DNA of 64,000 bases from a bacterium HR35 (lineage in GTDB: Bacteria; Patescibacteriota; Minisyncoccia; UBA6257; HR35). Position numbers and translations under genes: made by a program. Positions 1 through 64,000 of this stretch are shown one piece after another. Under the pieces are notes generated by a model. That model did not search any database. It worked only from the letters and a program-made list of their open reading frames with translations, and was not told the origin of the DNA. Position 1 is the stretch's first letter; each line of letters starts with the position of its first letter. The stretch spans positions 125,041 to 189,040 of the forward strand of contig BEIL01000001.1 of NCBI GenBank assembly GCA_002898235.1, in the 5' to 3' direction.

Positions 1-566
1 TTTCTTGTTTTGATATCTTTCAGTTCAATTTTTAAATTTTCATCAAATTTTTCCAATTTACTTATTAATTCTTTGTAATTCTTTTCATAATAATCCTTAT
101 TTTTTTCATCGATTAAGATAAAAAAATCTAAAATATTTTTGGCTAATTTTTTATTTTCTTTTAACGAAAACCAAAAATGGGGGTCGGGATAAGAATCTTC
201 TTTAATTAAATCCAAGCCTTGAGTCATAACTTTAGTTTTTACTCCGGTTATTCTGGATGACCAAAAATCAATATCTAAACCAGTAATTAAAAGATAATCT
301 AATTGACTGATTTTTTTAAAAATTTCAGGATTAAGATCAAAATTATGAGGATCAGAACCAGCAGGTAAAATTAAAATGATATCATTTTTATTTCCACTAA
401 TTTGAGAAACAAAGTAATAAAGAGGATAGATAGTTGTTCCGATTTTAAATCCATTTTCCTTATAAAACTTTTTGGTTGGCTGATTGAAATTTTTAAAAGA
501 AAAAATGATGACTATTAAGAAAAAGAAAAAAAAGATTGATAATATTAAAAAGATTTTTTTTATCAT
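1..566 (-). CDS. Metal (Zn/Mn) ABC transporter substrate-binding protein, ZnuA/TroA family (5' part; the gene continues past the window edge)
   Basis: Manual minus-strand translation from ATG at 566-564 gives MIKKIFLILSIFFFF (signal/TM) ... YPLYYFVSQISGNKNDIILILPAGSDPHNFDLNP ... DPHFWFS. The DPH..D and DPHxW motifs are typical of the ZnuA/TroA family. Not in the ORF track because it is truncated by the window edge. Confidence 0.55.
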   Translation of the reverse strand, partial: MIKKIFLILSIFFFFFLIVIIFSFKNFNQPTKKFYKENGFKIGTTIYPLYYFVSQISGNKNDIILILPAGSDPHNFDLNPEIFKKISQLDYLLITGLDIDFWSSRITGVKTKVMTQGLDLIKEDSYPDPHFWFSLKENKKLAKNILDFFILIDEKNKDYYEKNYKELISKLEKFDENLKIELKDIKTR

Positions 567-1576
567 CTTTGTGGTTTTAAATATTTTTTAATATTTTCTA
601 AGTGTTCTTTGTAGGTTTTAGCATAGTAAGCATTGCCTTCTTTATCTGTTAAATAAAACCAATAATCTGTAGGCAAGGGATTTAAAATGGCTTTAATTGC
701 TAAAATACCTGGATTAGAAATTGGTTGGGGAGGTAAACCAAAGTTTTTATAGGTGTTGAATGGAGAAGTGGTATTTAAATCTTTTTTTGTTAATTCATAA
801 TCGCAAAAACGAAAACCACATTTTTCATAAACTAACGGAGCATCAGCTTCTAATTTCATTTTGTTAGCTAAGCGTTTAAGTAAAATTCCAGAAATAACAA
901 AAAAATCATTTTCCTTTTTTGCCTCTTTTTCGATAATTGAAGCTAAAATAAGTGTTTCATATGGGGGAAGAGAATCAACCTTTAGAATTTCAGGTAAGAG
1001 TTTTTTTTCAAAATTGGCTAAAATTTTGTTCAAAATTTGCTTTTCGTTATCTTCTTTGTAAAATTCATAAGTATCGGGCATTAAAAAGCCTTCTAAATTA
1101 ACAGTTGGTGGAAAATATTTTAAAATAATCGGCGAAGCATAATCTTTAAGTTTTTTACTACTCAATTCTAAATTAAAACCTTTAGTTTTTAAAATTTCTT
1201 CAATTTCTTTAACTGTTTTTCCTTCGGGAATAGTAATCTTAATTCCTTTACCGCCTTTTTCTAAAATTGTTAGGACATCTAAAATATTATTAAAGCCATA
1301 AAATTCATAATAACCAGCTTTAGGCTTAATTTTTTTAAGAACCATCAAAATTCGAAAATAAAAAGAAGATCTAATTATCCCTTCTCTTTCTAAAAACCAA
1401 CCAATATCACTTCCTTTCATTCCGGGTGAAATGTAAATCTTTTTAGGAGTACCTATAAAAACAGGATAAAAAATATTATAAAGAGTCAAAGAAAATATTA
1501 AAAGAAAAACAAAAATCAAAATAGCAAATGGGTAAATTTTAATTAATTTTTTATAAACTACTTCTTGCTCAACCAT
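563..1576 (-). CDS. mltG: Endolytic murein transglycosylase MltG (YceG family)
   Basis: N-terminal TM helix, YceG-like domain and the conserved C-terminal motif NTYKNFGLPPQPISNPG. Confidence 0.8.
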   Translation of the reverse strand: MVEQEVVYKKLIKIYPFAILIFVFLLIFSLTLYNIFYPVFIGTPKKIYISPGMKGSDIGWFLEREGIIRSSFYFRILMVLKKIKPKAGYYEFYGFNNILDVLTILEKGGKGIKITIPEGKTVKEIEEILKTKGFNLELSSKKLKDYASPIILKYFPPTVNLEGFLMPDTYEFYKEDNEKQILNKILANFEKKLLPEILKVDSLPPYETLILASIIEKEAKKENDFFVISGILLKRLANKMKLEADAPLVYEKCGFRFCDYELTKKDLNTTSPFNTYKNFGLPPQPISNPGILAIKAILNPLPTDYWFYLTDKEGNAYYAKTYKEHLENIKKYLKPQR

Positions 1577-2700
1577 TTTTTATAAAATTTCAAATTTTCG
1601 CCTTCAATGGTAACTCTTAAAACATTTTCAGTTGAAGATTTTCTTAAATGAAGCCAGCAATCTTCTTTAATCAAAAGATAACCATCAAATTTTTTTATTC
1701 TAAAACCAAATTTTTCTTTTAAATTATAAACTATTTTTTCCAGATTAATGTTCTTAAATTTTAAAGAAAATCTTTCTAATTTTAATTCGTTAAGCATTTT
1801 TAAAAATTCTTCAAAATTAATCATTTGAAAGAATTTTATTAAGGCCAAGTAGGGAGCTTCTGTTTTCAAATCTTTAAAAAAATAAAAATGTCCTGAAGGT
1901 TCAAAGGCTAAATCAAGTTTATATTTAAAAAATCCTTTTTTGAAAAAATAGTGACCGGTGGGTAAATAATAAATTTTTTTATTTGCTTTTTTCAATTCTT
2001 TCTCAAGTTTTTTAGAAAAATAAACAGGAACTCCGATTTTTTGATATTTTTTGTCTAAACTTAAAAAATAAAAAATTAAATCAAGAGGAATATTTTTCTT
2101 TTTATATTTAAAATAAAGACGGTCGCCATCTTGATCTGCTGAAACTGAAAAATCTGCTTGTTTATTATGAATAATTTTTAAAGAAGAAAAATAGGGTAAA
2201 GCAGTTTTCAAAAATTTATTCTTAAGATTAAATTTAACCAAAGTTTTTTTCTTTGATTTTACTTTTCTCTTTAAAGTTTCAAAATAAATCTTGTAAATTT
2301 TATTATTTATTTTTGGTTTTATTTTTTTAAAAAGATATTTTGAGTCATCTTTGTCTTCCTTTAACTTAGGAGGTTTCCAGGGATAGCCGTTTGGTAAAAT
2401 AAATTTGAAACCTACATAATCTTTAGGTAAATGAGAGGCGGTTATCATTATTCCTGGTTTTTTTTCTTTTAAACACCAAAAATAAAAAATGGGCGAGGGA
2501 AGAGCTTCAAGGTTTTTTAAAAAATTAAATTCTTTTAAAAGAAATTCTTTAATTATCAAGCTTTTTTCATTTAAATCATGACTAAGAAAAATTTCTTGTT
2601 TTTTAACTTTTCTTTTAAAAAGAAAAATTATTTTTTTAGTTATTTTAGGAGTAATGTCTTTATTAAAGATTCCTCTTAAATCGTAACTTAAAATAAGCAT
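1558..2700 (-). CDS. Phosphohexomutase (phosphoglucomutase/phosphomannomutase family), short lysine-rich variant
   Basis: Active-site serine loop GIMITASHLP (T-A-S-H-x-P) and metal-binding loop SADQDGDR are hallmarks of alpha-D-phosphohexomutases. The protein is only 380 aa and carries K-rich inserts. Confidence 0.65.
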   Translation of the reverse strand: MLILSYDLRGIFNKDITPKITKKIIFLFKRKVKKQEIFLSHDLNEKSLIIKEFLLKEFNFLKNLEALPSPIFYFWCLKEKKPGIMITASHLPKDYVGFKFILPNGYPWKPPKLKEDKDDSKYLFKKIKPKINNKIYKIYFETLKRKVKSKKKTLVKFNLKNKFLKTALPYFSSLKIIHNKQADFSVSADQDGDRLYFKYKKKNIPLDLIFYFLSLDKKYQKIGVPVYFSKKLEKELKKANKKIYYLPTGHYFFKKGFFKYKLDLAFEPSGHFYFFKDLKTEAPYLALIKFFQMINFEEFLKMLNELKLERFSLKFKNINLEKIVYNLKEKFGFRIKKFDGYLLIKEDCWLHLRKSSTENVLRVTIEGENLKFYKKWLSKK

Positions 2701-2737
2701 TTTTTAAATTTTACCATTTTTAAGCCAAATTTTATAA

Positions 2738-2748
2738 TGTGATATAAT
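2738..2748 (+). promoter_or_regulatory. Extended -10 promoter element (TGaTATAAT) about 10 nt upstream of the uvrB ATG; implies a leaderless or near-leaderless mRNA
   Basis: The sequence tgtgaTATAATtatagagtaATG shows a TG dinucleotide 1 nt before a perfect TATAAT, and no Shine-Dalgarno motif before the start. Confidence 0.35.
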
Positions 2749-2757
2749 TATAGAGTA

Positions 2758-4659
2758 ATGTTTAAATTAGTTTCTAACTTTAAACCAACAGGAGATCAGC
2801 CTCAAGCAATTAGAAAGTTAGTTGATGGTTTAAAAAGAGGTTATCGTTTTCAAACTTTACTTGGAGTAACAGGCAGTGGAAAAACATTTAGTATGGCGAA
2901 TGTTATTTATAAAACTCAGAGGCCAGCTTTAATTTTATCCCCTAATAAAATTTTAGCTGCTCAACTTTATCAAGAATTTCGTTCATTTTTCCCAGAAAAT
3001 GCTGTCCATTATTTTGTTAGTTATTACGATTATTACCAACCGGAAGCTTATCTTCCTGAAACTGATACTTTTATTGCTAAAGATGCCAGGATTAATGAAC
3101 TTTTAGATCAGTTAAGACATGCAGCTATTCAAAGCGTTTTAACAAGAAACGATTTTATAATTGTTTCTTCTGTTAGTTGTATTTATGGAATTGATGATCC
3201 TGAAAATTATAAAAACATTTGTTTAAATTTAGAAAAAGGTCAGCGAATAACAAAGAAGGAAATAATTGCTTATCTTAAAAGCCTTCAATATTCTAAAAAT
3301 CATTCTTTGATTGAAATTAAAGCTGGAAGCTATTTTATTGAAGAAAATAATATCTATGTTACTAATCCAGATGCCTCTTATCTTTTAGAGCTTAAATTAG
3401 AAAAAAATCAATTAATAAACATTAAAAGATATAATTTAAAAAAATCAAAAAATGACCTTTTAAAATTAGAAATTGATTTTAATTATGAAGAATTAGACAA
3501 AATTAAAATCTTTCCAGCTAAATTTTTTATTACTCCGAAAGAAAAATTAAATTTAGCTCTTCTCAATATTAGACAGGAATTAAAGGAAAGGTATTGGCAA
3601 CTTTTAAAAGAAGGAAAACTTGTTGAAGCCGAAAGACTCAAAAGAAGAACTTTGCTTGATTTAGCCCTTTTAGAAAAAAATGGGTATTGTCCAGGAATTG
3701 AAAATTATTCTCGACATCTTTCTTTTCGGCAACCAGGCCAACCGCCTTATACTTTATTAGATTATCTTCCTCCAGAAACAATTATTTTTATTGATGAATC
3801 TCATCTTTCTCTTCCTCAATTAAGAGCAATGTATCGAGGAGACAGAAGAAGGAAAGAGGTCTTGGTTGAGTATGGTTGGCGTTTACCTTCAGCTTTAGAT
3901 AATCGACCTTTAACTTTTGAAGAATTCTTTCAAAAAAATTTTCAAATAATTTTTGTTTCCGCCACTCCAGGAAAATTTGAAAGAAAAGTTTCGGCTCAAA
4001 TAGTAGAACAATTAATTAGACCAACAGGAATTCCTGATCCAGTAATTAGTATTAGACCAACTAAAAATCAAATCATTGATCTTCTTAAGGAGATTCAAAT
4101 TAGAAGAGAGAAAAATCAAAGAATTTTAGTCTTAACTTTAACAAAAAGAAGCGCCGAAAATTTAACAGAATTTTTACTTGCTCAAGGAATAAAAGCTCAT
4201 TATCTTCATTCAGAAATTAAAACATTAAAGCGAGCAGAAATTATTAAAAAATTAAGATTAGGAGAAATTGAAGTTTTAGTTGGCATTAATCTTTTAAGAG
4301 AGGGTTTAGATTTGCCCGAAGTTTCTTTAGTAGCTATTTTGGATGCTGACAAAGAAGGATTTTTAAGAAATACTACCACTTTAATCCAGGCAATAGGAAG
4401 AGCAGCTCGTCATCTCGAAGGCCAAGTAATTTTATATGCTGACAAAATAACAAAATCAATCAAAGAGACAATTGAAGAAACTGAAAGGAGAAGAAAATAC
4501 CAATTAGCTTTTAACAAAAAGTATAACATCGTTCCTCAACCAATTATTAAAGATATCTATCTAACTCCAGCAGAAATTTTAGGTAAAGTTAAAGAGGAAG
4601 AAATTGTTTATAAAGAAGATCTTGAATTGTTTATAAAAATTGAAGAAGATAGTTTATAA
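2758..4659 (+). CDS. uvrB: Excinuclease ABC subunit B (UvrB)
   Basis: N-terminus FKLVSNFKPTGDQPQAI...LLGVTGSGKTF, helicase motifs and the C-terminal UvrB/UvrC interaction region. At 633 aa the length is typical. Confidence 0.95.
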   Translation: MFKLVSNFKPTGDQPQAIRKLVDGLKRGYRFQTLLGVTGSGKTFSMANVIYKTQRPALILSPNKILAAQLYQEFRSFFPENAVHYFVSYYDYYQPEAYLPETDTFIAKDARINELLDQLRHAAIQSVLTRNDFIIVSSVSCIYGIDDPENYKNICLNLEKGQRITKKEIIAYLKSLQYSKNHSLIEIKAGSYFIEENNIYVTNPDASYLLELKLEKNQLINIKRYNLKKSKNDLLKLEIDFNYEELDKIKIFPAKFFITPKEKLNLALLNIRQELKERYWQLLKEGKLVEAERLKRRTLLDLALLEKNGYCPGIENYSRHLSFRQPGQPPYTLLDYLPPETIIFIDESHLSLPQLRAMYRGDRRRKEVLVEYGWRLPSALDNRPLTFEEFFQKNFQIIFVSATPGKFERKVSAQIVEQLIRPTGIPDPVISIRPTKNQIIDLLKEIQIRREKNQRILVLTLTKRSAENLTEFLLAQGIKAHYLHSEIKTLKRAEIIKKLRLGEIEVLVGINLLREGLDLPEVSLVAILDADKEGFLRNTTTLIQAIGRAARHLEGQVILYADKITKSIKETIEETERRRKYQLAFNKKYNIVPQPIIKDIYLTPAEILGKVKEEEIVYKEDLELFIKIEEDSL

Positions 4660-4667
4660 TTTTAGAA

Positions 4668-5183
4668 ATGGTTTTTAAAAGCAAGGAAAAAGAAAGTTTA
4701 ATGCTGACTTTGCTTTTATTTTTTCTTTTTTTAGGAATTTTAGGTTTAAATATCTTTGTAATAAAATTTGGAGAAAAAAAAATTATAAGCAAAATTGAAG
4801 AAATTAAAAAACTAGAAAGTCAATTGAAAAATATCGACAAGGAAAATCAAACTTTAAACTTAATTAGTCCGAGTTTAAAATTAATTGAAAATAATTTCGG
4901 CAAAGATCTAATTAGTTTAGCTTCTGATTTTAAACAAAGAGAAATTTGGCAAGTTGAAGAACTAAAAAATTTTATCCTGGAAAGAGCTAAAACTAAAAAT
5001 TGGCAAGTTGAAAAAGAAATGATTGATAATAATAAACTTCTTTATCTTAATTTAATTATTCCAGAAGCCGATTGGAATTCATTTCTTAATTTTTTGGAAA
5101 AGGAAATTCTTATTTTAAGATTAGTAAATTTAAAAGTCGAGAAAGTCGAAAATAATTTTCGGGTTAGTTTAATTTTTAAATGA
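4668..5183 (+). CDS. Hypothetical membrane-anchored coiled-coil protein
   Basis: N-terminal TM helix followed by a K/E-rich coiled-coil. No recognisable domain. Confidence 0.35.
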   Translation: MVFKSKEKESLMLTLLLFFLFLGILGLNIFVIKFGEKKIISKIEEIKKLESQLKNIDKENQTLNLISPSLKLIENNFGKDLISLASDFKQREIWQVEELKNFILERAKTKNWQVEKEMIDNNKLLYLNLIIPEADWNSFLNFLEKEILILRLVNLKVEKVENNFRVSLIFK

Positions 5184-5386
5184 AAAAAACAAGATTAGCT
5201 TATTTAATCACAAGTATTGTTATTTTTTTGTTGGTAATAGTTATTGAAGCAATTATAGGAATTCAAACTTTTTCAAAAATTTATTCAAAAATAGGTGAAG
5301 AATCAGTGGTTAGTCAATCTGGCAATCCCGAAGAAATTAAAAATAAAATAGAAAAAGTAATTGATGCGTTTAAGCCCGGAGATTAG
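5180..5386 (+). CDS. Small hypothetical membrane protein
   Basis: Single TM helix. Its start overlaps the upstream gene's stop by 4 bp. Confidence 0.3.
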   Translation: MKKTRLAYLITSIVIFLLVIVIEAIIGIQTFSKIYSKIGEESVVSQSGNPEEIKNKIEKVIDAFKPGD

Positions 5387-6629
5387 AATTTAAAATTTTT
5401 ATTCCTTTAACCAAAAACTTTCCGTCTTTTTGGATAAGTTTGCCATCTACCCAAACTTCACCACCGCCATATTTTTTAAGCATAGGAATAGTTATGTCCC
5501 AATGAATTTTACTTAAATTGCCATTAAATAAGTTAACTTTTTCTTTGCCATATTCTTTTAATTCATAGGCTTTACCTAAAGCAAAATGAAAGCTTCCTCC
5601 TACTTTTTCATTTAAAAGAGGGTCAAAAACTCTTCTTCTTATTCCTGGATTAGTGCCTAAAGCAATTTCTCCGAGATATTTAGCTCCTTCATCGGTTTCT
5701 AAAATTTCAATTAAATTTTTTTCGCCTTTCTTAGCTTGAGCTTCGACTACTTTTCCGTTTTCAAATCTTAAATAGATATCTTCCATATACTTGCCATTAT
5801 AAGAATAAACACCTTGAGCAAAAACTTGACCATTAACTGATTCTCTTTGGGGAGCACTAAAAATTTCTGATCCAGGATAATTATAGTCAATAGTTGAATT
5901 AGCAAAAGTCATCCCCTCGATCGACATTTCTAATTGAGTTTTCTTTTTAGGATCTTTTCCGTAAATATTAGCTTTAAGAACTAAAGTTTTTCCTTTATCT
6001 AAAATTTTTTTTATTAAAGAATTTTCTTTTTTAATCTTTTGCCAATTTTGAAAACAAGCTCGAAAATAAAGCTTAAGATAATCCTCAAATTTCATTTTTT
6101 CTATTTTAGCTTTAGCTTTTGTTGGCCAATAAATTAAACACCAGCGAGTATAATTAACTCTAAAATTCATTACTGCTGGTTCTTGAGCTTCATTAAAAAT
6201 TTTTAATTTTTCTCCTTCAATATTTTCAAAAACAAATTCATCTCGAGGGCATCTTATTAAAAATGTTACGTCGGCTTCAAAAAACTTAACATTATCGAAG
6301 GAATAAAAGCGAGCTATTTCTTTTTCCTTTGAATTTTTTAAAATCAAGGCATTTAAATCCATATCTCGAATAAGATAATAGACCCGAGCTCCTCTTTTAA
6401 GAGAATATTCAGCTAATTTCAAAGCTAATTGTTTTCCACCAATATCAAAAAAGATTAAAACATTTTCTTCAGGTTGCACTTTGGTTGATATCTCTACCAT
6501 ATCTCGAGCAATTTTCTCAATATACCTTTCTTCAAAATAGATTAATTCTTGGCTAATTCCGGTTATTAACCTCATTATTCTAATTTTATCAAAAAATTTG
6601 TTAAAATTATCTTCAATGGAAAATTTCAA
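5370..6629 (-). CDS. Aminopeptidase, M29 family (AmpS/PepS/aminopeptidase T-like)
   Basis: Conserved M29 blocks GEIALGTNPG, GGSFHFALG and KIHWDITIP. Confidence 0.75.
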   Translation of the reverse strand: MKFSIEDNFNKFFDKIRIMRLITGISQELIYFEERYIEKIARDMVEISTKVQPEENVLIFFDIGGKQLALKLAEYSLKRGARVYYLIRDMDLNALILKNSKEKEIARFYSFDNVKFFEADVTFLIRCPRDEFVFENIEGEKLKIFNEAQEPAVMNFRVNYTRWCLIYWPTKAKAKIEKMKFEDYLKLYFRACFQNWQKIKKENSLIKKILDKGKTLVLKANIYGKDPKKKTQLEMSIEGMTFANSTIDYNYPGSEIFSAPQRESVNGQVFAQGVYSYNGKYMEDIYLRFENGKVVEAQAKKGEKNLIEILETDEGAKYLGEIALGTNPGIRRRVFDPLLNEKVGGSFHFALGKAYELKEYGKEKVNLFNGNLSKIHWDITIPMLKKYGGGEVWVDGKLIQKDGKFLVKGIKILNSNLRA

Positions 6630-7923
6630 AGAAATCTTGAAAAAATATTTAAGTTTTAAAACTGTTTCTACAGATAAAAATTATCAAAAGGAAATTTTAG
6701 CTTGCGTTCAATTTCTTAAAGCTCTTTTAGAAAAAAATAAGTTTAAAACAAAAATAATTTCTAATTTTGGTAATCCTCTTGTTTTAGCTGAATTAAATAA
6801 TCAAGCAAAAGAAACTATTCTTATTTATGGACACTATGATGTTCAGCCAGCAGCTAAAGAAGATGGTTGGCGGAATGACCCTTTTTCTTTATTTGAAGAT
6901 AAAAATAAATTCTATGGTCGAGGGGTTGTCGATAATAAGGGACAAAATTTAATCCACCTTTATACTCTTTTTAAACTAAATCAAGAAAATAATTTGGGCT
7001 ATAACATTAAAGTTCTTTTAGAAGGAAATGAAGAAACAGGTTCAGAAAAATTAGAAAAATTTTTAAAAACTTATAAAAATTTATTAAAAGCTGATGCAAT
7101 TTTAATTTCTGATGGAGAAATAGTAGATCACTTGCCTATTATTGATGCTGGTTTTAGAGGAGTTATTAATTTAGAAATAACTTTTCAAACAGCTAAATAC
7201 GATTTTCATTCTGGACTCTATGGTGGAGTTATTCCTAATTCTTTACATGAAACAATTAAAATTTTAAACACTTTTTTTGATTCGACTGATAAAGTTTTAA
7301 TAAATGGTTTTTATAAAGGAATTGAACCGATTGATAAAAAGATAATCTTAAATAATAAAAAAATTCCCTTTGATGAAAATAAATTTAAAAAAACTTCAGG
7401 AATTAAAAAACTTTTTACTCAAGATTTAGATTTTTATACTAAAACAGGTTTGTGGGCTACTCTCCAATTAACTGGCTTAAGTGGAGGATATACTGGAGAA
7501 GGTTTTAGAAATTCTGTTCCAGCAAAAACAATAGTAAAAATAAATATTAGGTTTGTAGAAAATCAAAGCGTCAAAGAGATTATTAAGAGCCTTAAACAAC
7601 ATCTTAAAAAGGTAAGCCATTCTTACGTTAATTATGAAATAAAGGTAAAAGAGATTGCTCCAGCTGTTAAATTAGAATTAAACAATAAATATGTTCAAAA
7701 AGCTAAGGAGCTCTTAAAAATTGTTTTTAAGCAAGAGCCAGTTTTCAAATTTTCTGGAGGCGGTTTGCCAATTGTTGCTTATTTTAAAAAGATTTTGAAA
7801 ATTCCCCAAGTTTTGGTGCCTTTAGCCAATGAAGATTGTAATATGCATTCAGTTAATGAAAATTTTGATAAAAAACTGATTGAAAAAGGATTAAAATTTA
7901 GTTATCTTTATTTTAAAAAATAA
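6598..7923 (+). CDS. M20 family metallopeptidase (dipeptidase/ArgE/DapE-like)
   Basis: Metal-ligand motifs GHYDVQP and GRGVVDNKG with an M20 dimerisation-domain architecture. Confidence 0.75.
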   Translation: MLKLSSMENFKEILKKYLSFKTVSTDKNYQKEILACVQFLKALLEKNKFKTKIISNFGNPLVLAELNNQAKETILIYGHYDVQPAAKEDGWRNDPFSLFEDKNKFYGRGVVDNKGQNLIHLYTLFKLNQENNLGYNIKVLLEGNEETGSEKLEKFLKTYKNLLKADAILISDGEIVDHLPIIDAGFRGVINLEITFQTAKYDFHSGLYGGVIPNSLHETIKILNTFFDSTDKVLINGFYKGIEPIDKKIILNNKKIPFDENKFKKTSGIKKLFTQDLDFYTKTGLWATLQLTGLSGGYTGEGFRNSVPAKTIVKINIRFVENQSVKEIIKSLKQHLKKVSHSYVNYEIKVKEIAPAVKLELNNKYVQKAKELLKIVFKQEPVFKFSGGGLPIVAYFKKILKIPQVLVPLANEDCNMHSVNENFDKKLIEKGLKFSYLYFKK

Positions 7924-9005
7924 TGAAATTAAATGAATTAAGAAAAAAATGGCAAAGATTTGGAGATTGTTATTTATTGATTAAACCTGAATATTTAAAA
8001 ATAAATGATTTAAGATATTTAACTTCTTTTACTGGCTCAACAGGAATCTTTTTTCAAACAAAAGATAAAAACTATCTCTTAGTACCCGAAAGGGATTACG
8101 AAATGGCAAAAAAAATTAATTTAACTGAAATAGAGCTAAAAGTTGGGAACAAAGATACTTTCAAAAAATTTATAAAATCAATTATTAAAAAAGAAAAAAT
8201 TAAAAAAATAGTTACTGAAGGCTATTTATCTCGAACTTTAATCGAAAGATTAGAAAAATTATTAAAAACAAAAATTGTCTCAAAAGAAGGTTTAGTTAGT
8301 AGTTTGCGAATTCAGAAAACCGATTTTGAAATAGAAAAACTAAAAAAAGCTCAAGAAGTTACTGATAAAATTTTTGAAGAAATTTTAGATTTTATTAAAC
8401 CAGAAAAACATAAAGAAAAAGATATTGCTTTCAAAATTTATGAATTAGCTATCAGAAAATATAACTGTGAAGGTTTAAGTTTTGAACCGATTATAGCTTC
8501 TGGTGAGGGCTCGAGCATTCCTCATTACAAAACTTCTAACAAAATAATAGAAAACAATAAACCTCTTCTTTTAGATTTTGGCGTTATTCTTAATGGTTAT
8601 GTTTCGGATATGACAAGAACCATTTGGATTGGTAGTAAAGTCGATTTGGATTTTAAAAAAGCTTATCAAATTGTTTTAGAAGCTCAAAAAAGGGCTCTGG
8701 AAGCTTGTTTTTTCAAGAAAGAGAGAAGAGCTAAGGAAATAGATAAAGTTGCTAGAGATTATATTGAAAAAAATGGCTATAAAGGGAAATTTATTCATTC
8801 AACTGGTCATGGGATTGGGTTAGATATCCATGAAGCACCAACTATTTCTCCATTTTCAAAAGAAAAATTAAGAGGTAGAGAAGTAGTTACTATTGAGCCT
8901 GGTGTTTATTTAGAAGGAAAATGGGGTATAAGGATAGAAGATACAATTTTAGCAGGCGAAGGAGAAAACTTTACGAAATCAACAAAGAACTTAATTAAGT
9001 TATAA
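7923..9005 (+). CDS. pepP: Xaa-Pro aminopeptidase / M24 family peptidase
   Basis: M24 signature HSTGHGIGLDIHEAP, N-terminal creatinase-like domain and C-terminal E..IEPG.Y metal-ligand residues. Confidence 0.8.
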   Translation: MKLNELRKKWQRFGDCYLLIKPEYLKINDLRYLTSFTGSTGIFFQTKDKNYLLVPERDYEMAKKINLTEIELKVGNKDTFKKFIKSIIKKEKIKKIVTEGYLSRTLIERLEKLLKTKIVSKEGLVSSLRIQKTDFEIEKLKKAQEVTDKIFEEILDFIKPEKHKEKDIAFKIYELAIRKYNCEGLSFEPIIASGEGSSIPHYKTSNKIIENNKPLLLDFGVILNGYVSDMTRTIWIGSKVDLDFKKAYQIVLEAQKRALEACFFKKERRAKEIDKVARDYIEKNGYKGKFIHSTGHGIGLDIHEAPTISPFSKEKLRGREVVTIEPGVYLEGKWGIRIEDTILAGEGENFTKSTKNLIKL

Positions 9006-9014
9006 TAAATTTTA

Positions 9015-10460
9015 ATGAGTAAATTGGTTCCCAAAATAGGTTTAGAAATTCATCTCGAGCTTGGAACAAAAACAAAACTTTTTTGTTCTTGCAAAAATGA
9101 CCCTTCGGAAACTCAACCTAATAAAAATATTTGTGAAGTTTGTACTGGACAACCAGGAGTTTTGCCAGTCTTAAATAAACAAGCAGTAATTTATGCTGTT
9201 TCTTTAGCTAAAGCTTTGAATATGAAAATAAATTATCAGAGCATTTTTGTAAGAAAAAATTATTTCTATCCAGATTTACCTAAAAATTATCAGATCTCTC
9301 AATATGAAAACCCTTTAGCTGAAAAAGGATTTTTGGATATTTTAAGAAGCAATCTCGAAAAAAGGGTGAGAATCAGAAGACTTCAGTTAGAAGAAGACAC
9401 TGGTAGAAATATTCATCTAGGAAATCGTAGCCTGGTTGATTTTAATAGATCAGGGGTTCCTTTAATTGAAATTATTACTGAACCTGATTTAAACTCAGTT
9501 GAAGAAGTTGAAGCTTTTGCTGAAGAATTTGTTCTTTTAATAAAATACTTAGGTATTTCACCCCTGGAAGCTGAAAAAGGACAAATAAGATTTGAGGCTA
9601 ATGTTTCTTTGGGAGAAGGAGAACTTTTAGGCACAAAAGTAGAAATTAAAAACATTAATAAAATAAAATCTTTAGTTGAAGCTGTAAGTTATGAAATAAA
9701 AAGACAAGAAGAATTAATTAAAAAAGGAGAAAAAATAATTCAAGAAACAAGAGGTTATGATGAAAATAAAAAAATTACTTTTTCTCAGAGAACAAAAGAA
9801 GAAGCTGAAGATTACCGCTATTTTTTTGAACCAGATTTGCCTCCTTTGATAATTTCAGAAGAAATTGAAAAAGAGATGATTGTTATTGAAACTCCAGCAG
9901 AAATTAAAAAAAGATTTAAAGAAGAATATGGGATTGATTATAAGATTTCTCAGCTTTTAGTTAGAAATAAATTTTGGCCCCATTTTTTTGAAGAAACTTT
10001 ATCTGAACTTAGAAAATATTCAGCTAACTACGAGGAAGCTTTAAAACTTTTAATCAACTTTTTTCTTAATGATTTATTAGGCAATTTAGAAAAATATAAT
10101 TTAGAGCTTAGAGAAGATTTAATTTCGCCTCATGAATTTGCCCATTTACTTTTAAGTTATTCTCAGAAAAAAATTTCTTCGCGAGTAGTTAAAGAAGCAA
10201 TTGAACTTTCTCTTAAAGGAGAAATTAAAATTGAAGATTTTATTCGAGAAAAAGAGATAATTAGTGAAGCCGAAGTTTTGGATAAAATAATCAATGAAGT
10301 TATTGGAGAAAATAAAAAAAGTGTTCAAGATTATCTTCAAGGCGAAGAAAAAGCAATTGAATTTCTTATTGGGCAAGTAATGAAAAGGACAAAAGGAAAA
10401 GCTAATCCTGAAATAGTAAGAGAAATTATTAAAGATAAATTAAAAAATTATGCTTCCTAG
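9015..10460 (+). CDS. gatB: Asp-tRNA(Asn)/Glu-tRNA(Gln) amidotransferase subunit B
   Basis: N-terminus KIGLEIHLELGTKTKLFCSC with CxxC, the GatB/YqeY C-terminal domain, 481 aa. No gatA or gatC is adjacent. Confidence 0.95.
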   Translation: MSKLVPKIGLEIHLELGTKTKLFCSCKNDPSETQPNKNICEVCTGQPGVLPVLNKQAVIYAVSLAKALNMKINYQSIFVRKNYFYPDLPKNYQISQYENPLAEKGFLDILRSNLEKRVRIRRLQLEEDTGRNIHLGNRSLVDFNRSGVPLIEIITEPDLNSVEEVEAFAEEFVLLIKYLGISPLEAEKGQIRFEANVSLGEGELLGTKVEIKNINKIKSLVEAVSYEIKRQEELIKKGEKIIQETRGYDENKKITFSQRTKEEAEDYRYFFEPDLPPLIISEEIEKEMIVIETPAEIKKRFKEEYGIDYKISQLLVRNKFWPHFFEETLSELRKYSANYEEALKLLINFFLNDLLGNLEKYNLELREDLISPHEFAHLLLSYSQKKISSRVVKEAIELSLKGEIKIEDFIREKEIISEAEVLDKIINEVIGENKKSVQDYLQGEEKAIEFLIGQVMKRTKGKANPEIVREIIKDKLKNYAS

Positions 10461-11461
10461 CGAACTTAAATTAGAAGTTCTCCAATTTTTGGAGAACTAT
10501 CTTTGAGTTAGAAGAAATTAAGAAAGAATATCAAGAGCTTAAAAATAAATTAGAAAATCCGGAATTTTGGGAGAAGGGAGATTTAGAAGTAATTGAAAGA
10601 TTATCTTATTTAGAAAAACTTTTAAAAGATTTTGAAAATCTAAAAAATATAAATGATTTGTTTTCTTTTCGCCAAACATTAAAAACTTTTAATCAAAATT
10701 ATGTTTTTAAAGAAAAATATGATGACAAAAGAACAATTCTTTCAATTTATTCAGGAGTTGGAGGTAAAGATGCCGAAGATTGGGTAAGAATTTTAGGAAG
10801 AATGTATGAAAAGTTTTTTGAAAAAATGAAATGGAATTATCTCTGGTTAGATGAAACTCGAAACGAAGAGGGTGGTTATAAATATATTAGTTTTCAAATT
10901 GAAGAAGAATTTTCTTATGGAATTTTAAAGTGGGAAAAAGGAGTTCATCGATTAGTTAGAATTTCACCTTTTTCTGCTAAAGGTTTAAGACATACTAGTT
11001 TTGCTTATGTTGAAATCTTACCTTTAATTGAAAAACCAGAATTTAAAATTAATGAAAATGATATTGAAATTCAAACTTTTCGTTCTGGAGGAAGAGGAGG
11101 TCAAAATGTTAATAAAGTTGAAACAGCTGTTAGAGTAATTTATAAGCCATTAAATTTAGTTGTTGTTTGTCAAAACGAAAGATACCAACACCGTAACAGA
11201 GAAATAGCTTTACAAATTTTATATTCAAAACTGCAAAACATTTTAGAAGAAAAACACAAGAAAGAATTAGAAGAAATAAAAGGAGAAAAAATAGAAATAG
11301 GGTGGGGAAATCAAATTCGCTCTTATATCTTTGACCCTTATAAGCTTGTTAAAGATTTAAAAAGTAAAAAGGAAACTAATAAACTTGACGAAGTATTAGA
11401 TGGCGAACTTTATTTAATTAATTTTTGGGGTCCGATTTTAAAAATTTATATGCTAAAATAG
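10450..11461 (+). CDS. prfB: Peptide chain release factor 2 with programmed +1 ribosomal frameshift (frame 0 runs 10450-10506 and ends at an in-frame TGA; the +1 frame runs 10505-11461)
   Basis: Frame 0 reads [18 protein letters not shown] then TGA. The slippery site UAU CUU UGA G matches the E. coli prfB site UAU CUU UGA C, with GGAG 6 nt upstream. The +1 frame continues into the RF2 body, which carries [17 protein letters not shown] (the GGQ motif). Confidence 0.9.
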
Positions 11462-11465
11462 TCTT

Positions 11466-12149
11466 ATGATTGTTTTTAAAAACGTCACCAAAATTTTTAA
11501 CGGTTATCTAAAAGCTGTTGATAATTTAAGCTTTGAAATCAAAAGCGGTGAGTTTGTTATTTTAATTGGCAAATCAGGAGCAGGGAAGACAACGGTTTTA
11601 AGGCTTATTAATAAAGAAATAGATCCGACTAGGGGGGAAATTTATTATAAAAATTTAAAAATTACCTATCTTTCTAGTGGCAAAAGAAGGGAATTAAGAA
11701 GAAAAATTATAACTGTCTTTCAAGATTTTAAACTTCTAAACAAAAAAACTGTTTATGAAAATCTAAGCTTACCTTTAGAAATTTTAGGTAAAAGTAAAAG
11801 AGAAATTGAAAAGGAAGTTTTAAGGGTAGCTGAAAAATTTAATTTAAAAGAAAAACTCGAGCAATTGGCTGAAACTTTATCTGGAGGAGAAAAACAAAAA
11901 GTAGTTTTAGCTAGAGGAATTCTTTACAATCCAGAAGTAATCTTAGCTGATGAGCCAACTGGAAATTTGGATCCTTTAAACAGTCTAGAAATAATCGAGA
12001 CTTTAAAAAAGCTGAATAATGAAGGGATAACAATTGTTTTAGCTACTCATAATCGAGAAGTAGTTAATCAATTAAAAACAAGGGTTATTACTCTTGAAAA
12101 TGGGCGAATTATTAAAGATGAAAATCCTGGAAGTTATACTTTAATCTAA
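11466..12149 (+). CDS. ftsE: Cell division ATP-binding protein FtsE
   Basis: ABC ATPase with Walker A GKSGAGKTT, signature LSGGEKQK and Walker B ILADEPTGNLD. It lies immediately upstream of ftsX. Confidence 0.85.
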   Translation: MIVFKNVTKIFNGYLKAVDNLSFEIKSGEFVILIGKSGAGKTTVLRLINKEIDPTRGEIYYKNLKITYLSSGKRRELRRKIITVFQDFKLLNKKTVYENLSLPLEILGKSKREIEKEVLRVAEKFNLKEKLEQLAETLSGGEKQKVVLARGILYNPEVILADEPTGNLDPLNSLEIIETLKKLNNEGITIVLATHNREVVNQLKTRVITLENGRIIKDENPGSYTLI

Positions 12150-12151
12150 TA

Positions 12152-13069
12152 ATGAGAAAGATTTTTAATATTTTTAAAAGAGGAATTATCGAAGGAAGTA
12201 ATTTGTTTGTTAATGAAGCTTCTTTGACTTTTATTAATATTATCACTACTTTAGTAATTGCTTTTAGCCTTTGGGGTTTAGTTTTTACTTTTTATTTTTC
12301 TAATAGTTTAAAAGATTATCTCCAAAATCGACTTGATTTTTCAATTTATTTTAAAAATAACATTACCTCAGAAGAAATTGAAAAAATTCAGAAAATTATT
12401 TCTTCTTTTCCTGGAGTTAAAAAAGTTACTTTAATTACTCAAGAAATGGCTTTTGAGAAACTTCAAAAAGAATCACAAGTTAATCCAGTTATCGAAAGAG
12501 CATTAAAAGAATTAAAGACCAATCCTTTGGTAGATTATTTAGTGGTTGAAGCTGAAAACAGTGAGGTTTATCTAAAAATTAGCGATTATCTTTTAAAATC
12601 TCCATTTAATAGTAAAATTGATTATTTAAGTTATTTTGAAAATAAAAAAATAATTGAAAGAGCTATTAGCTTTTCTAATAATTTAAAAATCTTAATGTTA
12701 GGAGTAATTCTAGTTGTCTGCCTTTTTTCTGTCTTAATAATTTTTAATACCATTTATATTTCTTTTTATTCTCTCAAAGAAGAAATTGAAATTTTACAAC
12801 TTTTAGGCGCTAGTAATTGGTTTATTCGTCTTCCTTTTCTTTTTTATGTTTTTTATTTTACCTTCGTTGGTTATGTATTATTTTTAGGACTTTTTATTAT
12901 TTTTTTAGAAAAAACTAAAAATTTTTGGTCATTAATTATTTCTAATTTCTCACCCTATTTCTTTGTTTTGGATAATTTTTTTCCCTTGAATTTTTATATT
13001 TTTAGTTTTATAATTTTATTAAACTTGATTAGTGCTTTTTTAGTCCTTCAAAAGTATTTTAAAGTATGA
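12152..13069 (+). CDS. ftsX: Cell division permease FtsX
   Basis: N-terminal TM helix, periplasmic domain and C-terminal 3-TM FtsX-like permease. Gene order is ftsE then ftsX. Confidence 0.75.
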   Translation: MRKIFNIFKRGIIEGSNLFVNEASLTFINIITTLVIAFSLWGLVFTFYFSNSLKDYLQNRLDFSIYFKNNITSEEIEKIQKIISSFPGVKKVTLITQEMAFEKLQKESQVNPVIERALKELKTNPLVDYLVVEAENSEVYLKISDYLLKSPFNSKIDYLSYFENKKIIERAISFSNNLKILMLGVILVVCLFSVLIIFNTIYISFYSLKEEIEILQLLGASNWFIRLPFLFYVFYFTFVGYVLFLGLFIIFLEKTKNFWSLIISNFSPYFFVLDNFFPLNFYIFSFIILLNLISAFLVLQKYFKV

Positions 13070-13653
13070 AGAAAAACCAAAGATTAATTGCTGAAATAAA
13101 AAAAGAAAGAACTTTAGTTTTAATCAAACCAGATGGTGTTGAAAGGGGTTTAATTGGAGAAATAATTTCTAGGTTTGAAAGGGCTGGCTTAAGAATAGTT
13201 GGTTTAGGCATTGTTAAACCAAATAAAAATTTGATTGATAAACATTATCCTAAAACAAAAGAATGGATAGAAAATTTAGGAAATAATTTACTTAAAACTG
13301 CTGAAGAACTAAAACTTAAAGTTGACTTAAAAAAAGATTACGGTGTCAGTAATGTTTATGAATTAGGTCTTAAAATTAGAGAGTGGTTAATTAATTTTAT
13401 GTGTTCTGGAGCAGTAGTTAAAATTGCTTTGGAAGGACCACATGCTATTTCAGTTGTTAGAAAACTAGTTGGAAAAACGATTCCTTATTTAGCTGAACCA
13501 GGAACAATTAGAGGTGACTATTCAATTGATTCTCCGTTATTAGCTAATTTAGAAAATAGACCTATTAAAAACTTAATTCACGCTTCTGGCAATAAAGAGG
13601 AAGCTGACTATGAATTAAAACTCTGGTTCAAAAAGGACGAATTAATTGATTAA
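13066..13653 (+). CDS. ndk: Nucleoside diphosphate kinase (long variant with insertions)
   Basis: ERTLVLIKPDGVERGLIGEIISRFE matches the NDK N-terminal block, and HAS in NLIHASG matches the conserved NDK catalytic-histidine motif (N-x-x-H-x-S). 195 aa versus the usual ~140. Confidence 0.8.
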   Translation: MKKNQRLIAEIKKERTLVLIKPDGVERGLIGEIISRFERAGLRIVGLGIVKPNKNLIDKHYPKTKEWIENLGNNLLKTAEELKLKVDLKKDYGVSNVYELGLKIREWLINFMCSGAVVKIALEGPHAISVVRKLVGKTIPYLAEPGTIRGDYSIDSPLLANLENRPIKNLIHASGNKEEADYELKLWFKKDELID

Positions 13654-13661
13654 AAATTTAA

Positions 13662-13862
13662 ATGGTTGTTCCTACTAAAAAACTTTCTCGCTCTCGTTCG
13701 AGAAAAAGAAGATATCAAAAAGAAAAAATAAAATCTCTTCAGCTTCAACCTTGTAAAAATTGTGGTTCTTTAGTTTTAGCTCATCGAGTTTGCCCTGATT
13801 GTGGTTATTATCGAGGGAGATTGGTTTTAACTCCAAAAACTAAACAAAAAGAAGAAAAATAG
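13662..13862 (+). CDS. rpmF: 50S ribosomal protein L32
   Basis: MVVPTKKLSRSRSRKRR plus a CxxC...CxxC zinc ribbon. 66 aa. Confidence 0.9.
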   Translation: MVVPTKKLSRSRSRKRRYQKEKIKSLQLQPCKNCGSLVLAHRVCPDCGYYRGRLVLTPKTKQKEEK

Positions 13863-14315
13863 ATGGCTACGAGACATCTCTCAAGAATAATTGTCCTTCA
13901 AACGCTTTATGAATGGAGTTTTTGGGGCTATCCTGAAAATAAATGGCAGCAAATTTTTGAAAGAAATTTAAAAGAATTCGGAGCTGATATTGAAGAAAAG
14001 GATTTTCCCAAAAAATTAATCGAAGGCATAATCCAGAACTTGAATTTTATTGACGAAGTGATTAAAAAATCATCAAAAAATTGGCCATTTGAACATATTC
14101 CTTTGATGGAAAAAAATATTCTTAGAATCGCTGTTTATGAAATTTATTTTCAAGATAAAAATGAAGTGCCTTTAAAAGTAGCTATTAATGAAGCTATTGA
14201 ATTGGCTAAAAATTTTATTACTGAACCATCGGCTAAGTTCATTAATGGAGTCTTAGGAACTGTTTATGAAAATTATCTCGCCGAACAAAATGCTAAAGAA
14301 ACTATTAAAAATTGA
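13863..14315 (+). CDS. nusB: Transcription antitermination factor NusB
   Basis: RHLSRIIVLQTLYEWSF N-terminal block and all-helical NusB fold. 150 aa. Confidence 0.85.
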   Translation: MATRHLSRIIVLQTLYEWSFWGYPENKWQQIFERNLKEFGADIEEKDFPKKLIEGIIQNLNFIDEVIKKSSKNWPFEHIPLMEKNILRIAVYEIYFQDKNEVPLKVAINEAIELAKNFITEPSAKFINGVLGTVYENYLAEQNAKETIKN

Positions 14316-15000
14316 AGAGATAGAAAAAATTTTTAATATAAAAATAAAAGATGAAAATATTTGGCTTGAAGCTTTAATTCATAAATCTTGGCTTTTTTAT
14401 CATCATCGTTCTGATTTGCCTAATAATGAAAAATTAGAATTCTTGGGTGATGCTATCTTGCAGATGTTTGTTAGTCTTTATCTTTATAAAAATTTCAAAG
14501 AATTGGATGAAGGAAAGCTTTCTCTTTTAAGGTCTAATTTAATTAATCGTCATCGCCTGGGTGATATTGCTCTTAAATTGAAATTGGACAAAATAATAAA
14601 TATTTCGCCAATTTTAGATAAAAAAGGAAAGTTAACTGTCTTGGGAGACTCATTAGAAGCTGTTATTGGAGCCCTTTATCTTGATCAAGGACCGGAAATT
14701 ACTCAAAAATTTATTCAAGAACATATTCTTCAAAATATAGAAGAAATAATTAAAAAAGGAGAAATTAAGGATCCGAAAACTTATTTTCAAGAAATCATTC
14801 AAAAAAAATATGGCTTTTTACCAGAATATAAAATTTTAGATATTAGCGGTCCAGCTCATCAAAGAAGATTTAAAGTTGGCATTTTTCTCAAAGATATAAA
14901 ATTAACCGAAGGAGAAGGCACTTCTAAGCAAGAAGCTGAATTCGAGGCAGCTTTGAAAGCTATAAAAAAGCTTGAAGAAAATAATTTTGAAGAATTTTAA
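14266..15000 (+). CDS. rnc: Ribonuclease III (a more likely start is the in-frame ATG at 14290)
   Basis: RNase III signature ERLEFLGDAIL and a C-terminal dsRBD. The track start overlaps nusB; the in-frame ATG at 14290 reduces the overlap. Confidence 0.9.
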   Translation: MKIISPNKMLKKLLKIEEIEKIFNIKIKDENIWLEALIHKSWLFYHHRSDLPNNEKLEFLGDAILQMFVSLYLYKNFKELDEGKLSLLRSNLINRHRLGDIALKLKLDKIINISPILDKKGKLTVLGDSLEAVIGALYLDQGPEITQKFIQEHILQNIEEIIKKGEIKDPKTYFQEIIQKKYGFLPEYKILDISGPAHQRRFKVGIFLKDIKLTEGEGTSKQEAEFEAALKAIKKLEENNFEEF

Positions 15001-16463
15001 ACATAATATTTTTTTCTTATTTCTTCTTCTTTAGCTTTTTCTATTTTTTCTATTGTTTCTTCAACTTCTTCGGCTAATTTTTTAAGCTCTTCTTCAGACA
15101 AATCTTTTAGTTCTTTAACTCTTTCAATTAAATATTCTTTTTTATTCTTTTCGGGATCATTAATTACTTCTTCTAATAATATTTTTAAAAGATAACCTAT
15201 CTTAGGACCTTGGGGAACGCCTAAATTCAAAATATCGTAACCATTAATAGCTAACATCTTAGGAGTAATTGGCTGAATTTTAACTTTTTCAATCAAATAA
15301 CGCAAATATCTTAAGCGATAAGGTTCGGCTTTGGGAACCCCAGAACCAATTCGATCAGCATGTCTTAATTTAAATAAATCTTCTAAATTTTCTTCGCCAA
15401 CTCTTCTGATAAACCTTCTAACAGCAGCTGGAGTCACTTTGTCAATTTCCAAATAAAACATATGATGTCTTACTAAATGAGTTACTTTTTTAATCAGAGA
15501 ATTGGGATAACGAAATCTTTCTAAAATTTTTTTAGTAATTTTAGCTCCGACAATTTCGTGATTATAAAAAGTTGCTTCTGGTCCTTCGCCTTTTTTGGTT
15601 AAAACTTTACCAATATCATGAAATAGAACCGCTAACCTTAGATGAAGTGGATAGTTTTTTTTAACGGCATATTCTAAAGATTTTAAAGAATGATAATAGA
15701 TATCATATTTATGATGTTTATTCTGAGAAACACCATAAGTTTGTTGAAGTTCTGGCAAAATTTCTTTTAAAATTCCAGTTTCTCTTAAAAGCTCTAAACC
15801 CTTAATAGCTTGTTTGCTCATAATAATCCTATTAAATTCATCTCTTATTCTTTCATAAGCAATATAATTGATAAGTTCGGAATTTTTTCTAATGGCTTCT
15901 AATGTTTTTTCTTCAATTTCAAAATTTAATTCGCAGGCTAGCCGAATAGCTCTCATCATCCTTAGAGCATCTTCATAAAATCTTTCTTCTGGATTGCCAA
16001 CAGCTCTTATTAACCTATTTTTAAGGTCTTTTAAACCTTCAAAAAGATCAATAATCTTCCCATTAAAATCCAAAGCTAAAGCATTAATAGTAAAATCTCT
16101 TCTTTTTAAATCATCTTCCAATTTAGAAGCAAAAACAACTTCTTGCGGATGTCGAAAATCAAAATAATCACTTTCAATTCTAAAAGTTGTTACTTCAATT
16201 ACTTTTAAAGTTTCATCATCGGAATTAGTTTTAATTCCAACTGTTCCAAAACGATTTTCATAAAAAGCAGATTCACCAAAAATTTTTAAAATTTCTTCTG
16301 GTTTGGCATCAGTAGTCAAATCCCAATCTTTTGGTTTTCGGTGAAGCAAAATATCTCGAACGCAACCGCCAACTAAATAAGCTTGATAACCATTAGCCAA
16401 AAGTTTTTTCCAAATAAATAAAACTTCCGAGGGTAGGGAAGAGATTTTTATTTTTTTTAACAT
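14997..16463 (-). CDS. cca: CCA-adding tRNA nucleotidyltransferase with HD domain
   Basis: Pol-beta NTase motif GGCVRDILL...DWDL and HD motif LFHDIGK. 488 aa. Confidence 0.85.
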   Translation of the reverse strand: MLKKIKISSLPSEVLFIWKKLLANGYQAYLVGGCVRDILLHRKPKDWDLTTDAKPEEILKIFGESAFYENRFGTVGIKTNSDDETLKVIEVTTFRIESDYFDFRHPQEVVFASKLEDDLKRRDFTINALALDFNGKIIDLFEGLKDLKNRLIRAVGNPEERFYEDALRMMRAIRLACELNFEIEEKTLEAIRKNSELINYIAYERIRDEFNRIIMSKQAIKGLELLRETGILKEILPELQQTYGVSQNKHHKYDIYYHSLKSLEYAVKKNYPLHLRLAVLFHDIGKVLTKKGEGPEATFYNHEIVGAKITKKILERFRYPNSLIKKVTHLVRHHMFYLEIDKVTPAAVRRFIRRVGEENLEDLFKLRHADRIGSGVPKAEPYRLRYLRYLIEKVKIQPITPKMLAINGYDILNLGVPQGPKIGYLLKILLEEVINDPEKNKKEYLIERVKELKDLSEEELKKLAEEVEETIEKIEKAKEEEIRKKYYV

Positions 16464-16476
16464 TTAAAATTAAAAG

Positions 16477-16547
16477 AGCGGGATACGGGAATCGAACCCG
16501 TGTCTCCACCATGGGAAGGTGGCGTTGGGCCACTCAACTAATCCCGC
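16477..16547 (-). tRNA. tRNA-Gly (anticodon CCC)
   Basis: Manual fold of the minus-strand sequence GCGGGAT-TA-GTTG..CAAC-G-CCACC-TTCCCAT-GGTGG-..ACGGG-TTCGATT-CCCGT-ATCCCGC-T gives a 7-bp acceptor stem, a TTCGATT T-loop and a CCC anticodon. No CCA is encoded. Confidence 0.85.
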
Positions 16548-16625
16548 TAAATTTTAAATTTTGACTATTTATATTATAAACCACTTTGAATTTTAGAAAA
16601 AGTTTATTAAAATTTAACGAAGAAA

Positions 16626-16994
16626 ATGAAAAAAATTATTGGATTTAATTTAATGGTTGATATTTTTCGAGTTGAAAAAAATTTTTTAGAGAAAAAATTT
16701 CTTTTAAGTTTGATTTCTAAACTGGTCCAATTAACAAAAACTCAACCAGTAGGCAGACCGATTATAAAAAAAATTAGCTCTTATAAGTATCCTTTTGTAG
16801 GTTACTCTTTAATTCAAATTATTCAAGAAAGTCATGTTGCCCTTCATACTTGGCCAGAGTATAATTATTTATCTTTAGATATTTTCTCCTGCAAAAAAAT
16901 TAATAAAGAAAAAATTTTATCTTTTTTAAAAGCAAGTTTAAATAAAGGAATAAAACTCAGAATAAAATTCTATCAAAGGATAGCTGAGATTTAA
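16626..16994 (+). CDS. speH: S-adenosylmethionine decarboxylase proenzyme (prokaryotic class 1, SpeH-type)
   Basis: ESHVALHTWPEYNYLSLDIFSC matches the SpeH self-processing and active-site block (ESHxSxHTWPE...D.FTC). About 120 aa is the typical size. Confidence 0.7.
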   Translation: MKKIIGFNLMVDIFRVEKNFLEKKFLLSLISKLVQLTKTQPVGRPIIKKISSYKYPFVGYSLIQIIQESHVALHTWPEYNYLSLDIFSCKKINKEKILSFLKASLNKGIKLRIKFYQRIAEI

Positions 16995-17022
16995 GTTCGT
17001 AAAAGAATTATTTTACGAACTT
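16993..17022. terminator. Bidirectional intrinsic terminator hairpin between convergent genes
   Basis: Perfect 12-bp stem AAGTTCGTAAAA / TTTTACGAACTT with a 6-nt loop. It sits exactly between the speH stop (16994) and the stop of the minus-strand gene ending at 17040. Confidence 0.55.
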
Positions 17023-17039
17023 ATTAATATCTCTTTTTC

Positions 17040-17402
17040 TTATTCTCCATTGTTTTCAGGAAATGGCAAGCGAAGAGGTGTGTAGGTTCCTGTAGGTCTT
17101 AAGATAACTCCACTTCTCGGAAATGGCTTAATTTCTCCTTCGCCTCGCAAACTTATAATAAAATTAGCAATCAAAGCTGGAACAAAAAAAGCAATAACTA
17201 AAAATACTAAAGCTAAAGCAATAAAAAAAACCATTTTATTAGTTTCTTCAATATTAGGACTTTTCGTCAGAATGTATTTAAAAACTCCTAAGTAAGTAAA
17301 TAAAAGACTAGCGCCAATAAAAAAAGCAGTAAAGAGAAATCTCAAAACATTATAAAGAACATCTGTTAAAGTAATTGAACTAGTTACTATTGTTTCAGTC
17401 AT
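17040..17402 (-). CDS. Hypothetical integral membrane protein (2-3 TM helices)
   Basis: Hydrophobic helices; no recognisable domain. Confidence 0.35.
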   Translation of the reverse strand: MTETIVTSSITLTDVLYNVLRFLFTAFFIGASLLFTYLGVFKYILTKSPNIEETNKMVFFIALALVFLVIAFFVPALIANFIISLRGEGEIKPFPRSGVILRPTGTYTPLRLPFPENNGE

Positions 17403-17437
17403 CGGTTTTCGATTATTTTATTTTAAAATGATAAGCG

Positions 17438-18823
17438 ATGCAAATAGAAAGGTGGAAAAAAGTTTATTTAATTGGAATTAAGGGCGTTGGGGTAGTAGCT
17501 TTAGCTAAAATTTTAAAAGGTTTGGGAATTGAAGTTGTTGGTTCTGATATTCAAGAAAAATTTTTTACTGATGAAGTTTTAAAAAAAGAAAAAATTAAAT
17601 ATTATGAAGGTTTTAATAAAGAAAATTTAAAAAAAGAATTGCCAGTTGATGCAGTTATTTCTTCGGTAGCTTTTCTTCTTCCCTCCTCTAATAATGAAGA
17701 AGTTGCTTATGCTAAAAAATTAAAAATACCTCTCTTATCATATCCCCAAGCTTTAGCTTTAATCTTCAATCAATCTTTTGGAATAGCTATTTGTGGTTCT
17801 CATGGAAAAAGCTCAACAACTGCTGTTTTAGGTAAAATTTTTCAAGATTTAGGTTATGATCCCACAGTTTTAGTTGGTTCAGAAGTTATTGAATGGCAAA
17901 GCAATTCTCGAGTAAGCAAAAATTTTCAAGAAAAAATTAAATTTTTAAAAGAAAATGAAGAAAAGCTAAAAAACTTGAGTTGGCTTAAAAAAAATTTAAA
18001 AAATTTACCCCTTTTTATTATTGAAGCCGATGAATATCGCGATGCTTTTTTAAATTACTTTCCTCGGATAATTATTATCACTAATGTAGATTACGACCAC
18101 CCAGATTATTTTAAAAATTATCAATCTTATTTAAAAAGTTATTTAAAATTCATTAAAAATCTAAAAGAACCAAAAATCTTAATTACTCATAAAAATTTTC
18201 CTTTTCAAAAAAATACCCTTCACCTAAAAGTCAAAAAAATAAACACAAACTTTCCTTTCCCTATTCCTGGAAAACATTTTCAACAAAATTTATCTCTTTT
18301 AAATTGCTTAAGAAAATTTTTGTCTCTTCCCTTCTCTAAATTTTTAAAATCATTAAAAAACTATAAAGGAATTCGCCGTCGTTTTGAAATTATTAAAAAA
18401 ACAAAAAGATTAACTTTTATTGATGACTATGCTCATCATCCAAATGAAGTTTTTAGTTTTTATCAAAGTTTAAAAATAAAATTTAAAAGATATAAAAAAA
18501 TTTTAATTTTTCAGCCCCATACTTTTACTCGCCTTCATTTTCTTTTTGATGAATTTTCAGAGATTTTTAAAAAAATAAAAAAGGATAAAAAGACTAAAGT
18601 TTTAATTTTAAAAACATTTCCTTCAGCTCGAGAAAAAGAAATTTTGATAAAAATTAAAAAACTAAAAACAGATAAAGAACTAGCAAAAAAATTAAATCTT
18701 GATTATTTTGAGAATTTTGAAGACTTAGCTAAGTTTTTAAAAGAAAAAATCAAAAAAGGAAGATGGGTTTTAGCCTCTATTGGAGCAGGTGATGTTTATA
18801 AAATTTTTGATTTTTTAAAGTAA
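17438..18823 (+). CDS. murC: Mur ligase, UDP-N-acetylmuramate--L-alanine ligase-like (MurC), with a lysine-rich degenerate C-terminus
   Basis: MurC N-terminal Rossmann block VYLIGIKGVGVVALAKIL..G..VVGSD and Mur ligase P-loop ICGSHGKSSTTA. Confidence 0.65.
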   Translation: MQIERWKKVYLIGIKGVGVVALAKILKGLGIEVVGSDIQEKFFTDEVLKKEKIKYYEGFNKENLKKELPVDAVISSVAFLLPSSNNEEVAYAKKLKIPLLSYPQALALIFNQSFGIAICGSHGKSSTTAVLGKIFQDLGYDPTVLVGSEVIEWQSNSRVSKNFQEKIKFLKENEEKLKNLSWLKKNLKNLPLFIIEADEYRDAFLNYFPRIIIITNVDYDHPDYFKNYQSYLKSYLKFIKNLKEPKILITHKNFPFQKNTLHLKVKKINTNFPFPIPGKHFQQNLSLLNCLRKFLSLPFSKFLKSLKNYKGIRRRFEIIKKTKRLTFIDDYAHHPNEVFSFYQSLKIKFKRYKKILIFQPHTFTRLHFLFDEFSEIFKKIKKDKKTKVLILKTFPSAREKEILIKIKKLKTDKELAKKLNLDYFENFEDLAKFLKEKIKKGRWVLASIGAGDVYKIFDFLK

Positions 18824-18835
18824 AATTTAATTAGG

Positions 18836-19246
18836 ATGATAAACATTCCGACTCCTAGACCATCAAAACCAGGAGTAGAAAAATTTATCAAAAGATATGA
18901 AAGTATTTATGGGGAAAAGCCTTCACCAGAGATTATTTCTCGAGAAGAAGCTAAAGAGAGAATTAAATTTACTTTAGAAAGATTAAAAGAGGAAATAGAA
19001 AAAAGTCCAGCTTTTGAAGAGGAAATTAAAATTCATGGAGCACCAAGTTCAGCTTCAGATTTATCGGATGTTTCTAATACTTTAGCTCAAGCCGTTCAAA
19101 TTGCTTTAGATGAAGGGGTAGATAAAGCTTTAAATTTTATCTTAGCTACCGGCAATCCATTTTTAGTCGATATGTTTCATGATGTGATTATTGAGCATTT
19201 TTTAGAAGCTTTGGTTAATCTTGGTAAAATAAAATTAATAACATAA
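18836..19246 (+). CDS. Hypothetical small soluble protein; first gene of a three-gene operon with the ATPase and RmuC genes downstream
   Basis: 136 aa with no recognisable motif. Its stop codon overlaps the ATG of the downstream ATPase gene. Confidence 0.35.
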   Translation: MINIPTPRPSKPGVEKFIKRYESIYGEKPSPEIISREEAKERIKFTLERLKEEIEKSPAFEEEIKIHGAPSSASDLSDVSNTLAQAVQIALDEGVDKALNFILATGNPFLVDMFHDVIIEHFLEALVNLGKIKLIT

Positions 19247-21705
19247 TGAATAGCTTTAATTATTTTCTTTTTGGATTTTTAACTGGTTTAGGTTGCTTTA
19301 TTATTTTATTAACTTTTTGGTTTTTAAGAAAAATAAGGGAAAGAAAAAAAATAAATTTGTCTTTTAATTATGTTTTACTTTTAGTCGAAATTCCCAATTA
19401 TTCTTTAGTTCAGTTTACTTCTCAAGAACCTAAATTGAAAATAATTGAGGAAATTAGCAATTTCGAAAATTTTTTGGCTACTTTAACTAAAGTAAAAAAC
19501 CCGGTTATTTTTGAAGTAGCTCTTCCTCATGTTGGTGAAGAAATATTTTTCTTTGTAGCTGTTTCTCGTAAAGATTTGGAGTATGTTAAAAAGATGATTA
19601 AATCTTTCTGGCCAGGGTCAGAAACAATTATTTATCGAACAGATTACAATGTCTTCAATCCTGATGGTTATTCTTTAGCTACTTTAATTAAACTTAAAAA
19701 CCATTATTACCTTCCTTTAAAAACTTATCAGCAAATTGCCCAAAGTAATATCGATCCTTTTGATGCTTTTTTGGGTGCTTATAATAAACTCTCTCGAGTT
19801 GGTGAAGGCTTAGCTTATCAATTAATTCTTCAACCGGTTTCTTCTTCAGTTAATAAATCGATTTTTGAAAAAGTTAAAGCTTTAAGAGAAGGCAAAAAAT
19901 TAGAAGAAGTAATGCAAGGAAGTGGTTGGGGCGATGTTTTTAAAAAAACTGTAGGAGAATTTTTTTCTCCTCAAGCAATTACCGAAACTCTAATTATGCC
20001 TGAAAAAACGAAGAAAGAAAAAGAAGAAGAATTAAAACCAAAACCGATTGAAGAAATTACAATTAAACTCCTAGAACAAAAAGCTACTAAACCTTTGTTT
20101 AAAGTAAATATTAGATTAATAGCTTCTTCTTTTGATGAACTTAGTGCGGAAAGAATTTTAACCTCTCTCGAAAGTGCTTTTCTTCAATTTAATAACCCAC
20201 CTTTTAATGAAATAAATTTAATCAAACCTAAGAAAAATAAATTAAAAAAGATTTTTTATGAATTTGCTTTTAGATTATTTAATGAAAAAGAGGCTGTTAT
20301 TTTAAATACCGAAGAAATTGCTTCAATTTTCCACTTCCCTATTTCCTACAATAAAAATCCTTTAATTCACTGGCTTAAAGCTCGTTCAGCTCCACCGCCT
20401 CCTAATTTACCTCGAGAAGGTATAATTTTAGGAAAAAATAATTATGAAGGCTTAGAAGTTTTTGTCAGAATAAAAAGAGATGACCGCCGCCGTCATATGT
20501 ATGTTATTGGACAAACAGGAACTGGTAAAACTACTTTGCTTAAAAATATGATAGAACAAGATATTAAAAATGGTGAAGGTGTTTGTTTTATTGATCCTCA
20601 CGGAGATGTTGCTCAAGAAATATTAGGTTTAATCCCTAAAGAAAGAATAGATGACGTTGTCTATTTTAATCCTCCAGATACTAAGCAACCTATTGGTTTT
20701 AACATTTTAGAATACGATAAAAATAGGCCTGAGGATAAAACAAGAATTATCAATATGATAATAGAAATTATTGGAAAAATTTATAATCTTGAAATGACCG
20801 GTGGTCCATTATTTGAACAATATCTTCGCAATTCCCTACTTCTTTTGATGGATAACCCTGATTGGGGACATACTCTTCTTGATGTTTCTCGTGTTTTTGT
20901 TGATGAAGGATTTAGAGAAGATTTGCTTTCAAAATGTAAAAACTATCCAGTAGTTGAATTTTGGCGCGAACAAGCTACTCGGGCTCAAAGAGAATTATCT
21001 TTAGACGAAATGATTACCTGGGTTACTTCTAAGCTTAATCCTTTTACTACTAATGACTATATTCGACCAATAATTTGCCAGCCAAAATCAACTATTGATT
21101 TTAGAGATATTATGGACAATAAAAAAATCTTTATCGCTAACCTGCCTAAAGGAGTTTTAGGAGAAACAAGTGCTTATATTATGGGGATGCTTTTGATTAC
21201 TAAAATCCTGATTGCTGCTTTTGCTCGAGGAGAAATTCCTGAAAGTGAAAGAAAAGACTTTTATCTTTATATTGATGAGTTTCAAAATTTTGCTTTTAAG
21301 GGAGTAGCTTCAATTTTAGCTGAAGCTCGTAAATATAGATTAAATATGATTTTTGCTCATCAATACATTAAACAAGTACCAGAAGATATTATTAATGCTG
21401 TTTTTGGTAACGTAGGAACAATCATATCTTTTCGAGTTGGTCCAGAAGATGCTGAATTTTTAGAAAGAAAATTTGCTCCTGTCTTTAGTAAATTTGATTT
21501 TGTTAATTTACCTAACTACCATGCTTATATCAGTCTCTTAATCGATGGTTATCCTTCAAAACCTTTTAGTTTACAAACAATTCCTCCTAATAAACCCAAT
21601 CTTCAACAAATTGATTTAATTGCTGAATTAAGTAGAGTGAAGTATGGAACTCCTAAAGAAGAAATTGAAAAATTCTTAGAAACTAAATATGGTTACGTTA
21701 TTTAA
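19246..21705 (+). CDS. Membrane-anchored P-loop NTPase of the FtsK/HerA/VirB4/VirD4 (TraG/TraD-like) superfamily
   Basis: N-terminal TM helix, a ~400-aa N-terminal domain, Walker A VIGQTGTGKTTLL, the block GEGVCFIDPHGD, and a Walker B/TraG-D_C-like segment FYLYIDEFQNFA ... FAHQYIKQVPEDI. Confidence 0.65.
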   Translation: MNSFNYFLFGFLTGLGCFIILLTFWFLRKIRERKKINLSFNYVLLLVEIPNYSLVQFTSQEPKLKIIEEISNFENFLATLTKVKNPVIFEVALPHVGEEIFFFVAVSRKDLEYVKKMIKSFWPGSETIIYRTDYNVFNPDGYSLATLIKLKNHYYLPLKTYQQIAQSNIDPFDAFLGAYNKLSRVGEGLAYQLILQPVSSSVNKSIFEKVKALREGKKLEEVMQGSGWGDVFKKTVGEFFSPQAITETLIMPEKTKKEKEEELKPKPIEEITIKLLEQKATKPLFKVNIRLIASSFDELSAERILTSLESAFLQFNNPPFNEINLIKPKKNKLKKIFYEFAFRLFNEKEAVILNTEEIASIFHFPISYNKNPLIHWLKARSAPPPPNLPREGIILGKNNYEGLEVFVRIKRDDRRRHMYVIGQTGTGKTTLLKNMIEQDIKNGEGVCFIDPHGDVAQEILGLIPKERIDDVVYFNPPDTKQPIGFNILEYDKNRPEDKTRIINMIIEIIGKIYNLEMTGGPLFEQYLRNSLLLLMDNPDWGHTLLDVSRVFVDEGFREDLLSKCKNYPVVEFWREQATRAQRELSLDEMITWVTSKLNPFTTNDYIRPIICQPKSTIDFRDIMDNKKIFIANLPKGVLGETSAYIMGMLLITKILIAAFARGEIPESERKDFYLYIDEFQNFAFKGVASILAEARKYRLNMIFAHQYIKQVPEDIINAVFGNVGTIISFRVGPEDAEFLERKFAPVFSKFDFVNLPNYHAYISLLIDGYPSKPFSLQTIPPNKPNLQQIDLIAELSRVKYGTPKEEIEKFLETKYGYVI

Positions 21706-22690
21706 TCTATTGCAATTTTTAATTCTCTTCTTTTTATTAGGAGCTATTATTTATCTCTATAAAGAAATAAGAGAGATAAAAAAGAAAGAGAAAGAAGATT
21801 TAAATTTAGAAGATAAGCTTCTTAATTTTTTTCAAAATTTAGAGACTGGTATTTTTGAAAAATTTAATTTGCTTAAAGATGAATTAAATAAAAGATTTTT
21901 TGAAACAATTGAGAGAGAGCAAAAATTTTTAGAAACGAGCACTCGCTTGGAGGAATTAGCTAAAAATTTAAGTTTAAGTTTAGAGGAAACTAAAGAAATT
22001 AAAGATATTTTAAGCGGACCTAAGGAAAGAGGCTTCTTCGGAGAAATTATGGTCGAAGAAATTTTAAAAAATCTGCCTAATTCTTATTATGAAAAACAAT
22101 ATCGCCTAGGATTTGATCAGGTAGATTATGTTTTGAAGTTTAATGATAAGTTGATTCCCATTGATGCTAAATTTCCGTATCAAAAATTAAAAGAAATTAA
22201 CGATAAAAGTCAGTTAAAAAAAGAAATTATCAATAATCTCAAATTAAAAATAGAGTCTGTTTCTCGAAAATATATTCAACCTTACAAAAATACAGTTGAT
22301 TTCGCTATTATTTATTTAGCCAATGAAGGTCTTTATTATGAAATCTTAAGCGATAAAACCTATGATGAGATTTGGGAATTCGCTAAAGAAAAATCAGTAG
22401 TTTTAACTTCTCCCAAGACTTTCGAAATATTAGTCTCTTCCCTACTCTTAGCTTTTAAAAAGCAAGAGATAGCTCAAAATTTAACTTATCTTTTAGAAGA
22501 GATTTCTCAAATTGAAAAAGATCTTAGATACTTAGAAGAATCATTTGAAAAAGCTTTTAATCAATTAAATAATGGAATAAAAAATTTGCATGAGTTTTCT
22601 CGAAACTTAATTAAATTGTCTGCTTCTTTAAGAAATATTTTGCAATTTAAAACTAAAGATCTTAAAATAAAAGAAAGGTCGTTAATTTAA
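21689..22690 (+). CDS. rmuC: RmuC family protein (DNA recombination protein RmuC; putative PD-(D/E)xK nuclease)
   Basis: N-terminal TM helix and a long coiled-coil, then the RmuC core KERGFFGEIMVEEILKN...VDYVLKFNDKLIPIDAKFPYQ (the RGxxGE ... PD-V..lP.....IDAK pattern). Overlaps the upstream ATPase gene by 17 nt. Confidence 0.7.
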   Translation: MVTLFNLLQFLILFFLLGAIIYLYKEIREIKKKEKEDLNLEDKLLNFFQNLETGIFEKFNLLKDELNKRFFETIEREQKFLETSTRLEELAKNLSLSLEETKEIKDILSGPKERGFFGEIMVEEILKNLPNSYYEKQYRLGFDQVDYVLKFNDKLIPIDAKFPYQKLKEINDKSQLKKEIINNLKLKIESVSRKYIQPYKNTVDFAIIYLANEGLYYEILSDKTYDEIWEFAKEKSVVLTSPKTFEILVSSLLLAFKKQEIAQNLTYLLEEISQIEKDLRYLEESFEKAFNQLNNGIKNLHEFSRNLIKLSASLRNILQFKTKDLKIKERSLI

Positions 22691-22710
22691 CACCACTGAT
22701 TTGCGCGGAT

Positions 22711-22786
22711 AATATAAATCCGTGTAAATCCGTAATGAATAATCTATCCGTGTTAATCTGTTCTAAATCCGTGTAAATCCGTGGTT
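22711..22786. promoter_or_regulatory. Array of ATCCGTG-type heptamer repeats upstream of gap, including a perfect 19-bp direct repeat TAAATCCGTGTAAATCCGT at 22715-22733 and 22764-22782; candidate operator or promoter region
   Basis: Seen directly: six copies of (T/A)AATC(C/T)GT(G/A) within 75 bp, locally GC-enriched relative to flanks, ending 10 bp before the gap ATG. Confidence 0.5.
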
Positions 22787-22792
22787 TAAAAA

Positions 22793-23809
22793 ATGCGTGT
22801 AGCAATAAATGGATTCGGTAGAATTGGGAGAATATTTTTTCGTCAAGCTTTTGGTAAAGAAAATTTTGAGATAGTCGCTATTAATGATTTATCTGACACT
22901 GAAAATTTAGCTTATTTATTAAAATACGATACTGTTTATGGTCGTTATAATAAATCAGTTGAAGTTAAAGATGGAAAATTGATTGTTGATGGTAAAGAAA
23001 TTTTAATCTTAAAAGAAACTGATCCTTTAAAACTTCCTTGGAAAGATTTAAATATTGATGTTGTTGTTGAATCAACTGGTGTTTTTACTGAATTTGAAAA
23101 AGCTAAAGCTCATTTAACTGCTGGAGCCAAAAGAGTTGTTATTACTGCACCAACAAAAGATGAGATTACTCCTCATTTTACTCCTGGTTTAGAAGATTTA
23201 GGTAAAATTTATTCTTTGGGTGAACAAGGATTAATTACTTCTAATGCTTCATGCACAACTAATTCAGTTAATCCAGTAATTGCTATTTTAAATAAAAGAA
23301 TTGGGGTTAAAAAAGCAATTTTAACAACAATTCATGCTTATACAAATACTCAAACAATTGTCGATAGCGTTGTTAAGGGGCATGATTTTCGTCGCGGTCG
23401 AGCTGGAGCCCAAAATATTATTCCTTCAACAACAGGTGCAGCTGAAGCAACTGCCAGAGTCATTCCTGAAATGAAAGGAAAATTTGATGGAATTTCAATA
23501 AGAGTTCCGGTTGTCACTGTTTCCTTATCTGATATTACAATGCTGACAGAAAGACCTACATCAGTTGAAGAAATAAATAATATTTTTAAAGAAGAAGCAA
23601 ATTCACCACAATGGAAAGAGGTTATCAAAGTAGTTGAAGATCCAGTTGTTTCAAGTGATATTATTGGTGAGCCATATGGTGCTGTTATTGATCTTACTCT
23701 AACAAAAGTTGTTGATGGTGATTTAGTTAAAGTTTTTTCTTGGTATGATAATGAATGGGGCTATTGTGCAATGTTAGTTAAACATATAGAAAAATTATTT
23801 TCTCTGTAA
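22793..23809 (+). CDS. gap: Glyceraldehyde-3-phosphate dehydrogenase
   Basis: MRVAINGFGRIGR NAD-binding N-terminus and active-site ASCTTN. 338 aa. Confidence 0.95.
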   Translation: MRVAINGFGRIGRIFFRQAFGKENFEIVAINDLSDTENLAYLLKYDTVYGRYNKSVEVKDGKLIVDGKEILILKETDPLKLPWKDLNIDVVVESTGVFTEFEKAKAHLTAGAKRVVITAPTKDEITPHFTPGLEDLGKIYSLGEQGLITSNASCTTNSVNPVIAILNKRIGVKKAILTTIHAYTNTQTIVDSVVKGHDFRRGRAGAQNIIPSTTGAAEATARVIPEMKGKFDGISIRVPVVTVSLSDITMLTERPTSVEEINNIFKEEANSPQWKEVIKVVEDPVVSSDIIGEPYGAVIDLTLTKVVDGDLVKVFSWYDNEWGYCAMLVKHIEKLFSL

Positions 23810-24394
23810 ATATTGTCTTAATAACTCTCTTATTCTTTCGATTAATTCTTCAACCTCAACTGGAGCTTTTTTTTCTAAAGAAACAACTCTTTTAGCAACT
23901 AATTTTTGGCCATCCCATGACCCGAAAACCTTCACTACTGTTCCTGTAGCAATATCAAAAGTAGTAGGAGCTGTTTGAGTAGAAAAAACTAGTCTTGGGA
24001 AAATAATTACTTGAGTATCAGTAGCTACTGTCCAATCAAACTTAAGGCCTTGAGAATTAACAGTTAAAACATTATTTTGATTTTGTTCAACAACTCCTTG
24101 CTGAACAGCATGACCAGTAGGATTAAGTAAGAAAAAGCTAGCTTTTGGATATTCAGCAATTTCTTTTCTAACAAAATCATCTAAGCTCTTGAATGGACCA
24201 AGCTGTTCTTCTGAAAATACTGGCAACTTTCGTTCACCTTTTTCTGGCTTATATTTAAATTCAAAAGTTTCCTCTTCATTTACCTCAACAGATTTGCCTT
24301 CTTCATTTTCATTCTCTTGAGCCTTAACTAAAGCAAAGCTAAAAATTAAGCCGACTGTGAGTATAAAAATTAATAGTAAAACAAATTTTTTCAT
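23795..24394 (-). CDS. Hypothetical secreted protein, last gene of the pilus gene run
   Basis: Signal peptide MKKFVLLLIFILTVGLIFSFALVKA. No recognisable domain. Confidence 0.4.
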   Translation of the reverse strand: MKKFVLLLIFILTVGLIFSFALVKAQENENEEGKSVEVNEEETFEFKYKPEKGERKLPVFSEEQLGPFKSLDDFVRKEIAEYPKASFFLLNPTGHAVQQGVVEQNQNNVLTVNSQGLKFDWTVATDTQVIIFPRLVFSTQTAPTTFDIATGTVVKVFGSWDGQKLVAKRVVSLEKKAPVEVEELIERIRELLRQYLQRK

Positions 24395-24430
24395 TTAATT
24401 ATTATCTGATTAACGGCCGGCTTTTTTATT

Positions 24431-24892
24431 CTATCTTTGAGTACAAATTGTTTCATTAAGTTCTGCATTAGGAGCACAAACAGAAATTCTTCCTGTTGAG
24501 GTATTATAGAATAAAGTATAACCAGTACTAAGAGAAGAAGTTGGCAATGAAGGATCGATAGGAAGTCTAGGAAGATAATTAGGAACTAAACAAGAAAGAT
24601 TAATCTCCGTTGTAGCAGTTTCTGAAGTGGCGACAATTGTAGTTGTTACCATAGGAGGCAAAGAGGTTGAGTAATAAGTACTTCCTGGACAACTCCATCT
24701 TCCTTGATTATCAGTCATTACTTGTAAAATACCGCTTAAAATTGCATTGACATCAGTTGTTCTTTGAGTATTTCGAGCTTTAGCAAATTGTCGACCAGGG
24801 TTAATAGCGACGATAACTGCACCAGCTAAAAGAACAATAATTCCGATTACAAGCAAAATTTCTATTAAGGTAAAAGCTTTTTTAGAGCTCAT
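24431..24892 (-). CDS. Type IV pilin (major pilin candidate)
   Basis: Class III signal and N-methylation region SSKKA-FTLIEILLVIGIIVLLAGAVIVAI (conserved Glu5, hydrophobic alpha1), a 153-aa protein and a C-terminal Cys pair. Confidence 0.85.
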   Translation of the reverse strand: MSSKKAFTLIEILLVIGIIVLLAGAVIVAINPGRQFAKARNTQRTTDVNAILSGILQVMTDNQGRWSCPGSTYYSTSLPPMVTTTIVATSETATTEINLSCLVPNYLPRLPIDPSLPTSSLSTGYTLFYNTSTGRISVCAPNAELNETICTQR

Positions 24893-24989
24893 TTTGATTT
24901 TTTAATTATTTTTAATTTTGACCGACCATTTTTATTTCTTAATTTTAACTCAAAGAATTTTTAAAAAAAAAATAAAATTTGTGAAAAAG

Positions 24990-26453
24990 TTAGTATTCTT
25001 TCCATTTGAAAATGCTATAAAATTCAGAAGCTAAAGGAAAATAAGGCGGTGGAAAATAAAGATTGTTAGCATTATAAATTAATTCCCTTGATAGATAACC
25101 TGAAGTATAATTTCCCAAACTATCTACCCAACTAAATCCATATCTTTTTCGAGTTATAATACTTCCATAAATAGTAATTTTTGTTCTTTTATATTCTGGA
25201 CCACAATTTGAATTATAATAATATCTCCCAACTCTGCCATTTTGAGCGATTAAAACAGCATCGATCCGTAAATCATCCTCGCTTTTTAAACCAACATTAA
25301 TATTCCTTTGAGCAATTAAACCGATTGAATCTTGCCCATTATAATTTGTATAAAGAAGGTCATTATTAATAATAATATTAGTCATTTGAGCAGAATTTTC
25401 TGGAAATTTAGCTGAGGCGATTGTTATTTTTTTATTATTCACTCTCCCACTTACCCAAACATTATCCTCAACAAAAATAACCCCATTAGAAGGATAATTA
25501 TAGGTACCTATAAATTGTTTTGTTTTAATACTCCAGGTACTATGTTTATAACGACTATTATTGCCATAACCTTCATTCATATCATAAATTACACAACCTT
25601 GAGGCTGAGAAACAATATCGGTAACTTTATAAACATCAAAATTATTTTCTTTAAGAACTAACTCATAACCATAATTATTGTTTCCTGAAAATCCTAAGTA
25701 AATACCATTAGAAATAGCTAAGTTTTTTAAAGTAGATAAATCAGCACTTAAGCCAACAAAATCTAATAGCGATGCTCCTACCTCTCTTCCTGCTTTAAAA
25801 ACATCAGGCCTTAAAGGAATAGTACTCGGATCAGGATTATTGGGATCAGGACAAGGATCCTGAGGAGAAATATGGGTATGAACTGCCCATTCTTTGCAAC
25901 CTGAATGATCAGGATCAAAATAGGTCAATAAAGAACTTTTAACCAAATTATAGGCTAAGCCATCAAACCTTATACCTTTATTTGAATGAACCTCTCCATA
26001 AACTACTGTTCCTTCTCCAAATCTAATATTATCATCAACAGCTACCGAAAATTTAGCTACCGATGGTCTTCCTAAAATAGTTTCAACTGTTTTTTTAATA
26101 TTCGAAGAAATTAATTTTCCTGTTGACTTAATATTAACCAAAGAAAAACCTTCTAATGGTGGATTTATTTCTAAAACAAATTCCCCTATTTTTTCTCCAG
26201 CTCGATTGTAAAAATTATGAATATATGGTCCTGGTTGATTGGTGCCATCTGTAAAATCTCGAGGAAAATGGTTTAAATACCAACGATAATATTCTATTCC
26301 TGATTCAGCTATATTTAAAGCTACTATTTTTTGAATTTCTCTATTAACCGAAGAAAGATAAAAATTAATCCAAACCAAAGATCCGGTAAAAATAAAAACC
26401 GTCAAAAAAAGATAAAAAAGAACATAAAAAAGTATTTGACTTTTGGCTTTCAT
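24990..26453 (-). CDS. Hypothetical membrane-anchored protein in the pilus operon (possible pilus-associated or minor component)
   Basis: N-terminal TM helix and operon context. No prepilin cleavage motif. Confidence 0.4.
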   Translation of the reverse strand: MKAKSQILFYVLFYLFLTVFIFTGSLVWINFYLSSVNREIQKIVALNIAESGIEYYRWYLNHFPRDFTDGTNQPGPYIHNFYNRAGEKIGEFVLEINPPLEGFSLVNIKSTGKLISSNIKKTVETILGRPSVAKFSVAVDDNIRFGEGTVVYGEVHSNKGIRFDGLAYNLVKSSLLTYFDPDHSGCKEWAVHTHISPQDPCPDPNNPDPSTIPLRPDVFKAGREVGASLLDFVGLSADLSTLKNLAISNGIYLGFSGNNNYGYELVLKENNFDVYKVTDIVSQPQGCVIYDMNEGYGNNSRYKHSTWSIKTKQFIGTYNYPSNGVIFVEDNVWVSGRVNNKKITIASAKFPENSAQMTNIIINNDLLYTNYNGQDSIGLIAQRNINVGLKSEDDLRIDAVLIAQNGRVGRYYYNSNCGPEYKRTKITIYGSIITRKRYGFSWVDSLGNYTSGYLSRELIYNANNLYFPPPYFPLASEFYSIFKWKEY

Positions 26454-27013
26454 TTGGTAATTAAATTTCTCGGGCTAATAAAGATATAATCTTCCCAAGT
26501 GTTTCCTTTAGTATCGATTTTTACTTTTAAATTTACTTTTATTACTTTTATTTTAGCAATATCCAAAGTTTCATTCAAATTTTCATCATAAAAAGAGAAA
26601 ATTTTTTGATTAGGAATTAAATTCTTAACTAAAACTTGGATTTTTTCTTGATTGAGATTATAATTCAATGGATTACCATTAGGAAAAACTATTCCTCTTT
26701 TTAGCTCCTCCCCATCCAAAAAATATCTTACTCTTTCAACTAAACCATCATTATTAACATCACTATAAAAAATAATGCTTGTTGATGAAACTAACTCTAA
26801 AGGATAATGTCCAACATTTGAATCCTCAGCTGATTTTAATTCTTTTTTTAATTGACTTAAGGCTAAATTAACATCGCTATAACTTCCAAGTCCAAAAACT
26901 AAATATATATTAGCATTCGAAATATTAATAATGAAAAGCAAAAAAACAAAAAGAATAAAAGAGATAATTAACATAAAGAAAGTAAGTTCAATTAAAGTAA
27001 GAGCTTTTTTCAT
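26450..27013 (-). CDS. Pseudopilin / minor pilin (prepilin-type N-terminus)
   Basis: MKKA-LTLIELTFFMLIISFILF prepilin-like N-terminus with the conserved Glu. Confidence 0.6.
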   Translation of the reverse strand: MKKALTLIELTFFMLIISFILFVFLLFIINISNANIYLVFGLGSYSDVNLALSQLKKELKSAEDSNVGHYPLELVSSTSIIFYSDVNNDGLVERVRYFLDGEELKRGIVFPNGNPLNYNLNQEKIQVLVKNLIPNQKIFSFYDENLNETLDIAKIKVIKVNLKVKIDTKGNTWEDYIFISPRNLITK

Positions 27014-28272
27014 CTGAATTTCTTAAAGATTAAAAAAGAAAGAATTCCTCCCAAAATTATAATTAAAATTCTAGAAAAATTAGATTGGAAAAATTTTAAG
27101 GGTAAATTTATTTGAAGATTATTAGAAGTTGTTGACAAATTTACCGAAGCTGAAGTTGAGATTTCTGAATCGGTTGGTTTTAAAAATTTATTAAGAGAGG
27201 TGGTTTGAAACAATTCTTTATTTTTTGATGTTTCTAAAGAGCTTGGGGGTAAATTAGTGGATTTTCTTTGTAAGTTTTTAGAAGTTAAATTAGAAGAGGT
27301 TGAGATTGAAGAAGTTTTATTTTGAAATGGAGAGTAATTTTCTTTTTTTAGCAATTGAGGAGTTTCTTCTTTTTTATTATTCTCTTCTAAATTTTTCGAG
27401 GGAGAATTTTGAGATGAAGTAGAATTTTCTGTTTCGAAAGTTTTGAAAAGCGGAGTCTCAAATGTTCCTTGACTTTCGGTTTTATTTTCCCAATAATCTT
27501 TTACTTCTAAAAGATAGGAATAATTTTTTCCTGGATCAGTCCTAATAACTAAATCACATTTTTTCAAATTAACTGGGCAAGTGTTAAAATAATCAATTTT
27601 CACCTCTGTTGATGGTTCACCAAAAGCATTATAAACTAATTTGTATTTTACTGGTTCATCGGCATAAAAAGAAATTCTTGTTTGATTTTCACTCAAGAAT
27701 TCAATTTGAAGCTCAGAAATAACGGGGGGTAGATTTTCTTTACCTTCATAGAGAGCTAGTTTTAAAATTTTATCAGATGGTTCATCATTAATTAATAACT
27801 CTCTAACTCCTTCAAAAACATAACTTTTTTCTTCTGTTCCTTGGAGAAGGTTTTGATTATAGAAAAAATATAAATTAAGGTTGCTTCTTTGAAGAGGTTG
27901 GATGATAATTAAATACTTTTCGCCAGAATTTATTCTTAAATTATTTCCTAAAGGAAAAAAGTATTCAGTTCCCCAATTATTTTCAGAAACAACCGGGATG
28001 GTAAAATTTTTTTCAAAAATTACTAAACCATTTTTATCCTCAATTTTTAAATTAATTTCAGTTTCTTGAGGATTATCAATCCATAAACTAAGACCACTTA
28101 AAAAATCATTTACTGGAATTATAGGTTGGGTTATTTTTTTAGTTCCTAGACGAAATTTATTCGAAGTTAAAGGAAAAATCTCATAAAATTTATTTACTTC
28201 TTGGCTAAAAACAAAAACTGAAAAAAATAAACTAAGGAGTAAGAATAACTTTTTCATGATAAAATTCTTCAT
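27010..28272 (-). CDS. Hypothetical cell-surface protein with Ser/Thr-rich stalk and C-terminal TM anchor
   Basis: Signal peptide, a ~270-aa globular region, an S/T/N-rich low-complexity stalk and a C-terminal hydrophobic anchor ILIIILGGILSFLIFKKFR. Confidence 0.4.
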   Translation of the reverse strand: MKNFIMKKLFLLLSLFFSVFVFSQEVNKFYEIFPLTSNKFRLGTKKITQPIIPVNDFLSGLSLWIDNPQETEINLKIEDKNGLVIFEKNFTIPVVSENNWGTEYFFPLGNNLRINSGEKYLIIIQPLQRSNLNLYFFYNQNLLQGTEEKSYVFEGVRELLINDEPSDKILKLALYEGKENLPPVISELQIEFLSENQTRISFYADEPVKYKLVYNAFGEPSTEVKIDYFNTCPVNLKKCDLVIRTDPGKNYSYLLEVKDYWENKTESQGTFETPLFKTFETENSTSSQNSPSKNLEENNKKEETPQLLKKENYSPFQNKTSSISTSSNLTSKNLQRKSTNLPPSSLETSKNKELFQTTSLNKFLKPTDSEISTSASVNLSTTSNNLQINLPLKFFQSNFSRILIIILGGILSFLIFKKFR

Positions 28273-29995
28273 CAGAAAGAATTATAGTTTTATTATAAAA
28301 GAAATAACCTGGTTTAGTAACTTCGAGATTATATTCTCCGGGTGGTAAATTTTCAAACAAAACCTCGCCAGGAGAAAAACAAGAAGAATAAAAACTAAGA
28401 GAAACTTTATCTAAATAAGGAGTTACTGATGGGTCATTTGTTTGTAAGTAAACTTTATAACGAAAATAGCGATTATTTCTTAATATTGAAGGTAAATTAA
28501 ATTCAGAATCTTCAAAATAAGAATTACTAGTGCCATCAGGACCAATAAAATTCCAAGTTAAATTATCATTGTTAGCACTAACTTGAAATTTTATTGAAGT
28601 TCCTGGAGGTTTATTCCCTACCCAACTAAATTTTTTAAAAGCAGTTGTTGAGGTTCCTAAATCAATTGTTTTAGAAACCAACCATTCAGTTGAAGTTGAG
28701 TAAAATCCACCTAAATCCTTAAGTTTTAAAATTTCCGGATTAGAATCAGGATCAATTCCTGAACTTAAAGAATCATAACTATTATTCCAAGTATTGTTAA
28801 CTATTGTTTCTTCGCCAGTAGTTTTTTCCCAATATTCATTAACATTTTTAGTAACTCTTACATTAGCTCCATCAAGATAATTGCCAGCTTCATCAACAAC
28901 ACTAACCAAAAGATTTATCGGCGAACGGGAACTTAAGGTCAAATCATAAAAATAGTTAGAATTAGGCTTGACTTCAAATGGTTCTTCCAAAAATGGTTGA
29001 CTACTTCTTAATACATATCGAGAATCAGTTATAGTCAAATAGTAATTATCAAACTCAACATTTAATTCTTTAAAACCATTTTCATCTGTTGTAGTAGTTA
29101 TATCAGTTTTACTTTTTGGTGGATCAAAATTAATTAATTTTGTCCCTTTTAGATTAAATTGAGCAAAACTTAATGGTTGACAAAAGATATTATGAGTTTT
29201 AATTTTTAATTTACTTAAAAGATCAATTTGAAGAGTGACGGTCGTTAATTCACCAGCTCGGACAGTTTGATGAGGTAAAATCGGATTGGGTGTTTCTTGG
29301 GTTCCTGGCTGGTAAGTTCTATCAAAGGAATAACCACTTTTGGTAACATAAATGCTATAAGCATTAATTCCTGGAGGAATATCAATTAATCTTAAAATTC
29401 CTAAATTATCAGTTATATCTTGAATAGTAAATTGAGGAGAGTTTAAATAATCAACCTTTACCGAAGCATTAGCTACTGGTTTTCCTTCAGCATTAATTAC
29501 TTGGATAAACATTGAACCATTTCTAGTTAAAGCTTCAACTGTTTTAGGAGCTATATAGGTAGTTAAGACTTGTTTTTTTATTGGCAAAGAACAATTTAAA
29601 CATTCTCCTTCCAATTCTACTAATTTATAATCAGCTGGAGCAGTATCTCGAGGAGTTGAGGTTATAGTGCCATCTTTTGGATCATCAATATTTCTTATAT
29701 AAAAAGTAACCTTTATTTGAAGACCTCCTTTTTCAATTATTTTTTCTTTAGGCAAAATTCCAGGAGGCCAACTTCCTTGAATGCCAACATCTTCATATTT
29801 TAAAACTTTGATTTTTTCAATTTCATCTTGAAGAGCTGAAATAATTTGAAGATTAATTCGAGCTGAAGCTAAAATTCTGTTTACATTTTGAAAAAGAGAA
29901 AAAATAAAAGTTGAAATCAAAGCAATGATAGCTAAACTTAAAAGGACTTCAATCAAGGTAAAACTTTTATCTTGATAATTTATTGGAAATTTCAT
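28232..29995 (-). CDS. Large minor pilin (prepilin-type N-terminus, 587 aa) with beta-rich C-terminal domains; candidate tip or adhesin subunit
   Basis: KS-FTLIEVLLSLAIIALISTFIF prepilin N-terminus followed by ~550 aa of Ig/carboxypeptidase-regulatory-like beta domains. Confidence 0.65.
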   Translation of the reverse strand: MKFPINYQDKSFTLIEVLLSLAIIALISTFIFSLFQNVNRILASARINLQIISALQDEIEKIKVLKYEDVGIQGSWPPGILPKEKIIEKGGLQIKVTFYIRNIDDPKDGTITSTPRDTAPADYKLVELEGECLNCSLPIKKQVLTTYIAPKTVEALTRNGSMFIQVINAEGKPVANASVKVDYLNSPQFTIQDITDNLGILRLIDIPPGINAYSIYVTKSGYSFDRTYQPGTQETPNPILPHQTVRAGELTTVTLQIDLLSKLKIKTHNIFCQPLSFAQFNLKGTKLINFDPPKSKTDITTTTDENGFKELNVEFDNYYLTITDSRYVLRSSQPFLEEPFEVKPNSNYFYDLTLSSRSPINLLVSVVDEAGNYLDGANVRVTKNVNEYWEKTTGEETIVNNTWNNSYDSLSSGIDPDSNPEILKLKDLGGFYSTSTEWLVSKTIDLGTSTTAFKKFSWVGNKPPGTSIKFQVSANNDNLTWNFIGPDGTSNSYFEDSEFNLPSILRNNRYFRYKVYLQTNDPSVTPYLDKVSLSFYSSCFSPGEVLFENLPPGEYNLEVTKPGYFFYNKTIILSDEEFYHEKVILTP

Positions 29996-31031
29996 AAATA
30001 GGAGTAATAACTGCTAAAGCAATAAAACCTACTGAAGCGGCGATTATTATTAAAATCAAAGGCTCGAGAGAATTGACAAATCTTTCTAAATCAATATCTA
30101 ATTCTTCGTCATAATTTTCGGCAAGATAAAAAAGAGTATTGGCTAAATTACCGCTTTTTTCTCCAATAATTACCATCTGAATAAAATTATAAGGAAAATA
30201 TTTTTTATTTTTTTGTAAAAATTCTCCTAAGCTATGACCTTTAGAAATAAAATCAACTCCCTCAAGGACAATTTTTTGATAAACTAAATTTTCTAAACTT
30301 TCTCCGGAGAGTTTTAAAGCTTCAACTATTGGTAAACCACTTTCCAAAAGAATTGCCAAATTACGAGAAAATTGGGCTAAAACATATTTTCTAATTAAAC
30401 CAGAAACAAGAGGAAAATGAATTAAAAAGAAATGAAAACCGTATTTAAGTTGCTGAAATCTTAAAAGAAGAGGAAAAGAAAAAAATAGGATTAGGAGGCT
30501 TAAAAAGAGATAGATCCCATAATTTAAAAGAAATAATGAGACTGATAAAAAGATTTTAGTAGTTAAGGGTAATTCTACTCCTAAGTTTTGAAAAATAGGT
30601 AAAAGCCTAGGAAAAAGAAAATAAACAACCAAAACTATAATTCCTATCATAGAGCCAATAATAAAAGAGGGATAGATAAAAGAAGTTATCATTTTGCTCC
30701 TAAGCTTTTCTATTTTCCTAAATTCAATAGCTAATCTTTCTAAATTATCAGTTAGTTTTCCTGTATATTCACCAACTCTAATAACCGAAACAAAAAAATT
30801 GCCTAATTTATTATTAAATTTTTCTAAAGCAGTAGCTAAAAATTGACCTCTTTCAATGTCATTAATTATCTCACCCAAGATATATCTTAAAGATTTCGAA
30901 GAGCTACTTTCTCTTAAAATAATTAAAGCTTCAGAAAGGCTAATTCCACTTTTTAAAAGAAGAGCTAGATTTCTGGAAAAATTTATTTTATCGTTTAAAG
31001 TTACTCTAAAAATAAAAGGTTTTTTATTCAT
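29967..31031 (-). CDS. pilC: Type IV pilus assembly platform protein PilC (GspF family)
   Basis: Two T2SSF repeats (LLKSGISLSEALIIL...; LLESGLPIVEALKL...) with polytopic TM helices. Confidence 0.85.
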   Translation of the reverse strand: MNKKPFIFRVTLNDKINFSRNLALLLKSGISLSEALIILRESSSSKSLRYILGEIINDIERGQFLATALEKFNNKLGNFFVSVIRVGEYTGKLTDNLERLAIEFRKIEKLRSKMITSFIYPSFIIGSMIGIIVLVVYFLFPRLLPIFQNLGVELPLTTKIFLSVSLFLLNYGIYLFLSLLILFFSFPLLLRFQQLKYGFHFFLIHFPLVSGLIRKYVLAQFSRNLAILLESGLPIVEALKLSGESLENLVYQKIVLEGVDFISKGHSLGEFLQKNKKYFPYNFIQMVIIGEKSGNLANTLFYLAENYDEELDIDLERFVNSLEPLILIIIAASVGFIALAVITPIYEISNKLSR

Positions 31032-32268
31032 GGCTAACTCTTAAAACTTCTTCGATGGTGGTAATCCCCTGAATAACCTTTCTTATACCATCTTCCAAAA
31101 TTGTTGTCATTCCCAATTCAATTGCTTTATCTTTAATTTCAGTTGAACTTGCTTTTTTAAGAATCAATTCTCTAATCTCATCAGAAATACTTAAAACTTC
31201 ATAAACTCCAGTTCGACCATAATATCCAGTATTGTTACAATTTTTACAACCCTCACCATAATTTATTTTAGTTATTTTTTCTAGTTCCTCGATTGTTCTT
31301 TCTGGTAAAAATTCTTTTAAAGATTCAATTTCTGCTTTTTTTATTTCTCTTTCCTTTCGACAATAATTGCAAATTTTTCTAACCAACCTTTGACCAATTA
31401 CTACATTCACAGTTGAAGCAATAAGATATGGCTCAACTCCTAATTCTAAAAGCCTAACAATAGCTCCAGGAGCATCATTAGTATGCAAAGTCGACAAAAG
31501 TAGATGGCCTGTTAAAGCAGCATTAACGGCAATACTTGCTGTTTCTTCATCTCTAATTTCTCCTACCATAATAATATCAGGGTCTTGTCTTAAAATAGCT
31601 CTTAAACCTTTACCAAAGGTCAAATTAGTTTGAGGATTAACTTGAATTTGAGTAATTCCTGGAATGGCATATTCTACGGGATCTTCAATGGTAATTATAT
31701 GAACTCCTTCGGTATTTAAAACATTCAAAATAGTATAAAGCATTGTTGTTTTTCCTGAACCCGTTGGTCCAGTAGCTAAAATCATTCCGTATGGTCGAGA
31801 AATTGCCTTTTTTATTTCTTCTAAATCTCGAGATGATAGTCCTAAATTTTCTAAAGTAAATTTTTCTCCTAGACTGACTAATAATCTTAAAATTGCATTC
31901 TCTCCGTAATAAGTAGGCATAATTGAAACCCTAATATCAAAATAATCATTTTTTTCTTCATCAAGATAAAAACGAAAGCGCCCATCTTGAGCAGCAAAAT
32001 GTTCGTCAATCCTCAGATTAGATAAAATCTTTATCCTGGAAATTATTTCATCTTGAAGAACTTTAGGAATTTCAAAAAAATTATGAACAATTCCATCTAT
32101 CCGATAGCGAGCTAATAAATATTTTTCTCTCGGTTGAAGATGAATATCCGAAGCTCGAGAAAGATAACCTAAAAGAATAAGATTTTTAACTATTTCAACA
32201 ATTGAAGCGACTTCTTGAGGTTTTTTAATTTCTTCTTCAATAATTGTTTTTAAAGATTCAATCTCCAT
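31024..32268 (-). CDS. pilB: Type IV pilus assembly ATPase PilB (GspE family)
   Basis: Walker A ATGPTGSGKTT, Asp and His boxes, and the C-terminal tetracysteine CNYC...CKNC typical of PilB/GspE and absent from PilT. Confidence 0.85.
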   Translation of the reverse strand: MEIESLKTIIEEEIKKPQEVASIVEIVKNLILLGYLSRASDIHLQPREKYLLARYRIDGIVHNFFEIPKVLQDEIISRIKILSNLRIDEHFAAQDGRFRFYLDEEKNDYFDIRVSIMPTYYGENAILRLLVSLGEKFTLENLGLSSRDLEEIKKAISRPYGMILATGPTGSGKTTMLYTILNVLNTEGVHIITIEDPVEYAIPGITQIQVNPQTNLTFGKGLRAILRQDPDIIMVGEIRDEETASIAVNAALTGHLLLSTLHTNDAPGAIVRLLELGVEPYLIASTVNVVIGQRLVRKICNYCRKEREIKKAEIESLKEFLPERTIEELEKITKINYGEGCKNCNNTGYYGRTGVYEVLSISDEIRELILKKASSTEIKDKAIELGMTTILEDGIRKVIQGITTIEEVLRVSHE

Positions 32269-33108
32269 TTAAAAACTTGTTTCTTCTTCTAAAATCTCGC
32301 CAAGCACAACTTCTGGATTAGCAGCTGCTTTTTCTAAGTTTTCAATTAAAGTGTTAAAGAGGTCATCAAATTCGGTTGGTAGTCTTTTTCTTTTATAAGG
32401 ATTAGCCCAGGAAATGATTTGTTGATAAATATAAGGATGCCACTTATCCATTTCTTTTAATTTTTGAGCAATATCTCTAACTAAAGTATTAGCCTGAATT
32501 ACTTTTTCGCTTCGAGCTTCTCTAACTTTTAGAGCTGTTTCTAATGGTTCATCTAAGAAGAAATCACATTTTTTAAGAATTGACTCAAAAGAACTTCCAG
32601 ACAGTTTTTCAGCCTTTTCGTAAGCTATTCCCAAAGTTACATAATAAGCTTGTTCAATTGAGTCAGCTATTTCCGGATCAGATTCAATCATCTGAGGATT
32701 AGCTTCTAAATATTGTCTATAAATAGCAATAGCTACATAAGATTTTTCTCTAATATTCAGTTCTTTTTCAATATTAAAGTTCATCATTAATTGAGCCAAT
32801 CTTTCAGGAACAACAATAGCTGGCAATTCTTTAATTCCTAGTTCTTTAGCGGCTAAAAGCCGATGTTGACCATCAATAATCATATACATTCCATCTTCTC
32901 GCGGGACAACAATTACCGGAACAATAAACCCTATTCTTTCAATTGAATTAACTAGATGTTTGACATGATAAGGACTGGGTTTTCGCTGATGAGGAACTAC
33001 AGTTAAATTTTCAATAGGAATCATTTTAAATTGTAAATCTTGATGATGGTAGGGGTCCTTAAAGGAAAAAATACCAACTTGGGTTTCTTTCTTTTTTCTG
33101 GGGCTCAT
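32269..33108 (-). CDS. ParB/Srx-fold (ParB N-terminal domain) protein, first gene of the pilus operon
   Basis: ParBc motifs IPIENLTVVPHQRKP ... MIIDGQHRLLAAKELGIKELPAIVVP. No recognisable ParB HTH or dimerisation domain. Its stop abuts the pilB ATG. Confidence 0.7.
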   Translation of the reverse strand: MSPRKKKETQVGIFSFKDPYHHQDLQFKMIPIENLTVVPHQRKPSPYHVKHLVNSIERIGFIVPVIVVPREDGMYMIIDGQHRLLAAKELGIKELPAIVVPERLAQLMMNFNIEKELNIREKSYVAIAIYRQYLEANPQMIESDPEIADSIEQAYYVTLGIAYEKAEKLSGSSFESILKKCDFFLDEPLETALKVREARSEKVIQANTLVRDIAQKLKEMDKWHPYIYQQIISWANPYKRKRLPTEFDDLFNTLIENLEKAAANPEVVLGEILEEETSF

Positions 33109-33200
33109 TTTTTATTTTTTTTTAATTAATTCGGCTCTTTTTAGGTATAATACTATTAATATTTATTATACCTCAATTTTTTATTTAAAAAAATCAAAAA

Positions 33201-36200
33201 ATGCAAAAAGAAATAGAAGATTTATTTACCTTTTACCTTGAAATTTGCCCAATTGACAAAGCTGGTGCTTTTTCGAAAGAAATTTTTAATTATGGACTAT
33301 GTGAAAGAGATTTTTCTTTCTTTAAAAAAAGCTTGTGGGAGATTAAAGAAAGTGAAATTGATCAAAGTTTATTAAATTTTTATTCTCAGAATTATGAAGT
33401 CTATAAAAAATTAAAAGAATATAAAGATTTTTTTGAAAAAAATTTAGGCTTTCCACCTTTTAAATTAAACCTTTATTGGGCTCAAAGAGTTTTCAAACAT
33501 GAGTCTTTCACAATTATTGCTCCTACTGGCATAGGTAAAACTACTTTTGGAATTGCCATCTCTCATTTTTATCCAGGGAAGGTTTATTATTTAGTTCCTT
33601 CTAAAATTTTACTTGCCGAAATTGAAAGAAAATTAAATTTGATAAAATCAAACAAAAAAATTTTAGTTATCAAAAAACCCGAAGATAAAGAAAAACTTCT
33701 AAGCGGAGATTTTGATATTTTAGTAACTACTTCTCATTTTCTTCATAAAAATTTTGATAATCTACCTAAAAATTTTGAATTGGTTTTCATTGATGATTCT
33801 GATTCTTTAATAAGACAACCCAAAAATATAGATAAGGTTTTAAAGCTTATAGGAGTGACAGATGAAGAAATTAACCAAGCTCTGGAAATAATTTCTAAAA
33901 AAAGACAAGCTAAAAATTTTGAAGATTATCAAAAAATCGACAAATTAGAAATTGACCCCAAAACTAAAGGAATAGTTATTGCTGCCTCGGCTACTTTAAC
34001 TCCCAAAACTAAAAGAATAAACCTTTTTAGAGAAATTTTAAAATTTGAAATTGGTTCTTCATCGACTTATTTGAGAAATATCGAAGAAGTTTATCAATTA
34101 GTATCTAAAGATAATCTTTGGCTCGAATCAATTAAATGGATTAAAAAATTAGGAGATGGCGGTTTTGTTTTTTTGAGCGATGATTATAATAAACAAGATT
34201 TAGAAAATTATTTAAGTTTATTAAAGGAAAACGGAATAACTGCTGTCTCTTATGAAAAATTTAATTCTAAAAATTTGAAAAAATTTTTAGACGATGAGAT
34301 TCAAGTAGTGGTTGGTTTTTCTAATATTAAAAATCCTTTAACTCGAGGAATTGACCTTCCTCAAAAGGTAAGGTATGCTCTTTTTATAGGCGTTCCTAAG
34401 TTTATTCTTTCCTTAAAAATCAGTTTTAGTCCTCTTCAACTTTTTTGGATTTCTTTAACTCTAAGAGAATTTTTAGAAGAGATGGAAAAAAATTTTATTA
34501 ATCGCCACATCAATTTTCTTAAAAAAATTTCTTATTTGAAAGAAGAAGAAATTTTAGCTAATAAAATTCTTAAAGAAAGAATTGAACCTTTAAGAAATTT
34601 TTTGATAGAAAAAATTAATTCTGCTGAAATTTTAGAAAAAATTAAAAATCATCCACGATTAGTTTTGGAAAAAAGAAAAGAAGAGTTTGTTTTACTTATT
34701 TCTGATCCTCGAGGTTATCTTCAAGCTTCAGGAAGAACTTCTAGACTTTTTCCTTTAGGTTTAACTAAGGGTTTAGCTTTACTTTTAACTGAAAATGAAA
34801 AACTGCTCAGACATCTTGAAGACAAATTAAAAATTATTGGTTACCAAACAAAATTTAAAGAAGTCAAAGAAGTAAATTTAGAAGAAATTCTTAAAAAAAT
34901 CGATGAAGATCGAGAAATTGTTAAAAGAGTTTTTAAAGGAGAAGAATTTGTTTTCAAAGATCCAATTGAAACAGCTTTAGTTATTGTTGAGTCACCAACA
35001 AAAGCAAGAACAATTTCTAATTTTTTTGGTAGACCGGCAAGAAGAATTAAAAGGGGGGTAACTATTTATGAAATTTCTTTAGGTAATCTTCATTTAAACA
35101 TTTGTGCTACTATGGGGCATTTTGTTGATTTAGTTTATTCTAAAGGTTATTATGGAGTTGAGGTTAAAGATGGAAATTTTTACCCTATTTTTCAATATAT
35201 AAAAATTTGTCAAAATTGTGGTCGCCATCTTGATTTTAGCGAAGATGCTTGTCCCATTTGTGGTTCAAATAATATTTTTACCAAAAGAAATATTATCGAA
35301 GGCTTAAAAGAAATAGCTGAAGAGGTTAACAAAATTTATTTAGCTACTGACCCTGATGCCGAAGGAGAAAAAATTGCTTATGATTTAGCCAATTTTCTCT
35401 ATCCTTATAATCAAAATCTTTATCGTTTAGAACTTCATGAAATTACTAAAGAGGAATTTTTAAAAAGATTAAAAGAACCACGAGAAATCAATTTAAATTT
35501 AGTTAAAGCTCAACTTGTCAGAAGGATAGCTGATCGATGGGTAGGTTTATATTTAAGTGAAAAAATTCAAAATCATTTTAAAAACCTTAACCTCTCTGCT
35601 GGTAGGGTTCAAACACCAATTCTGGGTTGGATATTAGAAAGAAATAAAGAAATAAAAAACAAAATTTATTTTATTAATGTTGAAAGCGAAGGTGGCAATT
35701 TTGCTTTTGAAACAACTGAAAAAAATAAAGTTCAGGAATTGAAAAAACTTTTTAAAAATAATGAGTTAAAAATTAAAATAAAAATTGAAAAAACTGAAGA
35801 AAAAAAACTTTCTCCTCCGCCACCTTATGAAACTAATAGTCTTTTAAGAGATGCTTTTAATTTTTTTAAATTTTCTTCTCAAACAACAATGAATTTAGCT
35901 CAAGATTTATTTGAAAGAGGTTTAATTACTTATCATCGAACTGATTCGATTTATATTTCTGAATTAGGAAGATTTTTAGCTCGAGAATATTTAGAAAAAA
36001 ATAATCTTTTAGAAATCTATCAACCTCGAAGTTGGGGCAGTCAAGGAACCCATGAGGGCATTAGGCCAACTAGAGTTTCAGATGTTAATGATTTGATTGA
36101 AGAAATGATAATAAGCGGCAGAAGAGAACTAAATGCTAACCATCTTAAGCTTTATGGTTTAATCTTTAATCGTTTTTTAGCTTCTCAAGTTAAAGAAGCT

Positions 36201-36692
36201 CAAATTATGGAAGCTCTTTTAAAAATAAAGTTGTTAGATTTAGAAAAAGAAACTAAAGAGGTTTTAAAAATTAATCAATTGGGTTATCTTCAATTTTTTA
36301 AAAATATAAGAACAAATGAAATTAAAGAAGGTGAATTTTTAGTTAAGAAGATAAATATTAAAAGAAGACCAAGGGAGTTTTATTATTCTCAGGCAGAGTT
36401 AATAGAAACAATGAAAACTCGTGGTTTAGGACGACCTTCAACTTATGCTACTTTTATTCAAACGCTTCTTGAAAGAAAATATGTTCTTGATAAATCTGGC
36501 TACTTAATTCCTACATCTTTGGGAGAAAAAATTTATAATTATCTTAAGAAGAAATATAACTATTATGTTGATGAAAACTTTACTAGAATTTTAGAAAAAA
36601 ATATGGATGAGATTGAAAATGGTCTATTAGATTACAAAAAAGTTTTAGAGGAAATTTTTATTAAACTATTTAATAAAAATGCAACTCATTGA
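33201..36692 (+). CDS. rgy: Reverse gyrase (helicase-like domain fused to type IA topoisomerase)
   Basis: N-terminal SF2 helicase-like module FPPFKLNLYWAQRVFKHESFTIIAPTGIGKTTFG ... FIDDSDSL. Then a topo IA module with TOPRIM ALVIVESPTKARTISNFFG, a zinc ribbon CQNCGRH...CPICGS and the catalytic Tyr block ITYHRTDSIYIS. 1163 aa. Confidence 0.9.
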   Translation: MQKEIEDLFTFYLEICPIDKAGAFSKEIFNYGLCERDFSFFKKSLWEIKESEIDQSLLNFYSQNYEVYKKLKEYKDFFEKNLGFPPFKLNLYWAQRVFKHESFTIIAPTGIGKTTFGIAISHFYPGKVYYLVPSKILLAEIERKLNLIKSNKKILVIKKPEDKEKLLSGDFDILVTTSHFLHKNFDNLPKNFELVFIDDSDSLIRQPKNIDKVLKLIGVTDEEINQALEIISKKRQAKNFEDYQKIDKLEIDPKTKGIVIAASATLTPKTKRINLFREILKFEIGSSSTYLRNIEEVYQLVSKDNLWLESIKWIKKLGDGGFVFLSDDYNKQDLENYLSLLKENGITAVSYEKFNSKNLKKFLDDEIQVVVGFSNIKNPLTRGIDLPQKVRYALFIGVPKFILSLKISFSPLQLFWISLTLREFLEEMEKNFINRHINFLKKISYLKEEEILANKILKERIEPLRNFLIEKINSAEILEKIKNHPRLVLEKRKEEFVLLISDPRGYLQASGRTSRLFPLGLTKGLALLLTENEKLLRHLEDKLKIIGYQTKFKEVKEVNLEEILKKIDEDREIVKRVFKGEEFVFKDPIETALVIVESPTKARTISNFFGRPARRIKRGVTIYEISLGNLHLNICATMGHFVDLVYSKGYYGVEVKDGNFYPIFQYIKICQNCGRHLDFSEDACPICGSNNIFTKRNIIEGLKEIAEEVNKIYLATDPDAEGEKIAYDLANFLYPYNQNLYRLELHEITKEEFLKRLKEPREINLNLVKAQLVRRIADRWVGLYLSEKIQNHFKNLNLSAGRVQTPILGWILERNKEIKNKIYFINVESEGGNFAFETTEKNKVQELKKLFKNNELKIKIKIEKTEEKKLSPPPPYETNSLLRDAFNFFKFSSQTTMNLAQDLFERGLITYHRTDSIYISELGRFLAREYLEKNNLLEIYQPRSWGSQGTHEGIRPTRVSDVNDLIEEMIISGRRELNANHLKLYGLIFNRFLASQVKEAQIMEALLKIKLLDLEKETKEVLKINQLGYLQFFKNIRTNEIKEGEFLVKKINIKRRPREFYYSQAELIETMKTRGLGRPSTYATFIQTLLERKYVLDKSGYLIPTSLGEKIYNYLKKKYNYYVDENFTRILEKNMDEIENGLLDYKKVLEEIFIKLFNKNATH

Positions 36693-38304
36693 TTTATATC
36701 GAAAAACAAAATTAATTTTAAAAAAAGAACTTTCTCCAGCTGACTATTTAGCTTTAGAAAAAGATTTAAAATTTTTTCTGACCAAAGATGAAAATTTTGG
36801 TGATTATTCAACTAATCTTCTTTTTCTTTTAAAAAAAATAAAACCAGAAAAAGAAGAGGTTATTTTAGAAACTATAAAAAATAAATTTAAAAATTATTTT
36901 GACAGAATTGAAGTTGAAGGTGGATATCTTAATTTTTACTTAGGAGAAAAAGTTTTATTTGAGGATTTAAGGGAAATTCTTAAAAAACGATACAAATTTT
37001 TCTTTTCTCTTTTTAAAAAACAAAGAGTTGTTCTTGATTATGTTTCAGCTAATCCAACTGGTCCTCTTCATTTAGGAAATATTAGATCAGCAGTTTTAGG
37101 AGATAGTTTGGCTAATTTTTTAAAACTTTTGGGTTTTAAGGTTACTAAAGAATATTATGTTAATGATCGAGGAACCCAAATAGAAATTTTAGCTAAATCA
37201 GCTAAAGCCTATCTTAATCTTTTACCCTTTGAAGATGAATATTATCGAGGTGAGTATTTAGAAAAAATTGCTCAAAAATATAAAGATTATGTTAAAAAAG
37301 AAGAAAACTTTGAAAAACTGGGTAAATTTTTAGCAAAAATTATTTTAGAAGGTGAAATTAAAAAATCTTTAAAAAGATTAGGAACAAAATTCGATAATTA
37401 CTTTTTTGAATCATCTCTTTATCAAGATAAAAAACTTATCGATAGAGTTTTAAAAATTTTTGAGAAAAAAAATCTTTTGGAGAAAAAAAATGGAGCCTTA
37501 ATTCTTAAATTAACTAAAGTAGGGGAAAATAAAGATGAATTTTTAATTAGGGAAAACGGCAAGCCAACTTATTTTTTCTCTGATATTCTTTATCATTACC
37601 AAAAATTCTTTATTAGAAAATTTAAACTTTTAATAGATATTTTTGGCGCTGACCATCATGACCATATAAGAAGATTAAAAAAAACTCTAGAAATTTTGGG
37701 TATTAAAGAAAAAAATCTAAAATTTATCACTTATCAACATGTTCTTATAAAGAGGGGAGAAGAAATTTTAAGAATGTCAAAAAGAAAGGGAGTTTATATT
37801 ACTATTGACGAACTTTTAGATGTTTTACCAAGTGGTTTAGTTAGGTTTCTTTTTTTAGCTATTACGCCAGATTCACCTTTAGAATTTGATTTAGAATTAG
37901 CTCTTAAAAAAAGCGAGGAAAATCCTTATTGGTATAGTCAATATGCCTCTGCTCGCCTAAATAGCATCTTAGAGAAATTAAAAGAAAAAGGTTATAAAAT
38001 TAACATAAAACTTGATCCACAAAAGATTGCTTCTCATTTAATTAAAGATGAGTTAATTAAAAATCTAGTGAGAAGTTTTCACAAATTTAAAGATTTAAAT
38101 TTAATCATCATTAAAGAATTAAAACCAAATCTTTACTATGATTTCTTCCTCAATTTCATCAAAAAGATTCATTATTTTTATGAAAATAAAAAAATAATTA
38201 GAGAAGAAATCGATCGTCGCGAGGTAGTTTTCGTTAAAACTTTAAGAGATGTCTTAGGTTTTTGGTTTAAACTTATGGGCGTTGAGCCGATGAAAAAAAT
38301 TTAA
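36679..38304 (+). CDS. argS: Arginine--tRNA ligase
   Basis: Class I HIGH-region DYVSANPTGPLHLGNIRSAVLGD and the ArgRS anticodon-binding C-terminus. Confidence 0.9.
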   Translation: MQLIDLYRKTKLILKKELSPADYLALEKDLKFFLTKDENFGDYSTNLLFLLKKIKPEKEEVILETIKNKFKNYFDRIEVEGGYLNFYLGEKVLFEDLREILKKRYKFFFSLFKKQRVVLDYVSANPTGPLHLGNIRSAVLGDSLANFLKLLGFKVTKEYYVNDRGTQIEILAKSAKAYLNLLPFEDEYYRGEYLEKIAQKYKDYVKKEENFEKLGKFLAKIILEGEIKKSLKRLGTKFDNYFFESSLYQDKKLIDRVLKIFEKKNLLEKKNGALILKLTKVGENKDEFLIRENGKPTYFFSDILYHYQKFFIRKFKLLIDIFGADHHDHIRRLKKTLEILGIKEKNLKFITYQHVLIKRGEEILRMSKRKGVYITIDELLDVLPSGLVRFLFLAITPDSPLEFDLELALKKSEENPYWYSQYASARLNSILEKLKEKGYKINIKLDPQKIASHLIKDELIKNLVRSFHKFKDLNLIIIKELKPNLYYDFFLNFIKKIHYFYENKKIIREEIDRREVVFVKTLRDVLGFWFKLMGVEPMKKI

Positions 38305-38751
38305 ACCTTCTTGAAAAATTAAAGCTAAAAGAAAACCGATTAAAAAACCAAAAATGACATCTTGAGGCCAATGGGCTAAAGAAACAATACTTAAAACAGA
38401 AATTAAAAGAGAAATAGCTAAAGAAAAAAGAAAAAATTTAAAGTCATAATAAAGAAGCAAAAAAGTTAAAGCAAAACTTAAAGCAGTATGCCTTGAAGGA
38501 AAACTATTTTTTTCTTTCAAACCCAAACCAAGGTAAGTTAAGGGCCTAACTTCGGGAAACTTATCTTTTAAAAAACCAACTAACAAAAAGACAATGATAA
38601 AAATTAAAAAAAATCTTAAAAGAAAAAAGAAACCTTGTTTTAAATTTTTCTTAATTTCTCTTAGAGCCAGATAAAAAATAATCAAAAATTGACTTAAAAT
38701 TAAAATATCTCTCAAAAAATTTAATAAGTAAAAATAAGTAAAGATTGTCAT
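38254..38751 (-). CDS. PAP2 family membrane phosphatase (undecaprenyl-diphosphatase-like)
   Basis: PAP2 motifs SFPSRHT and SLAHWPQDV in a multi-TM protein. Confidence 0.7.
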   Translation of the reverse strand: MTIFTYFYLLNFLRDILILSQFLIIFYLALREIKKNLKQGFFFLLRFFLIFIIVFLLVGFLKDKFPEVRPLTYLGLGLKEKNSFPSRHTALSFALTFLLLYYDFKFFLFSLAISLLISVLSIVSLAHWPQDVIFGFLIGFLLALIFQEGLNFFHRLNAHKFKPKT

Positions 38752-38768
38752 TAAATTTATTTTAACTA

Positions 38769-40214
38769 ATGTTTAAAAAAATTTTAAACTATTTATTTAA
38801 AAACTTTTCACACGAACAAACAATAGTTAAAAATTCTTTTTGGATTGCTCTTTCAAGAATTCTTTCGAGTTTTTTTAGGGCTATTTTGGTAATTTTAAGT
38901 TTTAGGATTTTAGGACCAGAATATCAAGGAAGTTTTTACTTAGCAATGAATTTTCTTTTAATTTTTAGTGTTATTCCTGAGTTTGGTATGGTGCCTATTT
39001 TTATAAAAGAATTAACTAAAGGCGACAAAGAAGAAAAATATTTAGTAGCTAATTTTTTAGTTACTTTTTTTCTTCTCTTTTTATTTTCTTTATTTTTAAT
39101 TTTTTTAGGTGAAAAATTAATTGTTAAAGATTTGCTAGCTAAAAAGATTATCTGGATTTTAGTTATTTTTGTTTTCTTTGATATCTTTCGAGAGCTTCTT
39201 TACGCTATTTTTCGGGCTCAAGAAAAAATGGAATATCAAGCTTTTAGCTTTTCTTTAACTAATTTTTTAATCTTAATTTTTGGAGTTTTCTTTCTTTTGA
39301 AATTTAAACAACCTTATTTTTTAGCTTTAGCCTATCTTCTGGGAGGTTTTTTGGGCTTTTTTTTTACTCTTTTTCTTTTGAATTTTAGGGTTATTTTTAA
39401 TTATTTTAAGTTTTTTGAATTTAAGAATATTATAAAAATTTTAAATCAAAGTTGGGCGATTGGAATAGCTAATTTTATTTTTCTTTTAATTACTTATGTT
39501 GATTCTTTAATCCTGGGTTATCTAAGTACTACAAAAGATGTTGGTATTTATAATTCTGTTGTAAAAATTAATGAGTTTCTTTATTTTTTACCTCTTTCCT
39601 TAGCAATGGCTCTTTTTCCTAAAATAACAAAAAATTTAGAAAAAAAGGAAGAAATTGGAAATATTTTAAATTTTGGCTTTAGCTTGGCTTTACTTCTTTC
39701 TTTGCCGCTCGTTTTTGGAGTTTTTACTCTTTCTTTTGATTTCTTAAATTTTCTTTACGGAAAAGACTATCTCGAAGCTGATTTAGCCTTAAAACTAATC
39801 AGCCTTTCAATTCCTTTTAATTTTCTTTTTCTCATTTTAGTTGATACTCTAATTGCTTTAGATAAAAGAAGAGAACTTTTAAAATTTGATTTTCTAATTT
39901 TAATCATCAATATTTTTCTTAATATTATCTTTATTCCTTATTTCTCCTATTTTGCTTCAAGCTTAATTACTTCTTTTTCTTCCTTGCTTTCATTTTTATT
40001 TAGCTTCTTTTTAGTAAAAAAATATATAAATTTTTCTTTTAATTTAAAAGAAATTAAAAACTATTTATTAGCTTCCTTTTTAATGACTTTGCTTATCTCT
40101 TTTCTTTCCTTTCATCTGATTTTAAAAATCTTAATAGGTATAATTTTTTACTTTTTTTACCTTTGGCTACTTGAAGACAAAATTCTTATAAAAATCTTAA
40201 AACTTCCTGACTAA
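38769..40214 (+). CDS. Polysaccharide/lipid-linked oligosaccharide flippase family membrane protein (Wzx/MurJ-like MOP superfamily)
   Basis: About 12-14 TM helices with MOP flippase-like topology and periodicity. Confidence 0.6.
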   Translation: MFKKILNYLFKNFSHEQTIVKNSFWIALSRILSSFFRAILVILSFRILGPEYQGSFYLAMNFLLIFSVIPEFGMVPIFIKELTKGDKEEKYLVANFLVTFFLLFLFSLFLIFLGEKLIVKDLLAKKIIWILVIFVFFDIFRELLYAIFRAQEKMEYQAFSFSLTNFLILIFGVFFLLKFKQPYFLALAYLLGGFLGFFFTLFLLNFRVIFNYFKFFEFKNIIKILNQSWAIGIANFIFLLITYVDSLILGYLSTTKDVGIYNSVVKINEFLYFLPLSLAMALFPKITKNLEKKEEIGNILNFGFSLALLLSLPLVFGVFTLSFDFLNFLYGKDYLEADLALKLISLSIPFNFLFLILVDTLIALDKRRELLKFDFLILIINIFLNIIFIPYFSYFASSLITSFSSLLSFLFSFFLVKKYINFSFNLKEIKNYLLASFLMTLLISFLSFHLILKILIGIIFYFFYLWLLEDKILIKILKLPD

Positions 40215-40767
40215 TTATTTCTTTTGGTTGATCGGCTCTAATAATTAACCAATCAAATTTTTTAGCATAAAACAAATAATATTTTCGAGCTAATTTTAAA
40301 ATTTTTAGTTTTTCATACTTATGACCTTTAAACTTTAATCTCTTTAAAGCTTCTGTTGGAGAAAGATCAAAAACAAAAACAAAATCTGGTTCTAAAAAAT
40401 TTCGAGCTTTTAAATCTAAATTAAAAACTTCCTTAAATTTTAAAAATTTTTTTAAACCGCCTATTTCGTATTGATAAACATAAGTTGAAGGAAATGATCT
40501 TTCCAAAATTATATTAATTCCCTTGTTCAACAGCTTCTCAATTTGAAGATAAATAAATCTTCTTTGAGCTAAAAAAAGAAAAAATTCGTTAAGAGAATCA
40601 AGATTTTCTTTTAAGATTATTTTTCTAACAAAAGAAAAAGAACCTTTTCGAGGTGGTTCTTTAAAATATTTAGCTTTTAAAATTTGAGAAATTATTTTAG
40701 CTTGAGTTGATTTTCCTGAACCAGAAATTCCTTCAAATAAAATAAAATTACCTTTCTTCATCAACAA
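40186..40767 (-). CDS. tmk: Thymidylate kinase
   Basis: P-loop FILFEGISGSGKSTQAK and the dTMP-binding region. 193 aa. Confidence 0.85.
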   Translation of the reverse strand: MLMKKGNFILFEGISGSGKSTQAKIISQILKAKYFKEPPRKGSFSFVRKIILKENLDSLNEFFLFLAQRRFIYLQIEKLLNKGINIILERSFPSTYVYQYEIGGLKKFLKFKEVFNLDLKARNFLEPDFVFVFDLSPTEALKRLKFKGHKYEKLKILKLARKYYLFYAKKFDWLIIRADQPKEIISQEVLRFL

Positions 40768-41185
40768 TAACTACCCCCATCGACCTAGCAACTCCTTCTA
40801 CTATCTTCATCGCCTTTTCAAGGTTATCAGTATTAAGTTCAGATAATTTTTTTTCGGCAATTTCCCTTACTTGTTTCTTTGAAAGTTTGCCAACTATTTC
40901 TCTACCAGGCTCGTGAGAACCTCGTTCTAATTTAAGTGCTAATTTAATTAAAGTGCTAATGGGAGGTGTGCCAATTTTCATTTCGAAACTCTTGTCTTCA
41001 TAAATAGTTAAATAAACTGGAACTTCTATCCCTTCCAAATCTTTGGTTTTTTGATTAAACTCATTACAAAACTGAGCGATATTTATTCCATGAGGAGCTA
41101 AAGTTGGTCCCAGGGGGGGAGCCGGAGTAGCTTTACCTCCTTCAATAATAAGTTTAAGTTTAGCTTTAACTTTTTTGCCAGCCAT
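40748..41185 (-). CDS. rplK: 50S ribosomal protein L11
   Basis: KLIIEGGKATPAPPLGPTLAPHGINIAQFCNEFN. Confidence 0.95.
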   Translation of the reverse strand: MAGKKVKAKLKLIIEGGKATPAPPLGPTLAPHGINIAQFCNEFNQKTKDLEGIEVPVYLTIYEDKSFEMKIGTPPISTLIKLALKLERGSHEPGREIVGKLSKKQVREIAEKKLSELNTDNLEKAMKIVEGVARSMGVVIVDEER

Positions 41186-41187
41186 AT

Positions 41188-41733
41188 TTAGCTTCTAGTA
41201 ATTTGAAGAAAATCGACTTCAACTGGTGTTTCCCTACCCATAATAGGTACTAAAATTTTTGCTTTTTGTCTTTCGTAATCTATTTCAATAATTTTACCTT
41301 TTAATCCTTTAAAAATACCCTGAATTATTTCTACCATATCTCCAATTCGAAAATCACCAGCAATTGCTGGTTCTTTTCTTTGCATTCGCTCAAAAATTTC
41401 TTTAATTTCTTCTTCGCTTACCGGTAAAGGAGTGGAACCAACACCAACAAAACCAGTTACATGAGGAGTATTCCTTACTACATACCAACTGCGGTCATCG
41501 ACAATCATATCTACTAAGACATAACCTGGAAAAATTTTTTTCTCTACTAATTCTCTTTTCCCGCCTTTTATTTCCCAAACTAATTCTTTGGGAACAATTG
41601 CTTGAAAAATTTTATCAGCTACATCAAAATCCTCAGCTCTCTTCATAATATTTTCCGCTACAATTTCTTCAAAACCAACTACTGTATGAATTATATACCA
41701 GTTTCTTCCCAAACTTAACTTTTGCTTAGGCAT
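41188..41733 (-). CDS. nusG: Transcription termination/antitermination factor NusG
   Basis: NGN domain WYIIHTVVGFEEIVAENI and C-terminal KOW GDMVEIIQGIFKGLKGKI. Confidence 0.9.
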   Translation of the reverse strand: MPKQKLSLGRNWYIIHTVVGFEEIVAENIMKRAEDFDVADKIFQAIVPKELVWEIKGGKRELVEKKIFPGYVLVDMIVDDRSWYVVRNTPHVTGFVGVGSTPLPVSEEEIKEIFERMQRKEPAIAGDFRIGDMVEIIQGIFKGLKGKIIEIDYERQKAKILVPIMGRETPVEVDFLQITRS

Positions 41734-41736
41734 TTT

Positions 41737-41928
41737 TTACTTTAAATTTAAAATTAAAACCAGAAAAGCTAAATCGACCAGGGCAAAGAAAACTAGAAAG
41801 AAAAAAGAGAAAAAGAGAACTTCCATTGTTTTTTGAAATGTTTCTTCAGGAGTAATAAAATTCATTTTTTTAATCTCAGCTAATGTTTCTTTTAAATAAT
41901 TTTTTAACTTTAAAAGATATTCACTCAT
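41737..41928 (-). CDS. secE: Preprotein translocase subunit SecE
   Basis: 63 aa with a single C-terminal TM helix and LAEIKKMNFITPEETFQKTMEVL. Conserved secE-nusG-rplK gene order. Confidence 0.7.
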   Translation of the reverse strand: MSEYLLKLKNYLKETLAEIKKMNFITPEETFQKTMEVLFFSFFFLVFFALVDLAFLVLILNLK

Positions 41929-44531
41929 TTTTTAGAAGGAAGTAAAACTAAATTACCATCGGCTTTAATATCAATCATAATTTTTTGACCACTTTTTATT
42001 TTATTAGCAATAATTTGTTGAGCTAAGGGGTTAAGAATATATTTTTGGATAGCTCGTTGAAGAGGTCGAGCTCCAAAAACTTCATCAAATCCTTTTTCGA
42101 CTAAAAGCTCTTTAGTTGCTGGAGAAAAATCTACTTGAATATTTTTTTCACTTAGTCTTTTTCTAACTCTTTCTAATTGAAGGTCAACAATTTTGTAAAG
42201 AACTTCTTTGGATAATGGTTTAAAGATAATTATTTCATCAATTCGATTAAGAAATTCTGGCTTAAAGAATTCTTTTAATGTCGACATTATTTTATTTTTC
42301 AAATCTTCAGTAGCCGATTCAGAAGCAGTAAATCCTAAAGAGCCGATTTTTCTAAAAAGATGAGTTCCTACATTTGAGGTCATAATAATAATTGTATTTT
42401 TAAAGCTAACAGTTGTTCCCTTGCTATCAGTTAATCGACCATCATCTAAAATTTGTAAGAGTAAATTAAAAACTTCGGGGTGAGCTTTTTCAATTTCATC
42501 AAATAAAATAAGACTATAAGGTCGATGTTTAACTGCTTCAGTTAATTGACCGCCTTCTTCATAACCAACATAACCCGGAGGTGAACCAATTAATTTAGCT
42601 ACCGAATGTGGTTCCATATACTCCGACATATCAATTCTTATCATTGCTTTTTCATCATTAAACATAAACTCAGCTAAGGCTTTAGCCAATTCAGTTTTTC
42701 CTACTCCAGTTGGTCCCAAAAACATAAAAGAAGCAATTGGGCGATTTTCATCATTAAGCCCAGCTCTAGCTCTTCTTAAAGCATTAGCTACGGCACTAAT
42801 TGCTTCTTCTTGACCAACAACTCGTTGACTTAAGATTTCTTCGGCTTTTATTAATTTTTCAGCTTCATTTTCAACTATTTTTCTTACAGGTATTCCTGTC
42901 CAGCGAGAAACAACTTCAGCAATATCCTCTTCGGTCACGTAATCTCTAATAAAATTATATTTAGATTTTTTAAAGTCTAATTCAAGTTTCTTTAGTTTGG
43001 TTTCTACTTCAGGAATTTCTCCATAAATTATCTCAGCTAATCTTGTTAAATCTCCGTTTCTTTCAGCTTCTTCTTGTTCTATTTTTAAATTATCTAACTT
43101 TCTTTTAAGTTCTTGATATTTTTCTTTTAAGTTCTTTTCACTTCGCCATTGAAGAGAAAGTTTTTCTTCTTCTTTCTTAAGTTTATTTAATTTAGCTTCG
43201 ATTGCTTTTAACTTCTTAGAATTATTTCCCTCCTTCATCAAAGCTTCTTTTTCAATTTCTAATTTTCTAATCTCTTTCTTCAAGTTTTCTAATTCTGGGG
43301 GAAGCGTCTCAATATGAATTCTTAAAGCAGCACAAGCTTCATCAATCAAATCAATGGCTTTATCAGGCAAAAATCGATTAGTAATATAACGAGCTGAAAG
43401 CTTAACGGCAGCAACAATAGCTTCATCTAAAATCTTAACTCCGTGATGAAGTTCATATTTTTCTTTAAGTCCTCTTAAAATAGCAATAGTATCTTCAATT
43501 GACGGTTCTTCAATTATTACTGGTTGAAAGCGACGAGCAAAAGCAGGGTCTCTTTCAATATAAAGTTTATAATCTCTAAAAGTTGTGGCTCCGATTACTC
43601 TTAATTCTCCTTTGGCTAAAACTGGCTTTAAAAGATTAGCAGCATCAATTGCTCCTTCAGCTGCTCCAGCTCCAACTAAGGTATGCATTTCATCTACAAA
43701 TAAAATAAATCTTTGAGGATTAAGTTGAATTTCTTTTATGATTGCTTTTAATCTATCTTCAAATTCGCCTCGAAATTTTGAACCAGCTATTAATGAACCA
43801 ATGTCTAAAGAAAGAATATTGACATTTTTAAGAGATTCTGGCACATCGCCTTTAGCAATTCTTTGAGCTAAGCCTTCAACAATTGCTGTCTTCCCTACTC
43901 CTGGTTCACCAATTAAAACTGGGTTATTTTTTGTTCTTCGAGATAAAATTTCAATTACTCTTCTAATTTCAGTATCTCGTCCAATAATAGGATCTAATTT
44001 ATTTTTCTTAGCTAATTCTGTTAAGTTGATGGTGTATTTTTCTAAAACCTTATACTTACTTTCTGGAGTTTCGTCTGTTACCCTAGAGCCTTTTCTTAAA
44101 TTATTAATAGTTGAGTAAATTTTTTCAAAGGTAAGACCAAATCTTTCCAAAATAACTCGAGCAGGTGACCTAACTTCAGCTAAAGCTAAAAGAAGGTGCT
44201 CTAAAGAAGTAAATTCATCTTGCATTTTCCTAGTATAATAACTAGCTCGATCAAGCACATATTGAGCTTCATTGCTTAAATAAAGAGAAGCTACTTCACC
44301 AATTGAAAAGATTTTGGGACTTTTTTCAAGTTCTCTTTCAATGACATTAATTACTACTTGGGTATTAATCTTAGCTTCTTTAAAAATATCCTCAACTAAA
44401 CCTTCGCCAACATTAAGAATTCCCCACAAAATATGAAGGGCTTTGATTTCATTATGATGAAGTTCAACAGCTTTATCTTGAGCTTTCATCAAAGCTTCTT
44501 GAGCTTTGAGGGTAAATTTGGGAGGTACCAT
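41925..44531 (-). CDS. clpB: ATP-dependent chaperone ClpB
   Basis: Clp_N domain, two AAA+ modules (GEPGVGKTA ... GPTGVGKTE) and a long coiled-coil M-domain between them. 868 aa. Confidence 0.9.
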
Positions 44532-44577
44532 TTTTATTTTAAATTATACCATAAGAAGAGGTCTAAGAAAAGTATTT

Positions 44578-45048
44578 TTATCCTTCAACAATTACTTTAA
44601 TTTTCAGTTTAGCTTTTATTTCATAACCTAAATTTATTAATATTTCATAATCGCCTTCTTTTTCAATCTTCCCCTTAAGCTCTATCTGGCTTTTACTAAT
44701 TTCTAAACCATTTTCCTTTAAAGCTTTTAAAATTTTTTCCTTAGTTACTGGATTAAAAATTTGACCTTTATTTCCCTTTTTGATTTTAAATTCTAAAACT
44801 AAAGACTCAATTTTTTCTTTCGATTTTTCTATCTTCTTTTCTCTTTCTTCTATTTTTGTCTCCAAAAGAAGTTCTTTAAGTTCTCCCTTTAATTTTTCTT
44901 CAGTAGCCAAAACTACTTTTTTTTGATTAAAAAGATATCTAAAATAACCGGGTCTCACCTTTACTACTTCACCTCGCTGACCTAAGTTGGGAATATCTTC
45001 CAAAAGCAAAACTGGTAATTTTTTTTCTTTTCTTTTTTTCTTAGCCAT
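44578..45048 (-). CDS. rplI: 50S ribosomal protein L9
   Basis: VLLLEDIPNLGQRGEVVKVRPGYFRYLF N-domain, long linker helix and C-domain. Confidence 0.85.
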   Translation of the reverse strand: MAKKKRKEKKLPVLLLEDIPNLGQRGEVVKVRPGYFRYLFNQKKVVLATEEKLKGELKELLLETKIEEREKKIEKSKEKIESLVLEFKIKKGNKGQIFNPVTKEKILKALKENGLEISKSQIELKGKIEKEGDYEILINLGYEIKAKLKIKVIVEG

Positions 45049-45054
45049 GGTTAA

Positions 45055-46245
45055 CTATTGAAGACTTCTAACGACTTGAATTGCTTTTCTAATTACTGGA
45101 TCATCTAGCTCAGTTTTTATTTTTTCTTTTTCAATTTCTTCCACTTCAATATCAGGTTTTAAGCCACTACCTTCAAGTTTTATTCCCTTCGGAGTTAGCC
45201 AATAAGCGACTGTCAATTTAATCATTTTCCCATCTAAAGGAAAAATTTGTTGAACGCTTCCTTTGCCATATGTTTTTTTCCCAATCAATTTAATTCCCAG
45301 ATTATCCCTTAAAGCTCCAGCTAAAATTTCTGAAGCAGAAGCTGATCCGTCATTAACTAAAACAACTATCCTTAAATTACTTAAATTACCTGGTCCTTCG
45401 GAAACAATGTTAGTGGTGCTTTTATCTCTTTTTTGTTCCTTTAAAATAATTTGCCCTCGAGGAAGAAAGCTTTCAGCTAATTGGATAGCTACTTCTAAAA
45501 ATCCTCCTGGATTATTTCTTAAATCCAAAATCCAATACTTAGCTCCTTTATCCTTCAAATTAAGATAAGCTTTAATAAATTCCGAATAAGTTGTTAGATT
45601 GAAAGTGTTTAACTTAATATAACCGATATTTCTAAGAAGAAGTTTTGACTTAACTGCTGGAATATTAATTGTTTCTCTGACTAAAGTAAAATCTTTTGGC
45701 TCTAACCACTCATCTCGATAAATTGTTAGAGTTACCTTTGTTCCTGGTTTGCCTCTAATTTTAGAAACAGCCTCTTCTAAAGTTAAATTTGAAGTATCTT
45801 CGCCATCAATTTTTAAAATTTTATCGCCACTTTTAATTCCTGCTCTTTCTGCTGGGGTACCTTCAAGCGGAGAAATTACTGTCAAAACACCCTTTCTTAT
45901 TCCTATCTCCATACCAACACCAGCAAAAGAACCGCTCATATCTTCTTCAAAAATCTTAGCCTGTTTTTCATCAAAAATTTCAGAATAAGGGTCATCTAAT
46001 GACCTTAAAAGACCTCGAGAAGCTTCCAGAATTGCTTTTTGCTTATCAATTTTTTCTGGCTCAACAAAATAATTATTCACAACCTCCCAAGTTCGATAAA
46101 AAATTCTCATTTCTTCTTGACTAAAGGGAGTAGTTTCTTGATTAGCCAATAAAAACAAGGGATTTAAAAATCGAAAACTAAGGAAAGAAAAAACTAAAAT
46201 TGGTGGCAAAATATAAACTAAGTTCTTATTTAGAAATTTTTTCAT
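45055..46245 (-). CDS. ctpA: Carboxyl-terminal processing protease (S41 family, PDZ domain)
   Basis: Signal peptide, PDZ block GDKILKIDGEDT and S41 catalytic block VLVNDGSASASEILAGALRDN. Confidence 0.85.
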   Translation of the reverse strand: MKKFLNKNLVYILPPILVFSFLSFRFLNPLFLLANQETTPFSQEEMRIFYRTWEVVNNYFVEPEKIDKQKAILEASRGLLRSLDDPYSEIFDEKQAKIFEEDMSGSFAGVGMEIGIRKGVLTVISPLEGTPAERAGIKSGDKILKIDGEDTSNLTLEEAVSKIRGKPGTKVTLTIYRDEWLEPKDFTLVRETINIPAVKSKLLLRNIGYIKLNTFNLTTYSEFIKAYLNLKDKGAKYWILDLRNNPGGFLEVAIQLAESFLPRGQIILKEQKRDKSTTNIVSEGPGNLSNLRIVVLVNDGSASASEILAGALRDNLGIKLIGKKTYGKGSVQQIFPLDGKMIKLTVAYWLTPKGIKLEGSGLKPDIEVEEIEKEKIKTELDDPVIRKAIQVVRSLQ

Positions 46246-46906
46246 GATTTATTTTAAGATTAAAGGAATAGTAATTTACAAAGAAAGAATTAAAGAAGCC
46301 GACGCTAATGTTTATATTTTAACAAAAAAAGATGGTATTTTAAAAATTTATGCTCAGGGACTTTATAAAATCCAAAGTAAAAATTTGCCTTTATTAGAAT
46401 TAGGTAATTATCTTCAAATTTTTGGCCTTAAAGAAGGAGGAAACTTGAAACTTATTTCTGTTTTACCTTTAAGAGTTGGTTTTCTTTATTTTAATAAATT
46501 TCCTTATCTTTATCTTTGGGTTTTTTATCTTTTAAAAAAAATTAATCCCCTAGAAATTGATAGCTTTATTTGGCAAATTATTTTAAATTTAGATATTTAT
46601 CTCAGTCAAAATCCTAAAATTTTTCCTCATTATTTTATTTATCATTTTTTAAGTTCTTTAGGTTTTTCTCCTGATTTGACTCATTGTTTTCAATGTCATC
46701 GGAAGTTAAGAGAAAATATTTATTTTGATGGTAAAATAGGTCTTTATTGTTTTAAATGTAAAAAACCAGCCTTTCAAAAAATTAAAACCGATGATTGGTC
46801 AAAAGCATTAAAAATTAGCTCTAAAGAAAAACTACCTTCAACTGTTCCTTCTTTTTTAAAAATTATTCTTAGAAATTATCTTAAAAAAATAAAAAAACTA
46901 ATTTAA
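46244..46906 (+). CDS. recO: DNA repair protein RecO
   Basis: N-terminal OB fold and C-terminal zinc finger CFQCH...CFKCK. 220 aa. Confidence 0.65.
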   Translation: MIYFKIKGIVIYKERIKEADANVYILTKKDGILKIYAQGLYKIQSKNLPLLELGNYLQIFGLKEGGNLKLISVLPLRVGFLYFNKFPYLYLWVFYLLKKINPLEIDSFIWQIILNLDIYLSQNPKIFPHYFIYHFLSSLGFSPDLTHCFQCHRKLRENIYFDGKIGLYCFKCKKPAFQKIKTDDWSKALKISSKEKLPSTVPSFLKIILRNYLKKIKKLI

Positions 46907-46917
46907 AATTTTTAAAA

Positions 46918-48771
46918 ATGGCTTTTTTAGAAGATTTAAGTGAAGAACTAGAGAAAAAAGAGAGTAAAAGAAAAAAGATAAAAAAAGAAATTGAAATCCC
47001 TTTAAACAAAAAAGAAGAAACACAAGAAGAGCCAGAGGTAAAAACTTTTACTTTTAAAAAACCGAGGTTTTATTTTGATTGGAACAAAATTGTTAATAAA
47101 CTGCTTTTATTTTCTTTTTTTGTTTTCATTCTTAGTTTAACTTTTTGGGCTATTAGCAATTTTTTAAGCAAAGAGGAGCCGAAGGAATTAAGTTTTGACT
47201 TAATTGGACCAACTGAGGTTAATTCCTTAGAAGAAAATTATTACACCTTTTTAATTAATAACTTTTCTCGAGTTGATTTACAAAATATCAGTCTTAATCT
47301 TATTTTAAGCGAAGGAGCTTATTTTAGTGAAACTGAAGAAAAAGAAAGAGTTTTTGACATTGGCGAACTTTCTGCTGGAACTTCAACTAAAATAAATTTT
47401 GCTCTTGTTTTTTTAAACGAAGGCAATAAAAAGGAAACTGTTAAAGCAATTGTTAGGTATAAAACAAAAAACAAACCTTATGTTTTTGAAACTTCTAAAG
47501 AAATTTCAGTTTTAGTAAAAAATACTCCTTTGGTTATTATTCCCTCTTTGCCAATCTCAGTTTTTGCTCTTCAACCATTTGAAGCTAAATTTAAAGTTCT
47601 TAATAATTCACCCGAAGTTCTTAATAATATTAATCTTAAAATTAACCCTCCTCAAGAGTTTAATCTTCAGCAGACATTGCCTTTATCAGAAATGCTAGAA
47701 TGGAATTTTTCAGCTCTTAATCCTCAAGAAACAAAAGAAATTACTCTTTTAGGTTATTTTAAATCTTTACCAGTTTTTCCTTTTTTTGATATTAAAATAA
47801 GTTTTAATTGGCGAAACAAAAATTTTTCTTTAACTCAACAAAGTTATAAACTTAATGTTGCTGAAAATCCTCTAAAAATTGAATTAATTTCTTTTCCTGG
47901 GGGTGAAAGCGTTAATTTGGGTTCAAATATTTCTTATACGATTAAAATTAAAAATCAGGGCAAAATTCCTCTAAAAGAAAATGTAGTTAAAGTATATTTT
48001 GATAACTTATTTGATATCACCTCTTTAAGATTTGGAAAAAACGCTTATTTTTCTTCCTTTGATAACTCCCTTTATTACAATAGTCGATATGAACCGGCTT
48101 TACTAGAAATAAAACCCGGAGACGAAGTTAAACTTAATTTTTCAATTTCTCTTTTTAGATCATATCCAATTTTAGCTGATAGGGATAAAAACTTTATTGC
48201 GAAAGTTTTCGTTGAATTTCATACCCCAAGCATTCCGCCAGAGGTAAAAACAACCAATTTAAATGAATATGTTATCAAAATTGAAGACACAAAAAAAATC
48301 ATCGGCCGGTTTGAAATTCAATCTTTTTTAGTTTATAAAGATAATTTAATTGAAAACTCTGGTCCTTTTCCTTTAATAAGAGAAACACCAACAACTTTAA
48401 ATTTGCATTTTAAAATAAAAACTATTGGAGAAGATTTTAAAGATTTTTCTTTAACCGGTAAATTACCTCCTTTTGTTAATTTTACTGGAAAAGTTGGCGG
48501 TGATGCTTTAGCTAGTAATTTTAACTATGACAATAAAACTGGAGAGTTTTCTTATTATCTCGCTAATATTCCGGCTAATGTTGGTTATAAAGAAAAAGAA
48601 TTAGATTTAGTTTTTCAAATAGTTGTTCTCGTCCCTGCTAATTTAGATCCTCGTTTTCTTGAATTAATTCCTGGTTTTAACTATAAGGTCACAAGTGTTT
48701 TTACAAATACTAACTTTACTGGAACTACTGATAATATAAATACCAGCGAAATTATTTATGAGTTAAAATAA
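46918..48771 (+). CDS. Hypothetical membrane-anchored surface protein with repeated beta-domain architecture
   Basis: Charged N-terminal segment and one TM helix (LLLFSFFVFILSLTFWAI), then ~530 aa of extracellular beta-rich sequence. Confidence 0.4.
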   Translation: MAFLEDLSEELEKKESKRKKIKKEIEIPLNKKEETQEEPEVKTFTFKKPRFYFDWNKIVNKLLLFSFFVFILSLTFWAISNFLSKEEPKELSFDLIGPTEVNSLEENYYTFLINNFSRVDLQNISLNLILSEGAYFSETEEKERVFDIGELSAGTSTKINFALVFLNEGNKKETVKAIVRYKTKNKPYVFETSKEISVLVKNTPLVIIPSLPISVFALQPFEAKFKVLNNSPEVLNNINLKINPPQEFNLQQTLPLSEMLEWNFSALNPQETKEITLLGYFKSLPVFPFFDIKISFNWRNKNFSLTQQSYKLNVAENPLKIELISFPGGESVNLGSNISYTIKIKNQGKIPLKENVVKVYFDNLFDITSLRFGKNAYFSSFDNSLYYNSRYEPALLEIKPGDEVKLNFSISLFRSYPILADRDKNFIAKVFVEFHTPSIPPEVKTTNLNEYVIKIEDTKKIIGRFEIQSFLVYKDNLIENSGPFPLIRETPTTLNLHFKIKTIGEDFKDFSLTGKLPPFVNFTGKVGGDALASNFNYDNKTGEFSYYLANIPANVGYKEKELDLVFQIVVLVPANLDPRFLELIPGFNYKVTSVFTNTNFTGTTDNINTSEIIYELK

Positions 48772-48777
48772 AATTAA

Positions 48778-50133
48778 ATGAAAGATTTGGAAAAAATAAT
48801 TGGAATTTTAAAACAAAGAGGTTTTATTTATCAATCGCAGGAAATTTATGGAGGCTTAAGAGGAGTTTATGATTATGGTCCTTTAGGAGTTCTCTTAAAA
48901 AATAAAGTAAAAAATTTATGGCTGAAAGATATTGTCTTTCAAAGAGAAAATATTTTCCTTATTGAATCAAGTATTTTAGGTTTAAGAAAAACTTATGAAG
49001 CCTCAGGTCATTTAGAACATTTTCACGACCCTTTAATTGAATGTAAATCTTGCCACCAAAGATTTAGAGCTGACCATCTTTTAGGAGGGGAATATGGAGA
49101 AATAAAGTTTAAAGAAGGAAAAGCTCTTTGTCCTTTTTGTCAAGGAGAATTAACTGAAGAAAGAACTTTTAATTTGATGTTTAAAACCTATATAGGCCCA
49201 GTTGAAGAATTGGCTGCTGAAGCTTATTTAAGGCCAGAAACGGCTCAAGGAATGTTTTATAACTTTAAAAATATTTTAAACTCAATGAGACCAAAGCTTC
49301 CTTTTGGTATTGCTCAAATAGGAAAAGCTTTTCGAAATGAGATTACTCCTAAAAACTTTCTATTCCGTTTAAGAGAATTTGAACAAATGGAACTAGAATT
49401 TTTTGTTAAACCTGAAGAAGCGGAAAAATGGTTTAACTTTTGGGTTGAAGAAAGATTTAACTGGTATTTAAAATTAGGTTTTAAGAAAGAAAACTTGAAA
49501 AAATATATCTACCCAAAAGAAGAATTAGCTCATTATTCAGATGCTACAATTGATATTCAATACAATTATCCTTTTGGTTTTAAAGAATTAGAGGGGATCG
49601 CTAATCGGACAAATTATGATTTAAGAAGACATTCAGAATATTCAGGAGAAGATTTAACTTACTTTGATGAAGAAAAAAAAGAAAAATATTATCCCTATGT
49701 AATTGAACCTTCGGTTGGGATTGATAGACTATTATTTGCTATTTTTGTTGAATTTTATGATGAAGATGAAATTGATCAAGAAAAAAGAAATGTTTTTCGT
49801 TTTCCTCCTTTTTTAGCTCCAATTGAAGTAGCTGTTTTTCCTCTTTTGAGTAATCGAGAAGTTTTAGTTAAAAAATCTCGGGAAGTTTATAACTTAGTTA
49901 AAAAAGATTTTATTGCTCTTTATGATGATTCTGGATCAATAGGAAAAAGATATCGAAGACAAGATGAAATTGGAACTCCTTTTTGTTTAACAATTGATTT
50001 TCAAACTTTAGAAGATAATACTCTAACAATAAGAGATAGAGATACAACCGAACAAGTTAGAATAAAGATTGAAGAAATAAAAGATTTTCTTAAGGATAAA
50101 TTAAGGTGGGCGGGAGAGGACTCGAACCTCTAA
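48778..50133 (+). CDS. glyQS: Glycine--tRNA ligase (class II, homodimeric archaeal/eukaryal-like glyQS type)
   Basis: QSQEIYGGLRGVYDYGPLG N-terminal block, class II motifs and an anticodon-binding C-terminus. The 3' end overlaps tRNA-Val on the opposite strand by about 27 nt. Confidence 0.9.
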   Translation: MKDLEKIIGILKQRGFIYQSQEIYGGLRGVYDYGPLGVLLKNKVKNLWLKDIVFQRENIFLIESSILGLRKTYEASGHLEHFHDPLIECKSCHQRFRADHLLGGEYGEIKFKEGKALCPFCQGELTEERTFNLMFKTYIGPVEELAAEAYLRPETAQGMFYNFKNILNSMRPKLPFGIAQIGKAFRNEITPKNFLFRLREFEQMELEFFVKPEEAEKWFNFWVEERFNWYLKLGFKKENLKKYIYPKEELAHYSDATIDIQYNYPFGFKELEGIANRTNYDLRRHSEYSGEDLTYFDEEKKEKYYPYVIEPSVGIDRLLFAIFVEFYDEDEIDQEKRNVFRFPPFLAPIEVAVFPLLSNREVLVKKSREVYNLVKKDFIALYDDSGSIGKRYRRQDEIGTPFCLTIDFQTLEDNTLTIRDRDTTEQVRIKIEEIKDFLKDKLRWAGEDSNL

Positions 50134-50180
50134 CCTTCGGCACGTCAAGCCGACGCTCTAGCCAGTTGAGCTACCCGCCC
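50107..50180 (-). tRNA. tRNA-Val (anticodon GAC)
   Basis: Manual fold of GGGCGGG-TA-GCTC..GAGC-G-TCGGC-TTGACGT-GCCGA-..-AGAGG-TTCGAGT-CCTCT-CCCGCCC-A with anticodon GAC. The 3' CC is encoded but not the full CCA. Confidence 0.85.
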
Positions 50181-50550
50181 TTTTTTCTTCAAAAAATTTT
50201 TTAATTTTAGCAACTAAATCGTCTAAAGAAATTTTCGCTTTAACAAAATATTCAATAGCTCCTAACTTTAATCCTTTTTCAACATCTTCTGGCTGGCCCA
50301 ATTGGGAAATAACAAAAACAGGAATAGCTTTAAGATTAGGATCTTTTCTAAAATCTTCTAAAAAATTAAAACCTGTTTTTTTAGGTAAGATAATATCTAA
50401 CAAAACCAAATCAGGTAATTCAGTAATTAATTTTGCTAAACCCTCTTCTCCATCGGAAGCGGTAATCACTTCAAATCCTTCTTTTTTTAATTTTTTTTCT
50501 AAAGCTAATTTTAAGAATTGATCGTCTTCAATTATTAAAATTTTAGGCAT
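50158..50550 (-). CDS. Single-domain response regulator (CheY-like receiver)
   Basis: MPKILIIEDDQ...LLDIILPKKTGF with the phospho-acceptor Asp, and KAIPVFVIS...K. Its 3' end reads about 23 nt into tRNA-Val. Confidence 0.8.
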   Translation of the reverse strand: MPKILIIEDDQFLKLALEKKLKKEGFEVITASDGEEGLAKLITELPDLVLLDIILPKKTGFNFLEDFRKDPNLKAIPVFVISQLGQPEDVEKGLKLGAIEYFVKAKISLDDLVAKIKKFFEEKRAGSSTG

Positions 50551-50561
50551 CTTTATAGTTT

Positions 50562-50603
50562 TTAGAATCTTAACGTTTCGGGTATTTTAGGAAGAGCTTA
50601 GCT
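50562..50603. repeat. 3' arm of the 16S precursor processing stem (complementary to 52183-52223)
   Basis: 50562-50582 ttagaatcttaacgtttcggg is the exact reverse complement of 52203-52223. Complementarity extends with 2-3 mismatches to about 40 bp. Confidence 0.6.
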
Positions 50604-50640
50604 AAGACTCAGCTTAGAAAAGTTTGATCTTAGCTTTTAA

Positions 50641-52177
<1,537 letters not shown>

Positions 52178-52182
52178 GTCTA

Positions 52183-52223
52183 TAGCCAAGCTCTTCTAAA
52201 AACCCGAAACGTTAAGATTCTAA
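52183..52223. repeat. 5' arm of the 16S precursor processing stem (complementary to 50562-50603)
   Basis: Seen directly; this is the partner of the 3' arm at 50562-50603. Confidence 0.6.
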
Positions 52224-52319
52224 TCTAAATAAAAATTAAGAGAGCATTAATATATCAACAATTCATCAAGCTCTCCTAAAACTAACTATTATTATAGCCA
52301 AAAAATGATTTTAAGTCAA

Positions 52320-52766
52320 TTATTGATTATTTCTTTGAGGAGTAGAAGTAGTTAAATTTTGCTGGTTTGTTTGTTGATTAGCTTGGGGCTGAACTCCTTG
52401 AGAAGAAGTTAAAGGAAAATTTCGGGGATTTTTTATAAAATTAACAACAGGCGAATCGTCTTGAAGATAGCTCCAAAAAACAATTTTGTTTTGATTTAAA
52501 TAAATAAAATTCTTTGGTCGCCAAACCGCTTCTGAAAATCTTTGAAGAGATAAATTACCATCTTGTCCTTGAACAATAAAAACCGGATTCTTTAATTTAT
52601 TTCTAAAGAAAAGACCAACTTCTCCAAAATAAATATTTCCTCCTTCTAAAACAACCATAACATATTTTGGTTTAAAAAGATTGGTGAATAAAAACAAAAT
52701 GATTAAACCGAAAAAGAATCCTGAGAGAATAGAAAACATAAAATAAAAATTAATCTTTTTAAACAT
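52320..52766 (-). CDS. Hypothetical membrane-anchored protein with Q/N/T-rich C-terminus
   Basis: N-terminal TM helix; no recognisable domain. Confidence 0.35.
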   Translation of the reverse strand: MFKKINFYFMFSILSGFFFGLIILFLFTNLFKPKYVMVVLEGGNIYFGEVGLFFRNKLKNPVFIVQGQDGNLSLQRFSEAVWRPKNFIYLNQNKIVFWSYLQDDSPVVNFIKNPRNFPLTSSQGVQPQANQQTNQQNLTTSTPQRNNQ

Positions 52767-52770
52767 TTTT

Positions 52771-54189
52771 TTAATTTTCTTCTTTTTCGACCTTAATTTT
52801 TAATTCCTTTAATTGTTCTTCTTCAACTTCACTAGGGATTTCCATCATTAAATCTCTTCCTTCTCCAGTCTTTGGAAAAGCAATAACTTCCCTAATATTA
52901 GGTTCATTTTCTAAAATCATCATAATTCTATCAATTCCTGGAGCAATTCCTCCATGAGGTGGGACTCCAAAACTAAAAGCTTGAAGTAAATGGCCGAATT
53001 TTTTAATGATGTCTTCCCTTTTATTTCCCATTGTTTCAAAAACTTTGATCAAAATTTCTGGATCAGTTGTTCTAATACTTCCTCCGCCAATTTCATAGCC
53101 ATTACAAACAAAATCGTATTGTTCGCTTAGCAAAATTTCCGGTGAAGTTTCTAATGCTCTCAAAAGTTCTTCTTTATCTTTCCTGCCATCAGGAAGTTTT
53201 GGTTGAGTAAAAGGATGATGAACTGCATCCCACCTATTTTCTGTTTCTTTCCATTCAAACATTGGAAAATCAATAATAAAAGCAAAAGCAAGCTCGTTAG
53301 GATTATTAGGATCTTTTCTTAAATCTGGTTTATCGCTTCCATAAATTCTAATTGCTTCTTCATAAGAAATTCTGGGGAAAGGTTTGTAAGTAATTTTCTT
53401 TTCCGGATAAAGCGTCTCCACCATTTCGATAAACATTTCTTCAATAAAATCTAAAACATCATCTCGAGTTACATAACTCATTTCCATATCAAGTTGAGTA
53501 AATTCCGGTTGTCTATCGCCTCGAGGATCTTCATCTCTCAAGCAGCGAGCAATCTGAAAATATCTTTCAAAACCAGCAACCATTAAAAGTTGTTTATACT
53601 GCTGAGGTGATTGAGGTAAGGCATAAAATTTACCAGGAAAAAGTCTACTAGGAACAAGAAAATCTCTTGCCCCTTCAGGCGTTGATTTAGTTAAAATAGG
53701 AGTTTCAATTTCAATAAATCCTCGAGAACTTAAATAATTTCTAAAAAAAAGTAAAACTTTGTGTCTTTTAATTAAATTCTTTTGAAGTCTTCGTCTTCTT
53801 AAATCAAGGTAGCGATATTTAAGTCTTAAAGCTTCATCAATCTCATAGCCAGTTGTTGAAACGTCAAATGGTAAAACTTCTGCTTGAGATAAAATTTCAA
53901 TTGAATCGGCAACTACTTCCACTTTACCTGTTTCTAAATCAGGATTAATTAAATGGGGCGGTCTTTCTCTTACTTTGCCCTTAATTTTTAAAACAAATTC
54001 ACTTTTAATTTTTTTAGCTAATTCAAAGTCTTTCGAAGTTTGATCAACTACTATTTGAACAATTCCACTTCTATCTCTTAAATCAAAAAAAATAATTTTT
54101 CCATGGTCTCTAACTGAATCAACAAAGCCAAAAAGAATCACTTCTTCGCCAATTAAATTTTTACACTCTAAATTTTCTATTTTTTTCAT
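52771..54189 (-). CDS. aspS: Aspartate--tRNA ligase (short form, 472 aa, probably non-discriminating)
   Basis: N-terminal OB anticodon-binding domain and class II core with motif 3 GVPPHGGIAPGIDRIMMIL. Confidence 0.9.
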   Translation of the reverse strand: MKKIENLECKNLIGEEVILFGFVDSVRDHGKIIFFDLRDRSGIVQIVVDQTSKDFELAKKIKSEFVLKIKGKVRERPPHLINPDLETGKVEVVADSIEILSQAEVLPFDVSTTGYEIDEALRLKYRYLDLRRRRLQKNLIKRHKVLLFFRNYLSSRGFIEIETPILTKSTPEGARDFLVPSRLFPGKFYALPQSPQQYKQLLMVAGFERYFQIARCLRDEDPRGDRQPEFTQLDMEMSYVTRDDVLDFIEEMFIEMVETLYPEKKITYKPFPRISYEEAIRIYGSDKPDLRKDPNNPNELAFAFIIDFPMFEWKETENRWDAVHHPFTQPKLPDGRKDKEELLRALETSPEILLSEQYDFVCNGYEIGGGSIRTTDPEILIKVFETMGNKREDIIKKFGHLLQAFSFGVPPHGGIAPGIDRIMMILENEPNIREVIAFPKTGEGRDLMMEIPSEVEEEQLKELKIKVEKEEN

Positions 54190-54233
54190 TATTTCACTCT
54201 AAATTATAAAACCTTTTTTCCAATTTAAAAAAC

Positions 54234-54566
54234 TTAAATTTTAAACATATCAGCATATTTACCAATAAGAGGCAAAGGTTTTTCCTCTCCTCGCAAAACA
54301 TTAATAATTCCCATAACCCAACAAACAAAATATAAAATTAAACCAATTCCTCCTAATAGCCATCCTAAAAATGGTATCCAAATTATTGCTCCACTTAAAA
54401 TTCCTAAAGTTAATAATGTTAAACCTTGCTTTATATGAAATTTAATAAACTCATCATCTTTACCTACCAAAATAGGAATTATTACTAAAATCCCGAAATA
54501 GCTAAAAATAGCAACAATATTTGGTTTATCTTCTCTATTTTGTCTAGGTATATTTTCAGAAGGCAT
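54234..54566 (-). CDS. Small membrane protein, DUF4870-like
   Basis: IVAIFSYFGILVIIPILVGKDDEFIKFHIKQGLTLL pattern and a 3-TM topology. Confidence 0.45.
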   Translation of the reverse strand: MPSENIPRQNREDKPNIVAIFSYFGILVIIPILVGKDDEFIKFHIKQGLTLLTLGILSGAIIWIPFLGWLLGGIGLILYFVCWVMGIINVLRGEEKPLPLIGKYADMFKI

Positions 54567-54660
54567 TTTTTATTAATTCTTTTTTCGACCTTCCAATTAA
54601 AAAAATTTTAAACTAAAATTTAAAATATTCAAACTTTTTTAAAAGGTTTATTATTAACTT

Positions 54661-55542
54661 TTGAAGTTAAATTATCTAATGAAAAAGATTTTAATTTTAT
54701 TTGCCTTATCTTTTATAACAATCTTCATCATTTATTTTTCAACAAGCTATCAAACAAAAAATCTCAATAATGAACATTTAGATGGGAAAAATAAATTAAC
54801 CCCGTCTTCAAGCTTTAATAAAAAAGAATCGATAACATCTACTTCTTCAGATATAAAAGAGAAAATTATTAAAGAACTCGATTTGTCTTTAGAAATCAAA
54901 AATAAAACTACTTTAAAAACTTTTAATGATGATAAATATAAAGTTAGCTTTCAATATCCTGAAAAGTTTGTTATTATTCCTGAAAATGATTGTTCTCGGG
55001 TTTTATTGGAAAATTCTAAAGAAGAAAATTGTCTTTTATCTTTATCAATTTATCCATTAAATGTAAACAAAAAATATATTCCGCCAGCTAGTTTTTGGTT
55101 AATAAAAGATTTAACTTCCGTAAATATCTACGGGCAGACAGTTAGCGTATTTTATGATAAACAATCAAAAAGTTGGGTTGAGGTTTCCTCTATTGATAAA
55201 AAAAAGCTATCAATTTATTCATTCACTTATCAAGGAAAACCAATTTTAAAAGCTCAAAATGGCGGAAGCCATGGTTGGGCTGATTTTTATATTATTCCAG
55301 ATTATAAAAAAAATATAGTTGCTATTTTTTCTTTTATCCAAGAGTATCGCCTTCGGTGCGATTTAATTGAGGATGAAAATGAAAAAAGAGAATGTTTAAA
55401 TTATTTAAATTCTATAATTCAACAATTTGGAGAAAAAGAAAAATCAAAGCAAAGTTATTATGCTGAGGGTTGGCTTCCCCAAGAATTTTTTAAAAATATT
55501 TATTCTGAAGCTGAATCTATTGTAAAAAGCTTAAGTTTTTAA
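54661..55542 (+). CDS. Hypothetical secreted/membrane-anchored protein
   Basis: N-terminal TM or signal segment; no recognisable domain. Confidence 0.35.
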   Translation: MKLNYLMKKILILFALSFITIFIIYFSTSYQTKNLNNEHLDGKNKLTPSSSFNKKESITSTSSDIKEKIIKELDLSLEIKNKTTLKTFNDDKYKVSFQYPEKFVIIPENDCSRVLLENSKEENCLLSLSIYPLNVNKKYIPPASFWLIKDLTSVNIYGQTVSVFYDKQSKSWVEVSSIDKKKLSIYSFTYQGKPILKAQNGGSHGWADFYIIPDYKKNIVAIFSFIQEYRLRCDLIEDENEKRECLNYLNSIIQQFGEKEKSKQSYYAEGWLPQEFFKNIYSEAESIVKSLSF

Positions 55543-55629
55543 TTAAATTAACAAAATTTGTTTTTTTGTATTTTTATTATAAAATTTTATTAAGAACTTT
55601 AAGGCCGAAATTAAATAATTTAAAATAAA

Positions 55630-56121
55630 ATGAAAAAGTTTTTTCTAATTGCTTTATTATTTTTAGCTATTTCTTTATTTGTTTTAGGCCAAGGAACATC
55701 TACGCCTACCTCAACTCCAACTTCAACACCTACAAGCACCTCTACTTCAACACCTTCTACCTCAACGCCAACAACTACTCCATCTAAAGGTCCAAAAAAA
55801 TTAGATCTTGCCTGTGTAAAAGCTGCTGTTGAAAAAAGAGAAGATGCTTTAAAAACTGCTCGAGAAAATTATTTTTCTAAAATAAGTCAAGCTTATGAAG
55901 AAAGAAAGACAGCTTTGAGTAATGCTTGGTCAATTGAAAATCATAAAGAAAGACAAAAAGCAATTCATGATGCTTGGTCAAATTTCCGCAAAGCAGTAAG
56001 AAATGCTTGGGCTGAATATAGAAAAGCTCATAATCAAGCTTGGAAACAATTTGTTAGTGATAGAAAAAATTGTGGTTCAGGTCCAACTGGTGAAAATCCA
56101 GGAGTTGATTTAAGCTTTTAA
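55630..56121 (+). CDS. Hypothetical secreted protein with (TSTP)n linker and repeated helical AW motifs
   Basis: Signal peptide, then TSTPTSTPTSTPTSTSTSTPSTSTPTTTPS, then repeats of the type ..ALSNAWS / IHDAWSNF / VRNAWAEY / HNQAWKQF. Confidence 0.4.
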   Translation: MKKFFLIALLFLAISLFVLGQGTSTPTSTPTSTPTSTSTSTPSTSTPTTTPSKGPKKLDLACVKAAVEKREDALKTARENYFSKISQAYEERKTALSNAWSIENHKERQKAIHDAWSNFRKAVRNAWAEYRKAHNQAWKQFVSDRKNCGSGPTGENPGVDLSF

Positions 56122-56177
56122 AGATTATAATTTATTATAATTTTTTAATTTTTTATTCTTTAATTAGTTTATCAATA

Positions 56178-57071
56178 TTAACCAATATTAACTTCTGAAA
56201 TCCATTTATCTAAGTTTCTTTTTATATATTCAATTTCTTCTTTAAAATTTTTTGATTGGAAATTATATTTCTCCGCATATTTTTTTAGCTCTAATAATCC
56301 CTTTTCTTTCTCGCCTTTAAATATGTAATTTATAAGCAAAGAAATTAACTTACCAAAATAATACTCTTCATTTGAATAAGAACTATAATATCCATTATTT
56401 AATATTTTTTCTAACCTTTTTATTTCATTTTCATAAAAATTAGGAAAATTTTTTAACGATATTTTATAAACCCCATCTTCTAAACTAAAAATAACATAAA
56501 CTTCAGGTGAACAGGCATGACAAACATTCTGATAAAATTCCCAACGACTATCAAGAGCAATTATTTCTTCTACTCCATCATTATTTAAATCTTCTAATTC
56601 TATAAGTTTCAGCCATTTTTCCATCGATTCTTCTGGATAATCAATTTTTATTTTTTCAATCCTTTCATTTCTTATTTTTAAAATTTCAATCCATCTACAT
56701 TGCCAACAATTGCCTCCTGTCCATAAATTTAAAACAATTTCAGGTATCTTATCTCCATCGATATCTTTTAGCCTATATTCTATAGTATGCTCTCTTTTCT
56801 CAAACAAGCTTAAAGATTGATTGGAAGTTAAATTATACACTTTAAAAACCTGCTCTTGAATATCAGAAGGTTTATCTGAAACTTTTTCTAAAAGTAATAA
56901 TAAGAAACTTTTATTTCCTATAAAAATTTTTTCTTTTGAAACAACTTTATACTTCTCATTTACAAAAACTAAATTTTTTTGCCATTTTAAAACTAAGATA
57001 ATTGAAAGAATAGACAATAAAACTAAAACAATCAAAATGGTATTTTTCTTGATAAAATTCATTTTTGACAA
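56178..57071 (-). CDS. Hypothetical membrane-anchored protein with Cys pairs (CWQC...CHAC)
   Basis: N-terminal TM helix; no recognisable domain. Confidence 0.35.
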   Translation of the reverse strand: MSKMNFIKKNTILIVLVLLSILSIILVLKWQKNLVFVNEKYKVVSKEKIFIGNKSFLLLLLEKVSDKPSDIQEQVFKVYNLTSNQSLSLFEKREHTIEYRLKDIDGDKIPEIVLNLWTGGNCWQCRWIEILKIRNERIEKIKIDYPEESMEKWLKLIELEDLNNDGVEEIIALDSRWEFYQNVCHACSPEVYVIFSLEDGVYKISLKNFPNFYENEIKRLEKILNNGYYSSYSNEEYYFGKLISLLINYIFKGEKEKGLLELKKYAEKYNFQSKNFKEEIEYIKRNLDKWISEVNIG

Positions 57072-57180
57072 TTTTTACTTAATCTCCTTTTAATTTCTTC
57101 GACAATTCATCAGGATCAATTTTTATTTTAGGTAATTTTGGCCAAGTATCTAATTTATTAATTATTATTTTAATTTAAAT

Positions 57181-57627
57181 TTATTTTTCAACAACCATTA
57201 CATCTAAATCCTCAAAATCTCTTGCTACTTTTTTGATTATTTCTTTTGCTCTTTCTTTTTCTAATCCTACAACACCAGTGCCAAGAAGAGGAAGAGCTAT
57301 ACTTTTCATCTTATTTTCTTTGCACCAGCTGAAAACCTTAATTAAGACACTTTCAAGCATAGAATAAGAAATCTTTTTAGAATTTTTATAGTCTATCGTT
57401 GGAATATGAACTATCTTTTTAGCTTTTAAATTTCCAGCAGAAGTAATTGCAAAATCTCCTAAATCAACCCAACCTATTTTATCACTTTCTTCTTGAATAA
57501 TTTTTCCTCCTTTTAACAAAATTGCTCTTGCTACCCCACCTCCATGTTTTAATTCAGTATTTGCTGCATTCACTATCACATCAGCCTTTATTTCTGTTAT
57601 ATCTCCTTTAATAAATTGTAAACCCAT
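57181..57627 (-). CDS. Macro domain protein (ADP-ribose / O-acetyl-ADP-ribose binding or hydrolysing)
   Basis: MGLQFIKGDITEIKADVIVNAANTELKHGGGVA is the canonical macro-domain N-terminal block. 148 aa stand-alone. Confidence 0.8.
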   Translation of the reverse strand: MGLQFIKGDITEIKADVIVNAANTELKHGGGVARAILLKGGKIIQEESDKIGWVDLGDFAITSAGNLKAKKIVHIPTIDYKNSKKISYSMLESVLIKVFSWCKENKMKSIALPLLGTGVVGLEKERAKEIIKKVARDFEDLDVMVVEK

Positions 57628-57837
57628 AATTTAATTTTAGCAATTTCAAAATCAAATTTATTATCTTTTAAAATTGCTGCTGTACCAAAAATTTTCAAAA
57701 GGAGAAATTGATAATTTTGAAGAAATTCGTTCTGGAATGCTCGCCTATATCAATGAATTGCGAATGTTGGATTGGTGGGATATAAATCAAATAACGAAAT
57801 TAATAAAACTTAATGCTGTTTAAATGTTTGCTATAAA

Positions 57838-59307
57838 TTATTGATTAATACATTTATATTGTAGCAATAATGAAGTGTAATCTTTTGATATATCCAAAAG
57901 AGATCTCTCAATATTGTCATAACTTTTTAATAGGTCTTCAGTTTCTTTTTTTATTTGATATTTAAATTCAGTAAATAGTGATGGAGAATACAGAAAGGGA
58001 TTAAGTTTTACGTTGTTTAAATATTCTAATCTTAGACTCATATTTCTCAAAGTATTTTTAAAATTATTTATAATATTCAAAAAACCTAATTGAGAAGATA
58101 AAAGTTTTTCTTTATTAATATATTTTAAATTAGGATCATAAGAAAGTTGTGTTACTAATTCTGTCGTTTTATCTAGCTCATCCATCAAATTTGGATATGC
58201 ATATAAAAGTGCATTATACTCGAGAGATATATCTCCCAATTGCAAGATACTATTTCCTTTTTCGAAAACAGATCTTATTTTACTAGATATTGTTTTTATT
58301 AAACTCCAAAAATATGAAATTTCACTATTAATTTCATTACAAATTTGTACTCTCTTTGTTATATCTTCTATTCTTAATCCTAATTTCAAAATATCTAAAG
58401 AAGACTTAATGGTATTTGATGGAATAGCAAATTTTAAAGCTTCCCCTACTTTAATGTCTCCTATGCGTGATTCAGGTATTTTAAATACAGCCATCCCTAT
58501 TACTTTCCCATATTCATCAAATACAGGAGAACCGCTATTACCTGGATATGCTTCTATCGAAATTTCTAAAAATTCTTTGTTATCTAGATTTATTTTTCTA
58601 CTAAATAAACCTTCTTTTACACTAACATCTCCTTCTAAACCTAAAGGATATCCTAATAGATAAATTTTACTTCCTGGAATTAAATTAACAGAATTAGCAA
58701 ACATAATATGTTTTATTTGAGATAGAGGATAATCTATTTTTAGTAAGGCTATATCATTAATTTCGTCATAAGAAATAATTTGAGCATCTAATTCTATTGT
58801 AGGTTTGTATGTATTTAAAACTACTTTTACTACACTACTTGAATCTACAACATGATAATTCGTTAATATATGTCCTTTATTATTCAAAATAAAACCAGTG
58901 CCATTACTGATAGCATTTCCTTTATATGCTTTTATAAAAACCACATTATACTTATAAAAATTAAATAATTCAGTGGCAGTAAATTTTTTATTCGGTATTA
59001 ACTCCTTTAATTTAGAAATGCCTTTGTAATTAAATGCGTATCCAGACCAGTTTCCTATATAATCGTTATAAAAATTTTTTACGGCTTGTACTAAATCTTT
59101 ATCATAAATACCTGAGATTTGATTTTCTGTTAGATATCCTAGTGTTACCAAACATGCTTGAATGTTTTTTATGTTTGTCCCTTTTTGTAAATATCGTGCT
59201 ATTTTAATTTTTTCAGGATTACATTCTTGTGCAAATGTAACTTTAAAAGAAATAAAAATAAGATTTAATAAGAAGAAGCAAATTATAAAAATTTTTAATT
59301 TTTTCAT
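57838..59307 (-). CDS. Secreted trypsin-like serine protease (S1C/Trypsin_2) with N-terminal peptidoglycan-binding domain
   Basis: Signal peptide, PG_binding_1-like block NIQACLVTLGYL..D.DLVQAVKNF, His block GTGFILNNKGHILTNYHVV and Ser block GNSGSPVF. Confidence 0.7.
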   Translation of the reverse strand: MKKLKIFIICFFLLNLIFISFKVTFAQECNPEKIKIARYLQKGTNIKNIQACLVTLGYLTENQISGIYDKDLVQAVKNFYNDYIGNWSGYAFNYKGISKLKELIPNKKFTATELFNFYKYNVVFIKAYKGNAISNGTGFILNNKGHILTNYHVVDSSSVVKVVLNTYKPTIELDAQIISYDEINDIALLKIDYPLSQIKHIMFANSVNLIPGSKIYLLGYPLGLEGDVSVKEGLFSRKINLDNKEFLEISIEAYPGNSGSPVFDEYGKVIGMAVFKIPESRIGDIKVGEALKFAIPSNTIKSSLDILKLGLRIEDITKRVQICNEINSEISYFWSLIKTISSKIRSVFEKGNSILQLGDISLEYNALLYAYPNLMDELDKTTELVTQLSYDPNLKYINKEKLLSSQLGFLNIINNFKNTLRNMSLRLEYLNNVKLNPFLYSPSLFTEFKYQIKKETEDLLKSYDNIERSLLDISKDYTSLLLQYKCINQ

Positions 59308-59369
59308 GTGAATTTTAATGTATTAATCCAATTTTTTAATTCTTACTTATTTTTAAACCAACATTTCAA

Positions 59370-59434
59370 TTTTAACCCCCACATTTTACTTTATATATTT
59401 TTTTAACCCACCTCCTTTACTCTATATATTTTCT
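59370..59434. repeat. Imperfect 33-bp tandem direct repeat upstream of the TerS-like gene
   Basis: TTTTAACCCCCACATTTTACTTTATATATTTTT is followed directly by TTTAACCCACCTCCTTTACTCTATATATTTTCT. Confidence 0.5.
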
Positions 59435-59468
59435 CTATACTCAAATTTTATCATAAAATTTTATTGGA

Positions 59469-59816
59469 ATGAAAAAAATTGGGAGACCAACAAAATATAG
59501 TAAGGAGTTATTGGAAAAGGCTTTTGATTATGCTGAAAACTATAGAAATTATGGGGATGTTATTCCTTGTATTGGGGGATTGGCTTTAGTATTAGGAGTT
59601 CATAAGGATACTATTTATGAATGGGCAAAGAGATATCCAGAATTTTCCGACATGCTGAAGATTTTACATACCAAACAGGTTAAGATTTTAATAAATTTAG
59701 GGTTAGTTGGTAAAGTAAATACAGCTATTGTTAAATTATTATTAGCTAAACAGGGTTATACAGAAAGGCAGGAATTAAGTATAGAAAATAAGAAGATAGT
59801 TGTTTTGGATGCGTAA
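59469..59816 (+). CDS. Phage terminase small subunit-like HTH protein (Terminase_5/gpP-like)
   Basis: GRPTKYSKELLEKAFDYAE...GGLALVLGVHKDTIYEWAKRYPEFSD matches the phage TerS/HTH pattern GRPTKY...G.S...a..LGis..T...W...yPEF. Confidence 0.55.
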   Translation: MKKIGRPTKYSKELLEKAFDYAENYRNYGDVIPCIGGLALVLGVHKDTIYEWAKRYPEFSDMLKILHTKQVKILINLGLVGKVNTAIVKLLLAKQGYTERQELSIENKKIVVLDA

Positions 59817-59825
59817 TAGTAATAG

Positions 59826-59884
59826 AAACCTAAACCTGACCTGCCCTATATATACTATATTAAGGCAGGTTAGGTTGGGGGTTT
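59826..59884. promoter_or_regulatory. Inverted repeat flanking an AT-rich core, immediately upstream of the serine recombinase gene; candidate att/res-type recombinase binding site
   Basis: GAAACCTAAACCTGACCTGCC - ctatatatactatattaa - GGCAGGTTAGGTTGGGGGTTT. The half-sites AACCTAACCTGCC and GGCAGGTTAGGTT are near-perfect reverse complements. Confidence 0.4.
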
Positions 59885-59961
59885 ATATTGCGGATAGGAA
59901 GACAAATATCTATTTTTACAAAAATTTATCAATTTTGGGCGAAATTTATTATAATTCACAT

Positions 59962-61593
59962 ATGAAAATGGCAGGGCTAAAATATATCATTTATGCTAGA
60001 AAGAGCTCAGAAGCAGAGGATAGGCAGGTTTTATCTTTAGAATCTCAGGTAGAAGAATTGCAAAAATTAGCAGAAAGAGAAGGTTTAGAGGTTATTGATG
60101 TCCTTACTGAAGCTAAAAGTGCTAAAGAGCCTGGAAGAGAGATATTTAACTTAATGATTGAAAAAATTAAGAAAGGAGAAGCTAATGCTATTTTATGTTG
60201 GAAGATAGATAGGTTAAGTAGAAATCCTATAGATTCAGGGACTATTCAGTGGCTTTTACAAAAAGAAATAATAAAAGAAATTAGAACTCCTGAAAGAATT
60301 TATAGACCAGAAGATAATGCTTTGTTATGGGCAGTTGAAACTGGTATGGCTAATCAGTACATAAGAGATTTGGCTATTAACACTAAAAGAGGTTTAAAAA
60401 AGAAGGCTGAGAAGGGATTTAAACCTGGATTAGCTCCATTAGGATATATTAACAACAAATATGCTCCTAAAGGAGAACATAATTATTTTCCTGATCCAGA
60501 AAGATTTCCTATTATTAGAAGAGTTTTTGAAACTTTAGCTACTGGAAATTACACGCCAAAAGAAGTTTATAGAATGGCAACTGAAGAATGGGGTTTAACT
60601 AATAGATATGGCAAAAAACTTTCTTCGAGTAAATTTTATACTATGTTAAGATGTCCTGATTATTATGGAGAATTTGAATATCCTAAGGGTTCTGGTAATT
60701 GGTATAAAGGCAATTATGAACCAGCAATTGATAAAGAAACTTGGTTATTGGTTCAAGAGATTTTGAATAAAAAAGGCAATCATAAAAATAGAAAAATTAT
60801 TCATATGTTTAGAGGTTTATTAAGATGTGGAGAATGCGGAGGAGTTTTGACTAGCTATGAAAAGATAAAGAAAAATAAAAAAGGTGAGGTTTTTAGATAT
60901 GTTTATTATGAGTGTGCTAAAAAGAAAAACTATCCAGGCATTTGCTCTCAAAAACCTATTAGAGAAGAGGAATTAGAAAGATAAATTTTACAGGTTTTAT
61001 CAAATATTAGTATTCCTGAAGCAATTCATAATTGGGCTATAAATGCTTTAAAAGAAGAACAAAGAAAAAGAAGAGAAGACAGAGAGAAAAATTTAAGCCA
61101 TTATAAAAGAATGTATTCGGCTATTACTAATCAAATAGACAATCTCATTAATATGAAATCATTAGGAGAAATTACTGATGAAGAATTTCAGAGAAGTATT
61201 GTTTCTTTAAGAAAAAGAAAACAAGCTATTGAAAATATGTTAAGAGAGCAGGAATATGAAGATGAAAACTGGATTGATTATGCTATTGATTATGTAAATA
61301 TTGTTGGAAAAATAAAAGAGGCTTATATTAATGGTGATATAGGGATAAAGAGGACAATCTTAAAGTGTATAGGTTCTGAATTTATAGTAAAAGATAAAAA
61401 ATTGAATATAAAGATAGAGCCTATATTTATGGTTCGAATAATGGAACTTCCTGGTGAATTAGAGACGGGGGGTGTATTCGAACCAGTCAAAAATAAAGAA
61501 AAGCAAGATTTTAACAGGGATTTTGAAAATATAGAAGAAAATCAGTCCTCTTTGCTCCGGGGGCAGGATTCGAACCTGCGACATCCTGGTTAA
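59962..61593 (+). pseudogene. Large serine recombinase (resolvase/invertase-type catalytic domain, recombinase domain, zinc ribbon and C-terminal coiled-coil) interrupted by a single in-frame TAA at 60982-60984
   Basis: Catalytic block LKYIIYARKSSEAEDRQVLSLESQ with the nucleophile Ser, and zinc ribbon CGECGG...YYECAKKKNYPGIC. The same reading frame continues without a stop from 60985 through track ORF 61111-61593. The final ~13 codons are translation of antisense tRNA-Asn, so the true C-terminus is probably earlier. Confidence 0.7.
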
Positions 61594-61626
61594 CAGCCAG
61601 GCGTTCTACCGCTGAACTACCCCGGA
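61555..61626 (-). tRNA. tRNA-Asn (anticodon GTT)
   Basis: Manual fold of TCCGGGG-TA-GTTC..GAAC-G-CCTGG-CTGTTAA-CCAGG-..-GCAGG-TTCGAAT-CCTGC-CCCCGGA-G with anticodon GTT. Confidence 0.85.
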
Positions 61627-61663
61627 ATAAATTTTAGTGTTTTATATATTATTATACCACAAC

Positions 61664-62341
61664 TCAATAAATTATTGTTCCAATGAATTTTTTGTTTTCT
61701 AAAAATCTTTTTAGGTGACTTAATTTTCTACCATTAATTATAACAACTTTAAATTTAAATTTTTTAGCAAGTTTTGAAGCAATAGGATCAAAAGGTGCTG
61801 ACATTCCTGGAGTCCAATCGTTTCTAATTAATTTTAAGTAATTAGACCAAGAAATTTCTCTAAGAGGTTTAGCATCTTTATATTTATTCGGGTCTTTATC
61901 ATAAACATAATCAATATTTGTTAAATTTATTATTGTATCTGAACCATAAGTTTTTGCTAACCAAACTGCATCATAGTCAGTGCTAAAACCTGGTTTCCAA
62001 CCAGCAGCAATTAAAATTTTTTCTCTAAAATTTACTTTTTCTTTTGGATTTTTTATAATTCGGTAATAAGCTTTGTCTCTAAAAATCGTTAGAAGCAAAT
62101 GAGCATTTAAACGAGTAGCATGAATTCCTAACCAATCAAGATCTTCGGTTGATGGTTTTGTTAATTTTTTAGCTGCTTGTTGATATTTACGGGCTATTTT
62201 TCCTCCACCAACAATAATAATGAATTTAAAATTTTTCTTGGTATAATAGTCAATTAAATTTTTAAATTTTTTTAAAAAATTAAAATCAATTTCTTGAGGA
62301 ACAACCAAACTTCCTCCAAGAGAAATAACGAAAAACTTCAT
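61664..62341 (-). CDS. pyrH: Amino-acid kinase family protein, most like archaeal-type UMP kinase (PyrH)
   Basis: MKFFVISLGGSLV nucleotide-binding N-terminus and IIVGGGKIARKY glycine-rich loop. About 225 aa, the size of archaeal-type UMP kinases. Confidence 0.5.
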   Translation of the reverse strand: MKFFVISLGGSLVVPQEIDFNFLKKFKNLIDYYTKKNFKFIIIVGGGKIARKYQQAAKKLTKPSTEDLDWLGIHATRLNAHLLLTIFRDKAYYRIIKNPKEKVNFREKILIAAGWKPGFSTDYDAVWLAKTYGSDTIINLTNIDYVYDKDPNKYKDAKPLREISWSNYLKLIRNDWTPGMSAPFDPIASKLAKKFKFKVVIINGRKLSHLKRFLENKKFIGTIIY

Positions 62342-62405
62342 TTTCAGTTTATTTTATTAAAAATAAACCGAAAAATAAAAATTTTTGATTATAAAATATC
62401 TTATA

Positions 62406-63467
62406 ATGGTTTATGATTTTTCTCTTTATGATTATAATCTACCCGAAGAATTAATTGCTAAAGAACCAGCTAAACCAAGAGATTTTTCAAGGCTTTTTAT
62501 TTATTCTGTCAAAGAAGATAAAATTTTGTTTGATAAATTTTTTAATCTTGATAAATATTTATCTAAAGATTGTTTTTTAGTTTTTAATAATACTAAAGTT
62601 TTGCCTTCGAGAATAGAAATGATAAAAGAAACAGGGGGAAAAATTAAAATTCTTTTTCTAATTAATGAAATAATTTATAGTAGAATTAATAAAATTAGAG
62701 GGATAGTTGATCGAAAATTAGAAGTGGGTCAAAAGGTTTATTTTCCTGAAAAGAAAAAATTTTTAATTGCTATTTCTCAAGAAAAAAATATTTTTACTTT
62801 CGAAATTAATTTTGATTTCCAAGAATTTCTAAAACTTCTTAACACTTATGGCGAAGCTCCTTTACCTCCGTATCTTAAAAAAACTCCTTTAACCAAACAA
62901 GAGGCAAAAAAGAAATATCAAACTATTTTTGCAAAGAAAGAGGGATCGGTGGCAGCGCCAACTGCTTCATTTCATTTTACTCAAAGAGTTTTAAATAAAT
63001 TAAAGAAAAAGAAAATTAAGCATTTTTTTGTTACTCTTCATGTTGGTTTAGGAACTTTTAGTCCAGTAACTGAAAAAAATATTAAGAAGAAAAAACTTCA
63101 TCAAGAATATTGGGAAATAAATGAAGATGTTTATCAGCAGATTCTAAAACTTAAAAAAAATAAAAAATTAATTGCTGTAGGAACAACTACTACCCGGCTT
63201 TTAGAAACAATTGCTCGGAAAAAATTAAAATTTAAAAACAAAAAAGCAATTGGAACAACTGAACTTTTTATTTTTCCTCCTTTTGAATTTAAATTAGTTG
63301 ATGGCTTGATTACTAATTTTCATTTGCCTAAATCAAGTTTAATGATGCTTGTTGAAGCTTTTTTGCAATTTAAAAATTCAAAAAGACATTTAAAAGAACT
63401 GTATGAAATAGCTATTAAAAATAAATTTAGATTCTATTCTTTCGGCGATGCAATGTTAATTATTTAA
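62406..63467 (+). CDS. queA: S-adenosylmethionine:tRNA ribosyltransferase-isomerase QueA (track ORF starts at TTG 62385; ATG at 62406 is preferred)
   Basis: N-terminus MVYDFSLYDYNLPEELIAKEP and conserved GEAPLPPY block. Confidence 0.85.
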   Translation: MVYDFSLYDYNLPEELIAKEPAKPRDFSRLFIYSVKEDKILFDKFFNLDKYLSKDCFLVFNNTKVLPSRIEMIKETGGKIKILFLINEIIYSRINKIRGIVDRKLEVGQKVYFPEKKKFLIAISQEKNIFTFEINFDFQEFLKLLNTYGEAPLPPYLKKTPLTKQEAKKKYQTIFAKKEGSVAAPTASFHFTQRVLNKLKKKKIKHFFVTLHVGLGTFSPVTEKNIKKKKLHQEYWEINEDVYQQILKLKKNKKLIAVGTTTTRLLETIARKKLKFKNKKAIGTTELFIFPPFEFKLVDGLITNFHLPKSSLMMLVEAFLQFKNSKRHLKELYEIAIKNKFRFYSFGDAMLII

Positions 63468-63473
63468 TCAAAA

Positions 63474-64000
63474 ATGTTTGAAGTAATAAAATTTTCAAAA
63501 AAATCAAAAGCTAGATTAGGGATTATTAAAACTTTTCATGGAGAAATTAAAACTCCAGCTTTTGTTCCTGTTGCCACTAAGGGAACTATTAAAGCTTTAC
63601 CTCAAATATTTTTTAAAGAAATAGGGATTCAGTTAGCTTTTGTTAATACTTATCATCTTGTTAATCATCCAGGAGCTGAAATAATTGATAAAGCTGGCGG
63701 TATTCATAAATATGCTAATTTAAATTTACCTTTAATGAGCGATTCTGGTGGTTTTCAAGTTTTTTCTTTAGCACAAAAAAAGAGAGTTAAATTAAGAAAT
63801 GACGAAGAAACAATTTTAGTAAAAATTGAGGAAGATAGAGTTGTTTTTAGGTCAAATTTTAATAACAAAGAATTAGAATTTACTCCCGAAAAATCAATTG
63901 ATTATCAAATAAAAATTGGAGCTGATCTTGTAATGGCTTTTGATGAATGTATTACCTATCCAACAACTTACGATTATGCTAAAAAAGCTACCCAAAGAAC
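63474..64000 (+). CDS. tgt: Queuine tRNA-ribosyltransferase (5' part; the gene continues past the window edge)
   Basis: Manual translation from ATG at 63474 gives MFEVIKFSKKSKARLGIIKTFHGEIKTPAFVPVATKGTIKAL...MSDSGGFQVFSL, the canonical Tgt N-terminal blocks. Adjacent to queA. Confidence 0.85.
   Translation, partial: MFEVIKFSKKSKARLGIIKTFHGEIKTPAFVPVATKGTIKALPQIFFKEIGIQLAFVNTYHLVNHPGAEIIDKAGGIHKYANLNLPLMSDSGGFQVFSLAQKKRVKLRNDEETILVKIEEDRVVFRSNFNNKELEFTPEKSIDYQIKIGADLVMAFDECITYPTTYDYAKKATQR

What the first reader, a model, noticed from the sequence alone, without database searches (positions are those of the whole stretch)
33201..36692. Full-length reverse gyrase in an AT-rich small-genome bacterium, with a GC-rich 16S
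The 1163-aa ORF carries both halves of reverse gyrase. The helicase-like half shows APTGIGKTTFG, DDSD and the rgy-specific FPPFKLNLYWAQRVF block. The topoisomerase IA half shows TOPRIM ESPTKARTI, a zinc ribbon and the catalytic YHRTDS. Reverse gyrase is the classic marker of hyperthermophiles and extreme thermophiles. The 16S in this window is conspicuously GC-rich while the genome is about 30% GC, the usual thermophile signature. If the organism is a CPR/Patescibacteria-type episymbiont, as its gene content suggests, a reverse-gyrase-bearing thermophilic member is uncommon and worth documenting. It may have been acquired horizontally from a thermophilic host or neighbour.
Basis: partly seen in the sequence, partly recalled or inferred. 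Interest (0 to 1): 0.7.

Follow-up and report, generated by a model that had tools for sequence, protein, structure and literature searches.

The report
Reverse gyrase in thermophilic Patescibacteria
The gene is a complete reverse gyrase, the DNA-overwinding enzyme typical of heat-loving microbes, in a tiny AT-rich Parcubacteria genome (MAG HR35) kept for years at 70 °C; this fits the usual link between the enzyme and heat, and it belongs to a separate Patescibacteria branch with an altered N-terminal zinc finger.

Summary
ORF 33201-36692 (+) encodes 1163 aa. It matches the reverse-gyrase equivalog TIGR01054 end to end (1111 bits, cutoff 472). All helicase-like and topoisomerase IA catalytic motifs are present. 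The AlphaFold model superposes on T. maritima reverse gyrase (TM 0.83).

The host is settled. The protein is 100% identical to GenBank 'Reverse gyrase [bacterium HR35]'. HR35 is a 0.6-Mb, 28.5% GC Parcubacteria MAG from 65/70 °C bioreactors seeded from a 69-72 °C stream. It gives its name to GTDB family HR35 (Paceibacteria). The 16S is 56.8% GC against 27.9% for the rest of the window.

The gene is not a recent import. Its GC is host-like, its neighbourhood is the same in related genomes, and it diverged in step with the neighbouring gene. About 55 sequence clusters form one branch (97-100% bootstrap). A Dadabacterium and a 65% GC bacterium branch at or just outside its base, which favours one ancient acquisition.

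The new detail is that the four-cysteine N-terminal zinc finger is replaced across the branch by CxxD...CxxD.

Verdict: ordinary in kind and already annotated, but little discussed. Moderate interest.

The parts
33201..36692 (+). Reverse gyrase gene (rgy), 1163 aa, full length
   Evidence: ORF. TIGR01054 at 1111 bits against cutoff 472, profile 6-1168/1172. Pfam DEAD/ResIII + Toprim + Topoisom_bac. AF2 pLDDT 89.9, TM 0.83 to T. maritima RG 7fsf. 100% identical to GenBank 'Reverse gyrase [bacterium HR35]'. Gene GC 26.8%.
33234..33320 (+). Altered N-terminal knuckle (Zn1 position), residues 12-40: C16-P-I-D19 ... C34-E-R-D37 instead of CxxC...CxxC
   Evidence: Alignment columns: the four ligands are Cys in 61/61 sequences outside the branch. 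Within the 55-member branch they are C 55/55, D 50/55, C 50/55, D 45/55. No zf_Rg (PF17915) hit, unlike relatives outside the branch. The region is still modelled at pLDDT ~95.
33519..33542 (+). Helicase motif I / Walker A, APTGIGKT (residues 107-114)
   Evidence: A107, G110, G112 and K113 are invariant across 108 RGs.
33786..33803 (+). Helicase motif II, FIDDSD (residues 196-201); the branch has DDAD/DDSD where other RGs have DDVD
   Evidence: D198 and D199 are invariant.
34398..34700 (+). Insertion in RecA-like domain H2 at the position of the 'latch' (about residues 400-500), mostly helical in the model
   Evidence: It lies between the invariant P399 and D502/Y506. AF2 secondary structure: H411-482 then E488-501. 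The review defines the latch by this position (PMC4117796).
34722..34745 (+). Helicase motif VI, QASGRTSR (residues 508-515)
   Evidence: Q508, G511, R512, S514 and R515 are invariant.
34977..35444 (+). TOPRIM domain (residues 593-748), with E597 and D717-x-D719-x-E721
   Evidence: Pfam PF01751 E 4.6e-20. Invariant E597, D717, D719 and E721.
35208..35261 (+). Second zinc finger (Zn2 ribbon) inside TOPRIM: C670, C673, C684, C687
   Evidence: All four Cys are present in 55/55 branch members.
35487..36647 (+). Type IA topoisomerase core (residues 763-1149); catalytic tyrosine Y911 in YHRTDS (nt 35931-35948)
   Evidence: Pfam PF01131 E 5.9e-83. Y911, H912, R913, T914 and S916 are invariant.
32269..33108 (-). 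ParB-fold gene (279 aa, GERR replaced by GQHR), transcribed away from rgy across a 92-bp spacer; a conserved neighbour of rgy in this lineage
   Evidence: Pfam ParB_N E 3.5e-10. Below cutoff for every named NCBIfam family. Next to rgy in the window, L001-L004, L011/12, L014, L016, L020 and L097/98. Identity matrices of the two genes correlate at r=0.81.
36679..38304 (+). Arginyl-tRNA synthetase gene; its start overlaps the rgy stop by 14 nt, so co-transcription is likely
   Evidence: ORF coordinates. Pfam tRNA-synt_1d, DALR_1, Arg_tRNA_synt_N. The same arrangement is seen in L001-L004, L015 and L097.
50640..52176 (-). 16S rRNA gene, 56.8% GC in a 28% GC genome; it links the contig to a Patescibacteria host
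   Evidence: Rfam RF00177 at 1429.5 bits, model 1-1533. GC values. Stem versus loop GC 67.9% against 35.7%.

Best explanation
This is a genuine, almost certainly functional reverse gyrase, carried as a long-resident chromosomal gene of a thermophilic Patescibacterium: MAG HR35, class Paceibacteria, GTDB family HR35.

Mechanism, inferred from the conserved parts and from the established model for the family: the N-terminal pair of RecA-like domains binds and hydrolyses ATP (Walker A K113, motif II D198/D199/D201, motif VI Q508/R512/R515) and holds a locally melted DNA bubble. The C-terminal type IA topoisomerase cuts one strand through Y911, aided by the TOPRIM acidic residues E597 and D717/D719/E721. 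It passes the other strand and reseals, which raises the linking number by one per cycle. The H2 insertion ('latch') and the zinc-finger platform bias strand passage towards overwinding.

In this organism the enzyme would protect a 28% GC, roughly 0.6-0.8 Mb genome against strand separation and heat damage at about 70 °C.

The gene sits between a conserved ParB-fold gene and argS, and is probably co-transcribed with argS.

Evolution: the enzyme belongs to a distinct, well-separated reverse-gyrase branch shared by the HR35-family Patescibacteria. The branch is marked by CxxD...CxxD in place of the four-cysteine N-terminal zinc knuckle. It was most likely acquired once, long ago, from a free-living thermophilic bacterium and has been inherited vertically since.

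Shown: identity, architecture, motif conservation, source temperature, synteny, monophyly. Inferred: enzymatic activity, physiological role, direction and age of the transfer, and whether the altered knuckle still binds metal.
For: Identity and integrity: TIGR01054 equivalog at 1111 bits against 472, end to end. Pfam DEAD/ResIII + Toprim + Topoisom_bac. PDB reverse gyrases at E 1e-187 and 1e-177, and the isolated RG helicase domain 3oiy/3p4x at E 1e-43 over residues 67-400. All catalytic residues are invariant in a 108-sequence alignment. AF2 pLDDT 89.9 and pTM 0.88; Foldseek TM 0.83 to 7fsf and 0.74 to 1gku over about 1,150 columns.

Host and temperature: 100% identical to 'Reverse gyrase [bacterium HR35]' on a 247,965-bp contig. 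HR35 is Parcubacteria/OD1, 595,782 bp, 28.5% GC, from 65/70 °C reactors seeded from a 69-72 °C stream. Its coverage was 0.7-3.9x in four late reactor samples, 12.5x in one sample and 0.01x in the remaining two. GTDB family f__HR35. 16S 56.8% and tRNAs 61-64.5% GC against 27.9% for the rest of the window; IVYWREL 0.442; stems 67.9% against loops 35.7% GC.

Resident gene: its GC is 26.8%. More than 20 kb is collinear with four related genomes. The ParB-fold/rgy pairing occurs in both major sub-branches. RG and ParB-fold identities correlate at r=0.81, Mantel p about 2e-4.

Branch: NJ bootstrap is 100% (116 sequences, 1101 columns) and 97% (170 sequences). In an exhaustive search of 1.84 billion representatives the branch collapses to one representative at 1158 bits, and the next hit is at 900 bits. 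Outside the 54 Patescibacteria sequences sit a Dadabacterium, HRBIN37 (41% GC), and a 64.6% GC bacterium. Both have CxxD...CxxD.
Against: No activity has been measured. In T. maritima and T. tengcongensis enzymes, mutating or deleting Zn1 reduces or abolishes positive supercoiling (PMC4117796). An enzyme with two of the four zinc ligands changed might therefore supercoil poorly, or only relax DNA.

The coverage-column order in the HR35 table was inferred, not read from a header.

HR35 relatives from a 52 °C spring have published predicted optima of only 45-53 °C, so the link to extreme heat is looser than 'hyperthermophile marker' implies.

My trees are neighbour-joining on a simple distance correction. 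The sister group of the whole CxxD-type lineage is unresolved (33% support), and support for the Dadabacterium lying outside the Patescibacteria is only 70-91%.

The IVYWREL formula is recalled from memory and is biased in AT-rich genomes.
Confidence: 0.88

Rival explanations
1. Recent horizontal pick-up: the gene was captured recently by this one organism from a thermophilic host or neighbour, which is the stronger form of the first reader's suggestion.
For: The only non-Patescibacteria member inside the 55-sequence branch is a Dadabacterium (HRBIN37) that co-occurs with HR35-family genomes at both Japanese sites. Reverse gyrase is known to move between lineages (PMC6878951).
Against: Gene GC is 26.8%, equal to the host's. 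The position between the ParB-fold gene and argS is the same in relatives at 68-74% identity. The ParB-fold pairing persists down to 51% identity. The gene diverged in step with its neighbour. The Dadabacteria protein is only 49% identical.
Confidence: 0.04
2. Functionally diverged enzyme: because the four-cysteine Zn1 knuckle is replaced by CxxD...CxxD, the protein no longer overwinds DNA efficiently. It would act instead as an ATP-dependent relaxase, a DNA renaturase/chaperone, or a repair factor.
For: Two of the four zinc ligands are changed in 45-50 of 55 branch members. There is no zf_Rg Pfam match. Zn1 deletion in the T. tengcongensis enzyme abolishes supercoiling but not relaxation, and Zn1 mutation in the T. 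maritima enzyme reduces supercoiling (PMC4117796).
Against: The replacement is a conserved Asp at both positions, with His at some, rather than random decay. That points to a retained metal site or a stabilised fold. The region is modelled with pLDDT ~95 in the usual place. Zn2, the latch-position insertion and every catalytic residue are intact. About 10% of other reverse gyrases also have non-canonical Zn1, and the review says only that 'most' have it.
Confidence: 0.12
3. Assembly or binning artefact: the reverse gyrase belongs to a co-assembled thermophile, not to the small AT-rich genome.
For: One close relative's contig is labelled 'Thermodesulfobacteriota' in GenBank (L001), which shows that labels in this group can be wrong.
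Against: The gene lies on the same 64-kb window and 248-kb contig as the 16S rRNA and ordinary housekeeping genes. Composition is uniform at 24-33% GC apart from the rRNA. An independent Logan assembly of run DRR101367 gives the same gene order. L001 itself is 28% GC and collinear with the Patescibacteria contigs, so it is the label that is wrong.
Confidence: 0.01
4. Ancestral inheritance: reverse gyrase came down vertically from a thermophilic ancestor of all Patescibacteria (or of Bacteria) and was lost everywhere except in hot-spring lineages.
For: The branch is deep (down to about 50% identity within it) and sits on a long stem with no close outgroup.
Against: Members with a known taxonomy fall in one order/family (Paceibacteria; UBA6257; HR35). 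The nearest outgroups share the derived CxxD signature and are not Patescibacteria. The branch nests inside the bacterial-type group (99% split). Published analyses find that reverse gyrase is not ancestral to Bacteria (PMC6878951).
Confidence: 0.07

Closest known systems
Thermotoga maritima reverse gyrase (PDB 4DDU/4DDT/7FSF)
   Same: Single polypeptide with a helicase-like H1/H2 module, an insertion in H2, TOPRIM carrying the Zn2 ribbon, and a type IA core with the YHRTDS tyrosine. The model superposes at TM 0.81-0.83 over about 1,180 columns. Sequence match E 1e-177.
   Different: Only about 31% identity. The N-terminal Gag-knuckle has C-x2-D...C-x2-D instead of four cysteines. Motif II is DDSD/DDAD rather than DDVD. 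The latch-position insertion is predicted to be mostly helical.
Archaeoglobus fulgidus reverse gyrase (PDB 1GKU/1GL9)
   Same: Best sequence match among solved structures (E 1e-187). Same architecture (TM 0.74-0.76).
   Different: Archaeal, 32-33% identity, with four-cysteine Zn1.
Reverse gyrases of Aquificota, Thermodesulfobacteria and Caldisericum (Persephonella, Venenivibrio, Thermodesulfatator, Caldisericum exile)
   Same: The nearest named relatives outside the branch, at 38-42% identity and the same length. They fall on the same side of the 99%-supported split that separates bacterial-type from archaeal-type sequences.
   Different: All carry the zf_Rg domain with four cysteines. Many lack Zn2. 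The hosts are free-living with larger genomes.
Reverse gyrase of Dadabacteria HRBIN37 (P0053, BPIS01000004)
   Same: Basal member of the same branch, with the same CxxD...CxxD signature. It co-occurs with HR35-family Patescibacteria in the 70 °C reactor and in Katase hot spring.
   Different: 49% identity. The genome is 41% GC and 2.4 Mb, from a free-living-type organism. The neighbourhood differs (HSP20 upstream, ThiS/TtuA downstream) and there is no ParB-fold neighbour.
Bacterial topoisomerase I (TopA; e.g. T. maritima 2GAI, E. coli 1ECL)
   Same: The C-terminal 570 residues are homologous (E 1e-47 to 1e-59).
   Different: TopA lacks the helicase-like module. The window protein scores 323 bits against TIGR01051, below that model's cutoff of 456. 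It is therefore not TopA.

Membership tests
Reverse gyrase (NCBIfam TIGR01054, rgy) | Full-length match to the family's equivalog profile above its curated cutoff | tested here: met
   1111.4 bits against cutoff 471.7; protein 12-1155 matches profile 6-1168 of 1172.
Reverse gyrase (NCBIfam TIGR01054, rgy) | N-terminal SF2 helicase-like module with ATPase motifs I, II, III and VI | tested here: met
   APTGIGKT 107, FIDDSD 196, SAT 263, QASGRTSR 508. Key residues are invariant in 108 RGs. Matches the isolated RG helicase domain 3oiy/3p4x at E 1e-43.
Reverse gyrase (NCBIfam TIGR01054, rgy) | C-terminal type IA topoisomerase with TOPRIM acidic residues and a catalytic tyrosine, fused in one polypeptide | tested here: met
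   Toprim 593-748 and Topoisom_bac 763-1149. E597, D717, D719, E721 and Y911 are invariant. It is one uninterrupted ORF.
Reverse gyrase (NCBIfam TIGR01054, rgy) | Insertion ('latch') in RecA-like domain H2 after a conserved proline | tested here: met
   About 100 residues lie between invariant P399 and D502 and are modelled as helices plus a hairpin. The position matches the review's definition; the review notes that latch structure varies between enzymes.
Reverse gyrase (NCBIfam TIGR01054, rgy) | N-terminal four-cysteine zinc knuckle, Zn1 (Pfam zf_Rg). It is present in most but not all members, so it is not strictly defining. | tested here: not met
   C16/D19/C34/D37. No PF17915 hit. The branch-wide pattern is C/D/C/D, against Cys x4 in 61/61 other sequences. 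Among 144 further representatives, 111 are canonical, 14 are non-canonical and 19 lack an assessable N-terminus.
Reverse gyrase (NCBIfam TIGR01054, rgy) | Zn2 ribbon inserted in TOPRIM (present in many members) | tested here: met
   C670, C673, C684 and C687; 55/55 in the branch.
Reverse gyrase (NCBIfam TIGR01054, rgy) | Overall three-dimensional architecture of solved reverse gyrases | tested here: met
   AF2 pTM 0.88. Foldseek TM (query) 0.83 to 7fsf and 0.74 to 1gku; topoisomerase I alone covers only 0.39.
Reverse gyrase (NCBIfam TIGR01054, rgy) | ATP-dependent positive supercoiling of DNA | not testable with these tools
   Needs a biochemical assay.
Reverse gyrase (NCBIfam TIGR01054, rgy) | Occurrence restricted to thermophiles and hyperthermophiles | tested here: met
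   The source reactors ran at 65/70 °C with inoculum from 69-72 °C. Relatives come from Shuirebaozha spring at 78-80 °C, a 52 °C spring and Kerguelen hot springs. Sample data for most metagenome relatives could not be read.
Patescibacteria / CPR (host assignment) | Phylogenetic placement of the genome in Patescibacteria | tested here: met
   By identity to a published MAG, not by a new tree. HR35 is classed as Parcubacteria/OD1 from 43 marker genes and 16S. GTDB lineage: p__Patescibacteria; c__Paceibacteria; o__UBA6257; f__HR35. Close relatives are labelled Patescibacteria, Parcubacteria or Minisyncoccia.
Patescibacteria / CPR (host assignment) | Small genome, reduced metabolism, type IV pilus genes | tested here: met
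   MAG of 0.60 Mb, estimated 0.81 Mb. The window holds housekeeping genes plus a pilus cluster (PilB, PilC, pseudopilins) and few metabolic genes.
Bacterial topoisomerase I (TIGR01051, topA_bact) | Score above the family cutoff and no helicase module | tested here: not met
   322.8 bits against cutoff 456.4; the match covers only residues 593-1155.

The most novel reading that the evidence does not exclude
The HR35-family Patescibacteria carry their own reverse-gyrase lineage, in which the structural four-cysteine zinc knuckle between the helicase and topoisomerase modules was rebuilt as a conserved Cys2Asp2 (sometimes Cys2His/Asp) site. This is either an unusual metal site or a zinc-free fold. 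On this reading, a single ancient acquisition of this lineage from a free-living thermophile (its outgroups are a Dadabacterium and a 65% GC bacterium) is what let an ultra-small, 22-34% GC symbiont lineage colonise 50-80 °C habitats. It would then be a natural experiment on what Zn1 is for, which the 2014 review calls an open question.
Probability: 0.35. Interest if true: 0.55.

Novelty: new member of a known kind. Interest (0 to 1): 0.35.

Why it matters
Reverse gyrase is the one gene used as a presence/absence marker of life at high temperature, including in arguments about early evolution. The main published survey I could read (376 sequences, 2019) does not mention CPR bacteria.

This case shows that a whole family of ultra-small, very AT-rich, probably symbiotic bacteria carries an intact enzyme and persists at 70 °C. 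That extends the marker to a major part of the bacterial tree and fits the rule rather than breaking it.

It gives a simple genomic flag for thermophilic Patescibacteria.

It also offers a naturally varied N-terminal knuckle (CxxD...CxxD) on which to test the unresolved role of Zn1.

Relatives in a 52 °C spring, with predicted optima of 45-53 °C, bear on how low in temperature the enzyme is retained.

Tried and rejected
(1) Metagenome scan with an alignment of the branch. The tool chose universal motifs (ITYHRTDS, HEIT[KR]xEF), so only 4 of the 80 returned loci belonged to the branch. The other 76 served only as negative controls for the ParB-fold pairing.

(2) Promoter/terminator scan of 32900-38900. 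It found fewer promoter-like sites than shuffled sequence gives, so it is uninformative for this AT-rich genome.

(3) ParB-fold gene as a functional partner of reverse gyrase. I rejected this as the leading reading. The ParB-fold family is much larger than the reverse-gyrase branch (530 clusters). It occurs without an adjacent rgy (L099, L015). The pairing is better explained by conserved gene order.

(4) Donor identification. Neighbour-joining does not resolve the sister of the CxxD-type lineage among bacterial reverse gyrases (33% support). No maximum-likelihood tool was available.

(5) Literature searches for reverse gyrase together with Patescibacteria, CPR or Parcubacteria. They found no dedicated treatment. 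The only relevant text is one sentence in a Kerguelen hot-spring paper, which implies that its Paceibacteria MAG has the gene.

(6) Environmental metadata for JGI and Logan samples could not be read with these tools. The claim that all relatives come from hot sites therefore rests on the few I could trace.

(7) IVYWREL on short flanks of related loci gave noisy values of 65-104 °C. I use it only qualitatively.

Full report

Yes. The ORF listing returns a single ATG-started ORF at exactly 33201..36692 on the + strand, 1163 aa. All the quoted motifs are there:
- FPPFKLNLYWAQRVF (84-98)
- APTGIGKTTFG (107-117)
- FIDDSD (196-201)
- ESPTKARTI (597-605)
- a C-x2-C-x10-C-x2-C ribbon (670-687)
- YHRTDS (911-916)

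I also found helicase motif III (SAT, 263), motif VI (QASGRTSR, 508) and the TOPRIM DxDxE (717-721).

The 16S rRNA lies at 50640..52176 on the - strand (Rfam, 1429.5 bits). It is 56.8% GC, against 27.9% for the rest of the window. The three tRNAs are 61-64.5% GC. In an MFE fold of the 16S the excess GC sits in paired positions: 67.9%, against 35.7% unpaired. That is the pattern expected for heat-stabilised RNA in an AT-rich genome.

**2. What is the protein?**

- *Profile match.* It matches NCBI's reverse-gyrase equivalog model TIGR01054 from end to end: 1111 bits, cutoff 472, profile 6-1168 of 1172. It fails the bacterial TopA model (323 bits against 456).
- *Domains.* Pfam finds DEAD/ResIII, Toprim and Topoisom_bac in the right order.
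- *Solved structures.* The best hits are reverse gyrases of A. fulgidus (E 1e-187) and T. maritima (E 1e-177). The isolated T. maritima helicase domain aligns to residues 67-400 at E 1e-43. This removes the 'topoisomerase I fused to an unrelated ATPase' refutation.
- *Conserved residues.* In a 108-sequence alignment the ATPase residues (G110, G112, K113, D198, D199, Q508, R512, R515), the TOPRIM residues (E597, D717, D719, E721) and the catalytic tyrosine block (Y911-H-R-T) are invariant.
- *Predicted structure.* The AlphaFold2 model built on that alignment has mean pLDDT 89.9 and pTM 0.88. It superposes on T. maritima reverse gyrase at TM 0.83 and on the A. fulgidus enzyme at 0.74. Topoisomerase I structures cover only the C-terminal part (TM 0.39).

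**3. Whose gene is it, and how hot is its home?**

The protein is 100% identical to GenBank 'Reverse gyrase [bacterium HR35]', on a 247,965-bp contig. An independent Logan assembly of run DRR101367 shows the same gene order.

HR35 is one of 41 MAGs from Kato et al. 2018 (PMC5877337). The samples were flow-through bioreactors run at 65 °C and 70 °C for up to 1,579 days. The inoculum was a mat from a 69-72 °C, pH 6.1-6.4 subsurface geothermal stream.

The supplementary table lists HR35 as Parcubacteria/OD1: 595,782 bp in 5 contigs, longest contig 247,965 bp, 28.5% GC, 73.6% complete. Its coverages were 2.22, 3.93, 0.72, 1.14, 12.54, 0.01 and 0.01. I did not read the column header. I inferred that the first five columns are 70 °C samples and the last two the 65 °C reactor. 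This rests on the order in Table S1 and on the paper's statement that Fischerbacteria and Calescamantes, which show the same pattern, were rarer at 65 °C. That paper does not mention reverse gyrase.

A later paper's supplement shows that GTDB named a family after this genome: p__Patescibacteria; c__Paceibacteria; o__UBA6257; f__HR35.

Proteome indices over 54 window ORFs (19,073 aa) agree with thermophily:
- IVYWREL is 0.442, which gives about 79 °C with Zeldovich's regression. I quote that formula from memory, and it is biased by AT-richness.
- Charged-minus-polar is 8.7%.
- (E+K)/(Q+H) is 4.96.

**4. Is it a recent import?**

No.
- The gene's GC (26.8%) is that of the host.
- Four GTDB representative genomes with 68-74% identical enzymes are collinear with the window for 15-23 kb. 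The reverse gyrase always lies between a ParB-fold gene and argS.
- One of the four (L001) is labelled Thermodesulfobacteriota in GenBank. It is 28% GC and collinear with the Patescibacteria contigs, so the label is wrong.
- The divergent ParB-fold/rgy pair persists in far more distant members at 51-54% identity: L011, L014, L016, L020. None of about 76 loci with other reverse gyrases shows it.
- Across ten loci, the pairwise identities of the two genes correlate (r=0.81, Mantel p about 2e-4).
- The rgy stop overlaps the argS start by 14 nt, so the two are probably co-transcribed.

**5. The branch it belongs to**

A search of 5.8 billion proteins found about 55 clusters at 49-78% identity. Their names, where given, are Patescibacteria, Parcubacteria or Minisyncoccia. 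Identity then drops to 42% or less, for Aquificota, Thermodesulfobacteria, Caldisericum and archaea.

In neighbour-joining trees these 55 form one branch with 100% bootstrap (116 sequences, 1101 columns) and 97% (170 sequences). An exhaustive HMMER pass over 1.84 billion 50%-identity representatives found a single representative for the whole branch, at 1158 bits. The next hit scored 900 bits. The branch is therefore isolated in sequence space.

Where the sources could be traced, they are hot:
- the 70 °C reactor;
- a MAG whose isolate name starts 'SRBZ', the code of Shuirebaozha spring in Tengchong, 78-80 °C (link inferred from the name);
- Katase spring sediment at 52 °C, whose f__HR35 MAGs have Tome-predicted optima of 45-53 °C;
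- by implication, a Paceibacteria MAG from Kerguelen hot springs.

**6. Where did it come from?**

The earliest-branching member of the 55 is not a Patescibacterium. P0053 lies on a 348-kb, 41% GC contig (BPIS01000004) with a free-living-type gene neighbourhood. The Katase supplement classifies that MAG as Desulfobacterota_D/Dadabacteria, genus HRBIN37. That is the same species as MAG HR37 from the 70 °C reactor.

One step further out sits P0384, from a 64.6% GC contig with ABC transporters and an IS605 element. Its reverse gyrase is frameshifted. NJ support is 88% for P0384 joining the 55. Support for the 54 Patescibacteria sequences excluding the Dadabacterium is 70-91%.

Two successive outgroups outside Patescibacteria favour one old transfer into the ancestor of the HR35 family. 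Direction and donor remain inferences from modest support. The sister of the whole lineage among bacterial reverse gyrases is unresolved (33%).

**7. The one unusual feature**

Canonical reverse gyrases start with a Gag-knuckle zinc finger (Zn1, C-x2-C-x13/14-C-x2/7-C). It packs between the helicase and TOPRIM domains. Its mutation or deletion reduces or abolishes supercoiling, yet the review calls its role 'enigmatic' (PMC4117796).

In my alignment the four ligand columns are Cys in 61 of 61 sequences outside the branch. In the 55-member branch they are:

| Ligand | Residues across the 55 members |
|---|---|
| 1 | Cys 55/55 |
| 2 | Asp 50/55 |
| 3 | Cys 50/55 |
| 4 | Asp 45/55, His 6/55 |

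In this protein the four positions are C16, D19, C34 and D37. Consistently, the zf_Rg Pfam domain is absent from the precomputed domains of all 55, and present in nearly all the others.

Both outgroups (P0053, P0384) share the CxxD...CxxD pattern. Zn2 is intact in all 55. Motif II reads DDAD/DDSD where other reverse gyrases have DDVD.

Non-canonical Zn1 is not unique. Of 144 further representatives, 111 are canonical, 19 lack an assessable N-terminus, 13 are otherwise non-canonical (mostly with three cysteines) and 1 (P0384) has CxxD...CxxD.

A consistent replacement by a potential metal ligand, together with pLDDT ~95 for residues 11-60, suggests a remodelled site rather than a decayed one. 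Whether it binds metal cannot be decided here.

**8. How it most likely works**

I infer the standard reverse-gyrase cycle from the conserved parts and the literature model. The helicase-like module closes on ATP binding and holds a DNA bubble. Y911 cleaves one strand, the other strand passes through, and the break is resealed with a gain of one link. The H2 insertion and the zinc-finger platform impose the direction.

The physiological reading is also inference. A 28% GC genome has a bulk melting temperature not far above 70 °C: about 81 °C in standard saline by the Marmur-Doty relation, quoted from memory. Overwinding and strand-annealing activity should therefore be especially valuable to this organism.

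**9. Comparison with what is known, and novelty**

By every defining feature I could test, this is a member of the reverse-gyrase family. The exception is the four-cysteine Zn1, which is common but not universal in the family.

The gene has been annotated as reverse gyrase in GenBank since the MAG was deposited. One paper implicitly reports the gene in a Paceibacteria MAG. I found no paper that discusses reverse gyrase in Patescibacteria. The 2019 survey of 376 sequences does not mention CPR.

I therefore class it as a new, under-described member of a known kind. It conforms to the thermophily rule. A branch-specific Zn1 variant is its most original aspect.

**10. Verdict**

The horizontal-transfer idea survives only as an ancient event. 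Interest is moderate, at 0.35.

Noticed in passing
window 32269-33108 (-); also L001-L004, L011, L014, L016, L020, L097, L099, L100: The ParB-fold gene next to rgy has 'DGQHR' where partition ParB proteins have the GERR motif. It is below cutoff for every named NCBIfam family; its best PDB matches are SbnI and Spo0J. It is more conserved than the reverse gyrase (60-85% against 51-74% identity) and belongs to a large family (530 clusters). One 67%-identical member sits on an archaeal-looking contig (Nop10, eIF2-alpha, PAC2) from a hot-spring metagenome, which hints at transfer between domains.
   Followed up: partly
window 50640-50700 (16S 3' end) and the 25 nt upstream of 54 ORFs: The 16S 3' tail reads ...GAUGGACCAAUUCUG where other bacteria have ...GGAUCACCUCCUUA, so the CCUCC anti-Shine-Dalgarno sequence is missing. 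In keeping with this, GGAGG occurs upstream of 0 of 54 ORFs and GGAG/GAGG upstream of 2 of 54. The upstream regions are A/T-rich instead.
   Followed up: partly
window 50105-52176 (-): The 16S gene is followed by tRNA-Val(GAC) and then protein-coding genes. There is no 23S in the window, so the rRNA genes appear to be unlinked. The 515F primer site carries a mismatch: GTGCCAGCAGTCGCGGTAA.
   Followed up: no
L001 (JAUQQL010000009.1): This contig is labelled 'Thermodesulfobacteriota bacterium' in GenBank. It is 28% GC and collinear over 23 kb with the window and with Patescibacteria contig L002. It is probably mis-binned or mislabelled.
   Followed up: yes
L101 6001-9466 (DAOUCL010000233.1, GCA_034432015.1): A CxxD...CxxD-type reverse gyrase in a 64.6% GC genome outside the CPR is split by a frameshift near 7910-7944: 742-aa helicase part and 425-aa topoisomerase part. 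This could be a pseudogene, an assembly error or a split enzyme.
   Followed up: partly
window 24431-32268 (-): A type IV pilus cluster lies directly upstream of the ParB-fold gene. It holds PilB-like ATPase (T2SSE), PilC (T2SSF), two proteins with N-terminal methylation motifs (one of 587 aa with CarboxypepD_reg/SpaA/PEGA domains) and three ORFs with no Pfam match. The cluster is conserved in relatives.
   Followed up: no
P0063, P0076, P0099, P0108 (homologues); several representatives longer than 1,400 aa: Some reverse gyrases outside the branch are 1,480-1,710 aa long and carry intein and LAGLIDADG domains (PF14890, PF14528). No member of the Patescibacteria branch does.
   Followed up: no
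window 41925-44531 (-), 57838-59307 (-), 19246-21705 (+), 46918-48771 (+): ClpB disaggregase and an HtrA-like protease are plausible heat-stress genes. An 819-aa HerA/VirD4-like ATPase and a 617-aa ORF with no Pfam match are uncharacterised.
   Followed up: no
L099 (BPJH01000002, f__HR35): In this HR35-family genome the ParB-fold gene sits next to pilus-related genes but has no reverse gyrase beside it. In L015 (BPJI01) the two genes lie apart on the same contig. Whether every member of the family keeps rgy was not established.
   Followed up: no

Follow-up and report, generated by a model that had tools for sequence, protein, structure and literature searches.

A probable stranded remnant of a small integrative element at tRNA-Asn in 'bacterium HR35', with a large serine recombinase gene interrupted by a premature stop codon

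The locus described here is most probably (we put the chance at about 80 per cent) what is left, stranded, of a small integrative element that a large serine recombinase (LSR) had inserted into the 3′ part of the tRNA-Asn(GTT) gene of the Parcubacteria 'bacterium HR35'. We regard it as a remnant because the whole 64-kb stretch of DNA analysed (hereafter, the window) contains no replication module, excisionase-like gene, large-terminase (TerL) gene, or distal attachment (att) site. The word 'truncated' would apply to it by comparison with its relatives, rather than by a deletion scar. The features of the locus are as follows.

59372–59430, + strand: two tandem promoter-like repeats of ~31 nt each (TTAACC-16 nt-TATATT, twice), from the sequence and a consensus scan
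59469–59816, + strand: intact gene resembling a small terminase (TerS), 115 aa, with a helix-turn-helix (HTH) of the P22 gp3 type
59819–59891, no strand: strong, imperfect palindrome (or hairpin) centred on TATATA and separating the TerS-like and LSR genes, from folding
59926–59955, + strand: best promoter-like match (TTATCA-18 nt-TATAAT, 10/12), just upstream of the LSR start, from a consensus scan
59962–61593, + strand: LSR frame of 543 codons with a single in-frame TAA
59962–60984, + strand: LSR pseudogene part 1, 340 codons (resolvase, recombinase, four-Cys zinc ribbon), ending at the TAA
60982–60984, + strand: premature stop TAA, between ELER and ILQVL, in place of Gln (CAA) or Glu (GAA)
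60985–61593, + strand: LSR pseudogene part 2, 202 codons and a stop, continuing the frame of part 1 and encoding the coiled coil, the final beta-hairpin of the zinc-ribbon domain, and a disordered tail
61430–61485, no strand: inverted T-loop-like boxes in the LSR tail, TGGTTCGAAT (61430–61439) and ATTCGAACCA (61476–61485)
61554–61593, + strand: overlap in which the last 13 LSR codons and the stop are antisense to the 3′ half of the tRNA
61554/5–61626, − strand: intact tRNA-Asn(GTT), the apparent attachment target and attR-like junction (ARAGORN; Rfam RF00005, 75 bits)

The domains that a reading made without database searches (the sequence-only reading) had recognized in the LSR, namely a resolvase domain with YARKSS, a recombinase domain, and a Cys4 zinc ribbon, were confirmed by HMM search, in which Resolvase (PF00239, E 1.8e-19), Recombinase (PF07508), and Zn_ribbon_recom (PF13408) each exceeded the profile's cut-off. 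The zinc-ribbon match spans the premature stop when the stop is read as X, and the PHROG 95 profile ('integrase') aligns over its positions 84–427 before the TAA and 425–566 after it, continuing exactly at the break. Invariant alignment columns include Y11-A12-R13-K14-S15-S16, R84, and R87, as well as the zinc-ribbon cysteines C289, C292, C318, and C328. The coiled-coil C-terminus that had also been proposed appears in the AlphaFold model of an intact, 88%-identical homologue (P0001) as long antiparallel helices predicted at 351–398 and 404–429; the model further places the mutated position within a helix at 333–345, directly before the coiled coil (351–429), beta-hairpin strands at 469–483, and a tail from 492 onwards with pLDDT <50. 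This coiled-coil region, which aligns to the A118 integrase structure 4KIS, is encoded in the window 3′ of the premature stop. The locus thus has the resolvase catalytic domain, the recombinase and four-Cys zinc-ribbon domains, and the inserted coiled coil of the LSR class, but not its uninterrupted frame.

Two other Parcubacteria genomes carry intact relatives of the gene, each adjoining a primase-helicase gene: L001 (AP024681.1), 88% identical and at a tRNA-Asn, and L130 (BPJG01000001.1), 87% identical and at the same pyrH–tRNA-Asn locus as in the window. L130 is collinear with window positions 59915–62404 (LSR, tRNA-Asn, pyrH) at 83% nucleotide identity, and nucleotide homology of the window with both relatives starts at 59915. 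The L001 and L130 LSRs are 96% identical to one another yet differ in what flanks them, which points to mobility. Between the window and L130, dS is 0.91 for the LSR and 0.67 for the neighbouring host gene pyrH; from this similarity the LSR may be a long-term resident kept under selection, which would fit domestication as well as an active element.

As the sequence-only reading had it, the frame is continuous apart from the single TAA at 60982–60984, and part 2 contains no further stops or frameshifts. The two parts were originally one gene: a search for LSR homologues returned 2772 proteins at E ≤ 1e-10, and the best 120, which were examined, are single uninterrupted proteins of ~530–550 aa (116 of them 518–564 aa; the other four are a 375-aa fragment and proteins of 415, 528, and 529 aa), with the two parts never separate. 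At the TAA column, the codon is GAA in L001 and CAA in the relatives L044 and L045, and at least 90% of 30 family members have Gln there. Since these codons differ from TAA by one base, the stop is best read as a one-base nonsense mutation, in which a single C-to-T (or G-to-T) change would have converted a conserved Gln or Glu codon. Against L001, dN/dS is 0.067 upstream of the TAA and 0.10 downstream (dS 0.7–0.9); because both values are low and there is no other lesion, the mutation appears recent. Judged from these sequence comparisons, the disabling of the integrase is recent and ordinary decay. The predicted product ends between the zinc ribbon and the coiled coil. In the A118, phiC31, and Bxb1 integrases, the coiled coil is needed for synapsis and for control of directionality; with a product that lacks it, the element could presumably neither excise nor integrate by itself.

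An alternative genetic code, with TAA recoded, was rejected, as TAA is the normal stop of this genome and indeed its main one, ending 27 of 38 long ORFs. For the same reason, the earlier suggestion that the recombinase is 'switched' by the nonsense codon found no support: additionally, a base has been substituted, with no slippage-prone repeat involved, and the first ATG after the TAA lies at 61111, 126 nt downstream. It is very improbable that the TAA reflects an error of sequencing or consensus, or a minority allele, with an intact LSR in the organism and an element end that is still active. Such an error would agree with a gene otherwise flawless and under purifying selection and with the rarity of breakage in the family (only 1 of ~73 other complete loci has a truncated ORF). 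However, the same base is present in the Logan assembly L042 (run DRR101367), which is 100% identical over 7378 nt and is an independent assembly, though probably from the same project's reads; short-read consensus rarely contains substitution errors; and the locus would lack the distal att site and the replication and excision module even were the LSR intact.

The sequence-only reading had also placed a phage-type, TerS-like gene ahead of the LSR, and this identification proved correct. The encoded protein matches Pfam PF16677 (GP3_package) with 64.3 bits (cut-off, 29.4 bits; E 1.3e-17) over profile positions 1–104 of 105, a full-length match to the family profile of P22 gp3-type small terminases, and also matches PHROG 309 ('terminase small subunit'). 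No partner large terminase lies beside it, and a tblastn search for TerL across the 64-kb window was negative. Its counterpart in L045 is 66% identical and precedes a 73%-identical LSR by 3.5 kb, with an excisionase-like HTH gene and an AAA_25 ATPase gene between the two, and relatives at 37–48% identity are encoded on viral contigs of 30–46 kb. The presence of terS without terL is a trait of satellites that hijack packaging in the manner of phage-inducible chromosomal islands (PICI-like); here, satellite biology and gene loss both fit it.

The hairpin between the two genes has a folding energy of −36.2 kcal/mol (z −5.8), and none of 200 shuffles is equally stable; it could be a terminator, an operator, or an origin-like element. 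Analogous palindromes, with different arm sequences, occur 70–150 nt upstream of the LSR start in L045, L001 (two), and L044. The tandem promoter-like repeats fall in a 161-nt spacer ahead of the TerS-like gene; provided that the protease gene belongs to the host, the left edge of the remnant must lie in this spacer. In the consensus scan, promoter-like matches in the region are in total no more numerous than in shuffles, so the tandem-repeat call is weak. To the left of the TerS-like gene, the window and L045 have no significant similarity, and an apparent likeness was rejected because 96 of 500 shuffles score equally.

The neighbouring genes encode an aminoacyl-tRNA synthetase, a Macro-domain protein, a trypsin-like protease, PyrH, QueA, and unknown ORFs; all those flanking the remnant are host-type or of no recognized kind. 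No prophage genes (large terminase, portal, capsid, tail) were found, and no structural gene lies near the locus. The primase-helicase replication module that is absent from the window is present in L001, L044, L045, L130, and L083. In a search for an empty site, a metagenome scan with the left-flank protease returned only relatives at 24–35% identity, and comparison of pyrH relatives yielded L130, which is syntenic but occupied, together with L131 and L132, in which tRNA-Asn has different neighbours. The window's left flank was found in none of these loci, so they do not place the left boundary.

At its other end, the LSR frame runs into the tRNA gene: the codons LLRGQDSNLRHPG (61552–61590) and the stop TAA (61591–61593) are antisense to tRNA-Asn, covering the acceptor 3′ strand, T arm, variable region, and anticodon stem and loop, and the stop is the complement of U35-U36-A37. 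The sequence-only reading was right that the last codons are antisense tRNA, but the ORF ends at 61593 and not at the far end of the tRNA gene (61626); moreover, the overlap is real but family-wide, being the same in L001 and L130, and is not peculiar to a decayed copy. The integrase therefore adjoins a full-length tRNA gene, as in tRNA-integrating islands, and of the expected pair of att junctions (attL and attR) the tRNA-side one is present and the distal one absent. Neither a tRNA 3′ fragment nor a partner att site was found within 30 kb upstream (12–24-mers, 1–5 mismatches); a 35-mer with 3 mismatches and word-7 BLAST of the tRNA region yielded no distal att in the window, and 54–59.5 kb contains no mirrored GC-rich motif of acceptor type. 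A partial distal tRNA repeat is, by contrast, present in the relatives L118 (19–20 nt, 10.25 kb apart, enclosing cargo and LSR), L083 (23–24 nt, 5.7 kb apart), and L070 (24 nt). L083 was considered as a free attP and rejected, as an intact tRNA-Asn 5.7 kb further on implies a tandem or accreted arrangement. An exact search of viral contigs for the junction of LSR tail and tRNA gave no matches.

The history that we propose would start from an intact element. In intact elements of this family, the LSR gene occupies the end nearest the tRNA and reads outward; its ORF lacks a stop of its own ahead of the junction and ends at the first one supplied by the antisense tRNA. Judging from three loci, the attP of the element and the attB of the host apparently share the last 20–24 nt of the tRNA (acceptor 3′ strand, T-stem, and T-loop), so that integration would rebuild the tRNA; new DNA can also accrete between a resident element and the tRNA. 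In the window, the primase-helicase/AAA_25 module, the excisionase-like HTH gene, any assignable cargo, and the distal att site would have been lost, leaving only the TerS-like HTH gene, the palindrome, and the LSR. Anatomy, homology, codon state, the tRNA overlap across the family, and the missing modules are shown directly by the sequences; the crossover position, the loss of activity, and the order of events are what we infer from them.

As for what kind of element was stranded, the sequence-only reading had proposed an integrated phage or integrative element in decay. The decaying integrase end stands, since everything else that such elements carry is missing from the window, but the islands most closely related to it carry a primase-helicase or cargo and lack structural genes, so that a phage origin is not shown. 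A true temperate phage with the order TerS–TerL–LSR, reduced by the loss of TerL and the structural genes, is accordingly an unlikely source compared with a satellite or cargo island. At least 30 IMG/VR contigs do carry distant LSR relatives (33–43% identity, ~425 aa) directly after TerS and TerL, and the viral-contig relatives of the window's TerS point the same way; yet the close LSR relatives (69–96% identity) all lie in elements without TerL, which carry a primase-helicase or AAA_25, excisionase-like HTH, restriction-modification genes, or metabolic cargo, and phage structural genes are absent near the locus. Less probable still is that nothing was lost, and that the TerS-like HTH gene and the LSR form a complete two-gene module, either a minimal mobile element or a domesticated recombination system, with the HTH protein as regulator or directionality factor and the nonsense mutation as the sole 'damage'. 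A TerS-like gene adjoins an LSR, again without TerL, in four distant loci (L047, L091, L092, and L101; 40–43% LSR identity), so the pair may be a functional module and not debris; the TerS-like gene is intact, and the LSR has a dS comparable to that of the neighbouring host gene. Those four loci, however, have more element genes upstream (e.g. a methylase and HTH_36 proteins), in L045, which has the closest TerS homologue, that gene and the LSR do not adjoin, the collinear L130 has a primase-helicase rather than TerS upstream of the LSR, and no second att site is detectable in the window. We therefore retain the stranded remnant as the preferred reading.

On sequence comparisons, the window LSR belongs to a large and apparently undescribed group of serine integrases whose insertion targets are tRNA genes, whereas, according to the literature, LSRs have not been known to target tRNAs. 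In 56 of 65 evaluable loci (45 + 11), the LSR runs into an antisense tRNA gene, and the targets comprise nine amino-acid specificities and eleven anticodons. Loci 'without tRNA' were considered as free attP and rejected, for eleven of them hold the 3′ half of a tRNA followed by a group I intron (Rfam RF00028 matched five of the six tested). Inside the 3′ end of the LSR gene, the clade carries T-arm-like palindromes, conserved at the DNA level and with fixed spacing, of which the boxes at 61430–61485, found also in L001 and L044, are the version of the window's subfamily. The sequence ATTCGAACC occurs only three times in the 64 kb, always within 61431–61576. No correlation is evident between the palindrome variant (TTCGAACC or TTAGAACC) and the type of tRNA. 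The internal FEP palindrome was rejected as the crossover site: in every integrated copy it is followed by the conserved tail and the tRNA.

A joint reading of these observations, which we offer tentatively and with rather low confidence, is that of a large undescribed LSR clade specialized on tRNA genes (at least nine specificities and eleven anticodons, mostly in Patescibacteria) whose 3′ coding end would double as a DNA signal. Two palindromes that mimic the T arm (GGTTCGAACCT), ~103 and ~82 bp from the putative crossover in the T arm, in roughly helical phase and conserved at the nucleotide level in three reading frames, would be accessory or decoy integrase sites, similar to res, and the disordered C-terminal tail would be largely a by-product. 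To our knowledge, such a res-like architecture of accessory sites has never been reported for LSRs.

The window locus itself is routine genome decay; its LSR family is not routine. The family would contradict the working rule that reserves tRNA genes for tyrosine integrases, and would supply natural serine integrases with a conserved, universal target, the T arm and acceptor end of tRNA, which bears on island formation in the tiny genomes of the Candidate Phyla Radiation (CPR) and on integrase engineering. Palindromes conserved at the nucleotide level within the gene additionally pose a testable question about how LSRs assemble on DNA.

Among known systems, the phage-type LSRs (A118/LI, phiC31, Bxb1, and TP901-1) have the same three-domain build, with a coiled coil inserted in the zinc-ribbon domain, and their genes likewise lie at the end of the integrated element. 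Direct sequence similarity links the window LSR to the C-terminal domains of A118 integrase (4KIS; E 3e-6) and to the catalytic domains of TP901-1 and conjugative-transposon recombinases. The differences are that characterized LSRs have protein-coding or intergenic targets and att identities of a few nucleotides, whereas in the window's family the ORF ends in an antisense tRNA, the att identity is apparently 20–24 nt, and T-arm-like palindromes lie within the gene; the window copy is also a pseudogene.

Tycheposons and PICI-like satellites resemble the family in being small, in lying next to a tRNA, and in carrying the integrase at the end that faces it. They share primase-helicase replication, metabolic or defence cargo, and, in some, terS without terL, and such traits are seen here in L001, L130, L045, L118, and L083. 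Tandem accretion and degenerate remnants beside tRNAs have been described for tycheposons (bioRxiv 10.1101/2020.12.28.424599). Their integrases, however, almost all belong to one clade of tyrosine recombinases, whereas the enzyme here is an LSR; the hosts here are Patescibacteria/CPR and others, the window copy has no replication module, and a helper phage or packaging would be hypothetical here.

Islander-type tyrosine integrases likewise target the 3′ part of tRNA genes (T-loop/acceptor class), regenerate the tRNA, and have int beside it, and their displaced tRNA 3′ fragment at the distal end is paralleled in L118, L083, and L070; they differ in enzyme family and chemistry, and most loci of the present clade have no detectable long tRNA fragment within 10 kb. 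We know of no LSR that uses accessory sites. The likeness to res sites I–III of Tn3/gamma-delta is one of analogy only, and would consist in dimer-sized, partly palindromic sites at ~103 and ~82 bp, in roughly helical phase beside a crossover site; unlike res, the candidate sites of this clade lie inside the recombinase's own coding sequence.

The interest of this locus lies not in the locus itself, which is an ordinary decayed one, but in the family of large serine recombinases (LSRs) that it represents: judged from sequence, this is a widespread tRNA-targeting clade whose ORFs end in antisense tRNA and carry T-arm mimics conserved at the nucleotide level. The host, 'bacterium HR35', has a Parcubacteria-type genome (uridylate kinase 100% identical to the NCBI protein so named; 248-kb contig), and the window has a G+C content of ~27%. 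Two plus-strand genes lie between a protease gene and a tRNA gene:

57838–59307, minus strand: trypsin-like protease gene, the left neighbour
59469–59816, plus strand: gene resembling the terminase small subunit (TerS-like), 115 aa, matched by PF16677 and PHROG 309
59962–61593, plus strand: LSR gene with Resolvase, Recombinase and Zn_ribbon_recom domains
61554/5–61626, minus strand: tRNA-Asn(GTT), the right neighbour

Over its full length, the TerS-like gene matches the P22 gp3 small-terminase family (PF16677, 64.3 bits; cut-off 29.4), and the PHROG 309 profile matches it as well. The second gene is a bona fide LSR by its domain content, all three domains exceeding their cut-offs in a profile search, and by its resemblance to the known structures of the A118 and TP901-1 integrases. 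Its frame consists of 340 codons, a TAA (60982–60984) and 202 further codons, with no other stops or frameshifts, and the match to the PHROG 95 integrase profile resumes beyond the TAA exactly where it had broken off before it. The final 13 codons, LLRGQDSNLRHPG, together with the closing TAA (61591–61593), are the antisense of tRNA-Asn, covering the acceptor 3′ strand, the T arm and the anticodon stem-loop; this closing stop is complementary to U35-U36-A37. The sequence-only reading, which had claimed a TerS-like gene followed by an LSR with a single in-frame TAA and with its last codons antisense to the tRNA, is thus correct in every respect as a description of the locus.

That reading had named normally separate genes for the two parts of the recombinase as a ground for its refutation. 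Among 2772 relatives found by protein search (E ≤ 1e-10), the best 120 are single proteins, nearly all of 520–565 aa. The stop column of the alignments holds Glu or Gln (Gln for at least 90% of a diverse set of 30), and the codon is GAA in L001, an intact relative in a 680-kb Parcubacteria genome (AP024681.1), and CAA in two further relatives (L044 and L045), so a single base change suffices for TAA. Against the LSR gene of L001 (88% identical), the window copy has a dN/dS of 0.067 upstream and 0.10 downstream of the TAA, at a dS of 0.7–0.9, and no stops or frameshifts beyond it. These comparisons argue for a recent nonsense mutation in a normally whole gene, the downstream part of which would not yet have decayed. 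The TAA is no assembler artefact, since a Logan assembly of run DRR101367, 100% identical to window 56623–64000, holds the same base. Recoding is ruled out, TAA being the usual stop codon here (it ends 27 of 38 long ORFs).

In the AlphaFold model of an intact homologue (P0001; mean pLDDT 79), the mutated residue sits in helix 333–345, directly followed by the coiled coil (351–398 and 404–429), and the zinc-ribbon domain closes with a beta-hairpin at 469–483; the predicted 340-aa product is devoid of both the coiled coil and this hairpin. By analogy with the A118, phiC31 and Bxb1 integrases, this product should be unable to perform controlled attP × attB or attL × attR recombination.

The intact form of the element can be seen in close relatives. 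In L001, a 532-aa LSR runs into tRNA-Asn(GTT) and takes its stop (TAG) from the T-stem; upstream lie a 647-aa primase-helicase gene, a 57-aa MerR/excisionase-like HTH gene, unknown genes and a type IIG restriction-modification gene. In L130 (BPJG01000001.1), the order is pyrH, tRNA-Asn, an intact 541-aa LSR and a primase-helicase, and the locus is collinear with window 59915–62404 at 83% nucleotide identity. The LSRs of L130 and L001 are 96% identical (dS 0.27) within differing flanks, which indicates an integrase module that is mobile between genomes and inserts at tRNA-Asn. When the window is compared with L130, dS is 0.91 for the LSR and a similar 0.67 for pyrH; by these values the window copy may have resided here for long. 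L045, with an LSR 73% identical to the window's, has the closest homologue of the TerS-like gene (66% aa identity); there, the 3.5 kb between the TerS-like gene and the LSR encode an excisionase-like HTH, an AAA_25 ATPase and two secreted proteins.

The window contains neither these modules (primase-helicase or AAA_25 ATPase, excisionase-like HTH) nor a large terminase (TerL) gene. The left flank consists of host-type or unknown genes, namely those for a class II aminoacyl-tRNA synthetase, a DUF4870 protein, a Macro-domain protein and the protease, together with three unknown ORFs; a 16S rRNA gene lies 8 kb away. With intact relatives at tRNA-Asn and the other modules absent, the locus is, as had been claimed, the decaying integrase end of an element at this tRNA, and probably an immobile one. 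Neither a tRNA 3′ end fragment nor a mirrored acceptor-type motif was found upstream in the window, and a search for relatives that share the left flank but have an unoccupied site returned none, so the left edge can only be bracketed: it falls within 59308–59468 if the protease gene is host DNA.

Several further features were observed around the tRNA-Asn site. Window 54661–59307, comprising three ORFs without family matches (293, 163 and 297 aa), the Macro-domain gene and the PG-binding trypsin-like protease gene, has no counterpart beside tRNA-Asn/pyrH in L130–L133 and may represent island DNA that accreted earlier at this tRNA. Two of these relatives with tRNA-Asn but no LSR (L131 and L132, 9549–16000) carry defence-like genes after the tRNA (AAA_11/AAA_12 helicase with DUF559, SLFN/AlbA_2, DUF5681), which suggests a variable island hotspot across the lineage. 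In L001 (region 11587–11965), the intact tRNA-Asn is accompanied by a second copy of its 5′ half, interrupted in the D-loop region by a 20-nt palindrome and ending at the anticodon loop, with a gene for a 79-aa GIY-YIG endonuclease in between; this copy may have been left behind by an intron/homing-endonuclease event or by another insertion. In the close subfamily, a strong palindrome or hairpin with a TATATA centre lies 70–150 nt upstream of the LSR start (window 59819–59891, −36 kcal/mol, z −5.8; L045 3888–3948; L001 9757–9877; L044 9917–9957); its arms vary between loci while the structure is kept, making it a candidate terminator, operator or origin. The window carries no 23S gene next to its 16S rRNA gene (50640–52176, minus strand; 56% G+C in a 27% background), which is flanked by a 39-nt inverted repeat (50549–50587 and 52198–52236; 82% complementary), probably a processing stem; tRNA-Val(GAC) lies directly downstream (50105–50180).

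The tRNA overlap is a property of the family rather than of the window copy. We surveyed 80 genome loci of relatives 38–73% identical, 65 of them with a complete ORF and at least 100 nt downstream. Of these 65, 45 have the LSR stop within, or abutting, an opposite-strand tRNA gene (Asn 15, His 12, Gln 8, Lys 5; Ser, Arg, Ala, Ile and Leu one each). In a further 11 (L046, L049, L064, L075, L082, L091, L102, L108, L112, L113 and L115), the ORF terminates within a tRNA 3′ half that reaches only to the anticodon loop, with a group I intron beyond it; RF00028 (Rfam) matched five of six such loci tested, with the intron in the anticodon loop. Because ARAGORN misses these split tRNAs, the tRNA-adjacency of integrases is under-counted in such genomes. 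Family ORFs never have their own stop before the junction and end 10–142 nt into the tRNA at the first chance stop; a truncated LSR was seen at only one other surveyed locus. At L087 (8349–11602), a 382-aa tyrosine integrase and an excisionase-like HTH are encoded directly upstream of the LSR at the same tRNA-Lys, and a 56-nt copy of the LSR tail and tRNA acceptor end lies 9.5 kb upstream, an arrangement indicating that elements with integrases of two families are nested or in tandem at this tRNA. A LOOT RNA match (RF03000, 72 bits) occurs ~2.3 kb upstream of the LSR in L046 (7571–7685, minus strand), a Saccharibacteria contig.

Within the last 330 nt of 72 LSR genes from loci L044–L123, the palindrome GGTTCGAACC, a T-arm with a loop one base shorter, occurs 56 times, compared with four times in the other 1.16 Mb of these loci (a ~690-fold higher density). 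The T-arm-like palindrome, GGTT(C/A)GAACCT, recurs at site A, 170–172 nt before the tRNA 3′ end, and site B, 67–69 nt before it; A and B are 103–104 nt apart in 38 loci, and B lies 81–82 nt from the true T-arm box. Site A reads Gly-Ser-Asn-Leu with fixed codons (GGT 36/38, TCG 38/38 and AAC 38/38, against 21%, 15% and 47% in the same genes), and site B reads Phe/Leu-Glu-Pro in 31 loci and, one frame over, Val-Arg-Thr in seven; three different frames are used in all. Nucleotides kept across frames and at synonymous positions imply selection on DNA or RNA, not on protein alone; the tail holding site B is predicted to be disordered (pLDDT <50 from residue 492 in P0001). The window subfamily has a variant (61430–61485), the inverted pair TGGTTCGAAT (61430–61439) and ATTCGAACCA (61476–61485), also present in L001 and L044; ATTCGAACC occurs in the 64-kb window only there and in the tRNA itself. 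Possibly, the palindromes are accessory or decoy integrase binding sites, or fossil T-boxes of earlier junctions that gained a function.

A second copy of the tRNA 3′ end, reaching to the T-loop, is kept at three relatives' loci: L118 (19–20 nt, 10.25 kb upstream, enclosing ribonucleotide reductase, oxidase, SpoVG-like and small genes and the LSR), L070 (24 nt, 169 nt upstream) and L083 (23–24 nt, followed by 5.7 kb of integrase-less genes before the intact tRNA-Asn). These repeats point to an att identity block of ~20–24 nt with a putative crossover in or beside the T-loop, and to accretion of DNA between resident element and tRNA. The L083 block (11555–17351), with the tRNA 3′ fragment next to the LSR on one side and the intact tRNA-Asn on the other, encodes a radical SAM protein, two class II aaRS-like proteins, an LD-carboxypeptidase and a methyltransferase, and is possibly a cassette mobilised in trans. 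Loci L098 and L100 share 88% nucleotide identity, yet the first abuts a tRNA-Asn-like gene that contains an intron and the second tRNA-Gln(CTG). At the junction (~11540–11575), the two sequences have in common only CCA, the discriminator and one more base of the tRNA 3′ end before they diverge, and the T-arms of the two targets are near-identical. This pair represents a natural target switch or relaxed specificity.

Among mycobacterial prophages and PICI-like elements, those with a serine integrase insert at sites other than tRNAs (PMC10654092), and the large LSR survey of Durrant et al. considers protein-coding targets only and never mentions tRNA (PMC10083194). A limited literature search joining serine recombinases, tRNA and CPR/Patescibacteria/Saccharibacteria found nothing relevant, and on that basis the clade is apparently novel. 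Genuine phage contigs with the gene order TerS-TerL-LSR encode distant, shorter LSRs (~425 aa, 33–43% identity); the window TerS gene could consequently be phage-derived or satellite-type. Tycheposons and PICI-like satellites are tRNA-adjacent, encode a primase-helicase, carry cargo or terS without terL, and occur in tandem and as degraded copies by the tRNA (bioRxiv 10.1101/2020.12.28.424599). The LSR elements resemble them in these features of life-style but differ in their recombinase, which is of the serine rather than the tyrosine type.
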